Positions 1 to 64,000 of a DNA stretch of 64,000 bases are shown one piece after another. This DNA comes from Saccostrea cucullata (taxonomy: Eukaryota): assembly GCF_032062105.1 (NCBI RefSeq), contig NW_026939106.1, positions 62,001-126,000 of the forward strand, read 5' to 3'. Below the pieces are notes generated by a model. The model worked only from the letters and a program-made list of their open reading frames with translations, made no database searches and was not told where the DNA came from. Made by a program: the position numbers and the translations under genes. Every line of letters starts with the position of its first letter. Positions within the stretch are counted from its first letter, which is position 1.

Positions 1-356
1 AAACAGAGTGACCTATTAAAAAACAGCTTGCAAAATAAGTTAAATTCAGTACTTATAGTGCCAGCTTTAATGCAAAGATATTGTGCAGTCATCCTTGACT
101 TTATTTCCTCTTCGACTAGCTTGGTATAGAATTACATGTAGAGAGGTATTACTTTACTTTTGAATTAACATTATGACTATATTAGCCCACCGTACTAACT
201 GTATAAAATACAATTTCTTAACAATAGAGCTAAAATTTATATCATGTGCACTGTTACACAGTCATATACCTGTAAACATTAAATGGCATATGAGCCACCT
301 GTAAATGTAATATGGGTACAGTCAGTGTGCAAGTTGTACACGTGTTTATTACTTAC

Positions 357-446
357 TTTGTCTGTGACTTTGGGCCCCTTGGGCTTGTCATCACCTAAGA
401 GACCTGGGACTATCAGAAATAAGGCTAGAGCACTGAGGACAAGCAT
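357..446 (-). CDS. PPIB: Cyclophilin B (peptidyl-prolyl cis-trans isomerase B), first coding exon; rest of the gene continues leftward, with no further exon recognised in the window
   Basis: MLVLSALALFLIVPGLLG-DDKPKGPKVTDK is a signal peptide plus the KGPKVTxK motif that starts mature cyclophilin B. It is followed by a perfect donor AAA|GTAAGT at 357/356, phase 0. Confidence 0.85.
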
Positions 447-544
447 TATGACTATAACTTTCCTGCGCCAAAGCAGAGATACGACTTTACTCAATGAAAA
501 ACCTATGGCTTTGCTTGACTGACTACACCGGTGTTGTTTGTCTA

Positions 545-586
545 AACCGGAAGACCGGGTTCTGAGTTGTAGCAATTTGATTGGTT
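545..586 (-). promoter_or_regulatory. Putative PPIB promoter elements (ETS-type CCGGAAG, CCAAT box)
   Basis: CCGGAAG at 547-553 and ATTGG (CCAAT on minus) at 580-584, ~100-140 bp upstream of the ATG. Motif match only. Confidence 0.45.
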
Positions 587-1301
587 GTTATTGACTCCTA
601 TGGAAAGCCAGTGGGTATTTTATGAAATACTAGTTAATCGGTAAATTCAAGATATTAAAGCACTACTCTTGTTTAAAAATAAACACTTTTTGTTTTCTGT
701 CTGCTCCTACTCCATTTTTTGAAATTAAGACGATTTGTTATATTTAAAAATCGAAAAGTATCTCCTAATAAAGGGGCATTACTCTGTTATTCTTAATCAA
801 AACTGTACAGTGAGCATTATACATATCGAACATTTTTGCAAGCTCAAACAACCCGAAATTATTTCATCCTTAAAAGACATATCTTCTTGTTGGGTCGTCT
901 TTGTATTGTACGTCATTTGTAAACTTGAACATTTTCATTTTTTTATGTCTCTTGATAGGCCAGCAGACAACATTTCAAACTATTTCTGATACTTGCAACG
1001 TCTATGCCGTCTACTGATTTTTATTAGAAAATGAGACTAATTTTCAAATAGAAATCAATAAACGACAAATATAAAACATCAACGACATACTTATGAGTAA
1101 AAAAGTGAATTCAATTCTGCTTTCTACTCCCCCTAGGCTCCTAGAACTCTCTTCCCAAAGGGGTCTAAACCATCAAATTCAATGTAATTTTCAAAAATAA
1201 ATCTCAAGTTAACAAATCACATCAGGGGTTAATTGATTTGCATGATTATAAAGAACAATTACCCTGTAATAAAATAAAAACTTAATAAATATGTTGTCTG
1301 G

Positions 1302-1407
1302 TTGCTACAGAATTGTAGCTCTCTGCCTGAAATATTAGGACATATAAAGCTTTTAATAACTGTCCAAATTTTCTCAAGTAGAGAGCGGGGCTACAGCTCT
1401 GCAGTTA
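1302..1407. mobile_element. 106-bp MITE, family A (TAGCTGCAGAAC termini, degraded), AcademH-like
   Basis: ~40-bp imperfect TIRs; exact 9-bp TSD GTTGTCTGG at 1293-1301 and 1408-1416. Confidence 0.8.
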
Positions 1408-1424
1408 GTTGTCTGGATCTTTGG

Positions 1425-2134
1425 CATCTTCGCTAGCCAAGGGTTTCCGATCCGATACCTACTCTTCAACCCTTGGCAGATTTAGCTGAAAATTTTAGAA
1501 CTCGCGCAAACGAATTTGATTGGCTGCGAAGTCCGAGTCTACGCAAGGTTTTTACTAATCGACGATTTTCGGCTGAATTAAAGTCTGTTCGTGTTTTATG
1601 CAAAATAAGAGTAATATTTACAAGGGATGAAAGTTAGGACGTGATATATGCTTAAAAAACAAGGGATTAATTAATTTGAATTTTTTTCTTTTAATTATAT
1701 ATGTTTTCAAGAATTATTGAAAGGACCACATAAGTCCGTGTTCCGCATTTTAGGTGCGTCAATTTAAGCCAATCAAATGTCACGGCTCATTGATAATAAT
1801 TGATACCGCAACAAGTAGAAAGTGGGGTCAAACTCTTGACTAAAAATCCACGACGAACAATATTTTCTACAACTTTTGAGGTGTGCCCACTGCCCACAGC
1901 TGTGTGAAGTTGTTTGGATATATTCCACATCAAATTGCATGGAGGTCGCCATATTGTTTTAAACGTCATATTGATCTACGTATGTTACAGCTATTTTCAT
2001 TGGACAGATATTAAAGAGCTTCAAGGGACTTAACTCATTTACGGCGATAGGCGGCGCAATCAAAGTTCCCGTTTGATAGATGCCAAGGGTTGTAGAGTAG
2101 ATTTCGGATCGGAAACCCTTGGCTAGCGAAGATG
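1425..2134. mobile_element. 710-bp non-autonomous DNA transposon, family B (CATCTTCGCTAGCCAAGGG termini), AcademH-like
   Basis: ~54-bp TIRs; exact 9-bp TSD GATCTTTGG at 1416-1424 and 2135-2143. YR..YR termini plus a 9-bp TSD fit AcademH better than Mutator; the superfamily call is inference. Confidence 0.9.
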
Positions 2135-2299
2135 GATCTTTGGTTCAGTCCTCGAGCTGGGACTGGTAATATTTTTTGTCACCTAACCGGTAAGGGTATG
2201 CAAAAGTAGACATGATCTCTCAAAACAATCACACCAGACACACAGAACATACCCCCTGCGATGCGAACGTGATTGATTTTGGCAATGCAGCATTGTTGG

Positions 2300-2832
2300 T
2301 AGCTGCAGAACTGTAGCTCTCCGAAAAATATATATTGACAGACCGGAGAGCTACAGTGCCACCCATTGAAAAAACTGTATACTTATTGCGCACAAAAAAG
2401 TGCGCTGTTTCCCGATTTACTTCTCCATGTTTTTAAAACTGTCCCTTTGCTTACCGTATGTTCCTAACATATTCTTTGATTGCTTCCACAACAAAACATT
2501 CATTGTAATTGTTGTTAAAGGCCCTTCTGGGCCTGAAATTGAGATCATCGAAAATTTCGTCCATTTACTCTGCCATTTTGGTTTGAACGGTAATTCGGTA
2601 CAGCACGCTCCGTGCAGATGTCGACTACGAGAAAACTTGATAAAGGGGGTAAGGAATATACCGTATTGAAATTCAGCTTTTTTCGCTATTGAGGTAAGGA
2701 TTTGGAAGAATTGATCCAGAACCAAGCGAAACTTTTTGTGCTCAATAAATATACAGTTTTTTTCAATGGGTGGCACTGTAGCTCTCCGGTCTGTCACTAT
2801 AAATTTTTCGGAGAGCTACAGTTCTGCAGCTA
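2300..2832. mobile_element. 533-bp non-autonomous DNA transposon, family A, AcademH-like
   Basis: ~100-bp TIRs beginning TAGCTGCAGAACTGTAGCTCTCCG; exact 9-bp TSD CATTGTTGG at 2291-2299 and 2833-2841. Confidence 0.9.
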
Positions 2833-2849
2833 CATTGTTGGTCAATTGT

Positions 2850-2921
2850 CATCTTCTCAATGCCTGGGGTCCCGCGTCAACATGTTGCCGTTTGACTCGG
2901 GACCCCTGGCTTGCGAGGATG
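2850..2921. mobile_element. 72-bp hairpin mini-element with family B-like termini
   Basis: CATCTTCTCAATGCCTGGGGTCCCG...CGGGACCCCTGGCTTGCGAGGATG; TSD GTCAATTGT/GCCAATTGT (8 of 9 match). Confidence 0.75.
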
Positions 2922-3892
2922 GCCAATTGTATGAGTGTAACATCTGAAACATGCTTATGTCGCTTATCCAAAAAGAGAGAATCCCTTGCTTCTGGTCCTA
3001 GGGTGGGACATAGTTGATCATATACTAAAGATTAAAAAAATCTTTTGCAATATTTGAAGATTAAACAGACAGTCTATTTGCATCTTTTGTAAGCACTTAA
3101 CTGTGTTTTTGAATGGTAAATAAAGATTTTATAATCAATTCTTAATGACTTGAAATTGCTATTCACGTTATTTTCAAATGATGTTTTAAAACAAAAATTC
3201 CTTGAAAAAAATTCCATAAATTTTTATGAAACATTATTCGAATTGAAAATCTAAATTTTGAATTCCTCGCGTAAATTAAAATCTCTTCTTCACTTGACTA
3301 CGGAATATAGAATTTAAGACAAGTAATCTATTACAAATAAGAAGTGTAACTCGGTGATTTATTGCATTTTTATAACACAGGTGTTAAAATCGTTATGGGA
3401 AAGCAAATTTTATAAGGAAAAGTGATAATCAACAATCTGAAAATGAGCTGTAATAAATTCTAGAACTTGGCAGACAAGATACTCAATTTATGTAATAGTT
3501 TTATCTTTTCCAGACGCATGAACTTGAGTATTTTGATTTTATCAATCACGGTGTGAAATTCTGATAAACTCTCCTTGCAGGTTTATATCATACAGGATAA
3601 AGATCTGATAACCGAGCTTCAAGGAATTAAAACCCTTTGTTTGATACTATTGTGCATTAGACCTCTGTGTTTGATTCTCTTGTGCATTCATTTGTTAAAC
3701 ATGAAACATTTACGAGTCATTGTATTATTTCGCCATAAAGTATATTCTTATAAAATGATGCCCATCATGGATATTTCTGGCGTGTTTTCTTTGAAGGGGA
3801 AATTCCATTAGCATTGCAGTGACCGAAGAGTTCCAAATTGTCCGTTTCTTCAAAGTGGGTTAATAATTCGCAAAAGATGTTTAACCCTGACG

Positions 3893-3965
3893 TAGCTGCA
3901 GAACTGTGACTCTCTGCTTGAGAAAATTCGGACAGATAAAGCAGAGAGCTACAGTTCTGCAGCTT
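3893..3965. mobile_element. 73-bp hairpin mini-element, family A
   Basis: TAGCTGCAGAACTGTGACTCTCTGCTT...AAGCAGAGAGCTACAGTTCTGCAGCTT; exact 9-bp TSD ACCCTGACG at 3884-3892 and 3966-3974. Confidence 0.88.
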
Positions 3966-4542
3966 ACCCTGACGGACTTATAACTCCGCACAAGAAAATA
4001 GGTCATTTTAATAACGATGATATAATCTTGCAATTTTCTGCATATCACTACATCTGTATTTCACAACTGCGTTTGCAAAACAGGCATGTGAGAAATGAAA
4101 AATTAAATATACAAGTAGTACATGAACTTGTGGAAGAAAAATAAATTATTCTCGGCCAAATACAAAGCAACTGTCATGCAGTACATGTACATAGTCATTT
4201 GGTATATATGTCTTTAAGAAGCATAAGAGCATGTGTTCGTAAGATATTTCACTTAAATGAAAGAAATATTTAATTAAAATTAATTTTAAAGATGCTACAA
4301 AGAAATTACTGAATTCCTCTATTTTTGAAAAGCGGACAGAATGTTACGACATCTTCAGTGAAGATGCAAAATAAAGGAACTTCTTCCAAGAGAGCTTTTC
4401 ATTATATTGAATAAGTTAAACTTAAAAGATATCCGATATCCATTACGTAGCACAATTTTTTCCCCCATGAATTGAGATTTCGTGCGGTAATTTCGTGAAG
4501 CTCGACAGATAACTCTCAGGAAGTGGACTTTGATTGACTTTG

Positions 4543-4594
<52 letters not shown>

Positions 4595-4634
4595 TGTTGT
4601 CTGTCGTTCTTGTCGTAGTCGTCGTCGTCGTTGT

Positions 4635-4665
<31 letters not shown>

Positions 4666-4706
4666 AAGAACCACAGGGCCAAATTCAACCAAACTTGGCA
4701 CAAGGT

Positions 4707-4775
<69 letters not shown>

Positions 4776-5843
4776 ATGAATTAGAGAAAAATGAATGGCA
4801 TTTTAAAAAAATCTTCTTCTCAATAACCACTGGGCCAGGGAAGATGAAACTCATGTGGAATCATCCTCAGGTAGTGTAGATTCAAGTTTATTAAAATCAT
4901 GACCCCCGGGGGTAGGGTGGGGCCAAAATGGCCGATCATAATTTTACATAGGAATATATAGGAAAAATCTTTAAAAATCTTCTTCTCAAGAACCACTGGG
5001 CCAGGAAAGATGAAACTCATGTGGAATCATCCTCAGGTAGTGTAGATTCAAGTTTGTTAAAATCATGACCCCCGGGAGAGCGTGGGGCCAAAATGGCCGA
5101 TCAAAGTTTTACATAGGAATATATACAAAAAATCTTAAGAAATCTTCTTCTCAAGAACCATTCAGACAGGAAAGATAAAACTCATGTGAAATCATTCTCA
5201 GGTAGTGTAGATTCAATTTTTTTTTTATTATGACCCCCAGGGGTAGGGTGGGGCCAAAATGGCTGATCAAAGTTTTACATAGGAATATATTGGGAAAATC
5301 TTTAAAAATCTTCTTCTCAAGAACTATTGGGCCAGGAAAGATGAAACTCATGTGGAATCATCCTCAGGTAGTGTAGATTCAAGTTTGTTCATATCATGCC
5401 CCTGGCGGTAGGGTGGGGCCAAAGTGATCGATCAAAGTTTTACCTAGGAATATATAGGAAAAATCTTTAAAAATCTTCTTCTCAAGAAGTGATTGAGACA
5501 GGAAAGATAAAACTCATGTGAAATCATTCTCAGGTAGTGTAAATTCAAATTTGTTCAAATCATGACCCCCGGGGAAGGTAGGGGCCAAAATGGTAGATCA
5601 AAGTTTTTCACAAGAATATATAGGGAAATCTTTTAAAATCTTCTCAAGTACTTCAAAGCCATAATTAGTGATATTTATATGAAATCATCCTCAGGTAGTG
5701 TAGATTCTAGTTTGTTCAAATCATGACCCCCTGGGGGGTTAAAATTTAAGCCCCCCTCCAAACTCAGTAAACTTTCATTTCTGATATTTGCTTTTTCCTA
5801 GCCGGTGTGCTCAGGTGAGCGCTGTGGCCCCTGGGCCTCTTTT
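4543..5843 (+). mobile_element. Non-autonomous Helentron (HINE/pearl-type) carrying a ~166-bp satellite array
   Basis: 5' subTIR AGCTCACCTGAGC plus hairpin, (GTC)n microsatellite, tandem units, 3' subTIR GCTCAGGTGAGC and terminal hairpin GGCCCCTGGGCC; T-rich flanks. Confidence 0.85.
4817..5740 (+). repeat. Tandem ~165-166-bp satellite units (oyster Cg170/HindIII-like)
   Basis: Unit anchor TTCTCAA at 4817, 4983, 5148, 5314, 5479 and 5641. The family name is from recall and was not searched. Confidence 0.85.
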
Positions 5844-7552
5844 GTACTTAATTAGGATGGAAAGAGCAGAATTTGTACCACCGCACTAGCGAGGGTAGAA
5901 GCCAGAGACAGGGGCAGGAGAAGGCAGTGCATTTGGACCTTGTGTGCCAGCGGGCACGAAGAGGATATAGGTGAAATGAGTTTAGGTTTTCGTAGTTTTA
6001 TGAGATGATTTTCAAATTCCTTCCCAAATACCGTACAGTTTTAGCTCTACAGGTCAGGGAGGTAAGCTATATAAAGAGCTTATGCGATAGTATAGTATAC
6101 ATGTACCCGTCATCTGTCCATCTGCCTGTTGTCTGGAAAACAGTTTTCAAAAAGGCTACTCCTCCTGTGGCACTCATCGTCGCAAACCACGGCCAAAATG
6201 TACGATCCTCTCCCATTCTGGTGTGGCACTGGGCTTCGAGATTTCATCATAACTTGGTGCACAATTAGATAACACTAAGACGCATATACAAGTACATGAA
6301 GTTCTGCATGTCTTGTTGAACGGTGCTGCAACTTGCAATATGCTTACTAAAAAGAATTTTCTTGATATTCTTTCGAAGCATATTATTCAGTATTTATAAA
6401 TGGGTATCAAGTTGACCACCTTAAGATACACATGCCATTCTGTGTTTCGGTTTTAGAAAATCTAATCAAATTAATATGTTGCCATAGTTACAAGAAAGTA
6501 CTTTAAATTCTTTCAAAGGTTACTCAAATGAAGTTTTAGTCGGATTGAATAAAAACCTTCTACAAAAGTAAATTGCGCTAAAATATACATTTTGTGCATC
6601 AATTTTTGATTTGGGTGAGTGACACTGTGGTGTTCCTATGTTTACCGAAAAAAAAATACTGTGAAATTATTACAAAGATATAATTTTCATGCAGTTTTGA
6701 TCTGATTTTATTAAAACAATTTACACACACCCAGACCCACGAATTCTGTTTAAGCTATGCAACTTTAAAAAAAGAATAAAAAATGATAAAAAAAAAAATC
6801 CTTTTTTTAGAGATGTCTTGAATTAAAAAAAATACTTCAACAGCGGATTTCATAATTAAAAATAAATTAACCGACATGTAAAATTGAGTAATTATATTTG
6901 TTTAAGCGAAATGTTTCATTATTCAACTTATCAAGTGAATACTTCAAGGAATCCAAATGCATTTTATCTGTTTCAAAAGGGCATTTGTAATTTGTCCATA
7001 TTTAAATGCATAAAAACTACACAGGTGTTCAAATACAGGAAAAATAATAAAATCCGTCAAAATGACAGATTGAAAAAAAAGAAGATATTAATTTTCTGAA
7101 GTGTACGATTGAAAACGGAAAGCACCCTCCTTTGTGTAGAAGGATAACCACATTTCTTATTTATGGATAAAATATACGAATTTCAATAGGCAGTCTCCTT
7201 TAACTTCTGTTTGACAAGCATTAAGGGGGCATTTCTGAATGATGTTTACTTTTCAGATATAAAAATAATGTCTGGGTTTTTTTTTATCTTCAGAAATATT
7301 ATTATTGAAAATAAACGCAATATACATCAGCCTCCAAAGGTGTTCTTTCGTCATATTTATCTACAGAAAAATTTCAGAAAATTTGCGTATAGAAAAACAC
7401 ATTTGTTTAACAAAAAACAGCTATACATTTATCGCATACTAGTATATATTTGCCATTATGATGACTCTGCTTTATTTGTCATAAAATCTATGTACATGTT
7501 ACTAAAAATTGCTCATTAGTTTTAAGTAGAACCCTCTTTTAAATTGCGTTTT

Positions 7553-7996
7553 TAAGATGCGTTTGTGAAACACTGATGCCCCCGTATGTCAGGTTATGGC
7601 TAGGGTTGAAATCTCTCAAATGCATGTCAAACTCTAAAGGTCAAGGTCAAAAGTGTTGGTACCCAAAGGAAGGTCTTGTTACAAGGAATACACCTGTGAA
7701 AAATGAAAGGCCTATTTCTAACTGATCAAAAGTTATGGTCAAGGTTAAAGTTTAAAGTGTGGTATTTTTTAAAAGTAGGTCAAGGTCAAGAAGTCAAATT
7801 TGGTGGTACCCATGGATAGTTCTTTTTAAAAGGAATACACCTGTGAAATATGAAAACCATAGCCCCACCCACTCAATAGTTATGGGCTAGGTTAAAGTTG
7901 ACAACAGACAGACATACAAACAGCTAGACAAACAGACAGACAGACTGAGAGAACAAAAACAATACACACCCGGGATCTTTCAATTCGGGGGCATAA
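7553..7996 (-). mobile_element. Non-autonomous Helentron-like element (ATGCCCCC subTIR type)
   Basis: ATGCCCCCG near 7577 and GGGGGCATAA at the right end, (GACA)n tract, internal AGGTCAAGGTCA repeat units. Confidence 0.7.
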
Positions 7997-9530
7997 TTAG
8001 CAATACTTCAAAGCATTTGAACGCCAAACTGTACATATAAATGTTGAAAATGTCCAGGATGACTAATAGACAAACACCAATTATAAGTTTAAGGTCCAAG
8101 TCCATAGATTCTAAGAATCTCAGGTTTGATGTTTTCAAATGCAAATCTATTACCAATTTACTTCAAAAGCAGAAATGGATGCACGGAAACTTTTCCCGGT
8201 TAAAAAAAATGTTTTTGACATTTACCGATTAAAGAGACAAAGTTGAATAGCTATGATGCAATAAACGAAAAATCAAGCTATAATATCCGAAGATTTTGTC
8301 AATTAAAATGACAATGTCATAAATGTAGGATATTTATTTAATAAAAGAACGTACGTTATTATCCTAATTATTATCTACACATGTCATGATCACGCCATCG
8401 ATCTTGCATTACACTGAATATCATTATCAAAAATCCTCAATGAATACAAATTATGAAAGATTTGCTGATCACGGCATCAGGTCTCCATTGTTTGAGCCCG
8501 TGACCCATAACACTGATTCCTTTAAGGTAAAGTTAACCCTAAACAGGTGCGGAAGCTTGCGATACAAGATCTAGCAAAACGTAAGGTGTTTTGACCTCGG
8601 TTTAAATTCATTAATCACTGTCTTAATTAACCAAATTAAACCCCAAGAACATGCGGTTTTATTCAAAAAAACCCCTCACGAATTGTCATCGGTAGTCCTC
8701 GGGTTCGCTGGCTGTTCAATCAGTGATAGGTGTCGCGGTGGCCGCTCGTACAAGAAAACTAACTCATTAATTCCCTTTGATGTTTTTGTTACTATTCTTA
8801 TACTACAGACTGACAAGGTCAGAACGTTGGAGGGAGCAATGCTATATAAAATCTTTTTGATATTTTGGGTTCTATTTTCTGAAAGAATATATCTCACCTT
8901 GTAACGAAATAAAGTACGTATGACATAAATTTGATACACTGATTTTGTATTTGCACTTTAAATGATATGTACTTTGATTCTATTGAGCTTTATTTCTAGA
9001 ATAAGAAAGATCAAGATGCCAGATTGTAACATATGAGAATAAACCGTTATTTTTCAAGGTTTTTGGAATCCAAACTTGTGTTTTTATTACGTATGAACTG
9101 CTGAATTTCCCAAAATGGTGCTTAGTGCAATAATTGTAATTGATCAACAAGTCCTTTTTTGCCCTCAGAATTAGTGGACTAAGAAATATAACATCTGACT
9201 ACATTTGGAACCTCGCTTCTAAAGATGAAATCTTTGCAAACTTCTACCACAGTCAAAAATGCAAAATTTCTTCCTTCACTGAATCTTTTACACTGATATA
9301 CATGTAACTATGCAACATCATAATTGACAGACATGAAGTAGTTTCTAGTTTATGTACGAAGAAAATTTTGAAATTCTGTCAAACAGTGACAAAATTTTTG
9401 TCAAAGAACAAGAATTTGCGAAGTCTTCGTCCTCTCCATTTCACCATAATAACGCGCAACATCATTGTGGATTTGATAACATCAAGTGAAAGATAGCTAC
9501 GTGTAGTCTTATGACGACATTTCCTGATTA

Positions 9531-10123
9531 TTATGCCCCCCTTCGAAAATGGAAGTCTTAAACACATTGTCTGTCGGTCGGTCGGTCTGTCGGTCCATAA
9601 TAAGTTTCCGTTTATTTTCTTTGAAGAGGTTGCTCATATTGAAAGGAAATTTGGTATATGGATTTATCATAAACATATCTAGGTTAAGTTCTGTTTTGTT
9701 TACGATCGAGTCATTTTGGACAGAGTTATGTCCCTTGGACTTATAAAAATTCCAATTATTTGCAGTTTCCGATGATTTTCTTTGCAGAGGTAGCACATGA
9801 TGAAATGTACGATAGCTTTATCATATTAAGAATATCTAGGTCAAGTTTTGTTTTGTTAACGATAGAGCCATTTTGGACAGAGTTACATGTATGTCCCTTG
9901 GACTTAGAAAATTTCAAATTATTAGAAGTCTCTATTTATTTCCTTTACAGAGGTTGCACATACTCAAATGAACTTCAGTTTACAGATTTATCAAAAGAAT
10001 ATCGAGGTCGATTATTGTTTTGGATAGGAGTGAGCGATTTTTGACAGAGTTATGTCCCTTGGAACTAAAAAAAAATCCAATTATTTGGGGGAGGGGGCAT
10101 AATTGTTTTACAAACATCTCTTA
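9531..10123 (+). mobile_element. Non-autonomous Helentron-like element with ~3 internal ~160-bp repeats
   Basis: TTATGCCCCC start, (GTCG/GTCT)n tract, three copies of GACAGAGTTA..TGTCCCTTGGA, 3' GGGGGCATAA..ACAAACATCTCTT. Confidence 0.75.
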
Positions 10124-12530
10124 TTTTTATGATGTTTAAGATTTATAATGGAAGAGTAATATAAATTGGTTTGGAATATTGTCCACCCAAGACGCCAGTT
10201 GCATGAAAATCTGTATTACGTATTGTAGTTTTATGTTTCCAGAAAATCATATGTAAGAAATTTTATACATCTTATGCCTTTTTTGGTAGTAAGATATTCT
10301 TGCAAGCCTGCACACTTGAGTTATATATTACAACGAAAACAGACTTTTTTCTGATTTATTGGGTATTATTTTCTTCACAACTGATATATTACACAGAAAA
10401 CATCCCTTATTTAGTGTCATTGTAGAACTTGAAATGCTAGTATCATTGATAAATTCTTTTGACCTTTCAAACGTAAAATCTGCACTCTTCTATCTCTTTA
10501 ATTACTATAATTATTTGAGAACAGATGAATGGTTTTATATCACTAAGCATATTATCCTACTTCTTCAATCTCGTCTGCTGTCGCCGGATCTGTCTGTCGT
10601 CTGCTCAGTGTCTCATCCGGGGCTCTGTCCTCGTTATGAGTCTGACACACAGTAGATACATTGTTCAAACGGATTGAGAAATAAAACGACCACCTGTATC
10701 GAAGACTCAGTATTTTTTGGGTAAATAAAATACTGTCTGAATGAAAAACATGATCAGGTATGAGTCATAAGGGAGATTTACAGCTTTTTCAATTAATGAA
10801 TGAGAAGATTTGGCGAATGAGCCTTTCAAAATGGGTATTGAATTAAATGTTATTCTAAACCTGATATCAATAACCCAAATCATTTCATCGTTGATACTTT
10901 TAAATAGGTGTTATGTGAAAGAAATCTCTCCTTTATAAGGCAAACGGAAAAGGATCAAGGGTAGGATCTCTTATATAAGAAATAGATTACCACCATTTAT
11001 GTGTTTCCCGTTCTTGTTTGTTTTGTTTACGAAACTAATTAGTGACCGTAACGTGATTTCGTACTCTGATCTTAGGAAAGAACAGATCATGTTGGCGCCA
11101 GAAGATTTTTTTTAAAACCATGTTCCATTTTCTTCAGATTAATACAGTAACTTTGAAATAATGTTGCCTGAGCATAATTAAATACCAACAACATTGTATG
11201 TCACTTTTCAACACTATACAGTGTCAAAAGCATACACATTAAGTCGAACATCACACACTTTAAGAAAACGAATCTATCTCAAATTTATGCAGAAAGTCTA
11301 ATTTATCTTCATTATGCAAATATAGGTAAAAATTCTTCAAAGGAAATAATTACCACAGTGATCCATTTATAATTGCAGCTTAGTCGCAAAATCTTCTCAA
11401 CGATCTTAATTTAGGACAACTGTATCAAGAGAAACTGAGACAAAGTACGCAGTTTATATATACTTTATGAACTGCATCTTCTTCCTGAATTGGTCCTGGC
11501 ATAATTTGTTTTAAAATCGCACCCTTTATGTATCCCCAAAGTTCCAAGAATGGACAAACAAATATTTAACCCCTCTTTCCTAAGCAAGATGATTATATAC
11601 ATGTATATGTACATATATTAAGGTCCTACATAATGTTAAGTTTTGTCATAACAAAGAAGTTACCTTGAATTAGTATAATAATATACGGATTAGGGGACAT
11701 ACCTGTAGTAATTTACCCCCATCCACATGTCAAAGAAAAAAAATCATTGAGTTTCATATTCCATCAAGGATTAGGAACAATCACCTTACATAACAAACAA
11801 TTTGACAATTGTTTCGGAATATAAGGTTCGGCATATGCTGGTTGTACATCATCTCTCTTAGGGTAGGGCACACTTGTCACTTTTAATTGAACAACCGCAA
11901 AACAACGGAAGAATCATTTCAGATAAGCTTTGAATCTCAAATACATCTTTAGACATGAATATTTAATCGGCAACTTTCTGGACTTCCCGTCGCTTTTTGT
12001 ATGTAGATTTGGTAAATATCAGAGAGAGATCTTGCTCTTTTTAATGAAACGTTTACGTAATTTCAAAACATCAATTGAAATAGGGCTGTGTGCCACCATG
12101 ATTTTGGTCGATTGCGGGAGGGGTGAGGGGATCAGGGTCAGTGTCGTGCACACTGAACCCTCCAGATGTGCAGAAGGGGATTTTATTTTGTGTGATCATT
12201 CTGATTTTATCTGGCGAGCTCTTTATTAAATGTGACTCATACTTGACACACGCCATCATATCATTACGGATTATGAGCTTTTTAAACTGCATGCATGATT
12301 TATATTTTGACGCGGTAATTATCCGTTATGTTTTACCTTTGTGAATATGGTGTTCGCATTTTTCTGACAGAACTATGTCAGGTCCAAAACACTAAAAGAA
12401 GATGACTAAATCAAGCAGTTAGCCAACATGTAATGTATTTAATTACTGTATAAATAGTCATAAATATTAATTTGTTGACGAACATACATTGTATTTAATG
12501 GATTAATGGAATTTTCAAAAGTAGGCAATT

Positions 12531-12744
12531 GAGGCCCCCAGTAGGTCCAGGGCAAAGACCTGGTGGGGGCCCAGGGGGGCTTCGCCCCGGAAGCTCCTGG
12601 ATTCTAGAGATTTTGTAGGGTAAAAATGAGGTCTACCAAAGAGAAATATTTACATTTTCTAGACGAAACTGTGATTTACGCTAACTTTGACAATTTTAGG
12701 GGGGCGCGCGCCGGGTGCGCCCCCCCCCCTTAAATCCGCCACTG
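12531..12744. mobile_element. Truncated GC-rich MITE ending TCCGCCACTG (hAT-like terminus)
   Basis: GC island related in inverse orientation to 39283-39535 (CCAGGGCAAAG, GCGCCGGG..GCGCCCCC motifs); only one terminus found. Confidence 0.55.
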
Positions 12745-13775
12745 GCCGATTTTCAAGATTCAGTCACTGGTAGTCATTTTGCATCCATCTCCAATACATG
12801 GGTCCAGAATCCACACGTGGTAGTGGGATGGCTATGTTTAGATTCAGGACCCCTGACGTTTTGAGATTGTTTTGCACTCTGAGTCAAAGTTGCACTCGGT
12901 TGATCATGAAATTATAATCCAATTTAGTTTCTATTCATTCGGACTAGTAAGATTAATTAGGACATTTTTCATCAAAAAAAATTTTTTTCTTCAAAATCAC
13001 GCAGTGTTGGTATACTCGTTACTGTCTTTGGTTTCTCAGAATCATTTTCACCATGGCAACCACTGAAATATTAACATTTCAAAATTTGTCATAATCCCGT
13101 TTAATAACCCAGCATTAATATCATGAACATGTAAATGTTCGTGGTGTTTGTTGAAAGGACTAAATGTCCCAGAACGCTTTATTGTGACTCACTGTTTGAT
13201 CGGTTGGTACAACCTTATACTATGTCCTACTTAAATTAGTTAATCATTTTTTACCAAAAGTTTTCAGCAGAGCAACAGAAAGGTCAGGGAACGTGTAAGC
13301 GACCAGATCTATCTTCCCTTGTAAACATTTTGCGAGAAAAGACAAAAAAGTTCTTTGCAACCCCACCCCCACCCCAATGTATTTTTGAACCGCACAGAGT
13401 AAAATTAAACTTTGCCTCCTCTTTTTGAGTACTTGATTTTTAAAACAGGAAAAATCTGGACCCTTTCATAGCTTGAAATTGCTCATTACTTATATAGGAC
13501 TTCTAAAACATATTTTAATATTTTACAGACATTGTTTTTGAAAAATTCAAAATAATTCCCGGTGAGCAGAATTTAAGGCACTGGAGATATATATCAAAAC
13601 TATTGTTGAAGATGTGACAAACTGATATTACATGACTTTGAAACTTTCACCGAATTTGCAGAATCTCCGATCGTTTCCTTTGAAAAGCGGTTCAATTTCC
13701 TAATCATATTCTAGAGCACAGCGATTAAACTTAAATTGAACGTATGAAATTTAACATCAAAGGTTCAATGCTTTA

Positions 13776-14492
13776 AGGTTTCGTCAAATGTAAAAATGTC
13801 CAAAAAATTATTTTCACAATAGCTCCAAAACTATGAGTGGTCAAAACGTTTATAGTTCATAAATATATCATTGATTAATAGATAGAAAGTATCACTTGAT
13901 AACAAACATTTTATAAAAGAAATTTTTTGAGAAAATTTGTATCAGAAAATGTGCATATTTAAAGAAAAATCACCTGCTTTATTCTGTCCTTTTTGTGAAA
14001 ACCATCAATGCAGAAATATTTAAATATATGTTTATCATTTAAGGGCAAGTTGGACGTGAATGGTCTCTGAAAGGCTGTTTTTGAAAGCATGACATGTATG
14101 TATAAAGACAAGACCCCTATAGAATCCGCCATTTGCAATTTACTTTCACTTTCAAGTCTTAACATTTGGACAAAATAAACAGGGAAAACAACTTTCCAGA
14201 GGCTGTCCAAGTCCAACTTGCCCTTCATTGATCAACATATTTTGTTTTTGCAATGATGGTTTTCACTTAGAGAACGGAATTGATTAGGTGTATTTTTTGA
14301 AAATATGTGCATTTTAAAGAAGAATTTTTCTCAAATAATATTTTTTCCAAGCATTTTTTTATCAAGTGATACTTTTTATCTGTTAATCAATGAAAAATTT
14401 ATTAACAATAAAAGTTTTAACTTTATACCTCACATAGTTTTGGGGCTATTGTAAAAATAAATTTATGGGCATGATGATCTTTGACGAAACCT
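13776..14492. mobile_element. ~715-bp fold-back element (possibly Kolobok-like)
   Basis: Arms of ~280 bp in inverted orientation (AGGTTTCGTCAA/TTGACGAAACCT, AAGTATCACTTGATAA/TTATCAAGTGATACTT, AAGGGCAAGTTGGAC/GTCCAACTTGCCCTT); TTAA on the left flank only. Confidence 0.7.
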
Positions 14493-14967
14493 CAGAAACG
14501 ATTCCATGATTATTTTCTTGGAAATGAAGTCAAGACAAAAAAGTCCATCCATCACAATTTTACAGATTTGATTTCAATTCCGATTTCTTGCAGAATTCAA
14601 ACTTCTAATTGTTTTGTTTACGGACGTTTCTTGCGCAAAAATTGCAACGTTTGAGAAAAATGCGTCAAAATATACGCAATAAAACAGTGGGATAGATTGT
14701 ATCAACACATATTTTTTCTCAATGCTTTAGATGTATTCTTGACTTCCGCAAGAGTGTCAATCTGGTTTCCAGAAAAACTAATTTGAAATTCAATTGCAAA
14801 TGTCAAATATTATAACTTTTAGAGACGGTTGCTTTTGATGGGTGTGGGAATAATATTGACAAGAAGGTGGTCCATTAAATAAGTTCATCGCCAAGGTCCT
14901 GAAACTATACAGCTAGATTGTGAGAACGTTTAGTCCAAAATGCTCTAAATTTGTATTCTTCCACATG

Positions 14968-15723
14968 AAAAGAGGCCTAAGGGTCACAGCGCTCACCTGA
15001 GTAACTATGGCCTTGCTGTTATTCAACTGATTCCCCAGGGGCCATGATTTGAATAATTTTAGAATCTACTTTACACAGGGATGTTTCTACTAATTTTTCA
15101 GTTGTTTTGACAAGGTTGTTCTTGAGAAGATTTATAAAGATTTTTCTAAAATATTAATTGTAAAAATTGAATTCTCTTTTGCATATCTGTCCTACCCTTG
15201 GGGGTCATAATTTGAACAATATGGAATGTACACTTGTCTTCCCCAGAATGCTTCCACAAAAGTTTCAGCTTTTCTGACCCATTGGTTCTTAAGAAGATTT
15301 TCCATATATATTTCAATGTAAAACTTGGATGTCCTATTGTGGCCCGCACTTACCGGGGATGGGAGTTAGTATTTGAAAGTGGTCATAATTTGAACAATTT
15401 AAAATCTACAATACCCAAGACTGTTTCCACAGTTTTCTTGCCCAGTGGTTCTTGACAAGAAGATTTTTTTTAAGAATCCACCCTTTTTGTCCTTCCTTGA
15501 TTATCTCCCTTTGGAAGGAGGCTTGAGTCTTCATTTCAATAATTTAAACCACCTTTACATAAGGATGTTTTTGTACCAGTTTTGGTTAAAATTGGTCCAG
15601 TGTCTCTTAAGAAGAAGTTAAAAATGTTTAAAGATTATAGACGGACGGACAGACAGATAGACGAAGGGACGAACAACGGGTAATCAGAAACGCTCTTTTG
15701 AGCTTTCAGCTCAGGTGAGCTAA
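14968..15723 (-). mobile_element. Helentron (HINE) related to 4543-5843, opposite orientation, diverged units
   Basis: AAGAGGCC..GCGCTCACCTGAG at left, (GACG/GACA)n tract and AGCTCAGGTGAGCTAA at right. Confidence 0.8.
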
Positions 15724-18124
15724 AATTGTTAGAGGCTTCAAACATGAAAAACATAAGCAGATTTATAATGCACTGGAATTTCAGTATCAATAATTTTGAA
15801 AGGAAAAAACTTAAGAAAAGATGTATGAAATATCTATACTTCAAACCTATTTTCAGTCCCAATCTCTTTCAAAGAAATTTTCCCCTACAGTAACAATGTA
15901 ATGTTTTGTTAATTAATCCATAACATTAATGTTGATTTATTAGATCATTCAAAAGTAGTTATTTAACATGTATTTGATATTATTTTTCCTTGATCATACC
16001 TCAGGTTTCTTGTCTGCATGTTTAATATATTAAGAGTTAATTAGGGTTTGCTTGCCATTAAATTTCTTGGAAAGCTGTATTAATTTCGAGATTCCTTTCA
16101 GAATTCAAAAGAAAAAAAATCATTTATTTATGATATATGACATGTGGGTTCGATTAAGTGTATTTTTGCATTTTCCCCCTGAAAATCAATGAATAGGAAT
16201 ATTTTTCGGTTAATTGTTGTATAGTTTTTATAATACCGGTAGATGAAACAGAAAAAATCTTTATTAGAGAGTCTTTTTATGTATCAAAAACCGATTGCAC
16301 TCATGTTAAATTGTTATTATTATTTGATGTTTTTGCGATTATTTGATATATATTCGATCGGTTACCACCATGCTGGCATTATCTTTGGTAATCTATTAAT
16401 ACATGTATCTATATGCCTTACCATTTTATTTTGCAGTTCGCTGCAATTGGCTTTGGAAAATAAAATTAAAATCTGAAATTGGCATTTTCGAACTTAATCT
16501 TGAGTTAACTGCAATCTAATCTCAAATGACAAAAAAAAAAAAAAAAAACCATGTAATGAGGGAAGTTGAGTGCTTGGTATATTTGTCATAGTCCATACAC
16601 TGACAAGAACCGGAAGTGAGTAACACCACCGAAAGTACAGGTATACAATTTAGAACCTCAGCATCGTGTTCTCTTATCAGACAACTAAAAGGTCAGAAAT
16701 CTCATGAGTTCAAAGGTTTCTAGATCATTATGTTCTCAGGTGATGAAACAATAATCCGTTTGTTTAAAACAAATATGGTTCGAACATATTTACTTAAAAA
16801 TGAATAGATTGATATAGCTATTAATTAGTACAAATTAATAATATAAAATACGTCTTGTTCTTCGTTTTCGATTTTGCTTGAGAATACATTGTAAGGTTTT
16901 GAACTATACACACGTTACCCTTCTTCCACAGTCTTGCTATTTAAGATAATGCTTCTAAATATTTGACATAATATACATTTTTTGTCTAGGTTTGAAGACA
17001 AAATGCTTTTCCTCGAACTCAAGAACCGAGCTGTTTGACTGAAGCCGTAGGCCAAAGATAATCAGTTTGGTTCGAGAGTTTGGCAAAATGCATAATGCTT
17101 AAGAACACTTCAATTTTATATCATTTGAATTCGATATTTACTGTATCTTGTATCTGACAATTAAGTAAAAAAAAATATGATTATATGTGTTCATACCGAA
17201 TGAATAATAAACTTTACAAATATAGTTCAAAGTTTTCTCGTGGTGTTTTATTGAATCAGCTTGACTTTCCAAATAAATGATTGAATTAACATAAAAACAT
17301 AAAAGTTGGCCAAGGCGCTTTATATTTAAACCAGATTGAAAACGAATTTTAAAAGAAAGACGCAGAACAAACTTTGATCCTCCTTAACAAGGTGATAATA
17401 TCGGAGGAATACATAACAATTACAACATTTAAAGGAATAAAAAATGAACTGAAAACTGAGAAATGACTCACAGCTAATCGCCTTGTGTACTTTAACTTGT
17501 AAACATTCTTACGATTAAATGTGAATGTGTTACTACAATGTTCCGATGTAACACTTTGATAGAATAGAATATATAAATACATTAACCTGCTCATTACGTG
17601 TGTGAATATGTAAGATCAATTTTGGGATCGCACCTAAGCCTAAAATTTACCAATCTTTGAAAATGTTGGCCACTTTGCCCAGTAAACATCTCCACACTAT
17701 AGCCCGGAATTATGGCTATCATTTTTACTGATCCCACACCCGATACTGTAGTTTAATAACTATCTAATATAGATACAACATCTAAATGATCGATCGACTG
17801 ATGTCTACCTATATTTTCTTTCTTCCAAGCCTTTAATGTCGGATAGTTTTGTCCAAGTACTGTTTTAAGTTGTACTTTATCAATTTTGATGTCGAAAGAC
17901 TTTAAATATAGAGAGGGACTCTTTCTGACGATTTAATCAAGTATGATATTCATAAAACTACTATGAAGTAGACAAAATGTGTCCCTCTTAAGTATTGGTT
18001 TGAATGTTCCTTTTTTGAAGGTTACGAAATTTTAAGTCAAACACTCATCATCAACATAATTTAAATTAATGATAGCTTAAAGTTTTTTTTTTTAAAGAAG
18101 TTAAACACCAAAAGTATTGATACA

Positions 18125-19394
18125 TGTACCAAAGGGAAGGTTTTGTCACAAGGAATAAAAACCCTATTTTCAATTTTTCACAAATAGGACAAACTCTAAG
18201 GTTATGGTAAAAAAAGACATAATATTGTAGGACGATTTTCTCCTTAGTTTGGACTTTCAGTAGGGCATGGTATTTTCGGCGCTACATGTACGTAATGGCG
18301 AATACTAGTAGATTCTCATTGGTTAAGAAATTAATAACATCAGGAACTTAAAATTGTTGTTAACAACGATGAGACGACTTATGCCCCACCTCTGTGCCGT
18401 GAGAGAACTTTTAATTGGCTATTTACTACACCAGATGACATTCGGCCGCATTTCTATCATATGTATATTTCAACAGTGAAGGGAAGCTGTGTAAATTTCA
18501 GAAGCTAATTGGGTAACGTCGAGAATGCCACTCCTTACTGAAAGTCCAAACTAAGCGTGTAATGGTCCTATTCTTGTGGAAATATACAAGAATATTAATA
18601 CATTTATAATACGAAAGCCCAGACTCCATTGATTTAATTTTTAAAATGTAAAAAAAAAAATTGTAAAGGTTAGTAAAAATCGAAGGTCAAACCACAAAGA
18701 GTACACTTTTAAAGTATGAAAGCGTGGCATCAATCTTTTAAAAGTCAAGGTTGAAGTCTGGTGAAAAATTTGGCAAAAGTGGGTCAAACTCTAAGGAAGT
18801 GGGTCAAGAAAAAGATTTGGTACCTTGAGAAAGTTTTTGCCACAAGGAATACATCTGTAAAATACATACATTGTATAAAATCCATAGCTACAACTATCCA
18901 AAAAGTAATGGCAAAGTTTAAAAATTTTCAATCTCCAAGGTCAAGGTAATAGGAAGTGAATTGTCTCTTCGCGGAACTGTACATGCATATGCATGTGTAA
19001 CACGAAAGCCCTAACTCAACCCATTGTTTGTCAATGTTGAAGTTTTTCAAGCTAGGTAAAAATCGAAGGTCAAAAGATAAAATTTATTTTTACTCAAGGA
19101 AAGGTTTCATCAAAGAATGCACCTAGTATGAAAGCCTGGCATCAGCGTTCGAAAGTTATAGCCAGGTTAAAGTCTGGTAAATTTGGCTAAAAGTGGTTCA
19201 AACTCCAAGGTCAAGGAGAAACGTTGGTACCTTAAGAGAGTTCATGTCATAAGTAATACACCTTAAATAGAAAAGCCAATCATGTAGGTCCAACCAATCA
19301 AAATCTATGGACAAGGTCAATAATCTTTGCGGACAATCAGACTGATGGAAATAGCAAAGACTGTATAACCCCGAATCTTTGATAAGGGGCATAA
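18125..19394 (-). mobile_element. Degraded Helentron-like array related to 7553-7996, interrupted by a MITE
   Basis: Repeated GGTCAAACTC..AAGGTCAAGG / ACAAGGAATAC units and terminal GGGGCATAA; left boundary approximate. Confidence 0.55.
18228..18570. mobile_element. 343-bp MITE, superfamily unresolved
   Basis: ~55-bp imperfect TIRs containing CTTAGTTTGGACTTTCAGTA / TACTGAAAGTCCAAACTAAG; no clean TSD. Confidence 0.75.
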
Positions 19395-20544
19395 AAATGA
19401 TACAATGAAATGAAGTTCCTGTATATTTTGTTATCGGATTTGACTTTTATCATCATTTAATAGATGTGTTTTCTAACCCTTTGCCAAGTACTCTTGATAG
19501 AAAACGTGTAGATTTAAAAAATATGCATAATTATCCAGATAGAATATTGGGAGATCCAATAATCATACCTTTCAAAAAACATTTTGCCAATGATATTTTA
19601 GAACAAAACATCGTTAATAATGCATTCAAATGAAAAACTTCTAAGAAGATAAAAAAAATTCTCTGATTTTATTATTACCTAGCTTTGGTTCGTCTATCAC
19701 AAGACTCAAATTGGCATAATCCTTGGTCGATTTTGACATATGTAGTACATCAAAGAATTTCACCAAAAAAATAAAAAGTAAACAAATGAGACGTGTTTGC
19801 ATAAGAAAATTTACATTATCTATCACATAAAAAAAATCTAACAGGAAAGGGTAGAGCCTTCAAATTATACAAACCACAAAATACGCACATACATGTCAAT
19901 GAAACATGCTCTGGCATTCATTGAGAAAATGGCCTGAGAATAAAGATAATATCGTAACCTCTACTAATATTGTGCAAACATCGAGCTTGAGTAAACCTAG
20001 AGATATACAGAGCGCTTCACAAAAGATAGATTTAATGCATCGTCTGTTTTTAACCGCAGTTCATTCTGTACAGAATTATTGAATTAAGTTCATTGACAAG
20101 AATATCAGAGCTACATACTTTCTCTTAAAAATCTTCGACGACAGTCAAGGATATTCTATCTAGGGTCCGTCACACAATAGCTTTAAAAATGATATTACTT
20201 ATCTGCCTGTATCTTAATTGCGACTCGAAACTGAGCCCCCTGTGTTCTCGAGGTGTAAAGTTTATACCTATAAGTTTTCTTTATTTCTATATATCATAAA
20301 TGAAAAGTCTACCTGTAATCGTTACCTGTGAAAGCACATAGAGCCCTTAACACACAGGGTTCTGATTTACTTCATTAAACGCATTGCCGTCCTAGTAATT
20401 ATAACACCTGTGAAGGAAATTGATAGATATATACTTAAAAATACGCGCATGTGCTTCGAATTAAAAATGGATTGCTATTAAAACAAACCAGCTACTTTAT
20501 CATATTCTTTAAGGTAAATAAGAGAAGTTCCATTGATACCGAGT

Positions 20545-20700
20545 GGATTGGCCGACTCGCATCCTCATTGGCTGAACCGATTGTGACATAGTGTGCGACA
20601 AACTCAACTGATCTAGGGCGCTTAAGTAGATATATACTCCCCATGCCCGCTCTAGCTACACGTATACCCAGGCTTATTGATATTACCTATATATCTATCA
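20545..20700 (+). promoter_or_regulatory. Putative ADAMTS proximal promoter
   Basis: Two ATTGG (inverted CCAAT) boxes 20 bp apart (20547, 20567) and TATA-like tracts near 20630 and 20690, upstream of ATG 20912. Confidence 0.4.
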
Positions 20701-20911
20701 TCACATGTAGCAGGGATCTGAAGTGTTACAAATTGATTCCGGTGTTCTCAATTCAGTGCTTCACTATGTTTGGATTTGCAGCCGTGAAGATGCTAAGAGT
20801 TGTATTGTTCCATATTTTGTGAAGCAAACTATATTCATTTTTGTCATCAGTTGTCAAAACAGCAAAACGCACGTGCACATGTATTCTGTGCATAAGACTT
20901 GTACAGCAAAC

Positions 20912-21017
20912 ATGGTATTTTGGAAACGTTTATCTACTTTAACCTGGACTGTTATGCTATATCTAGTTCACGGTATATTAGGGACCAGTGATTATGTAAT
21001 CTTAGACCAACATCAGG
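20912..21017 (+). CDS. ADAMTS exon 1 (signal peptide)
   Basis: AAACATGG start; [24 protein letters not shown]..; donor G|GTAAGT, phase 1. Confidence 0.8.
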
Positions 21018-24000
21018 GTAAGTTTTAATGTAAGATCAGGTTTCTCTAGCAAACAGCTTACATAGCAGTTTTGCAAAATGACCCATTTATAAAATAAAAA
21101 AAAATATTACTAAAAATAATGAAATTTAAAAATTTTGAGCCATTTTCAATACGATTTTTCCCCCAAATATCCTTCACATGCTTTCGAAAAATCCCAATTG
21201 CATGTTTTTCAAAAATTTGAAAACAGTCAGAAATAATAACTTTTAGATCTATTGTATTGCACGCAGAAGCTATTAATATTGAAAGGGAAAAAGTGAATAA
21301 GAAAGCATTTTAAAATATTTGCAGTATAAACCAAATTCTAAAACCCATTCAAGATTCGTTTCTTGTACGCGTAACCTATCATTATCTGTATTGGAAAAGG
21401 GATCGTAAATTAACAAATCTGGAGTGCAATGGCGTGTAATAAATACACATAAATGAAAAAAGTCCTTATACATTCGTTTAAACAAGGTATAGAGAGAATT
21501 ATTATTCAATATTGCCAAAAACCTGGCAACCCCATATGATCTGACCTACTTCAAAAAACTTCCCGTGTCTTTGCACCTTGATAATGTCAGTGGTCACGAC
21601 ACTATGTATATTTTCCAGAGGATTACAAAGTTATCAGATGAGAGTGAAACAACCCATACGTTATACGCTTAATGAATTTTTTTTACCACGAAGACTGGCG
21701 AATGAATGTGTCAAAGATTAAGTCTCCGCTCCAGATTTTTTTGGCAGATCGAAAAAAATTAAAGCTTGTCTAAATGACATTTTGTTTAGATTGATAACCG
21801 TTTTGGATAATCTAGCTTTGGAGTCTAGTCTTGTAAAAATCTTTTATATCTGTTCTCCTCGAATGTTGATGTATGGTGCATCTGACGTTTAGGATCTGAT
21901 CCCTCTCAAGTTGATGAACTTTTGGTCAGAAGGCATCTCTTTGGTCACAGTATTGTGTAATTCTTCCCCAGAGATCACACGCATTCTTCAAAAGCATCTA
22001 CGATTTTATGACAATAGATCGGCATGTGATACTGAAAGACTACACACTTCTAATGAAAAACAGAGCAGTCAAATGTCGCCCAGGTCTTGACGTTTGTTTG
22101 CATCTTTTTACAATTCAATGCCTTATCCATGTCTCTAAGGCCTAATATAAATGAACTTTCTTTGTATACTTCAACCTGCATTACCTTAAGTGTTACATAA
22201 TCACACCTGACAGCTAATTTTGAAGATTCTTTTTTAAAGATAAAAACAACTTCTTTTAAAAGAGATAGCTATATTTTGAAGTGCGTAATCAGTGCAAGGT
22301 GAATAGATATAAATTCATGCTGACATGCAAAACACTTGATCTATTTTAAAACGATATAAACATTAAATGAGAATATTATATTTTGCAGACAGGATAATAT
22401 TTTTACCTACTTATTTTTTTCTTTACAGGTAGTTTTATAAACAAATTGGATAATTATGATATAACCATTCCCGTCCGAGTGACAAGCAGAGGTGACGTCA
22501 TCTCACACGAACTGCACCCTCATAAATTACGTCATCGTAGAAATAGTGACCAAATTTCAGACACGATACATTATAAATTAAATGTGAACAACAGTGATTA
22601 TATACTCAAATTAAAACCAAATGTTAAACTATATAATCCATCATTAGTTATTGAAAGAAAGAAAAATATATTCAAGAATGTTACGGATTCTAGTTTTATG
22701 CGCTATACGAACAACAATCAGCTTCCATGTCATTACACAGGAGAAATTATGGACAAAGAAAACAGCAAAGTTGCACTTGCATTGTGCGACGGTTTGGTAA
22801 GTGGCCTATTTTCTCACGAAATTATGTAACTTTATACACATGCTATAAAAATCGAAAGTTTAGCAATACATTTATTACATCTATTCACGACATCCGGAAT
22901 AAGTTCCTAAACCTTTTCGTTTTGCAGCAATGTTGTTTATCAGTGTATTTATATCAGTATGAAGTCATCATTTAAAATATGATTGTTGTAGACATAAAGA
23001 GGTGATTAACGGGGGCTGTATTTGTTTCTGTAAACATAATTATTATCGTCAGTGAGCGAGTAAAACTTTGTTAACTTGCGCGCGTTACAAACGAAGGTAG
23101 GGAGCCCCTCTTCAAAGATTTCCCCCTTCAACGTTACCGGCGATGATTAGTGTAAGGTTATAGGCAGTAACACTGTTAATTGCTGGTCTTTATCATTGTC
23201 TAGTAAATATTCCCAATCACTGAACGGCTCCGATACCTTTATTTTCTTAGAAATAACAAACAGATGTTGCAAAGAACGAGGTGATCGTACACCAAAGAAG
23301 TTTTGGCATTCAAAAAAGTGGCTACCGTGTGCAAGATGCCAATACCTATTTTTCTTGCACTGTTGATAAATACAGAAGGTTTTTTTTGGTATACCCTTTG
23401 ACGTTTTTTATGATCATGAAATAAACTTTTGTCCCGCGTTTAATCTCTAAGAAACCTTCTCACACAAAACTCTGCTAAAAAGAAAGTTCTGACAAATCGC
23501 CGTGGTTCATTTATTAAATTCTTTTTCAAAATTCTTTTAATTGGGATGAGGATAGGAAAAAATATGTGCTTTGAAGACCAGTTGCTCTCTTTAATCCCAA
23601 ATAAATCACTTTAAAAAAAACTCTAAATAGGTCGCAGTCTGACCTACAGGGTAGAATTTCATGGTGTTTTGTTCCCTGTGTGGCACAAAAAAGAAGATCC
23701 CAGTTTTATTTCATTCATAATTTACCAATCTTTTACATATTTACTGTGAGAACATGTTCGAGGGAATATCGTTTAATTGATCTAAGGACCTACAACAAGA
23801 TCGTGTGTGCAGGATCGTTTACATGCCCATTCATACAGAGACGATATTTTTAAAAGGGGTTCCATTGAAAACTTGTAATCACTACCATACCCTTACAATG
23901 ACACATGTATAATCTTTCGGATCGTATGGACTATAACTAATTACGTCTGGAATACTGGCCATATACCTTACGCTCTCCCGATACAAATTTATGAATGAAT

Positions 24001-27000
24001 TTGAATTGAGAAAAATGCTTCGATTGCTAATATGACCAAAAAGATTCATAATCAGCGATTTATGCATTGTCATATTATGTAATAATACAGGCAGCTTATC
24101 AATATTAATATTTGAAGACGTTTAAAAAGATCGGTATAAAGACACTGTAATACAGTCCACACACAGGTGCACGTGGTATTTGAACATTCAAGGACTATGT
24201 CATAAAAATCACACACACATTCCAATGTAGTATACAGAAGCTATCATATATAAAAATATCGTTGTTAAAAATTACACTTTCATGTTCATAAAAGTGAATT
24301 TGCAACATTGTATACTTGTAAAGGATATCTTGTTGTGACGGCTAACTTGAATATATCTTCCCCACAGCAAAGGTTATGTAGCGCCTGTCCGCATTTACCC
24401 GAAAGTCGATCCCTCTTCTGTGAGAAAAAAAGAATTGTAAAGTTCAAGTGTGACAACACTTCATATTTAGTTTTTAATTTGATAAAAAAACTATTTACCA
24501 ATTTTGCCCTTTGATGTCGTGACTTTAAATTTCTTGTGTAAAGCAACTCTGATTATTCAAATAACACGAAGTTGTGAAGTAGAGGCGTTATATATCGTCT
24601 TGAAAACCATGCCTTGGTTTGCAAATGATTTCCTATGAAGTACTTTTAATAATTGATTCGGCAAACAAAAGCTATCAGTAGTCATACCATATCGGAAACG
24701 GAATGCTAAGATGTTTTGACCACTTGACATATATTTTTCCTGAATTTGGTCTGCTTTTGAAATATAATATGACAGGTTTAATAATGTTCTGATATTTTCA
24801 TGAAGATGTTTTTACCCCCAAGTTTTTCTTCTTCAGTTTTTATTTTTTTTTTCATATACACATAATTTATATTAACAAAGTTAGAAAAGAAAGAGAAGAA
24901 TTAAGAGAAAATTATTGTTTTCCCGCCAGTCTCTCTGTTTTGTTGTTTTGTTGTCCCAGTGTCTGTACAAACAACCTGAACGAACTCTAAACATTGTTGT
25001 AAGGGAAACACGTGTTGTCATAACTCACAAAACGATCTTCCATTTCTCTTGGCATCTCCCGTGTATTATAAAGGTATTAAATGATTTCTATCAGAAAAAT
25101 GTCATTTTTCCCCTTCTTTCTTCTCATTGAAGTTGAAGTGAGGAATGGTATATATATGCCTCATTACACATCTTTGACTTTTAATGGGAGAACTAGGGAG
25201 TCGTCGTTATTTATTTTAAAAATATCACACGTGTACGAAATTAATCACGTGCCATTGATAATCCAATTTTTATAATGTTCCTGTCTGCTTAATCCAGACG
25301 CCCCATATTCACTGTTTTTACGCTTTTTTGCAGCACGGGTTAATTCATACTGGCAATGCAACATATTTTATTGAACCAATGCAGCAACCCAAAAATAATA
25401 CTGGTCATCTTCATGCCATATACCAACATGAACCAAGGACAGAAACTGACCTTGGTCATTCGGATCAAAGAGACACGTGTGGAAACAATGGTACTTGTAC
25501 AACTATTATCTCCAAATCTTTCAAAAAATGTCTTTCTTCCATTTCATTTTTTTGAATTTTGAGAACGTACTCTAAAACCATTATGACTCAGTTACAATAA
25601 TAAATCATAGAATCACTTTGTCAAGAATTTAAAGGCCATGAATAAAAAAATGAAGGGTTTTCATTGTTGTTTAGTATCAGCTTTTATAAAATGAAATCTG
25701 GCACATTCTTGTTTTCGTTCGTGCAAATTAGGCAATTAATTTTATGAACAACATGACTCCATTTTTGAAGATTAGACGATAAATTTTCCAAAAATGGCGA
25801 ATCTTTTCATTTGCGATAAATGTCCCTGATAAATAAAATCCGAAAATGAAATAGTAGTGAAAATGTCTGATAATGCTAATCTGTATTAAGAAAGAGAAAA
25901 AAATTAGAATCCAATATTTTGCAAGAAATAAAAACAGAGAAAGCAAACAAACAAAGGGAAAGATGGGAAGCTCATCATCAGCGGAAAAACGGACGAAACA
26001 GCAGACGACATAAACGATCTATCTCTGTGGAGCATCACGTGGAGACTTTAGTGGTTGTGGACCCGGATATGACGGAATATTACAAAAATGAAGACGTCAC
26101 AACTTACGTCCTTACCATTATGAACATGGTACGTTAGTAATCTAATGCATGCTTTATATAGTTTTATAATGGTGTATAAGGGGTAATCCAAATGGAGTAC
26201 TATACCTCACCCCAACCATTTAACACAACAACAAGCAACAACAGCAACCAAATTTCAATTAAAGCAACATTCAACAAGAGTTTATAATTGAAAGAAAAAT
26301 TCTGTTATCTTTAAATAATGGGGTGTCTTTTATATCGCTCTAGGTTTCTCAACTGTTTCACGATGCTTCACTTGGGAATGCCGTCAACATAGTGGTTGTC
26401 CGCATCATTTTACTGGAGGATCAACAGGTACACAGCCAAAACATATACTTACAATGTTCAGACGAATGTGTCTGGTACTGAATGTCAAACTAACAGGCCT
26501 TTTTATCTGTTTATCGTAAATGACCATTTTAAAATTCCAGAAATTGTGCATATATGTCACTTTTATTTGCTTGAGGTTTAATACCACAAAAAAGTTTTGC
26601 TCATTAAGGTCCAAATTATACTTTTTGTGTTCACGAAAATGGTTTAATGCTGTTATCATAAAGTTAACAAGTAATTTGAATTTAGGAAGGCCTTATAATA
26701 ACACATCATGCAGACAAATCGCTACGGAGTTTTTGCAAATGGCAGACAAAGATTAACATGAAAGAGGAGGACCATCCCAACCATCATGATGTGGCCATAC
26801 TTCTGACAAGGTCTTTAATTTTATAAAATTAAACAATGAATTATAAAAATCATAATAGAGCAAAATAAAGTAAAACAAGACTTATTGAGGAATCATAAAT
26901 GGTACGAATATGGATTAAAAACGATATTCTGGTTGCAGGAAAAATATCTGTGCTCGGATGAACAGGCCGTGTAACACACTAGGATTGGCTCAGACTTCCG

Positions 27001-30000
27001 GCATGTGTCAGCCACACCGTAGCTGCAGTATTAACGAGGACACGGGACTCTCTTTGGCCTACACAGTTGCTCATGAGCTAGGGCACAAGTAGGTTACACA
27101 AGCCTGGTTAGCAATTTGATGATGATATTTTCTTTTCCAACAATTTTATGCAAGCCTTGCTTTGGCTTAATCTCAAGTACAGCAAAGCAGAGCACGGGAA
27201 GGGCATGTATTTTTTCACGGGAAAGGTTATTAACTAAAGGTTATCGTTGAAGAAAGTACTAAATATTACAGCCAGGAAAGGGCACTGAATATCACTAAAG
27301 AAAGCACAACAAAGCACACTAAAACGTTAATCATAGCACAACACAATAAAATAAAAGTTTAATTTACAGGAGAATAGCAGGAAAGGGTTCTAAATCACAG
27401 TAAAGACAATTTTTTTAATCACAGGGAAGAGCAGTAAAATTTCAGACATGTTTGTTTTGCAGTTTTGGGATGAACCATGACAGTCGTAGGAATGGCTGTA
27501 AAACATCAAGCAAGGACCACTACCTTTACTTGATGCAGAATCAGCTGATGGCGGTCAGTCCATTGATGAAATGGTCAAACTGCAGCAAGCGAGCCATTAC
27601 CGAGTTCATTGAGTAAGTGTCACTGTTTAGGCCAAGTCTTACTAAGCTTTTATATACTGTGTTACAATGCTGTAATTTTTTCATTATCCTGTATCCAAAA
27701 CTACATCCAGATAACCTTCTTTGGTTCCCATGCACTTTACACTCTTATATACATGAAAAAATTATCGGGCAATCTAATGCAATGAAAATAAATATTTTTG
27801 CAATCTTGTGCAAAACATATGCATTTTTTATGTTTATGATCAAGCAGTTGTCTTAGTGCAAACGAACTGATTTCTAAAAATGAGGTTATCATTTTCTTTG
27901 GTACAGTCGAGGGTGGGGCTACTGTTTGGAGGATGAGCCTGCTAAGTACAGGGATACGGAGTACGAGTACCCAGTACTACCACCCGGTACCATGTATGAC
28001 GTCGAACATCAGTGCAGACTCGCTTACGGCCAAAACTCTTCTTTCTGTGGGGAAAAGGTACAAAAATTTCATACTATTCTTTTCCTAATATTTATTACAA
28101 ACTATCCGAAGCAAAACCCATCTCTTACTCCATGGCACCTGATCCCACCTCTGATAATTTTTAGAGGTCCGTTTTCGCTTTGCTCCCAGTTTGTACTACC
28201 CGGTATTTCAATAGCCCTTTGATTTTGAGTTTGTTATCATCATTTCATTTGATGTCTGGCAGATCACTACATGTGATTCAAGTACATCTAATATATACTT
28301 TTTTCCAAACTTCTCGAAGGAGGACATATGCAGCACACTTTGGTGCCGAATGGACAACAAATGTTCTACAAGACTGGAGGCAGCTGCCGAAGGAACAATA
28401 TGTGGACCAAATAAGGTAATGCATACATACAAGTACATTTTTGTCCATGCTAAATACATGTACGTCTGAACTTCGCTATCTCAAACACTGATATTTCGAA
28501 TACGGGTATAATGGATATGCGGCAGTGCTTTGAAAGACCAAACCACTCATTCTTTTACTTTTTTACCCATGATTTCTCGAATACTCGGGCACCTCAAAGT
28601 TTTTTCTCAGTCTTATCGAGTTCGACATAACTAGGTTTGACTGTATTTGAAACAATTGCTACATCTATCCATGGAGATTTAAATATAGTATAAAAAGTAT
28701 TTTTATCAATTTGCAGTGGTGTTTCAATGAACAATGCGTGGAAATCGGCGACAGACCGGAATCTATCAATGGAAATTGGGGCGAGTGGAGTAGCTGGTCC
28801 ACGTGTTCCAGAACCTGCGGTGCCGGAGTTTCTGCGCGGGAACGTCACTGCGATAACCCAAGGTATGTTTTAAACAAAGATCAAAACCTCTCGAAGTTGT
28901 ACTGTGGCTTTTTATTGCATTACATCATCAGATTTGTTTGGGTTAAACGTTGATTGAGTTTATCTGGTATTATTGAACACCTGTTAATGTGAATTCAAGA
29001 TCGTTTTTGCAAGGGATGAAAACTCAGGCACTGAGGGATCAAATGAAGACGGGCTACACTTTGAAAAAAAATTGTAGCGAAAACATTCTGATATATCTTG
29101 CTTTATTTTTCAGACCTGCTAACGGAGGAAAATATTGCATTGGGGAAAGAAAAAGATACAGGATATGCAACACTGAGGTATCGAAAACATCTTAATGCTT
29201 TTTGCTAGCTTCCTCCCGACAAGACGCGGATCTATTTTTCATAATAGCCTTCGATGCATAAAATTTTATCTTTTTGTTTTCTTGGCAATTATTACAATTT
29301 TCCCATTGAGTTGGTGTCCTCTGGCTACATGTAATCAAGACTTAATTAACACAATCTTAAAAACAGCGCGATAATCAGGGGTCGCTGGGCAGACATCTTT
29401 TTGTTGCTGGATATATTTAGTAACATCCATTATGTTTGTCGCGATTCTGCCAAAATCTTTCACCGTTTGAAGTGATTAAGATATTGTACATAAGAAAATC
29501 CGACTTTGATTGAAAACCTTACGCATATTAATGCGAAAATCATGAATAATCTTTCAATATATCTTAAATCAAATTTTATTTACCTTAATATAAATTGGAT
29601 TCAATTTCTTTTTATCAATCTGATAACTTTGCTTTTTCTTGCATTTTAAAGGCATGCCCGGAAAATAGCCTGAGCTTTCAGGAGGTTCAATGTGATGAGT
29701 TCAACTACATACCCTATCAAAATGGGCTTTATGAATGGCAACACGTCCCGACACCAAGTAGGTCTCAGTATTCACATGTTTTCATTTTACAAACATATTT
29801 TTTGATGGATGGGGTCGGTTTGACATTCTAGACGAATTATTATTTTCAGTTCACTTAAAATACATCCCCCGTGGCCAGCAAATAAAACCTTTTGAAAAAA
29901 AAAACTGAACCTTATTCATAAAGCAAATATTTGCATTTTTGATATTTTTACTAACATATGCTTCTTTGGTATTTTGAACTACCTGCGTTAGATTAATTGG

Positions 30001-33000
30001 GGGAGATTAGTTGATACGAACATTTGTCAGAAAGTCAAAGAGTCAAAGAACTCTTAAAATAAAAGTACATTGCTCTTGATGAATTCAAAAGAATTTTCAT
30101 GGACAGAATAAACACTGTATGTTCAAAATGATGTTGCTATCACTAATACTAGTACTTTAAATCGTTATTTTCGTGTATTGATACCTATACATGTAAATTT
30201 TAAATCTTTAAATTTTATTTCAATCAAATCAAGGTATCAAATAAAACCTCCTGGATAAGTCCAATGTATCAAAACTAAAAGATAAGGTCTGAAAAAATAG
30301 TACCATGCAGTTGAGTTGTACATACAGTTCACAATATTCAATTGCCACCTAGGTACATTACCTAAAAAGAGAGATATGCATAATAAAAATTTCAGTAAAT
30401 TTGTTTTCGTTTCTTTTGAGTAAAAACAACATTTTAAATTAGAATGTTAAATTTTTGCGTCTCCCAATTAATTATGTAGCGGAAATGTAAGAGTTCATGT
30501 TTGTAAACAACTTTCAGAGGAAAACCTTGTATTAGAGCTTTAAGGTGACACCCTTTTTATGGAAAACTTAACACGGCATGTGTGATTCTGACATATTTAG
30601 TACTTCAAACTTTTATTGGTCATGAATTAACCTCAGGCCACAAAAAGCCTTTTGCAAGTCCTTACATCTCAAATTGATCTCGTAAATTATATTATAAATG
30701 TCAAAATATACCTCGTTCCTTATCCCGTTAACATGGAATTGCACCTCCTGAGAGTGTACTTTAATAATCCAATGTGTAATCTGTCAAAAAGTTGGCCAGA
30801 TAAATGATATGGTAAATAGACGAAATACCTAATTTTGGTGTGGGATGAATATTCTTGATATTAAGGAATCTGTACATACTGGACACTAAAGAGTTCTAAT
30901 AATTGTAGAGTACTTTCTTGTACAGTTAAAATATAATTAGAGTGATATGCCCTTAGATGTAAGTTGAAAATAAACAAGAACCTTTAGTTAATGACAACTT
31001 TTTACAATAAAATAATATGCCAAAATGGCGGTAATTAATACACCGCTTATGAACTAAATAAAGCAACAAAAATAAAACGAAGTTTTATCTATATAAAATA
31101 AACATTAGTAGTAATGACTTTGGGAATTTGGGAATATAACAGATACTAATATCCATTCTTAGGTTGAAAATGAGATTCAATAACTAATTAAAGTATACTT
31201 TTATTTATGATCTAAAAGTCGAAAACATTTTTCTTTTGTGTTTAGAGCTTCCTTAACCTCCGTTTTTTTAACGAAACAAACATATCTGCATATTTATTAC
31301 CTCTTTCGTTACTCATGCTGCTACGTACAATTTCAGGAACTCCGTGTCAATTGCATTGTAAACCGGAAAACAAGTTTTTCTCTGTCATGATGAAAGACAT
31401 CGTTACTGACGGGACGCCATGTATGGCGGGCACTAGAAACTTATGCATCAGCGGAAGATGTCGGGTATGATTCAGCTTTCAATGATACCTATCCATCAAC
31501 AAAAAAAAAAAATAATGGCCGTTTCGTGCACAAAACACTAGCTAGCAAATAAAAGCCTAGACATTTCAGCATAAGTTGCATTTTGTGCATCAAAGTTTTT
31601 ATATCCTGACATGATAATCAAGGTTTTTATCACTATCTTTTTTTTCAAGTCTTTCTGTTTATTTATAAGCCGTTTGTTGATATCTTTTGCTATCTATTTC
31701 AGCATATTGGATGCGACTGGGGAATAGACTCCACAGCGAAAGAAGATAGATGCGGCGTCTGTCATGGCGACGGATCAACTTGCGAGACGATAAAAGACCA
31801 ATATAATGAAACACAAGGAATGGGTGTGTGGCAATTTTCCGTCTCTTCATGAATAAAAAGCATTGTACTAAAAGATATCCTATCTTTTATATACGTATTA
31901 AATTTGTCATTTAACTTGATCTTTCTTGAAAGAAGAATATTTTATTGAAATTTAATCAGGTTATGTTGAGGCAACTGTAATACCAAAGGATGCTCGTAAC
32001 ATACGTGTGGAGGAGGTTGCTGGAGTAGACAACTATTTGGCTCTTCAGAACGATAAGGGTCAATACTACCTGAATGGTCACTGGTTCATTCAGTGGTCTG
32101 GAGACTATAACATTGCAGGCACAGTTGTGCAATACAATCGTCAGGGTAACAGAGACAAATTTGAAGCTGTTGGACCAATCACAGAACCGCTTCATATCAT
32201 GGTACATGTAGTATAAGATTACAATGTAGTTATCAATAATGTAATCGTGTATTCGAGTAAAAATCTTTGTCATTCGTTCAGTTTCCTGAGTGTTCGCATT
32301 GTATTCAATTTTCCAGCTCTTACTGCAAACACGGAACCCTGGTGTTGTGTTTGAATACACTGTTCCCAAAGAAAATGCTACAGATACTAGACCCCGTGAA
32401 TTCCAGTGGACCTACATGGATTGGACACATTGTACCTCGTCTTGTGGATCAGGTAATTCATAGTTTCTTAATGACTGTATGAATACATTCGCAACTGGGT
32501 TCGATTTACCTTCCTTCTCATTCCATTTGTGTTTGCTAAATTTAGGTACACAGAGAGCTATTGTTGTTTGTTCCGAGAAAGAAGATGGACAAGTTGATGA
32601 TGTTTACTGTAATAAAACACACAAACCTGATGACTTGCAAAGGGTTTGCAACGTCCATCTCTGTCCAGCAAGGTAAATATACAGACAGTTAGAATTATTA
32701 TAACTATAACAATATTTCTGAGATACATTGGAATTTTCTTTCATTTCAAATTTCCGATTTATTTTCTTTCCAGATGGTGGGCAGGGCCTTGGCAACACTG
32801 TTCCGTTACTTGTGGCAAGAATGGCGTCCACAAGAGGACTGTCATATGCGTGCGCAGCTTAGGGAATGAGGAACAGATAGCCCTGGAAGATAAATCATGC
32901 GGTGGAGAAGAAAAGCCAACAGAAGTTGAGGCATGTCACCACAAAGACCTATGTCCAGGCACTGGCGAATGGGAAGTAGGAGAATGGACGCCTGTACGTT

Positions 33001-35126
33001 GTTTTAATTTATAATTTCTTTTGCAATTTGTGTTGGAAGTGAAGTTTAATATACTATTTTTATTGCTATTGTCCTTTTTTCAGTGTGATAGCAATCCATG
33101 TTCATCACAGACTCGAGAAGTTAAATGTTCATTGCCAAGCATTGGTTGCGACAAAACCCCAATTCCAGCTCAAAAACGTCAGTGTTCTGATGTAATTTGT
33201 GAAAAGTGGACATTTGGAAACTGGTCTGAGGTTAGAAATTTTTGAAAGGAAAATATTGTAGAAGACATGAAAATTTCTAATGTATTTTAACCTTTTTCAT
33301 TCATTCCATTCTTTCTTTTTAGTGTTCTGTTACTTGTGGATTTGGGGTTCGCTTGAGGAATGTCACGTGTCCTGAAACTAAAACGTGTGATGCAACACAG
33401 AAGCCAGAAGAATCAGAAGTTTGTGATATTCTGGACTGTCCAACCGCTCCTTCCACAAAAATGGTTATAGATCTTATTGACATTCCAGAGGAATCAGCCG
33501 ATGGTGGATACGAAAGAAAAGAGTTTATTGAAAATGATCGCATTATACAGGGAATATCGACAACGATTTCATCCACCACTGAAGAATCCTCAAAAACATC
33601 TCCAACAACAAAGCTTGATGACGAAAGGGGGGTTATCAAGGGTCCAGTCTTGGTCACTGAGGTAACCGAGCATATTCCTCGCCAGTTTTTGGATATCAAA
33701 GAAGGTGGTTCTGATGTTATCGTTGATAATCAAGATATTCAGCAGCCAACGCCGTCGGTGGACAATCATAAAATTCAGGGTGATAACTTGCTAAGCAAAA
33801 AAGTACCTCCACCAATATCCGATTTTACACAACACAAACAAAGTTTTGGTCAAACAAAAATTGATGGGAGAAAGATACTGCCTCCTAACGTTGATATGGA
33901 TAAAATTGCTAATATTCCACATCTACCAGACATGAAAAAGCTGCGTCCATTACTAAAGCTACCCTCATTGCCAAACATTTCCGGTCATCCAAGGAGACGT
34001 ATTAGTCCCAATACCATCATCATTCCTTCAGTTTTTGAGTGGGTTCCAAAGACGTGGAATCCGGTAGGTTTGACACCCGTGTTTTTTTTTAACTATATCG
34101 CAATTTGCTTTGCAGATCCACACATATTTTAACTTTATAATCATTATTTTTGTACAGTGCTCTCGAAAGTGTGGTGGTGGAATTCAAACACGTGCAATTG
34201 GTTGTGTTGACTCCAAATCAGGTCAGGAAACAGAGGAACATAATTGTAACATACTGACAAAGATGGATACAATTCGTCCCTGTAATACACAACAATGTTC
34301 AACGTGGCAAACGTCCATATGGAGTCAGGTACTTTTTCACCTTCTTGGTTCACTAAAAAATGCCTTGCAAACTTTATTTTTCTTTGCAAATGCCCATTAC
34401 TGAAATTGATATATTTTACAGTGTTCTGCCACCTGTGGAGAAGCGGTTCAAATCCGCGATGTGGTTTGTTCCGAGAATTTGGACTGTGATCCGGACCAGA
34501 AACCAGTAAACATTCAACCCTGTGTACTTCCAAAATGTCTGGCATGGAAACATGGTCCCTGGAATACGGTAAAATTTCCTATCATAGAATTTATTCTGAA
34601 GACGGATTTTTTTACTCTGACGGAATTTTGATTTTCTTGTTGAGTTTGCAAATAAACGCTCTTTTGATTTTGTTAATAATTTGCTGAAAATATAAAATTC
34701 TTTGATTCCTTTTTAGTGCTCTAAAACGTGTGGCAAAGGAGAGCAAATAAGAGCAGTGCAGTGTATAAATATGACATCAGAGACAATAGCCACCGATTGT
34801 GACATGTCGCAAAAACCAGCAGAAGTACAGTCCTGCAATCCAGATGCATGCCCACGTAGACATTCAGGTATAATGAAAATTTTATTATGAAATAGTCTGT
34901 TTTGCTTGTTTTTTCCTCCTTTTATCGATTTTTCAATGACATTCTTTATTTTACAGAGCTAAAAACATCAAGATGTAAAAGAAACAGATTAAACTATAGA
35001 GTTTGTCGTAAATTACGAGAACGAGGCCAATGTGCACGTGTATATGTTAGAGTAAACTGTTGCAGAACGTGTGAAATGAATAGATATCGGACAAGATGGC
35101 GACCTAGAAGAAGACAAGCACGGTAG
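20912..35126 (+). CDS. ADAMTS7/12-like: ADAMTS7/12-like metalloprotease, complete 25-exon gene (~1464-1474 aa)
   Basis: Signal peptide, prodomain, furin site RHKR|SIS, zinc motif HELGHNFGMNHD, disintegrin-like domain, TSR1, Cys-rich, spacer, 4 TSR, mucin-like insert, 3 TSR, PLAC. MNRPCxTLGL, [17 protein letters not shown] and DRGWGxCL match ADAMTS7/12 as I recall them. All 24 introns are GT-AG with compatible phases. Confidence 0.93.
22429..22796 (+). CDS. ADAMTS exon 2 (prodomain)
   Basis: TTTACAG acceptor; [23 protein letters not shown]; donor GTAAGT. Confidence 0.92.
25334..25490 (+). CDS. ADAMTS exon 3 (prodomain)
   Basis: TTGCAG acceptor; [23 protein letters not shown]; phase 1 donor. 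Confidence 0.9.
25938..26128 (+). CDS. ADAMTS exon 4 (furin site, start of catalytic domain); acceptor ambiguous (25908/25926/25938)
   Basis: [31 protein letters not shown]; donor GTACGT. Confidence 0.85.
26344..26427 (+). CDS. ADAMTS exon 5
   Basis: [28 protein letters not shown]. Confidence 0.92.
26686..26810 (+). CDS. ADAMTS exon 6
   Basis: [33 protein letters not shown]. Confidence 0.92.
26939..27088 (+). CDS. ADAMTS exon 7 (HExxH)
   Basis: [49 protein letters not shown]. Confidence 0.95.
27463..27612 (+). CDS. ADAMTS exon 8 (third zinc His, Met-turn)
   Basis: [26 protein letters not shown]. Confidence 0.93.
27907..28057 (+). CDS. ADAMTS exon 9
   Basis: [29 protein letters not shown]. 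Confidence 0.93.
28123..28187 (+). mobile_element. Penelope-like element 3'-end fragment in ADAMTS intron 9
   Basis: GGCACCTGATCCCACCTCTG..GAGGTCCGT is shared with the RT-bearing relic at 52994-53513 and with 50195-50295 and 63258-63330. Confidence 0.55.
28320..28415 (+). CDS. ADAMTS exon 10 (disintegrin-like); tandem AAG/GAG acceptor, may start at 28323
   Basis: [32 protein letters not shown]. Confidence 0.9.
28463..28643. mobile_element. Degraded Tc1/mariner-type MITE in ADAMTS intron 10
   Basis: Right end AGGTTTGACTG|TA, degenerate left end, internal ATxTCGAA repeats. Confidence 0.55.
28717..28862 (+). CDS. ADAMTS exon 11 (central TSR1)
   Basis: [39 protein letters not shown]. Confidence 0.95.
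29114..29177 (+). CDS. ADAMTS exon 12
   Basis: [21 protein letters not shown]. Confidence 0.93.
29652..29757 (+). CDS. ADAMTS exon 13 (Cys-rich)
   Basis: [22 protein letters not shown]. Confidence 0.92.
31337..31464 (+). CDS. ADAMTS exon 14 (Cys-rich)
   Basis: [23 protein letters not shown]. Confidence 0.93.
31703..31823 (+). CDS. ADAMTS exon 15
   Basis: [27 protein letters not shown]. Confidence 0.94.
31960..32201 (+). CDS. ADAMTS exon 16 (spacer)
   Basis: [38 protein letters not shown]. Confidence 0.94.
32317..32452 (+). CDS. ADAMTS exon 17
   Basis: [32 protein letters not shown]. Confidence 0.93.
32546..32672 (+). CDS. ADAMTS exon 18 (TSR2)
   Basis: [29 protein letters not shown]. 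Confidence 0.92.
32774..32993 (+). CDS. ADAMTS exon 19 (TSR3)
   Basis: [22 protein letters not shown]. Confidence 0.93.
33084..33230 (+). CDS. ADAMTS exon 20 (degenerate TSR4)
   Basis: [23 protein letters not shown]. Confidence 0.88.
33323..34063 (+). CDS. ADAMTS exon 21 (TSR5 plus mucin-like insert)
   Basis: [16 protein letters not shown].., ~200-aa Cys-free T/S/P/D/E-rich stretch, [10 protein letters not shown]; 741 bp, phase 0/0. Confidence 0.9.
34158..34328 (+). CDS. ADAMTS exon 22 (TSR6)
   Basis: [24 protein letters not shown]. Confidence 0.92.
34422..34568 (+). CDS. ADAMTS exon 23 (TSR7)
   Basis: [24 protein letters not shown]. Confidence 0.92.
34717..34867 (+). CDS. ADAMTS exon 24 (TSR8)
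   Basis: [23 protein letters not shown]. Confidence 0.92.
34957..35126 (+). CDS. ADAMTS exon 25 (PLAC domain, stop)
   Basis: Six-Cys pattern ending CCRTC; TAG at 35124-35126. Confidence 0.9.
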
Positions 35127-35610
35127 AGGCTGGAGTGTTTAGTTTAGAACCAATTACAAAGGCAGTGGTCCGGAAGGAAACTCACGCACAAAATTAGGAT
35201 TTCCTCCTACAATGGAACCGGACATTGTGTTCAGTACCTTGGAGGACAAATTAAACCTGTTTCAGTATTCAAGTCTGCTGAAATCCATTAATGTTTTTGC
35301 TTGTTACGTCAGAATCATTCCCATAATTCCATGTTTTATTACAGATCGTTTTGTTTCATGTTTGACATCTCTAATTTGTACCAATGAATTAGAAGGATAT
35401 AGTGTGTGTGTAATGTTTTTTAGCTAGAAGATGCGACTGATGAAGAGTCTTGTGATACTCTTTATACAAATGTAATTGCTTTATACTCAGTAACCATTTT
35501 TGTATATATGAAGTATACAATGCTTAAAACTATTTTGAAGATATTTATTTATATTATACAATTAATGTTTTGTGTACAATCCCGTTGTTTTACAACTTTA
35601 AATGATACTC

Positions 35611-35616
35611 AATAAA
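35611..35616 (+). terminator. Candidate ADAMTS polyadenylation signal
   Basis: First AATAAA I found downstream of the stop codon, followed by GT-rich sequence. Confidence 0.5.
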
Positions 35617-36430
35617 TACAATACTAAAATCACAGGACGTCTGTGTTTAGTTTCTAAACAAGTTGTACGAGCTCTTTACTTGGCTTGGTAACAAAACCAA
35701 CGTCAATGAAACTTTAACCCCAATCCCCACCCCCGCCCCCCAATAAAAAAAATGTCACTAGCCTTAAAATTGTAAACAAAACCAACGTATGCAATAAAAA
35801 AAACCAACAGAAAAATCTCTAGCAAAGAAAAAATAAAACTACTTTGTATATAACAATCATTTTTCGACCATTCAAAAAAATAGTTACTTTACTGTACTAC
35901 CAACAAGATTGAATGAATTTCTGGAATTTAATTTTGCTATAAAATTCAGTTATGATATTTCTGAAAGTAACTTAAATGTTGATTATCAATAAAATAAGAT
36001 TATGCATTGATTGTCATCAGTAGAATGATTGCTCTATTTTGTGGCATAGTACTTTCTAAGAAATCAAAATTCCTTATACAGGACATCAATTATCAATTTG
36101 CTTCAGTCGAAGTTTTGCATCAATTCTTCTGTCATTAAAATAGAAAATCAAATTTTATAACGAAACTGTCCGACACAAAAATTGAAGCTCTTAGCTACAG
36201 GTTAGTACATCATTTGAATATTTCTAGCATATCTTAGATAAACTTAAGGTAAAAATCGGTTATAAAGAAATCGCTTACAAGGAAATTTTGGCTAAGAGGA
36301 ACATTTTACAAATTTTATTTCTAGATCCCTAAATGCGGATATATATATATAAATACTGGTACAAAAGGACGAAAAATTAAGTACCCACTGGCTTCCTTAT
36401 AACCAAGGTTTACTACTGTATAATCAATAT

Positions 36431-36436
36431 TTTATT
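36431..36436 (-). terminator. Candidate URAD polyadenylation signal
   Basis: AATAAA on the minus strand ~50 nt after the stop. Confidence 0.5.
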
Positions 36437-36485
36437 ATGTGGAACGTTTGGAAGCACAGTCCTCTCCAAAGACATTACTTATTTT

Positions 36486-36844
36486 TTACAGCGGACTCTG
36501 TGTTGACTGAGTGTCAGAGTTCACAAGGTCAAGTATACGTAGCCGACAGATCTTCTTCACCTCATTCGCCCCTGTTATGGCCTCCGACTGTTGTGAGTTT
36601 TGCAGTCTCTCTTCCAGTCCTTTGAGAATGGCATCTTTCTTGTTTTCCCTTGCACAGATGACGAACGGGAAACCAAATTTGTCTTTATACCTCTTGTTTA
36701 GAACGCTCATTCGCTGGCGTTCTTCTTCCGACATATTGTCCAGTCCCGCACTTTTCTGTTCTCGCGTGGATTCAGATGTCAGCTGACCCGATTGTGCCAA
36801 TCTTCCCGCGAGATCAGGGTGCAGGCGTAGAATTCCTTCCTTGC
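36486..36844 (-). CDS. URAD: URAD coding exon 2
   Basis: TTCCAG acceptor; KEGILRLHPDLAG..QSPL*. Confidence 0.95.
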
Positions 36845-39800
36845 CTGGAAAGATACGCGAAGAAAGATAACTCTTGCTAAAACTATGCAATAAAAATTAT
36901 TTAATATTGAAAACGACGCGCAATCCCCATTTCTGTCTGATGTTATTTGAAAAAAATATCAGTGCAACAGTGACATTGTGAAATTATCCATGTAAATGCA
37001 AAACGATTTTGTTGCATCTGTTTGTACTGAAATCTTTGTGACAGACACTTCATTTTAAAAGGGCCTGGATTCAGCTGCGTTGCTGTTTTATTTACAATTT
37101 CAAAATTTCAATTTTGTTTTTTTTAAAAATTCAATAACTGTTTGAGATGAACTTTCAAGACAATACTTAAAAACATAGGTAATCAAAGATTACGAAGCTC
37201 ACCTCAACGAATATTATCAGTTTAAGTAATGTAAACCTCACATCTTATTTTCTTTATAGTAAGTTTGCATCCTGATAGCAATATTCATGCAATTTCATTT
37301 TTATTAGGTCTTAAAATTCAATGGTATTGACCAGTCACCTGTTCCAAAATCTTTAACCTGTTAACTTTTCAAGAAATTGTCTTTCTTTTCCTACATCCTA
37401 CATCCGAGGAGAGTCTGGCATTGTCCATCCTTAGAAGCATCATCTATGCAAGTTATATTACAAAAGGCCATAAAATTACAGAGCTACTCAATAACATTAT
37501 CCTGGTCACTAATCTGAAAAATTTAGGTCAGATCCAGCATCCAAAGCAAGTCTAATGGTGTCCATCCCAAGATGCATCATCCATGCAAGTTTCGTCCTGT
37601 TAGGGCTTGTATAAATAGACCTAGGTTTACCGGTAAATATTTTTTCATTAATGAACAACTTTTTTTCATTTTTTAAACAAGTATATACTGACAAAAAGTC
37701 AGAGATACTCAAGCTGTAGAAAATCAACTTAGAAAAGTCATTAATATCCTAAAATGGTATAATGTGGGCTATTGAGTTCAATCTTCTATTGAATTATATA
37801 CATGTACATGAAACAAAATTCATATAATGAAGTTAATTAGAATAAATATAATTTATCGTACTATACGATGAATTTACGTTACTCACTTTCAGGAATATTT
37901 TATAGAGTATAGTAGACGTTTCTTGAATTAATAAAATATTTTTTATGTAGACATTTCATATACTTCAAACTATACGCTTTTTTAATTTTGCTTAATGACG
38001 TACATAAAAACATTTTATAAACATCAATCTAAATAGCTTGTTGCAAGTCGGAAGAAAAGTTTTTCAAAGTGGGGGGGGGGGGGGGGGCTCGGGGCTCCAA
38101 AAAGCCACGTAATTACCGGTATACGTGTACATCTAACTGTGCGGCATGTACAGTACATATTCCGTTCGAATCCAAAAGAAGTTATTTAGGTTCCGTTACC
38201 AAAGCTGAAGAAAGTACGATTTTTTAAAATAAAAAAAAAACGTATGAGGGAGAAATTAACATTAATTTTGCGCTATTATTTTACTGTCACTCAAAGTGCA
38301 CATCATTTTCAGGCCCGTTATAGGCAATTTCAGTTTGGGGGTACAGCCATACATTTTTTTGCTACGCATTGTAAAACTTTGACAGATAATAATGTATCTT
38401 AGTGTAGTCTACTTGTGAAGTTATGCCAAGTTATACTGAAATCAGACCAACACTGCGAGAATAAGCGTTTCGAAAATTTGTTAAGAGAAGGACAATTAGA
38501 AATGGGGTAACCTGCGTCACCTTTCAGAGTAACCAGTGGACTCGTCCAAGGATGCTTTGTCGGCGACTGTAAAAAGTACCTGAGATTCCTACGCAAATGA
38601 AAGCGCGAAATCTCTGTATAGAAACTGTTGCAGCTGCGACGCTTCACTCATTGTTCATACGCTGTAGAATAGAATCCGACTTTTAACACTTAATATTTTA
38701 GAATATATAGACGTTTTCAACATAAGCTTCATTTTTGTTTCTAGAAATATGTTTATCTACAAATATAATATAATTTCGTGTTTTTAAACTGAGTAATTCG
38801 ATGACCTAGCATCGTTTTAGATAACTCAAGCCCCTCTAGGGCTTGAGTAAAAATATTAAGGATACATTTTACCACAGTTACTTGTGGACAGGACCCCCCC
38901 CCCCCCAGATATTCAACCCAGGGGCTAAATTTTACATTTTTTTCACAATTTATATTTAGTACACTTATTCAACATGTTTGCAATAGGAACAAATCGTCAA
39001 AACCCCAAAATAATCGCTCCTCAAAAAAATACCCCACTATACATTATAAGAGAGAGGGGTAACAACTTAGGTTTGTTTACGTTTAGGTAAACGCAACGGA
39101 AGTGCCTATTACCTATTATGATAACACCCGAGAGTGATTATTACGTCAGGCAAAAACTCTCTCGGACGTTATCGTACTAGAAAACACCAAACACCCAACG
39201 AACGAACGTATCTCGACGATATTAACCGTATTACTACTTTATAAATACCATTACTCGCTTTATATTTATTTTGTAATAATTTCAAAGGCGGATCCAGCGC
39301 CGGGCGTGCGCCCCCTCCTCCATTTGATTTTTTAATTCTGTTTGTATTACCTTAAAATCAACAGGAAAACATCTCTTTTTGTTATAGAATTCCTCAGTTT
39401 CCGGGGGCTTTGCCCCTGGATCCCCACCAGGGCTTTGTCTGGACCCACTGGGAGCCCTAATGCAGCCCCCAGACTTCCCAGTCTTCTACTGCGCCCCCCC
39501 CTCCCCACGTTTTGAAATTCCTGGAACCGCCGCTGAATAAATATTTAGACAGTTTAACTGCTAGTACATATTTCTACAATTCCTAGTTAGATATGAACGA
39601 CCAATATCGGGTTATTATATTTATGTCGAGTTAATGACACCCTAGATGGGATCTTGCGTCTATTGTTAAATTGTGCATAGCTCTTGCAAAGCGTCGTATT
39701 GTTAATTGTTACAACCTATAAGAATGGCACGCCAAATTCACAAAAATGAGCTAAACATAGTCTCACAGTTGATAAACTACATTTATCAACTGTAAACTAA

Positions 39801-41560
39801 AGATAATAAACCTTAAACTATAGTTAACAATTCGTTAATATAGTTTTCATCTGTAAAACTATGTTTAACGGTTGTTAACTCTAGTTTACGAATGCTAATA
39901 TAAGTTTATCTGTCTATAATAAAACGTTAACAATAGATTTTGTTGGTAAATATAGATTCAAGTCTGTAAACTTTAATTTACAATCGTGAACTATAGTTAA
40001 GAGTTGTTAATCATAGTTTCACAAATCGTGAAACTATATTTATCAGATCGATAACTATAGTTAAGGTTCATAAACCCTCTGCTTATAATACTCATATAAA
40101 ATATTTCTTTAACTTTTATGATTTTCCAAAAAAAAGTATATGCTAAATAAAATACAAACAATTTTATCATGGCTTACGGGGCAAAATTTGACAAAAAAGG
40201 CACTTCAACTTGACAAATTTATAAAGGAATAATAGAATTTATGTCATCAAGAGTTATCTCTCTTATCAGAGTATCAATGTACCTAGAGAGTTGTAAACAT
40301 AGTTTACAAATCGTGAAACTGTATCTATCAGATAATCTATGCTTTGCAACCGCAAATGATTGTTTTCAGTGTTACGGTTCTGAAACATAGATTATCGCGT
40401 TATCTATGGTTTACAGATATAAAATATAGATTAACGTTCAACTTGTTCACAATAGTTTACAGTCCGTAAACTATACTTTACAACCGATAAACATAGTTTT
40501 TCGGCTGTGGAACTATGTTTAGCTCATTTTTGTGAATTTGGCGTGCCATAGATAAGACGTTATCGTAATATACAAAGGCCATCCTTTAACATGGCGAATC
40601 CAGCAATTTTTGAAAAGGGGGGGGGGGGGTCCAGGTCGGTGTACCAAGCACTCATGCATAGAATCACACCATGGCCACTTCAAGTCCGTAGCTTCATTTA
40701 TAAGAAGAGGGAGCTCCAAAAACATTTGACAAGCAAAACAAACAAACAAAACAAAAAAAACCTATGCACCTTACTTTAAAATTGGGAGGGGGTAGAGGGG
40801 GGATTCGTACCACTTTTCTGTTCGGTACATTACTTTCAATTTTAAATCTGCGTATTTTCCGGAAACAAAAGATGTGGAGGGAGCTTCAAAAACAAAATAT
40901 TATTTAAAACTGCAGCAAAAGATTATTCTCAGAAAAAGACTTCGTGAGCCCCCTCCTTCTGCATTCTACAGGAACATTTTAACATTTTTCTATATTGATT
41001 GATTAAAAATTGAAGATGGTCCAAACATGGTATAGCTAAAGTTCGCTGGAATCTTCCTAGCATGTTACTTGTGGATGTTCGGGGCCCTTAGACGGGGTTG
41101 TGAAGGTACACGGAGCAAAGCAAATACGCCAAAATCTACAAAATGTTAAATAAGCCCCGGGGTTGAATATCGTGGGGGGGGGGGGGTCCTGTCCACAAGT
41201 ACCTGTGCATTTTACCATGTGCTTCAATCAAAGGCGTCCCGAGATCTGTACAGATCGGGAAAAAGATGATTCTCATCAATTTTTATTAATTTATAGGCCT
41301 AAAATACTTTAGGAACATGGACATGCAATTCATGGTATTATACCAAAAATTTTAGTACATAAGTACATACCACTCGTCGGAAGTCGATCTATGAAATCGC
41401 CAAAGGAACTTGCGATGTGTTGCGCATCGTGAAATGGGCGTTCCCTCCAAACTGCTGCGGCGCACAAGCTGCAGTGCTCCACGACATTACCAAAGCACTG
41501 AATGAATTCCTCATAAGTCATCTTGTTGACTTTCTTTAGGGGAATTTTGGTAGTTGACAT
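36486..41560 (-). CDS. URAD: OHCU decarboxylase (urate degradation), 182 aa, exons 41560-41371 and 36844-36486
   Basis: N-terminal VNKMTYEEFIQCFGNVVEH..RPF; catalytic HPDLAG, SESTREQxSAGL, YKDKFGFPFVICAR, EVKKICRLR. Phase-1 GT-AG intron 41370-36845. Confidence 0.95.
39283..39535. mobile_element. Nested GC-rich hAT-like MITE
   Basis: CAAAGGCGGATCCAG / CTGGAACCGCCGCTG termini; degraded 8-bp TSD AATAATTT/AATAAATA. Confidence 0.65.
39723..40550. mobile_element. Nested IS3EU-like non-autonomous element
   Basis: ~40-bp near-perfect TIR ATGGCACGCCAAATTCACAAAAATGAGCTAAACATAGT; TAYGG-type terminus; 6-bp TSD TATAAG/GATAAG; interior of ~22-bp AACTATAGTT subrepeats. Confidence 0.85.
41371..41560 (-). 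CDS. URAD: URAD coding exon 1
   Basis: ATG at 41560; donor G|GTATGT. A possible acceptor TTTTCCAATAG just upstream (41575) suggests a further 5' UTR exon. Confidence 0.92.
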
Positions 41561-41650
41561 TCTTAAAAATAGGCCTATTGGAAAATAATCATAGTTAGAA
41601 TAATATCTTATCTGCAAGGACTGCAAAGCTTTTAGTAGAATGTTAAATTA

Positions 41651-42541
41651 CAGTCAATTCTCGAATTATCGCCATTCGATTCATCGCCATTTTCGCAATA
41701 CCGCCATGATTTCCCAGGAACGTTTTTCCTGCTATATAAAATTCTCTTTATAACGCCAAATTCGCATACCGCCATCCGCCACCCTGTTTTCACAACAAAC
41801 GTCCATTTTTAAGTGTCAATTATCTCGATATACCGCCACAGGTGCATGTGGTCAGTGAAGCGCGGCTAATTAGTTGACGCTATTCCTGTTGTAAAGCATG
41901 CAAACGCAGACAAGGTACATGCAATCAAGTTATTAAACAAGAATTAAATAAACAATAATTTTAACATGAACTGTATTAATAATTTTGTTTTCTGTTTAAT
42001 ATAATCATTTAGTCACAGCTTCGCCACGAAAGCGGTCGTTGTTAAAGTACGCCGATAACGATATTATTTTGATGATCTTTGCTTTAAACAGTGCAAAGTT
42101 TGCTGGAAAAAATATTTATACGGTATAAATTGTGAACGTTTCATTAACAGTGATACCATAAACAATGAATATATTCAAGAATTCATTTTACTTACTATCG
42201 GCAATATATCAGGACGATCGACCCAGTATGTTTTTTTTTTTTCAATATCGAACGTGCACATTTACATTCATATACAAATATTTGTCTTTATTTCATAACT
42301 GCACATTTTGTTTTAGCGAAATTGTACATTAAAAAAATTACTTGAAGTATTTTCAATCAGAAATATGTTTTTATATACATGTACATGTAATGATAAGAAT
42401 AGAAACGCTAAATGGTATTTCTAAGAACGATAACTCTACGTCTTGTTTTCTAAAAGATGGGAAATTCAATTCATCGCCAAATTCGTTATACCGCCATGAT
42501 TTCTAAATTACAAAAGGTGGCGGTTTATCGAGAATTAACTG
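41651..42541. mobile_element. Tc1/mariner (pogo-like) MITE just upstream of the URAD ATG exon
   Basis: TA|CAGTCAATTCTCGA ... TCGAGAATTAACTG|TA; repeated subterminal (T/A)CCGCCA motifs. Confidence 0.85.
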
Positions 42542-43585
42542 TACTTGTATCTATTCCTTTTGTAAAATCATTTCTTAATAAAATTCAATACTGCATATAT
42601 TTATATTTTTAAAAAATATATATATATCTGTGCTTTTTGAATTCCTAAAAGCATACAATTAAACTCGAGGTCGAAAGGAAGGCCGTGAGGGGTTGGGAGT
42701 TTTTTACATTTTGGGGGGAGTGAGATAAGGGGGGGGGGGGGTTCACTAATTACAAGAATATTTCAGTAGTCTGAACCCTTGAAATTTTATAAAAAGTCTA
42801 TATACATGTATCCCAGAAATATTATTCATTGTAAAAAAAAAAATACCTGACGTTTAATTTGCTGGTTTGCTGTTATGTTATAATATATGTAAAATGTATG
42901 TTATACCCGTATCAAAAAAGTAATCCTTGGGTCTGAGACCAATTATTTAATATGACATATTACGTAAGACCTGTAACAATGTAATCTTAGAAACTTTTAT
43001 CTACATTGTAACTTACTCAAGGCCTCAAGTAAGGCATAGCCAGCTGATAAGAGTACAACTGAACTGCAATTAATTATCAAGTTCATGTACGTGTACAAAC
43101 ACAGTTAAAATACAAACTATGAGCAGAAATACAAAAACAAGCATGTGTACAAGAGTAAATTAATAGATACTGAAGGTTATATTTCATTGTTTGAAAAATT
43201 GACTTAACCATTTAAGGCATTTTGCTGAATGTAAACAAACGAAAGTTTAATCGAGTTACCTTTCCTGTGTCGAAAGAAATACTGAATTTCCAAAGTAAAG
43301 TAACCAGAAAAGATGAAATTGACAAGAAAGGATATATTTTTTTATGGAAGAAGAGAAATAAGCAGATGAATGATAGTTTTGGTACCTTAACAGCTGCTTA
43401 ATGTGCACTCCGGATTTATTTTATTTGTTTTCGCCTTGCTTACATTAACAGGAAATTAAGTTTACACGCTAAATCTAGAACAATTCTGGAGGGAATGTTT
43501 TTTCCCGAAAAAATATTAATGAAAAGGTCATATGAAACAATGTTCTTTAATGCTAGAACCAGTCTCTAGAAATGCCATACTCCCA

Positions 43586-43715
43586 CAGGCACCTGACGTT
43601 ACTTAATTTTCTTTTAGTAAAAAAAAATATACACATACTTAATAATAAACTATTATTATTAGGTATGTGTATACTTTTTTTTATTAAAAGAAAAATAAGT
43701 AACGTCAGGTGCCTG
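43586..43715. repeat. 130-bp near-perfect palindrome
   Basis: CAGGCACCTGACGTTACTT..CATACTTAATAATAA mirrored by TTATTATTAGGTATG..AAGTAACGTCAGGTGCCTG; tiny loop, no TSD. Confidence 0.9.
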
Positions 43716-44149
43716 AATGTCACCCGACCCCATCCTCTCTTTTTTTTAGTCTTCCAGTCCATATTCTATTTCTTCGCCGTCATGTTTTTCCTGTCAGACG
43801 TTTAACATTAACTTTTATATTTTTTAGCCTTTACTCTCGAAACGTATCACCATTACAAAATTTGAAAATAACATAGGGTCAAAATTATTGTAATTGAAGA
43901 ATGATTCAAAAAAAAAAAAAAAAAAAAAGAGAATAAATTATTGTTCTTCGAAAACAAATTCAGTACAAACAAAAAATGATTTCTTCTAAAATCATTATTT
44001 CATAATAAAATTGTATCTTTCCATTTTAATTACATGTCAAAAAAGGTATCTTATTATGGAACAGAAACAGTCTTTACTTAGGAATTGAATAATTTAATAT
44101 TCTTAAACATATAGATCTATATACATTGCTGACTTTTCTTTTGCTTTTT

Positions 44150-44706
44150 CATTACTTCGATGTGTCTGTTTGCCGCTGTCTTGTTTTTTGCTACTTTGTT
44201 GTGACTGTCCTTTTTTGTGCTTTTGTGACTGTCTTTTTTGCGCGTTTGTGTCTGTCCTTTTTTGTGTTTTTTTTCTACTGTGGCTCCTGTTGAGCTTCTG
44301 TTGAATTTATGCTACACGTACATGTACCTTGTTATGGTTTTTTAAAGTTAGTTGTGGATGTCTGTTGTGTTAATTGTGTTGATGAGGCTTTGGCTGTCTG
44401 TTCTTTTGGTTGTCTGATGTTGTGTTATTACTTTCTTTGTCGTGACAGTCTGTTGTTTTTTCGTGTAACTTTGTTGTTGCTCTATAGTGTCCAGTTTTCA
44501 TTTTCATATTACTATGATGTAACTGTCTTTTTTTAAACTTTAAGTTTGTTGTGACCGTCTGTTGTTCTTGTTGTGACCCTCTGTTTTTTTTTGTTGTTTC
44601 TTTGCTGTGACTATCTACTGTCTCCATTTTCGTTGTGGTTTTGTGACGTGTCCTCCGTTTGGGGATGGCAAATCCCAGACAGGGATCTGTTTGTGACTGT
44701 AGCACC
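44150..44706. repeat. Degenerate T/G-rich minisatellite (TGTGACTGTC core)
   Basis: Many variants of TTGTGACTGTC separated by T-runs; strong strand skew; ends at CACC|TTAA. Confidence 0.65.
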
Positions 44707-45544
44707 TTAAGCTGACATTCGATTACAATATTCTGTATCAGTGCTCAACATTCGACATATCGTTAGCCGATTTCCGGTATCACTGACACGAGCCTCATAG
44801 GAAATCTGTCAGAAAATAAAATTGAGATTGAATTTGAGAATGTCGATTTTTAATGACTCACCCGATACGTGATTTATCTTTAAAAAGGGAAAATCGCCTT
44901 TCTGATGAGTTTTTATGACTAAAGAGTGATTTTTCTTCTTCACTTTCTTTTTATTTCCATGGAATACGTATATTTTTGGACGTCATATCTTTATGTGTTT
45001 TTGAATAAATTTCCCTAATGAATTGAAATAAAAAAAGTGCACCATTCTATCCTTTTCAAAATCTTGTTTCTATCATTTTAAAAATCGCGTCCATTCAGTT
45101 TTATATCCTTTACACAGCGAAGATGGTCGTTATAAAAACCTTCTGTACAGGAGCTTCAAATTGTTCTTCAGGAATTATTTGAAAGAGTCACAGCAATTAG
45201 ATAAATCTATTTTTCGGAGACAACGGAAGTCGTCTGAGCTACCATCTTATAAAAGACCCGACCAATCAGATCCAGTAGTTGTTACACGCTGATAAGCTTC
45301 CGGTTTCAGGTCCATGGAAGCATAATCAATGGATAACAGCCTATTTAAAGAAATAAATGTTATTCTTTGGTAATTTAGCATTCTAATTCCTTCCTGGTTT
45401 ATTTCTTTTTGTTTTATTTGCGCAATAGGTCTGAAAAGTACCCGTCATGCATTTGAACGTAGTATGTAAATACTTCAGATGTTTTTTAAAGAAAATTATT
45501 ATCTTCCGTACGCAATGCAGTGTAAAAATCACTATTAATTTGTA

Positions 45545-45725
45545 TAAAAACGTCAGTCAGCATTCGACTTAATGATATATTGATTTTGCTGACAAGGTCA
45601 ATGTATCGACTGTAGAACTTGCGAAATGATGACTTTAATCAAGTCTGTTCACATTCTTGTTTCATCAACGTTGTTGTCAATAGCTTGCCGCGTTTTAGAA
45701 ATTGTTCATACATAGAGCATATGCA
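45545..45725 (-). mobile_element. Penelope-like element fragment
   Basis: Aligns by eye with 53175-53395 (AAAACGTCAGTCAGCATT, GCTGACAAGGTCA, TTCTTGTTTCATCAAC). Confidence 0.65.
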
Positions 45726-47670
45726 TTTGCATGGAAAACATTGACCAAGTATACATAATGCTGCCTCGTAGGAACTTGATCAATTGTTTGTAGGTATGAT
45801 TGCAAATTTTTTTTTTAGTATCTGCATTTTAAGTTGATAAAAAACGTACAGTTTAAGAATACAAGCACTCGGAAATCAATATTTTGTCTTGTATTATATT
45901 TTTGTTGTTTGAGGAAAAATGATGAACAAGAACTTAAATATGTTTTTTATTTTATTTTATTAATTTAAAAAAAAAAGACAAACAATGAAAACAATTCAAA
46001 TATAATAAGGACAGTCGCATCAATGAAGATCACGTGATAATAAGATAATTCTGTTATAAGAAGTTTGGACTCCAAATAACAAAGATAACCGCCAGCATTT
46101 CTTTGATTATTAAAGCTAGTTCATTTCAACATCTTATTCCAGTTCTTGCGTAATTCATTACCACAAATTACAATCCAATTTAGAAAAAAATAATGAAAGT
46201 TTAATGTGCCATTAGGGCCTCTGGTATTTTTAATTGGTAATATGACTAATATTTGGAGGATTTGTCTATTCCTCATTTGGCAATTTTTGAATTTTATCTC
46301 TTTTTAAAATTCATTACAAATTAGATAATAACGTAAATAAAATTGTGAAACAGTTAAAATATTATTCACGAGAAATTAACAACTATTTCATCTGAATTGA
46401 AAAATGCTTCAGATGTGAAAAAGAAAAATGTGGTCTGCTGAATATATGAATACAATAATTTTTTTTTCTGTAAAACAAAATTATGGAAACCATTAGTGTG
46501 GGTGTGGTTAACAATTTTAAAATCGATTGACAATGTTTAAAAAAAAATTATTTTTACTACAAAGTTCTCCTTTATATATATATATTATCAGTGTGGGTGT
46601 GGTTAACTGCGGTGTAAATTGACAAAATTTAAAAAAAAAAATGCAGAGCTGTCCAAAAAAAATTAAAAAAAATTGTTACCAGTAAAAAAAAATGCGGGGG
46701 ACGTCGTGATCAGGGAATGAGCAATTATTCGTGAAACGTCCCACGAAAAATTCACCTGGGATGAGACCTACCTTAATAATTATTTCTTGTTTCCATGTTG
46801 TTTTTCCCTTTTTCTATATCATCTTTATAGAAATGTCATTCGTGTATTAAAAATTAATGGTGGAAAATTAACAATACAAAAAGATAACATTTTTATAGAA
46901 TGCCACAGCGATTCTTTCAGATTAAGGGTAAGTCGGTGCAACAAACATACACTGCTTAAAAATTAGCATCAAAAGGAATTATATAAAAATGCGGATACAT
47001 GTATATTTTCACAAAAAATACATCATAAAAATGTTTTATTCATCTTTCCTTAGAAAATAACATTTTAAAAAAACCTACAAAGCATATAAAATGAAATTAC
47101 ATTAATCTGTAGAAGAAGATTAATTTCAATCGTTAGACCCAATGGTATTACTTTTCATGTGTTTAGCTTCCTCTGAAGGATAACTATAGTACATTCTTCT
47201 CCCAATATAAAAATTTCAAGTACTCCAGCTGGAGATTTCAGATATTGATGATTTCATACATCAAGATATTTAACGTCATTTACCGTGAAATAGTTTTGTG
47301 CTTTGGGAAAAAGTTATCACCAATTAATTCAATAACTTCTCTGAAAATTTGACAAGATTGAAGTCGGAAACTAGTCTTGGTATGTGAAATGTCACTATGG
47401 TATTATGTGAGAAATTTTGACTATTATATAACTGTCAAACTATTCCCATACCTCACATTCTCTCTTGATGGAAATATTCCCAAGAAGTCTCGAATTATCA
47501 CAATCTATGATTTGATGTATAAAATATGAAATTAACGAAAGTAATAGAGCTCAAAAGTCAATTGAGAACTTAATTATAAGATGGCCTCTTAAAACATCAG
47601 AGGTACATGTAGGAACAGATCTTGGCCAAAGACGTCCTCATCATGGTCATTTATTAATACAACTTTTTAA

Positions 47671-49790
47671 AGTCACATGGTTTTTCACACAAATTAAGTT
47701 TACATTGTTATTATGAGAAATTGTGTAACGAGGAAACAAATCATATTTTAAAAGTGATATCTATCTTACTTTAATAATTCACAAATAATTATTGGTAGCA
47801 TTTTGATATACTCTTTGCTGATGGATTGTGATAGTTCCCAAATGGTTTTTCATGATTTCTAGAAAAATACATGTATAGCCGTCTTTGTATCTATTCTTTT
47901 TTAAGCAGTTCTTTGCCTTGCAGTGACTCAAAAACAGTGCAAATCATGTACTTTTTGTATTTCTGTATAATAACATGACTCTATAAAGCGCAAGATGAAA
48001 TTAGTATTACTCATTTGTTTGGCTGCTTTTCATGCTAAAAAGCTGGCATTTTTGTGGGGTTACTTTCTGAATCTAGCATCATTAAAGATACATCCGACTG
48101 CAAAACTCTAAAGTTTCAGACCGTAAATGTAAAAGTATTTTCTTTTAATTTTGATGGTAACATTTTACTATTTCAAAAGATGAACAATACCTTTTTATCC
48201 TGTCTTTTGGCATGATTTCTTTAGGCAGCATCGTCATATTTCGGCGCTGAATTTCGACAAAACCACGAAGTGTATAGAAAATATGCAAAGTATTTCGAAA
48301 AATACTCAGCTTTAAGATGTCAACTTGAAAATTTCAACTAAATAGTATTAAAGAAAACTGGATTAATTTAATTTGTAAATGCCTATGGTGAAGTCATACA
48401 GATGTAACATAATATCATTTATTAATGAAGTCCCATTTAAAACATCGACTTTAAAACTTTAAGATAATAGGTATCAAGAATATGTACCTGTAACGTGAGA
48501 TATTAAATACATATTAAGGCTATATCTCGTATTAAGGGGGGACCTATGTCGTTCGACGTCAAAGCAGCGTTATGTGACGTCACAATAGCGACGTTTGTTT
48601 CTTTCCCGCTGACTTTTGCAACTGTGATTATAGGCATAACATTGTTATTAATCAAAAACGTACACATTTTACAAAAAGACATTTTTTTCATCATTTAAAA
48701 CAGTTTCATTTGATCATGATTTATAGAGTTTGTTAATATCAGAATTCTCTTCCTTTGGTTGATAATTCATAGCAATTTCAGTTGTGAAGAAATACCTCTA
48801 TGATATGCTGATATAAAAATGCAAAAAATAGAAGATAAAATTCAGCAAAGACAGCGGCTTAAATTAGGGAAATATGTTTAATTTATGATTACCATTAATT
48901 GTACTTTCTGGATAAAACTAAAAAAATAAAGAAATGTACTTGTACCTATATTTACTTATTGATTTATAGTGTATGTAGATTTTATTGTATAAAGTCATTC
49001 CTATTAGGTGTTGGTTGTTGACGGGGAGGGGGGGGGGGCACAAATTAGTGAAGAAAAAAAGAGTATATCTGTTTGAATTATTTCTTATCAAAACAAAATA
49101 CTCGTTTTTTGCAAAATAATTTTATATTCAGATGTTTGTCAGTGCTAACTTGCCTTTTTTTTTTAGTGCAGAAAGGTCAATATTTATGACAAAAGAAAAC
49201 ATAAAAGAAAACGTTATATTTCTCGTTTATTTTATCATAAAGGTATACTTTTTTCCTTGTTAAAATAAAGAGAGGGGTTATTTCTTTCAAAAAATATGAA
49301 TTACCACATTTTCACACAAAGACTTTTTAAAATATTACCTGTTATGCATGTCGGAATTGTAAAAAATACGACAAGAAAAACGGGGTGATACTTACATTGT
49401 GCCCCTGTATAATTTTTCATGCGAGATGAATTACAATGAATTTGCCTTCATTTTAAAGATACAAGTCATATAAATTAAATACATGTTGAAATGTGATTTG
49501 ACATTTTTGGTTCTTTTAGTGCATATTTCAAGTAGAACAATAACGTCTGAAAATAATCTATTTTTAGCATTTCACACTGTTTTTGCACGTGCTCCTGTGT
49601 AAAAATAAGCATATAAAGGTATTGTTTTTAATACCTAAAAATTAAGATCAAGTGGTCAGGAAAGAAATGTCAAAGTTTTGAAAATTTCACACAAAGACTT
49701 TTCGGACATAGGTCCCCCCTTAAAGGTCGATAACGTTCATTTTATTGCAAAAAGAATGTGACCTTAATTTGTGCGAAAAACCATGTGAGT
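47671..49790. mobile_element. Older Kolobok-like element hosting a second one
   Basis: TTAA|AGTCACATGGTTTTTCACACAAATTAAG ... CTTAATTTGTGCGAAAAACCATGTGAGT|TTAG. Confidence 0.7.
48536..49719. mobile_element. Kolobok-like non-autonomous element
   Basis: Perfect 15-bp TIR GGGGGGACCTATGTC, TTAA on both flanks, purine-purine termini (piggyBac would start CC). Confidence 0.85.
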
Positions 49791-52700
49791 TTAGAATGTG
49801 CGTTGAGCTGTATATTGGATATAACACTATGTATTCGTCTATGATGATAATATGGCAGCATAGGTAAATTAATATACAAATAGATAATAAACAAGAGAAA
49901 TACAAAGTCTATGTGTTTACCATCATTGTATACATGTACTGTCAAATTAGTAAATGTCATGATCTGCATAACGGACCTCTAAAATTACGTTAACTTTGAA
50001 TAACAACAGTCTTTTTTAAAGAAAACATGTTGAAAGTCTGATTAGGTCGATACAATTATCAAATCATCAAATACAATGTATCATTAATTTTAATACTCAC
50101 TTGCATTTTTCACACAAATTGTAAGGCCAAATTTTACACACTGAAATGTCTTTAATTACTAGGATTTTTCTGTATGCCCCAACATGACAATGACCAAACG
50201 GCGGATGTGACCGACATACATGTAAGATGCTTACTTCTCTATGGAACCTGATCCCACTTCTGTTATTCTTAGGCGTCCATGTTTGTTCTGTTTCAAACCT
50301 GTATTATTTATTCAATTTAAAAAAATGCTCAAATTTTTTTTTTTCATTATTTTAAACTACTCGATATTTTTACCGATCAGCACTTTAAAAGTCGTGAAAA
50401 GTTTGATACAAGAAAATATTTTATTGCCTATTGAATTTTTGATACCCCAAATATGATACCTTTTTAGTGCAAAAAGGTCACACAATAATTTACGAGCATT
50501 AATTAGTATGATTTGTTCAATGACAAATATTATTCAAATCATTTTACATAAAATAAGATTATTATCGCCATGGTTACATCTGATAAAATAAAATAAGGGT
50601 TAAAGGGATTAACGAAATTGAAACTTAATTGTACCATTGTTTAATAAGATGCATATGCACACTGGCCCCCTCTTTTCTCTGCAATTCATGAAGCTCAACT
50701 GAATCTTTTGATCAGTTTTTCATTATTTTAAATGGCGTTGTATTATAGTTAGTAAAAATTAAAATTTCTTTTTTTCCCTTCTTCTAAAATTCATACACTT
50801 TTAAACAAGCAGATTTACCTACATGAATTTTCAGATTTATCATTTAACAGATTATCTTTGTTGTAAATTCTTATGCTATGAAAGTATAGTCTCTTTATTT
50901 ACAACAATAATGGTCATGTCATTCATGATTTCAAGAATGGCGCAGAATTTCTAAAGTATCACAAGTAAAATTGATGCAAAGTATCAAATCGGCCGCTAAC
51001 AAAATCTAACAAATTCTAAAAGTACTTTCACAATTTTATGAAAGCATCCATATCAAGATATTCAAAGCTGAAATAGTGATCATTTTTATTTCAGGCTGTA
51101 TTCAAAGCAAAATACTAGTAAAAAAATTATTTTTTTTAACAAAAATTAAAATTTTACTGCATTTGCTTTTCAATTGGATTCATCGATGCCATAACGTCAA
51201 TGATTAATGATAAGAAATTATTGTCATCAAAATGATGATGAAGGTCTCTCAAGATGAACCACGAGCTGATACCCTAGATCTTTGTCACGTGATAATGCCT
51301 ATGATTTCTGCAGAGTAGGTTATACTGCACGGCGATGTGCAAAATGTAGAAAAATAATTCTTGTGTCATTCATAGGTGTAGCATATTCAAATCAATTTTT
51401 ACTTGTTCTTTCAATTTTTATACCCATGCACTTTTATCGCGTCGTTTTTATCCGGAAAATCATGACGATTGCCTTTTGTATCTTACACACTCCCAAGAAG
51501 GGGAGTATCTATTGTAAACTCTTTTTATTTAAGCATGAATTATCAATTATTGGATGCGAAATGATAATGTAATTGAAACATGATAACAGCGATTAAAACT
51601 TAGTTTAAAGCAAGTTTTTATAATATTTTACTCATGATTTTGTTCATGTTATCCTTTAAGAATTATTTTACTGAACTAATAAAAAAATAACATCTCATTT
51701 CCCCATGTGCACTTTCTAACACAATCACACAATAGATCGGCCGATAATAAGAACAATCCTAGAGAGGAAGTTGTAAGTACACAATTATGTACAATAATCC
51801 TTCGAACTCTGTTTGTTAACCTTTTTTGGAAGAGCAATCGGTTTGAGAAGGTTTGTAAAACCATAAACCATACAGATATTTCCGTCATCTCTTGCTTGGG
51901 AGACAGATGTCAATAAAGTGAAAAGAATCAAATTGATTTTTTTGAACGATTTTCTTTCTCTTTAATATCAAAAAGAAAACTGTATGGTCATAAAAAAGAT
52001 TTAAGTTCTACTCGACTGTATTGCAATTTAAATTCCCCAGAATTATGATTTGTAAGGAAATTGTTCCCCCCTGGGATCACTGATGGGCATTTAGCAAATA
52101 AAGCAATAAAAAGACCTGTATTTGACTGAAAGTTAGGTAAGTGAATTTGTACTGGAATAAGTTCATCATTTACTGATCATATTTATCTTTCATTGAAAAA
52201 TCTTCAATGCTGAACAAGCAAACTTAAGTAACTTGCCATAATTTGAAATTTGTTAATCAGAAAAAAAATTACAGAAAAGAAGGGGCTGTGGAAAACAAAC
52301 AGATCCCAAAATTTGAAAGAGTAAATATTTAAAAATTAAAAGCTGCGATGTCTGAGTGAAGATTTCCATTTGTGTAAGGAATAGTAAACTAGTATTCTTT
52401 TGCATTGTTTGAAAAGCAATTTTTTAACTGTGTTGTTGCTAGAGATTGCCATTGGTCTGTAAACCGCTGAATCCACCAAGAGAGCTTTATATGCAATATT
52501 ACCTAAAGTAATTAAGAACTATTTTTTACCGAAAACTTCTCTTTGTGTGTTTTCGATTGCACAATCTGATCAAAATTCGTTCTCTATCTGATGTCAACCT
52601 CATCCATAAAAGCATCAAACCATTGGCAATGAATTAGCTGATGCTAATAAACCACTAAGATAATATCATAGAGAAAACATGTCCTATTTTATTTAAAAAT

Positions 52701-52993
52701 TATTCAAAGATTTTTTAAGCTATTAAATTTTTTAACGCAGTCATGAAATGTTTCCGTGGAAAGAGATAAAATAGAATTTATTCTAACTAGATGCGTTAAC
52801 CATCACATGAATACGGAGATAACATACAGTAATTAAGTTCAAAGTCCATTTAAGTAATGCTTATCATGAGAAGAGCATGTTACACGGACCTGCAAAAAAC
52901 ATCATAGGCGGTTTCACTCAAAAGATGATTTAGCTAAATGAAACATATGGAGATAACTAACATTATTCAATATCAAAAATCCATAAAACAATA

Positions 52994-53513
52994 CAAAATA
53001 GGAGCAGAGCAAACACGGACTTCGAAAAACATCATTGGTGGGATCAGGTGTCCTGGAGGAGTGAGCATCTCTTGTCGATCGGTCACACCCGCCTTGTGCT
53101 CCTTGTCATGATCGGGAAATAACGGAAAAATCCGTCGTCAATGCAGTGTATAAATAATGGACTAACAATTAGTATGAAAAACGTCAGTCAGCATTAGACT
53201 CAATGATAAACTGTATTTGCTGACAAGGTCATTGTATCCACCATAGAAATTACAATATGATGCTTATGACTTTAAACGAGAATGCAGATATTCTTGTTTC
53301 ATCAACTTGCTTGTCATGCTCTTGCTTATTGAATCAATGAGACATATAAACCTGGTATTTACGTCGTTTTAGAAATTGTTCATACGTAGAGCATGCTCTT
53401 GCTTATTGAATCAATTGAGATATATAAAGTCCGTATGCAGGTGATGAAGGCATATTGCTGCATAAGTAGGAGAAGTTGACGATTGAAAAGTTAAATTCAT
53501 CACCTTTATCATG
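52994..53513 (-). mobile_element. Penelope-like retroelement relic (RT C-terminal region plus 3' end)
   Basis: Minus strand reads HDKGDEFNFSIVNFSYLCSNMPSSPAYGLYISQLIQ*ARACSTYEQFLKR, matching the YDKRDDFNF..SNIP..AYGVYISQLIRYARAC motif I recall from Penelope-like RTs; has a stop and an internal duplication. Confidence 0.75.
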
Positions 53514-54969
53514 TACATAAAATGTACATGTTTAGAAGACACTTTCATATCAAGTGGGTAACCTATCAGGTTATAGAAAACAATTTTCATTATGCTAAAA
53601 TTTTTAAATTTTATGATTTCTAGCTTTTGTAAGGTCTTACACTAAACATTATATAAGTGGTTTCACTCTTTGGCTCACTCTGCCCTAGCACTAGAACCCA
53701 TGACCCCAGGGTCATGAATTTCACAATTTTGGTAGAGGACTCAATGCTATTACAATTCAGTTTGACTGCTTGATGTCCCTGACCCAGGGTGGTAAAGATG
53801 CTATGTGCCAAATTTGGTTGAAAGGTAGCAACTGTTTCTTAGCAAAGCACTCGGATTTTGAAGGACCCTCCTTGCTCAGTAGCAATTTTCCTGTTAAAAT
53901 TTTTAAATTTTATGTGTAGCAAGTCTTACACTAAACATTATATAAGTGGTTTTAGGTCTGTGTTCATCTTCCTTACATACCGGTATCTAAAGGTATGTTC
54001 ATCTTCCTTATACCGGTATCTTGTGACATCTGAAAAATTCTAGAACGGGACGCAAAACAACAACAATCATTCAATCAATCATTAACTCTTATTTAAAACA
54101 TCATTTATTTATCTACAATGTACATGTATTATCCATTTATTACATACAAAATCAAATTAAATCAACATTAAACAATGAATATTTAGAACTCAAACACACG
54201 AGACAAACTTCACCCAATGTTATGATGAACAATGAATGTTCCTCTACCTATCAAAGTTGTGAAATTCATATCACTTGACTACCATGCAGAACTGAGTTGG
54301 TGACTTTTCAAGAAACTAATGATACCCAGATGACCTCCGCACCAAGGCTTTTATATTTTTGTATTGGGATCTAGATCTGGAACTTTAAATTATGATGAAT
54401 TTACAATTTTATCCTTATTTTATCAGGTAGTAAATAATTTAATACACGAAAATACATTTTTGTGATTTTGTAATATGCCATAAATGAAAAAGCGCCAGTC
54501 TAGATGAAAAAAATCATACGATTCATCCTTGTTTTAGCAGGTAGTCAATGATTTAATACATAAAAATTCATTTTTGTGATTTTTTTAATATGCCATAAAT
54601 GGAAAAAAAAGTCTAAAAGATCATAAGATTAATAAAAGTTTGGTTTTACTCTTGATAACTCCGAACAGAGTTCGAATTATCATCTTTTAAAGCTCAAACA
54701 TCAGAAAACAAGTTTATTACGTGACTAAACTTTCCCTACATCAATATAATCTTTGTTCAGGGATCAAGGGAGAATTACTTTCGCCCTAGTTTTTTTTTTT
54801 TAATTAAACGTGCCGCTTGTGATTGTCCCGCCAGGATAGTTTCAATTACATAATAGGAGGTGTGTCATGATAATGGGAGTTCATCATTGAATTGACAGTT
54901 TGATTGCATATCTTTCTCTTGTTCGTGATATTCTTGGACATGGAAAAGTACATAAAATCTTTTACATTT

Positions 54970-57900
54970 TTTGTCTGTGACGCTTATATAAAATTCTTGA
55001 TCTTAGTTCAAAGAGGTAAAAAAAAATAAACAAAGCGAGAAAGAACATAACACATTTTTTCTATGGTTTGCCCATTTTATCAAAGTTAAAATTCCTATAA
55101 ATAGCAGACAGGAGGAACAAAGTGAACATATACTCCCAGTAACTTCTAGTAGGACCAGAAATAAAAGGTTTGTTTTCATTATTGAAGAAAATTAACAGAA
55201 CAATAGTCTTTATCATAATCTCAACGGTTTCACTTACAAGTAATGCTTTTGTTATAACCTCAATGTTTTCACAAATTAAGCAAATAGAACGTTCTTTTTC
55301 TTTTATTTCAACGATTTCACATGGAAACAAATGAATATTCTTTGTCATAGTTTCAACGCTTTCTCGCATCTAGCATATGTTAAATGTACATCAAATTTCA
55401 TCTAAATAAGTTCAGTCTTTAGGAATTTATTGAATTAATTTAGTTTCAACAATTTTGAATTTTCACATAGAATTAATATTCTTTATTTTAGTTTTAACGG
55501 TTACTCACTTCTAAAATATTTCTGCCATGTACTTTACGAATAACAGTACATGTACATGTATATTATTGTCTGTAAGTGAGAAAGTCCTCATAAAAAGATT
55601 TGTTTTATTTTGTATAAATTGTCTTTGACTTCTGCAGACAGTCCTCATCATTTTGGGGTTTTTTAACTCTGCAAATGCTCTTGAAAACATTTATAATATA
55701 GAGATATTCGTACATTAACAAACGAAGATCTAAAATGACAGATAGTGTAAAAATACACCAAAATCCCACTACACTACTATTATGCAACATTAAATTTGAC
55801 TAAAGAAATGAGATTTCTTTTAAAAAAAATCTCCTAAATATTCAAAACTGTTTAATATATAACAAACTATAAAACCTTGATATTTGCAATTTAAAGAGGG
55901 GTTATTCTGTGAACAGAGCGTGAAACTAAATCACATAGTACATGTAGGAGTATAACAAACTTCTGATTTTATCAATGGTGTGAAGGAAAAATGCATTTAA
56001 TAATTACTTTTTTCTCATTAAAAACAGCAACAAGCTTCATCTGCAATTTGTTTAAATTTCTACAAATGAAAATGTCGAACAGAGCTGTTTATGGATTAAA
56101 AAAACCCCATTTAACTCACACTTGATAAGATCTTTTCACAGAAACTGTCTACCCCCTTGCTCATGGAAATACATTTGTATTAATGGTGTAAATTAAAAGG
56201 AAAATATAAGTTAAAAATTAGCTCTGTTTCTTTTTCTAATAAATACTATCTCTGATTAATGAATACGTTACGCCGAATCGAATATAATCTGTGATAACGA
56301 TGATTACATGTAGGAGGTCATTATTTGACCTCGAAAGATCGAAACAATAACAAACACAATGGAAACTGTTACCGATGCTCTATTTTTGTAAGGAAGAGTA
56401 AACAATCTTGATCTTAATTTAAACAAATATCAAAAAAAGATCAAAAAGGAAAAAAAATTTTGCGAAAAAGGACGTAACCTTTTCCTATGTTTGATGCTCG
56501 CTTGCTCATTTCGTTAAAGTTAAGATTCCTAAAATTATAGCAGACAGGAAGAACACAGTGTACATATACTCGAGTAGCCTAGCACCAGAAATAAAAAGTT
56601 TGGTTTCATTGCGACTGAAGAATAGTCTTTAACATAACATCAACGGCTTCACATACAAGTAATGCTCTTGTAATAGTTTTAATGTTTTCACAAATTAAGC
56701 AATATCCTCTTTTTTAAAAAACATATTCCACATGGAATCAATATTCCTTTTTAAAGTTTCAACGGCTTTTAACATATTATTAATGCATGTACATCAAATC
56801 TATGTCTTCTTAAGTATTGGCTTTATGAATGACAGTATATTATTGTCTGTAGGTTTAAATACTCACCTCTGAAGACAGTCCATTTTTTTTTAACTCTGCA
56901 AATGTTCTTGCAAGCATTTGTGATATACAGATGTTCGTACATTAACAAACGATCTAAAATGACAGATAATGTAACAACACACAAAAATTCCACTACACTA
57001 CTAATATGCAACGTAAATTTTGACCAAAGAAAAGACATTCTACAAAAAAATCGCCTCAAATATTCAATCTGTATAATTTAATATAAAACAAGGTTAAAAT
57101 AAACCAACCCAGGTGCCCTTTTAGAAATAAACTGACGACTTAAGACAAAATTTTATTTGCTAAATAAATAACTTTCTTATTTATATAAAACAGAAAGTGG
57201 TTTTAATATTTTTGAAAGGGTGTAGAAAGATACTTTTACGCTATCAATCTTAAACATAATTTATAATTTTGCAGCATTTAAAACCAATATTGCAGTTTTT
57301 TTCTTAGTCGTAAGTTCTTTTGTAAACGGCACCCTGGATATTTGCGATTTTAAGAGAGGTTTCTCTGTGAACAGGGCGTGAAAGTAAATCACATAGTACA
57401 TGTAGGAGTATAACAGACTTCTGATTGTATCTTTAGTGTGAAGGGAAACATGCATAATAATTACCCTTTTCTCTTTAAAAGCATTAACAAGCCGCAACTG
57501 CATTTTTTCGAATTTTCTACAAAATGTCGAAGAGAGCTGTTTATGAAAAAAAATACTCACATTTGATAAGATTTTTTAACAGAAAATGTTCCACCTCTGC
57601 TCTTGTTTTCATTGCTCATGAAATAACAATTGTATCAATGGTATAAATTAAAGGGAAAATATATAGAAAATGCGCTCTGTTTTCTTTTTAAATAAATACT
57701 ATCTCTGATTGATTGATGAATGTTTTACGTTGAATCGAATATTTTCTGTGAACGCCAACGGTCATTACAAGGCTATTATTTAACCTCGAGAGATCGAAAC
57801 AATTAAATACTGACAGACATATCTCTGTTATACCTAAATTTGATATAAGCTGCTTTTTTCCTACTTTCATTGAACGTGTCATTCCTTAAAAAGGGAAAAT

Positions 57901-59500
57901 ACAGTAACGAAAATCAGAAATCAAAAATCAAAGTACATGTAATTGGAAACCAATTGGAAATTGTTGCCGATGCTCTATTTTTGTGACGAAGATATTACAA
58001 TCTTGACCTGAGTTTTAACACAAAAAAAGATCAAAGGATAAAGCAGAAAAGGTCACAGCATTTTCTTTTGTTTTATGTTAGCTTACAAAGCTGTAAGATT
58101 CTTAAAAGTAGCAGACAGGAAGAAGTAACATGACGAGAAATAACTATTTCTTTCATTGCTTTATAGATATAGTTTACAATGACGTATAATTATAAACATG
58201 GCTCTTCATTACATCTCAGCGGTTGCAACATTCGGGCAGTACTCGTTATAGCGTAAACGGTTTCACAAATGAAGCAATGCTTTTCATTTTACTTTGAAAT
58301 TTTTAGCATACAGACATTAATATTACTCTAACGGATTCTCACTTCTTACATTTGTTTAATGCATGTACATGTATATAGAATTTTGGTCAGTCGGTAGAAA
58401 TCTTGCTCCCTAATCGGAAGATCGTGGGTTCAAACCCTGGCTGCGACCACCGACCTCAATTGTCAAACATAAGTAGCACTATTTTTTCCTCTCTCAAGAG
58501 CTCGTTACGTTGATGTGAAACCTTAAAAGACAACAAAGATATTGCCCCGAGAAAAGATTCTTCAGTGCTCGATGGCATTGAGTGCCAAAAAAGGTCTAAA
58601 TCTGAAGTTCTTCATTAGTAAATGGTAACATATCTATATAAGTGAGAAAAAAAACAATCAATCAATCAAATGTCTGTCTTTTAAGTACGCTAGCTCTTTA
58701 CTTCAATTAATAGTATTCATCTCTGCAGGTGAGAATATACTTCACAACAGAACTTGCTGAATCAGCAGTTTTGTTGTCCATAAATCGTCTGTGATCTCTA
58801 CAAATGTCAATTCTATATTGTTTTTTTTTACTTTGCTAATGTTTTGACGGTATTATTTTCATAATTTCAGAGATGTGACTAGGTTTCATACATGATGTTC
58901 ATGTTTCATTGATGTTGTGACTAAGTAAGTACTTTTACAAACGAAGATAAAAAATTATAGATAACGTGACCACTCATCTACGACCACTACAGTGCTAAAA
59001 TGCAATATACATATGACAATGGAATAGAGTTAAACAAAAAAACCTTCTCAAATATCCACTGTAACTGTATAAATTATTACGTAACAATGTACAAATTCGA
59101 AAGAGTTTTCTCGTTGAATAGAACATGGTCTACTCAAATAATCTAAATTGTAAAAGAAACGTGCTTTTAATTACCTGTTTCTCATTAAAAACAGCATGTT
59201 TCAATAGCTTTTTAAAACATTATGAAGAAGAAAATGTGACAGAGCTGTATATATGGAATGAAGAAAGCACTTAAACAAACAACACTTTGTTACAATTAAA
59301 TAACACTTGATAAAATCTTTCATCTGAAACTGTTTCACCCCCGCTCTGGTTTTTCTTGCATACAATTCTATGAATGATGTAAATTGAAGGGAACATTTTG
59401 GCTAAATATGTGCTTTACTTTCCCCTTTTAATGGTTACTATCTGATACAATACCAGCAATCATTAGGAAAGCCATACCTTGACGTCAAGAGATTGACGCA
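54970..59500. repeat. Diverged tandem triplication, unit ~1.4-1.6 kb
   Basis: AGCAGACAGGA(G/A)GAA at ~55103, 56539, 58110; CTGTGAACAG.GCGTGAAA.TAAATCACATAGTACATGTAGGAGTATAACA at ~55907 and 57365; further collinear anchors; third copy most decayed. Confidence 0.85.
58383..58670 (+). mobile_element. Degraded tRNA-derived SINE
   Basis: A-box-like TGGTCAGTCGGTAGA, B-box GGTTCAAACC, (AATC)n tail; similar to 62856-63164. Confidence 0.7.
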
Positions 59501-59896
59501 TTTGGTGACTGCCAAACATATATTTGTTGATATGCAACTTAATTTAGCTTAAAGTCATTCAAAAAAATATGCATTTATGTAAGTACTCTTTAAATTAATG
59601 TCAGCGATATGCCTATGGGCCTTGGCGGTCACCCGAGTATCATACAGAACCAGTTTCTAAGTTTCCCTGAATAAAATATGACACATACAGCAAAATATGA
59701 AACTTGAAATCTGAACTCATGTAAAATGATTTGATAAAAAACATAATGGTTCTTCTTAGTATTATTTTCAGAAATCTTCTTCAAAAAAGGAGTAAAGAAG
59801 ATTTTTAAAGATTTTAAATGTATGAAAATAAATGACCAATGTAGTCCTATCCTTGGGCCTCGGCCTTGTGGACATATATTTGTTAAAGATAAAATA

Positions 59897-60365
59897 CTGT
59901 GGAATCATCTACCGTATAGTGGGCTATTTAGCGGGATGCTAATTTTGACTTATTTTGGCGTTTGGATGGTAGCTCGCTAAAATTTTAATCGCTAAAATAT
60001 TCAGTACTCTTCAAAGTGATCATCTGCCAAGAAGTGAAACTCTGTGTCTACTAAAATAAATTAAGCCAAAATTATTTGCATACCTTTGAGGTGGCAAAAC
60101 GGCAAATTTTACACCCGCCAAGAAAAGCCGCTATAGGATATGTTGAAGTTCGTCTGGTATCAATGTTCTTGGATTTAGTGGGTCACCCTTATCCACGAAT
60201 TTACACCCCTTCGAACAATTATTTCTACATCATATTTATTCATTGAATCTTATTTTATTGAAAATTGAAAAATTCATTGAAAAGTACGTCCTACCAACCT
60301 ACAAAATTTTGCTTACCCAAGAACATTGACCCCACGAATTACTTGTACCTATCACAATCCATGAA
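59897..60365. mobile_element. Nested degraded Tc1/mariner-type MITEs (CCGTATAG-type at ~59912-60138 inside a CTGTGGA-type)
   Basis: TA|CCGTATAG..CGCTATAGGA|TA inserted ~15 bp inside TA|CTGTGGAATCA; CCACGAA motifs resume after it. Confidence 0.5.
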
Positions 60366-62855
60366 GTGTGTTTTAATGTCCAAGAATAGATAAATTATTC
60401 AGAAGTTTTCAATTAGTTGTTATAAAAATGACCAACAAAGCCCCAATCTAAGACTGCATTCTGGACCTCCATTGCATGCCTTCAAAATCATTGTAATGAA
60501 CTGCTAACCAGAATTTAGGAAAAAACCTAAGGTATTATTTATTATTTTCAATACAACATATCTTTTTAAAAATTACTCTGATGTACATATTTTGGTGTGG
60601 TATCAATAAAAATTGATACTATACCAAAACTGATTATTCTGTCTCCGTTTTAGATTTGGATAAATGATTTTACAATGCTTCTAAAAAAGGGATAACCCAT
60701 AACAATCTTTTAAAATGGTACCTTGTAATTCTAAAGTTTACCTCATTTAATTTTATTGAGACTTGGCAAAAGTGTAGAGATATTTTTTAAAAGATGCATA
60801 ATTCTTTAAATGCAAAGCGATTTTTTTTCAAATGCTGCTGCAATATTCATTTTCTATTATTTTAAGTACTGGGTAGAATAATTGCAAAGTCATGCGTGGC
60901 TTTTAGTTATCATTTTGAAACCTTTGTATCAAACGGCTGAATTTATTCATTTTTAATCTGGATGTTAATAAATTCTTAAAATTTACATAATATTTCTTTC
61001 TTCTCTAACTTTATTAAAACTTCAGTAAAAATTTTCTCACGCGAGTATTGCTGGATAGTTCCATATCAATAAGAAAACGGAATTGCTCGCTGATCCTAAT
61101 TCCCAAGGAAGCACGATATCAGATTACCCGCATATTCATTCCGGCGAAGGCGCAAAAGGAAAATGATGGACGCTTTTATACGACTTTAATAAATCTATTT
61201 CTCTGTGCAAAATCATCTTTAGGTGGCTCAATCTCGCTATTCGCCACTGACCCTTCCTTAACTCTCGGAGAAGAATGGAAGGATCCTGGCGGATTACTGG
61301 TTTGGATACAACAATTAGAACCGACTTTTTGGATTTGTATCGCGGACGAAGGAAAGTCCACAAAAACAGACGTATTACTTCGATATAGATTGAATTTACA
61401 AGCCAGCGAGAGAAAATGTATTCCGATTCATCACCGAGTATTGAAAGGGTTTTGCATGTAGATATGAAGTGAGTTTGATGTATGATGCCAATAAAAATTG
61501 TCAAGCGACGAAAGCCGTTTCCGATCCATCACTGTAATAGATATTGAACATGATCTACATAATATGTAAGAACAAGACAGAACCTAAAGAAAGAACTAGA
61601 CGGCAATAAAAGGGAAAAAGTTAAAAATATGGACATTGTAAGCTTCCAAATTTAGATCAATTAAGATATATGAATTTAATTTTCATCAAACTTAACGAAA
61701 AATGACGTTGATATTCACAGCGTGCGACTTTCCCTCCAATGCAACTGACATCTATAATTATACATGTACCTTCGCAAATAACAAAGTTTTAGGGGGATAT
61801 AAAGTTTCTGTCTATGAGTCTATATTTGTGTAAATGCAATGATGCACCCTGTGTATAGATTATAGTCACTTTCTATTCACTGTAAAGCACTATATTTAAG
61901 CGACACTTTTAATTTCACGATAAAGTTCTTTCATTGGTTTTATTAGACGAGACAAATTTTATAAACTTCGATTATTTTTGCGTTGCATACTTATATGTAC
62001 ATGTAAAAAGCTTGAATCTAATTCGTCGAGGAACATTTATTAAAATCATTGTTACCCTCTGAATGACATCAAGTCATCCAGCGTGAAAGAACTTGCAGTA
62101 CTGTAGTTATAGTCAACATTTCTTGACAACGGGTGATATACAAAAAAAATTCACCAATCAAAAAACGTTGTGATAATTATCAAATTAACCTTTAAATTCC
62201 TACAGTTTTCCTATAACATACATTTAGTACTTTTAAACAATGTAAATGTAAAAAAATATCTTTCGCAAAAAATAAAGTTCTCACTAATAAAAAGTGATTT
62301 TCACTGTAACAGTATTTTAATGGGAATCAAGATCACCTTGTGGCGATGATGCATCTATGGACCCCTGAAAAGAACATGCTATGACTGTACCCCTACGGAG
62401 TAATTGGTCATTAGGGCACCTCTAGTTATACAGCATATGAATTTGGAATTGATTTCAGAAATGTTTTGAGATGTGAAAACCATCACTCAAATGTCATTTT
62501 AGATGAAAGAACTTTTTCCTTTAATTTTCTCACCGCAATTATCGATTTGTAAATTACTGTCATGCTCGTTTCTCTTTAGAAATTGTCATATTGCAGATGT
62601 TAATTTTCACATAGTTCTGCCTAAAAAATTGTATTTAAAATGTTGTGACTCACAAAATTGTTAATCAACTTGAATCCCATTTGTATTCTAACGTTTTAAG
62701 GATGCAGTGGTAATGATATTATCTTGAGGGGCTCTCCAAAGGAAGATTAAAATAAGGAATTAACTACATTTACAAGTACCCTCGGTTTATCAATGGTTCA
62801 TGAAATTTATACTTGTAATTCATAAATCATATACAATAAGTACAAGTGTGGAGGA

Positions 62856-63164
62856 TTGATTGATTGTATATTGTTTAACGTCCCTCTCGAGACTTTTTCA
62901 CTCATATGGAGACGTCACCGTATGCAGGTGAAGGGCTTCAAATTTTGACCTTTACTCGGCACTCAAGGCCATTGAGCAGTGAGGGATCTTTATCGTGCCA
63001 ACGCCTGCCGCTGACACGGGGCCTCGGTTTTTAATTTTCACTTCAAAGTGCCGAGCGCATCGCGAAGGAACAGTTGATACCCATTTTTTTTATCGACTTA
63101 GGTCAGTCGCGGCCGAGATTCGAACTTACTACCTCCCGATCACGGAGCGAGCGCTCTATTGACT
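62856..63164 (-). mobile_element. tRNA-derived SINE with intact TSD
   Basis: Minus-strand head TAGAGCG..GTTCGAATC (A/B boxes), (AATC)n tail, exact 13-bp TSD CAAGTGTGGAGGA at 62843-62855 and 63165-63177. Confidence 0.88.
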
Positions 63165-63790
63165 CAAGTGTGGAGGAAAGAATCAAGAATGAAATATATT
63201 AAGTAGATAACGCGGGAAGATCAGTATTTAAGTCCAAAAGTCCATTAAATAATGCAAAATTGGAGCAGAGCAAACACGGACCTCCAAACAAATCTGAGGT
63301 GGGATATCTGGTGCCATGGAGGAGTGAGCATAAGAAAATAATTTGTCTGAAATATTGTAAGAATATAAATATAAATATACCATGTAGGGAACTCCAGCAT
63401 CGTTGTACTTATGAATTCTCTGTATCCAATATTTAACACCATTTTACTCTTTAGTTTAAAAAAAAAAAAAACATTTGTAAAATTTAGCACTACATTGTAT
63501 ATAGTATCATCCGTCAATAGAGACAGATAATTGATAGAGCACTCACTTTATGAAAGTTGTTATGATAATAAATATTATTTTTTTTACAAGCCAAATAGAT
63601 GTAGATAATAAAAGGCATTTGCAAAGAGCAAATACACATACTGAGCGTCTAGACATCGTGACCTATTACTTTTAACGTTCCAATGTACTGTGTTGGTTTT
63701 GCATCAACCTATAGCATGTTTATCCAAGTCCAACGTCGTGCATTTGAACGTTATATTAAGTAATTGAATTCGTTAAAGCTTATTCTATTT

Positions 63791-63981
63791 GCATACGGGG
63801 TTCATGTCTCTCAGTTGATTCGATACGCAAGAACATACTCTACGTAAATATGTACAATTTCTAAAACAAGATATTAAATTATTAAAACACAAGATGATGA
63901 AACAAGAATATCAACAGTCTCATTTAAAATCATCACTTCGTAAGTTCTATAGGCGATACAATGACCTTGTCAGCAAATACA
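63791..63981 (+). mobile_element. Penelope-like RT fragment
   Basis: AYGVHVSQLIRYARTYST* then MMKQEYQQSHLKSSLRKFYRRYNDLVSKY; homologous to the 53-kb relic. Confidence 0.72.
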
Positions 63982-64000
63982 TTTTTATTATTGATTGAAA

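What the first reader, a model, noticed from the sequence alone, without database searches (positions are those of the whole stretch)
1293..2930. Two independent transposon pairs inserted exactly 17 bp apart: possible neighbour-directed ('ruler') targeting
Seen: a family A element (1302-1407) is followed by a family B element (1425-2134), and another A (2300-2832) by another B-like element (2850-2921). Both gaps are exactly 17 bp, made of two 9-bp TSDs overlapping by one G (GTTGTCTG-G-ATCTTTGG; CATTGTTG-G-TCAATTGT). The spacers differ in sequence and the elements differ in size (106/533 and 710/72 bp), so the pairs are not one duplicated block. Inference: the end of a resident element, or transposase bound to it, positions the next insertion at a fixed 8-bp offset, building transposon chains across families. 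Only two cases are visible, and I cannot confirm whether this is already reported for AcademH.
Basis: partly seen in the sequence, partly recalled or inferred. Interest (0 to 1): 0.85.

Follow-up and report, generated by a model that had tools for sequence, protein, structure and literature searches.

The report
Clustered mini-transposons, weak 17-bp spacing
Two families of small non-autonomous DNA transposons pile up at one insertion hotspot; the repeated 17-bp gap is real and occurs once more in the genome, but that is too few to show a spacing rule, and the clear genome-wide peak is the known kind: same-family dimers 9 bp apart.

Summary
The pairs are not a duplication or a composite. Genome-wide (about 7,400 A ends, 2,200 B ends) I found one more 17-bp pair (C6105). 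There, about 54 A-only and 2 empty copies of the host repeat show that B came after A. Other A-B gaps are 3, 22, 29 and possibly 6 bp, and B also sits inside A ends. One of 4-5 outside events landing on 17 has P = 0.12-0.15: suggestive only. No A-A or B-B pair lies at 17. The sharp peak is A-A at 9 bp (9 distinct spacers, about 90-fold over local background): shared-TSD dimers, as known for P elements. In the window the order looks opposite (old A/young B, then young A/old B), and all four target sites fall within 181 bp of the reconstructed empty site. Best reading: a shared hotspot plus coincidence (0.6); a true cross-family ruler is not excluded (0.22). AcademH membership is untested beyond TSD length. 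No earlier scan note on 17-bp spacing was returned.

The parts
1293..1301 (.). left TSD copy of A1 (9 bp)
   Evidence: identical to 1408-1416
1302..1407 (.). A1: old 106-bp family A MITE with decayed TIRs
   Evidence: 6/20 TIR mismatches; left half joined to the same flank in another sample (X1 record 2)
1408..1424 (.). first 17-bp spacer: A1 TSD and B1 TSD overlapping at 1416
1425..2134 (.). B1: young 710-bp family B MITE, 54-bp TIR
   Evidence: full-length 90.6% relative at an unrelated locus with no A end nearby (L066)
2135..2143 (.). right TSD copy of B1 (9 bp)
2144..2290 (.). 147-bp middle segment between the two pairs; 2210-2289 is a fragment of a third, older repeat
   Evidence: 14 other genome matches at 77-97% identity, all starting at query position 67
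2291..2299 (.). left TSD copy of A2 (9 bp)
2300..2832 (.). A2: young 533-bp family A MITE, 76-bp TIR 97% complementary
   Evidence: full-length relatives at L037 and L033
2833..2849 (.). second 17-bp spacer: A2 TSD and B2 TSD overlapping at 2841
2850..2921 (.). B2: old 72-bp hairpin-like family B derivative
   Evidence: 7/20 TIR mismatches; joined to the same right flank in X1 and X4
2922..2930 (.). right TSD copy of B2 (1 mismatch)
3893..3965 (.). A3: third family A element (73 bp, exact 9-bp TSD) with no B neighbour; part of the same local cluster

Best explanation
A and B are two families of non-autonomous cut-and-paste DNA transposons (MITEs), A with 9-bp and B with 8-10-bp TSDs (shown). 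Four separate insertions hit one small hotspot: removing them leaves all four target sites within 181 bp (shown by reconstruction). The two families co-cluster at short range across the genome and B lands near, across or inside A ends over a broad range of distances (shown; cause inferred: accessible DNA near resident elements, or loose attraction to element ends). Within that broad preference the equal 17-bp gaps are most likely coincidence (inferred). The one sharp distance rule is A next to A at 9 bp, sharing one TSD (shown as a spacing peak; double insertion is inferred).
For: Independent outward A-B gaps within 30 bp: 17, 17 (window), 17, 22, 29, 3, possibly 6. B inside A at 14 nt (7 copies of one junction) and 21 nt from the end. 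Four outside events in 0-30 bp vs about 1 expected from the 31-60 and 150-180 bins (P 0.02). P of at least one of 4-5 outside events at 17 = 0.12-0.15. No A-A or B-B at 17 with 3 mismatches allowed. A second tight A-B-A cluster in a host repeat has gaps of 29 and about 68. TIR decay implies opposite order in the two window pairs. MITE multimers and nesting are known (PMC5172404).
Against: Three of 6-7 close A-B pairs share one gap: P 0.02-0.03 before allowing for post hoc selection. The third case was predicted in advance and found; against the distant background its chance is about 0.03. In L033 the gap stays 17 although the B TSD is 10 bp, as a ruler measuring to the joint would give. Two of the genome's few close pairs within 1.6 kb needs a strong hotspot whose cause I did not identify.
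Confidence: 0.6

Rival explanations
1. Cross-family ruler: protein bound at a resident end, or the incoming transpososome docking on it, places the joint of an element of the other family 17 bp away, in either order, while same-family insertions go to 9 bp.
For: Three independent junctions at 17 with unrelated spacers; gap kept with 9- or 10-bp B TSD; order A then B shown for L033; the A-A peak shows that end-linked insertion exists in family A; Bayes factor about 2-3.6 for a model with 20-40% of close pairs at 17. Precedent in bacteria: IS30 and IS911 insert next to their own IRs (PMC9333248).
Against: Only one outside case despite five further A-B searches with relaxed patterns. Must be reciprocal and must work on decayed resident ends (A1 6/20, B2 7/20 mismatches) of an unrelated TIR sequence. 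No 17 for A-A or B-B. About 54 identical A-end targets in the L033 host took B only once.
Confidence: 0.22
2. Chromatin geometry: after the two old elements (A1, B2) were in place, 17 + 147 + 17 bp lay between them; a nucleosome centred there would leave two 17-bp linkers, and both young elements inserted into the 9 bp touching the core.
For: Exact mirror symmetry of the reconstruction and a 147-bp middle segment. Order-independent, so it fits the opposite ages.
Against: Post hoc number. No excess of A-A or A-B end pairs at 150-180 bp (2-3 and 1 outside events, same as at 31-60 bp). Does not explain L033. Part of the segment is itself a repeat fragment.
Confidence: 0.08
3. Helical phasing: insertions near a resident end recur about one turn apart (A-A 9, 19, 20; A-B 6, 17, 29), so 17 is one of several favoured phases.
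For: A-A gaps 9, 19, 20; A-B gaps 6, 17, 29.
Against: Gaps 3 and 22 do not fit; very few events; pattern noticed after the fact.
Confidence: 0.08
4. The two pairs are one duplicated block, or A+spacer+B moves as a composite.
For: The pairs lie 1.4 kb apart; A-B junctions can be amplified as passengers (29-bp junction, about 24 copies).
Against: Each element has its own TSD; spacers, sizes and interiors differ; flanks are unique; each 17-bp junction is single-copy; A-only and empty copies exist for L033.
Confidence: 0.02

Closest known systems
Tandem dimers by double insertion (P element, hobo, R1; McGurk and Barbash 2018, PMC5932611)
   Same: Two elements separated by one TSD-length spacer; formed at strong insertion sites. 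The A-A 9-bp class has this spacing.
   Different: There the spacer equals one TSD and both partners are one family; the 17-bp pairs are two families with two TSDs overlapping by 1-2 bp. A-A spacers here show no obvious shared motif (by eye), unlike P dimers.
MITE multimers and nested MITEs (Jiang and Wessler 2001 as reviewed in PMC5172404)
   Same: MITEs inserting into or adjacent to other MITEs, including other families, by independent events.
   Different: No fixed spacing is mentioned in the passages read; other TSD lengths (from memory).
IR-targeted insertion of IS30 and IS911 (PMC9333248)
   Same: Insertion directed next to a resident element's end.
   Different: Bacterial copy-out/paste-in elements, own IRs, spacer of 2 bp for IS30; forms an active IR-IR junction. 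No evidence of such intermediates here.
AcademH (Kojima 2020, as cited in PMC10045372)
   Same: 9- or 10-bp TSDs.
   Different: No transposase or helicase gene was seen; B also has 8-bp TSDs. The primary paper was not available, so whether it reports adjacent insertions is unknown.
Mutator-like (MULE) MITEs (from memory)
   Same: Variable 8-10-bp TSDs, as in family B.
   Different: Not tested; no autonomous partner found.

Membership tests
AcademH | 9- or 10-bp TSD | tested here: met
   A: exact 9 bp at A1, A2, A3, L033, L037. B: exact TSDs of 9 bp (3 loci) and 10 bp (2 loci); feature taken from PMC10045372.
AcademH | TSD length restricted to 9-10 bp in family B | tested here: inconclusive
   Two B loci have exact 8-bp TSDs (L055, L071); these may be 9-bp TSDs with a changed edge base.
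AcademH | Autonomous partner encoding Academ DDE transposase and helicase with the same termini | not testable with these tools
AcademH | Terminal sequence matching described AcademH families | not tested
   Primary paper not held; no repeat library available.
Tandem dimer by double insertion (A-A class) | Junction spacer equal to the TSD length | tested here: met
   10 loci, 9 distinct spacers, all 9 bp; background about 0.1 per distance.
Tandem dimer by double insertion (A-A class) | Same 9-mer also on both outer flanks; partners independent | not testable with these tools
   Loci could not be cut out. Mixed end variants at some junctions are compatible with two elements or with one asymmetric element duplicated.
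Tandem dimer by double insertion (A-B 17-bp pairs) | Junction spacer equal to one shared TSD | tested here: not met
   Spacer is 17 bp with two different TSDs; no credible A-B junction at 9 or 10 bp.
Composite transposon (A+spacer+B) | One outer TSD and multiple copies of the same junction | tested here: not met
   Separate TSDs; each 17-bp junction single-copy; A-only copies.
Fixed-offset, end-directed targeting (IS30/IS911-like) | Sharp peak of distance from the resident end | tested here: inconclusive
   A-B: 3 of 6-7 at 17, only 1 outside the discovery window (P 0.12-0.15). Met for A-A at 9.
MULE-type MITE | Mutator-like transposase partner with matching TIR | not tested
   Considered only because of the 8-10-bp TSD range.

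The most novel reading that the evidence does not exclude
An animal DNA transposon system in which a resident element's end sets the position of the next insertion, 9 bp away for the same family and 17 bp away for a different family, in either order and without a target sequence motif.
Probability: 0.2. Interest if true: 0.7.

Novelty: new member of a known kind. Interest (0 to 1): 0.3.

Why it matters
If the 17-bp rule were real it would be a eukaryotic case of cross-family, fixed-offset targeting, which I did not find described in the papers searched, and it would hint at how 9-10-bp-TSD transposases choose targets. As it stands the data add a case of MITE clustering and of shared-TSD dimers. 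The A-A dimers are the firmer lead: their spacers show no evident motif, so they may form by attraction to the resident end rather than by target-sequence reuse.

Tried and rejected
Loose junction pattern: swamped by an unrelated repeat with an 18-bp gap. Metagenome scan: 27 hits, none with A or B sequence beyond the pattern and none at 17; treated as chance. Reads (101 letters): swamped by paralogous copies; no listed contig skipped an element, so no allele order for the window pairs. Loose A-A search listed four 17-bp rows, but its control gave 25 hits against 56, and the strict test with 3 mismatches found none, so they were rejected. Nucleosome-length test: no excess. Idea that A2 and B2 sit in a repeated host: right flank is unique and no empty copy was found. 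The B-like match at 6175 has 2 mismatches, no partner end, and was treated as chance. AcademH paper and Jiang and Wessler 2001 not held; no paper found on Tn5 spacing. Gap tallies were read from the printed rows by eye.

Full report
Observation. A1 (1302-1407) and A2 (2300-2832) have exact 9-bp TSDs; B1 (1425-2134) has an exact 9-bp TSD and B2 (2850-2921) one with a single mismatch. Both A-to-B gaps are 17 bp, and in both the last base of the A TSD is the first base of the B TSD. The pairs are not copies of each other: spacers, sizes and interiors differ, and the outer flanks match nothing else that was searched.

Setting. The window comes from a 1.17-Gb animal assembly; the 165-166-bp tandem repeats at 4.6-5.8 kb resemble oyster Helentron-type arrays (from memory, not tested). 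Strict end patterns give 6,110 A ends and 1,829 B ends with a non-C anchor base, about 7,400 and 2,200 after correction. A has 9-bp TSDs wherever checked; B has exact TSDs of 8, 9 or 10 bp. At these densities a 3-kb stretch should hold about 0.01 A and 0.003 B elements, yet 1302-3965 holds three A and two B. Removing the four elements of the finding leaves their target sites within 181 bp (17 + 147 + 17), and 2210-2289 is a piece of a further repeat. The locus is a hotspot.

Genome-wide test of the 17-bp claim. A-end/B-end patterns with a 0-30-bp gap gave 32 hits: about 24 are copies of one 29-bp junction carried inside a host repeat; the credible independent ones are 17 and 17 (window), 17 (L033, contig C6105) and 22 (L022). 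L033 is a clean third case: a 564-bp A with a 9-bp TSD and a 545-bp B with a 10-bp TSD, overlapping by two bases. Five more searches that relaxed either end, or fixed the gap at 17 with three mismatches, found no further 17 but added a junction at 3 bp and a possible one at 6 bp. B also lies inside A ends, at 14 nt (seven copies of one junction) and 21 nt. Beyond 30 bp there is about one credible A-B pair per 30 bp of distance. So B is enriched close to A ends (four outside events vs about one expected, P 0.02), over a broad range. That some gap occurs three times among 6-7 has P 0.02-0.03, but two of the three are the discovery itself. The fair test is the outside events: at least one of 4-5 at 17 has P 0.12-0.15, a Bayes factor of at most about 3.6 for a ruler.

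Order of insertion. The L033 A end and spacer belong to a multicopy host repeat: about 54 copies carry A only, two are empty and one carries A and B. There B came after A, and A+spacer+B is not a mobile unit. In the window, TIR decay marks A1 and B2 as old and B1 and A2 as young, and A1 and B2 are joined to the same flanks in a sample that differs by roughly 7-10% in those flanks. The order therefore looks opposite in the two pairs (inferred; no allele lacking an element was seen). A ruler would have to be reciprocal and to read decayed ends of an unrelated sequence.

The real peak. A-A junctions peak sharply at 9 bp: ten loci with nine different spacers, against a local background of about 0.1 per distance, about 90-fold. 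No A-A or B-B pair lies at 17; the single credible B-B pair is at 11. A spacer of one TSD length is the signature of tandem dimers formed by double insertion, described for P elements and others (PMC5932611). I could not check the outer TSDs, so tandem duplication of one element is not excluded. The nine spacers share no obvious motif, which leaves open attraction to the resident end, as for IS30 and IS911 (PMC9333248).

Mechanism. Shown: separate cut-and-paste insertions with their own TSDs; short-range co-clustering of A and B; an A-A peak at one TSD length; order A then B at L033. Inferred: the cluster reflects accessible DNA or a loose attraction to element ends, and equal 17-bp gaps arose by chance within it (0.6). 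Rivals: a cross-family ruler (0.22); a nucleosome centred between the two old elements, suggested by the 17-147-17 symmetry but with no genome-wide excess at 150-180 bp (0.08); helical phasing (0.08); duplication or composite (0.02).

Known relatives and membership. The system works like MITE multimers and nested MITEs (PMC5172404) and, for A-A, like double-insertion dimers. TSD length fits AcademH (PMC10045372), but the defining transposase and helicase genes could not be tested and the primary paper was not held; B could equally be Mutator-like (from memory). The 17-bp pairs fail the one-shared-TSD test for classical dimers.

Limits. Patterns miss copies with indels or heavy decay at both ends. 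Verdict: a real but thin pattern on top of known behaviour; interest 0.3, with a 0.2 chance of a result worth 0.7.

Noticed in passing
G000 contigs C3458, C6806, C9726, C11103, C14247, C17608, C17660, C18554, C19319, C22872: Family A tandem dimers separated by exactly 9 bp, nine different spacers without an obvious motif; about 90-fold over local background.
   Followed up: partly
L033 (G000:C6105 near 74950) and about 56 other loci: A multicopy host repeat carries a family A passenger; A-only, empty and A+B versions coexist in one assembly, which allows ordering of insertions. The host repeat was not identified.
   Followed up: partly
L006, L032, L034, L049 and about 20 more: Another host repeat carries A (470 bp), B (about 85 bp) and A (about 100 bp), each with its own TSD, gaps 29 and about 68 bp; a row at C416:431949 looks like the version without B.
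   Followed up: partly
L063 1458-1529 and six more loci: A small B inserted 14 nt inside an A terminus, same junction at seven loci: probably A still moved with B as passenger.
   Followed up: partly
window 2210-2289: Fragment of an unidentified older repeat with a sharp left boundary, at least 14 other copies.
   Followed up: partly
window 22398-34129 (+): Exons resembling an ADAMTS-type protease (prodomain-like and thrombospondin-like stretches, by eye).
   Followed up: no
window 36489-36896 (-): Stop-free stretch resembling an OHCU decarboxylase (by eye).
   Followed up: no
window 4540-5840, 7580-7900, 9540-10100: Elements with 147-167-bp internal tandem repeats, resembling Helentron-type arrays.
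   Followed up: no
window 13776-14492, 18228-18570, 38873-41207, 39724-40549: Further long inverted-repeat elements; 39724-40549 lies nested inside 38873-41207.
   Followed up: no
window 530-610: Short stretch with ETS-like and CCAAT-like motifs that could be a promoter about 700 bp from the cluster; not tested.
   Followed up: no

What the first reader, a model, noticed from the sequence alone, without database searches (positions are those of the whole stretch)
1425..3974. Palindrome-within-TIR architecture and 72-73-bp 'solo-hairpin' derivatives
Seen: in both long elements each TIR has 11 terminal bp followed, at position 12, by a stem-loop (B: GCCAAGGGTT-22nt-AACCCTTGGC; A: CTGTAGCTCTCCG-20nt-CGGAGAGCTACAG), although the families share no obvious sequence. 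The left and right hairpin stems are therefore also direct repeats. The mini copies at 3893-3965 (11+16+19+16+11 bp) and 2850-2921 are terminus-hairpin-terminus with TSDs retained. Inference: recombination between the two hairpins deletes the interior, a DNA-transposon analogue of a solo LTR, or this unit is the minimal mobile substrate.
Basis: partly seen in the sequence, partly recalled or inferred. Interest (0 to 1): 0.7.

Follow-up and report, generated by a model that had tools for sequence, protein, structure and literature searches.

The report
Hairpin-bounded deletions in helicase transposons
These are non-coding copies of a helicase-carrying DNA transposon group whose ends hold a conserved stem-loop, and their shortened 60-110-base remnants break mostly at the inner edge of that loop, likely because copying stalls there, while only a few are the 'solo-hairpin' recombinants first proposed.

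Summary
The architecture is real: 11 terminal bases, then a 10-16-bp stem-loop, in both TIRs, with 9-bp TSDs. It is lineage-wide. The hairpin also occurs in 9 of 10 long elements folded that encode a DDE transposase (8 of the 10 also shown to encode a helicase); one has B-type ends. This fits AcademH; no tree against reference Academ proteins was possible. The solo-LTR analogy holds for one of three minis in the window: 3893-3965 is an exact stem-to-stem deletion, but of a sister family, not of the neighbouring element. 2850-2921 and an unlisted 106-bp mini (1302-1407) are head-to-head fusions. Genome-wide, B-type minis number 5, 158, 81 and 5 in successive 30-31-bp size bins. Of 111 mapped minis, 102 are head-to-head, 6 solo and 3 reach further in; 78% of non-solo arm ends lie within 6 bases of the inner stem's first base. 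Minis show no sign of amplifying. Best reading: repair synthesis after excision stalls at the hairpin and the stubs are end-joined (inferred). Precedents exist for solo-type remnants (Tn10, KolobokP). The hairpin-bounded hotspot was not found in my searches, but the AcademH paper could not be read.

The parts
1293..1301 (.). left 9-bp TSD of A0
1302..1407 (.).
1408..1424 (.). right TSD of A0 (1408-1416) overlapping by one base the left TSD of B1 (1416-1424)
1425..2134 (.). B1: 710-bp non-autonomous element, CAT...ATG ends, TIR 54 bp here (about 60 in other copies)
1436..1477 (+). B1 left stem-loop (10-bp stem, 22-nt loop)
2082..2123 (-). B1 right stem-loop
2135..2143 (.). right TSD of B1
2291..2299 (.). 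left TSD of A1
2300..2832 (.). A1: 533-bp non-autonomous element, TAG...CTA ends, TIR about 107 bp
2311..2356 (+). A1 left stem-loop (13-bp stem, 20-nt loop)
2776..2821 (-). A1 right stem-loop
2833..2849 (.). right TSD of A1 (2833-2841) overlapping by one base the left TSD of B2 (2841-2849)
2850..2921 (.). B2: 72-bp head-to-head mini of family B', junction near 2891-2892 at the end of the left loop; not a solo
2922..2930 (.). right TSD of B2 (1 mismatch)
3884..3892 (.). left TSD of A2; a single copy in the empty allele of sample S1
3893..3965 (.). A2: 73-bp true solo hairpin (terminus-stem-loop-stem-terminus) of family A'
3966..3974 (.). right TSD of A2

Best explanation
The window holds non-autonomous, likely AcademH, DNA transposons whose TIRs carry a conserved stem-loop starting 11 bases from the end, and their 60-110-bp minis are one-off internal deletions whose arms end at the loop/inner-stem edge, likely because repair synthesis copying inward from both flanks after excision stalls at the hairpin and the two stubs are then end-joined. 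Shown: architecture, TSDs, coding partners with the same end architecture, size peak, breakpoint clustering, rarity of solos. Inferred: that a long copy stood at each site first, that the stall is caused by the stem pairing while the polymerase is in the loop, and that host end joining finishes the job. Solos such as A2 are the minority outcome in which the stubs anneal through the stems, which are direct repeats.
For: Size peak: B-type ends 5/158/81/5 for 28-57, 58-88, 89-119, 120-150 bp against 15/47/78/109 expected from uniform breakpoints; A-type 46/70/29 for 60-90, 91-121, 122-428 against 3/4/138. Arm ends: median +2 from the first base of the inner stem, 78% of 210 arms within 6 bases; both arms within 6 bases in 68 of 105 non-solo minis against a null mean of 12 and a maximum of 25 in 5000 draws with lengths held fixed. 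The break follows the hairpin, not TIR length: it is at 43-50 both in B1 (TIR about 54-60) and in A1/A' (TIR over 100). Synthesis footprints: 4 of 5 oversize B minis (3 sites) and long copy L072 copy the first 36-52 bases and restart at the terminus. Many 122-428-bp A copies keep one arm of 55 bases or less (about 11 of 15 fetched). Similar joints appear in short-read contigs of another sample, e.g. 1464>2093, so they are unlikely to be artefacts of this assembly. Aborted gap repair plus end joining is documented for P elements and MITE birth (PMC2895639, PMC3814204; passages read).
Against: No site with both a long and a mini allele was found (144 mini flank pairs against 63 long copies; only an empty allele of A2 in one sample), so in-situ origin is not shown. 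Junctions are mostly blunt or 1-nt (39 of 55 well-aligned; 9 with 2-5 nt, 7 with insertions), shorter than I recall as typical of polymerase-theta joins. 37 of 111 minis have 3 or more mismatches in a 9-bp TSD test (8- and 10-bp TSDs were not credited there). References for families B3, B4, B4b and B5 were built from the minis' own arms, and 8 poorly aligned or unreferenced minis of 119 were dropped. Only 141 of 355 minis counted in the four bins 58-121 bp were fetched; A-type elements under 60 bp were not searched.
Confidence: 0.5

Rival explanations
1. Minis are born at the target site: the element's own helicase unwinds the donor after strand transfer, a copying step runs inward from both 9-nt gaps, and it aborts at the hairpins, so the hairpin would be a functional single-strand signal of transposition.
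For: The hairpin is kept in 9 of 10 coding elements with unrelated end sequences, with changes on both sides at 4 of 11 stem pairs across B families. The partners encode a RecQ-like helicase. Only an empty allele was seen at A2. The helicase lineage is the one with 9-10-bp TSDs (PMC10045372, passage).
Against: The transposase model is closest to cut-and-paste enzymes (P element Z 9.6, Hermes Z 7.0). One empty allele is expected under every model. One of ten coding elements (C10220) lacks the hairpin. No biochemistry.
Confidence: 0.2
2. Each TIR extrudes a cruciform that a host nuclease nicks on the 3' side of the loop; breaks at both ends release the interior and the 3' overhangs (the loops) are joined.
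For: Predicts the same position and a tail of arm ends into the loop, and blunt or short-homology junctions.
Against: Needs two breaks 300-700 bp apart with no trigger; 19-22-nt loops on 10-16-bp stems should extrude poorly (general knowledge); does not explain restart duplications.
Confidence: 0.15
3. One reading: recombination or slippage between the directly repeated stems leaves a solo hairpin, or the solo is itself the mobile unit.
For: True for A2, for L092 (64 bp, family B') and for 6 of 111 mapped minis. Precedents: Tn10 nearly precise excision (PMC12524634, passages) and KolobokP solo LTDRs (PMC9587614, passages).
Against: 102 of 111 are head-to-head; size peaks lie near 84-97 bp, not 64-73 bp; repeated solos (L106 group) share flanks, so they are one event.
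Confidence: 0.05
4. The stem is only two inverted transposase-binding sites at fixed spacing in double-stranded DNA; the hotspot reflects bound protein blocking synthesis or resection, not a folded strand.
For: The terminal 20 bases are themselves a weaker palindrome (4-8 of 10 pairs), so each end reads as three copies of one motif; hairpin length is similar across families (about 42-51 bp in the non-autonomous families).
Against: The stem arms are perfectly complementary over 10-16 bp in A1, A', B1 and B' while the terminal copy is not; several coding elements have bulged stems and variable loops, which suits a fold better than fixed-spacing sites.
Confidence: 0.1

Closest known systems
AcademH DNA transposons (Kojima 2020; paper not held; features taken from PMC10045372 and PMC10799480 passages)
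   Same: TIRs, 9-bp (sometimes 8- or 10-bp) TSD, coding relatives with a DDE transposase and a DEAD/Helicase_C RecQ-like helicase; Academ is reported as amplified in bivalves (PMC10294476, passages).
   Different: A conserved subterminal stem-loop and a hairpin-bounded deletion class were not found in my literature searches; the defining paper and Repbase entries could not be read and may describe the hairpin.
Tn10 nearly precise excision
   Same: Deletion between short direct repeats inside the terminal inverted repeats, by copy choice (PMC12524634, passages); that it leaves an about 50-bp remnant with the TSD is recalled. A2 is this kind of product.
   Different: Bacterial; here such solos are about 5% of minis and the main class breaks at the loop edge without long homology.
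KolobokP solo LTDRs (PMC9587614, passages)
   Same: A DNA-transposon analogue of solo LTRs already described in molluscs, TSD retained.
   Different: KolobokP has long terminal direct repeats each with its own TIRs, RR...YY ends and 3-5-bp TSDs; here there are inverted ends, a 10-16-bp stem as the only direct repeat, and 9-bp TSDs.
Abortive gap repair plus end joining (P element; Ozma-derived MITEs)
   Same: Internal deletions that keep both ends and the TSD (PMC2895639, PMC3814204, passages).
   Different: There the breakpoints follow scattered microhomologies and some products amplify as MITEs; here they pile up at one structural position in at least eight families and do not amplify.
Helitron 3' hairpin and IS200/IS605 subterminal hairpins (recalled)
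   Same: A stem-loop a short fixed distance from the end of a mobile element; Helitrons also encode a helicase.
   Different: Those use HUH nucleases, lack TIRs and make no TSD; these elements have TIRs, 9-bp TSDs and a DDE fold.

Membership tests
AcademH | Terminal inverted repeats | tested here: met
AcademH | 9- or 10-bp TSD | tested here: met
   Perfect 9-bp TSD in 17 of 29 A1 and 20 of 29 B1 copies, perfect 10-bp in 2 and 1, perfect 8-bp in 3 B1 copies; empty allele with one copy; definition from PMC10045372
AcademH | Autonomous partner encoding a superfamily-2 RecQ-like helicase (B families) | tested here: met
   C2006 (9,635 bp, 79-bp TIR, 80% to B1's end, TSD 8 of 9) and C14142 encode DEAD and/or Helicase_C plus DUF6589 on opposite strands; best solved relatives of the C12378 helicase are WRN and RecQ
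AcademH | Autonomous partner with the same ends (A families) | tested here: inconclusive
   No coding element with the exact A terminus among 40 loci fetched of 107 DUF6589 matches; C8788 (TAG end, hairpin, helicase, 9-bp TSD) only resembles A' by eye
AcademH | DDE/RNase H transposase | tested here: met
   Model of the C12378 DUF6589 frame (pLDDT 72.6) matches P-element transposase Z 9.6, rmsd 6.5, 289 aligned, then integrases, Hermes, RAG1; Foldseek alone gave no hit at E<=0.001; conserved acidic residues D208, D499, E503
AcademH | Placement inside the Academ clade by transposase phylogeny | not testable with these tools
   No Repbase Academ proteins available; that DUF6589 corresponds to Academ is recalled, not from a call
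Kolobok (KolobokH also has RecQ; KolobokP) | RR...YY termini and 3-5-bp TSD | tested here: not met
   Ends are CAT, TAG, CAA, CAG; TSD 9 bp; definition from PMC9587614
KolobokP solo LTDR | Long terminal direct repeats | tested here: not met
   Only inverted ends; direct repeats limited to 10-16-bp stems
Solo (stem-to-stem) recombinant | Junction inside the repeated stem, one intact loop, length 2T+2S+L | tested here: met
   A2 only among the window's three minis; 6 of 111 elsewhere
Solo (stem-to-stem) recombinant | Same test for B2 and A0 | tested here: not met
   Junctions at loop positions 42-43/29-30 (B2) and about 50/46 (A0)
Amplified MITE family (mini as mobile unit) | Same mini at many sites with different TSDs | tested here: not met
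   111 mapped minis: ten junction coordinates recur 2-3 times, but only 1 near-identical pair with the same junction at unlike flanks
Helitron/Helentron | No TSD, no TIRs, HUH nuclease (recalled) | tested here: not met
   TSD and TIRs present; DDE fold

The most novel reading that the evidence does not exclude
AcademH ends are read as single-stranded hairpins: the element's RecQ-like helicase opens the TIR, the stem-loop 11 bases in is a required signal for transposition, and the hundreds of head-to-head minis are aborted products of an element-driven copying step, which would make this a DDE transposon with a helicase-dependent single-strand intermediate.
Probability: 0.2. Interest if true: 0.8.

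Novelty: new variant of a known kind. Interest (0 to 1): 0.52.

Why it matters
Why one Academ lineage carries a RecQ-like helicase is, as far as I could read, unexplained. A stem-loop conserved in position but not in sequence across coding and non-coding families gives a concrete substrate to test, and near-intact candidate partners are named here (C2006, C12378, C8788). Several hundred minis also form a natural footprint of where DNA synthesis or repair stops at a 10-16-bp hairpin in an animal germ line, sharp to a few bases. For annotation: these short palindromes are dead-end deletions, not MITE families. The solo-LTR analogy itself is not new.

Tried and rejected
Minis as children of their window neighbours: rejected by alignment score (A2: A' 65.5 vs A1 28.3; B2: B' 57.0 vs B1 12.8). 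Random breakpoints: rejected. TIR length as the determinant: rejected, no second peak in 122-428 bp. Assembly artefact: unlikely (duplicated loci share junctions). First breakpoint script ran through the self-palindrome and was replaced by a split alignment, whose solo rule misfired and was corrected; one duplicate pair (L147/L148) escaped the flank filter, so 111 is at most 110 sites. Long/mini allele pair: none among fetched loci or in laid contigs; holders were contigs with at most 0.22 of the words, so this is weak. Unpaired A' ends were degraded or truncated copies as far as the fetched flanks reach. Foldseek gave no significant hit. Targeting of one family's end by the other: only 4 adjacent pairs among the loci scanned, not pursued. 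Earlier scan notes: none. The AcademH paper was not held; its figures and supplements may bear on the novelty of the hairpin.

Full report
Observation. The window has five related insertions between 1302 and 3965, each with a 9-bp TSD: A0 (106 bp), B1 (710), A1 (533), B2 (72) and A2 (73). A0 was not listed. Contigs of another sample (S1) join 3892 to about 3980 with one TSD copy, i.e. an empty allele of A2.

Families. G000 is a 1.17-Gb assembly. A1 and B1 are multicopy families of constant length (40 of 40 scored candidates near full length in each). A2 matches the ends of a sister family A' of about 545 bp, and B2 a family B' of about 330-355 bp. Further sister families share termini but differ in loop and stem. 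Among 8 B-type ends, 93% of stem cells pair and 4 of 11 pairs change on both sides; related sequences can inflate this measure.

Superfamily. On a recalled lead I searched DUF6589: 107 matches. Of 40 loci extended to about 20 kb, ten with TIRs and a 9-bp TSD, 8.6-17.3 kb long, were taken further. Eight of these ten gave a helicase Pfam hit; C14229 was not scanned, and the three C10220 frames scanned gave a LINE insertion and no helicase. C14142, with TIRs but no recognisable TSD, also has one. The closest solved helicases are WRN and RecQ. A model of the transposase frame matches the P-element transposase best (Z 9.6, rmsd 6.5, 289 aligned). C2006 and C14142 have B-type ends, 80% identical to B1's TIR, and two listed 97-bp minis carry C2006's loop. 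Nine of the ten fold into a stem-loop starting 11-15 bases from the end (z below -2 in seven; C10220 lacks it). A helicase with 9-10-bp TSDs defines AcademH according to PMC10045372 (passage); Kolobok features are not met (PMC9587614, passages). The A families are assigned by analogy only.

Size spectrum. Patterns demanding only the exact outer 14 bases at both ends gave, for B-type ends, 5, 158, 81 and 5 elements at 28-57, 58-88, 89-119 and 120-150 bp, and for A-type ends 46, 70 and 29 at 60-90, 91-121 and 122-428 bp. Uniform breakpoints would give 15/47/78/109 and 3/4/138.

Breakpoints. I fetched 141 minis (A: 46 of 46 and 30 of 70; B: 50 of 158 and 15 of 81; the first listed by contig number). 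After removing shared-flank duplicates 119 remained, and 111 after dropping 4 poorly aligned and 4 without a hairpin reference. Six are solos, 102 head-to-head (T-S-L joined to L'-S'-T'), 3 reach past the hairpin. Arm ends centre on the first base of the inner stem (median +2; 78% within 6 bases); both arms fall there in 68 of 105 against 12 expected at the same lengths. The position is the same in families with 54-60-bp and over-100-bp TIRs. In the window, A2 is a solo (14 equal junctions across the stem); B2 and A0 are head-to-head. Four of five oversize B minis, and one long copy, contain the first 36-52 bases twice, restarting at the terminus. Short-read contigs of another sample show joints of the same type.

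Mobility. Near-identical minis share flanks; only one pair with the same junction sits at unlike flanks. Minis therefore look like dead ends. Whether that reflects loss of the inner stem or a length limit cannot be told.

Mechanism. Shown: the hairpin bounds the deletions from the inside. Inferred: after excision both chromosome ends copy inward from the sister; once the outer stem arm has been copied and released it can pair with the inner arm ahead, so the polymerase stops at the end of the loop; stubs are joined, mostly bluntly (39 of 55 clean junctions have 0-1 nt homology), and rarely anneal through the stems to give a solo. This is a structured case of abortive gap repair (PMC2895639 and PMC3814204, passages). 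Against it: no long/mini allele pair was found. Rivals are birth at the target during a helicase-driven copying step, nicking of extruded cruciforms, and a protein-bound block.

Known versus new. Solo-type remnants have precedent in Tn10 nearly precise excision (PMC12524634, passages) and KolobokP solo LTDRs. Eight literature searches (listings, with passages read in PMC9587614, PMC10045372, PMC10294476, PMC5751038, PMC10799480, PMC3814204, PMC11071193, PMC12730594) showed no report of an AcademH hairpin or of this hotspot, but the AcademH paper itself was not held, so novelty is provisional.

Verdict. Observation mostly right; interpretation right for one mini and wrong as a rule; the larger result is a lineage-wide end hairpin with a sharp deletion hotspot. 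New variant of a known kind; interest 0.52.

Noticed in passing
window 1408-1424 and 2833-2849: Twice in the window an A-type right end is followed by a B-type element exactly 17 bases later, the two TSDs overlapping by one base. Elsewhere neighbours share a whole TSD (L113, L154). Unexplained; may be chance plus shared target preference.
   Followed up: partly
144 insertion sites in fetched loci: A and B families share a weak symmetric target preference outside the TSD: C at -3 in 46-49% (G at the mirrored position), with G or T at -4.
   Followed up: yes
L159/L199 and L122/L137: A- and B-type minis lie at what looks like the same position of a host repeat (near-identical flanks in different families).
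   Followed up: no
first 20 bases of all ends: The terminus and the start of the stem form a second, weaker palindrome centred near base 10-11, so each end reads as three copies of one short motif (forward, reverse, forward).
   Followed up: partly
L114, L150, L153, L222: Minis whose flanks are also inverted repeats for about 30-65 bases each side; L114 lies inside another A-type element. Could be fold-back events or nesting in palindromic elements.
   Followed up: partly
window about 4550-5830: Element with a 166-bp tandem array (5.6 copies) between short terminal modules; resembles, from memory, bivalve Helentron-like elements with central repeats.
   Followed up: no
window 13776-14492, 38873-41207, 39724-40549, 43586-43715: Other TIR or fold-back elements in the window, including a 130-bp near-perfect palindrome at 43586-43715.
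   Followed up: no
L290:5283-8983: A LINE with endonuclease and reverse-transcriptase frames is nested inside the coding element on C10220, the one element lacking the hairpin.
   Followed up: no
L365:5727-6272, L316:7682-8293, L302:2000-2665: N-terminal frames of the coding elements begin close to the TIR and give weak zf-AD or BEN matches below the curated cut-offs.
   Followed up: no
L075:1379-2595: A B1 copy is nested inside an A' element about 120 bases from its end.
   Followed up: no
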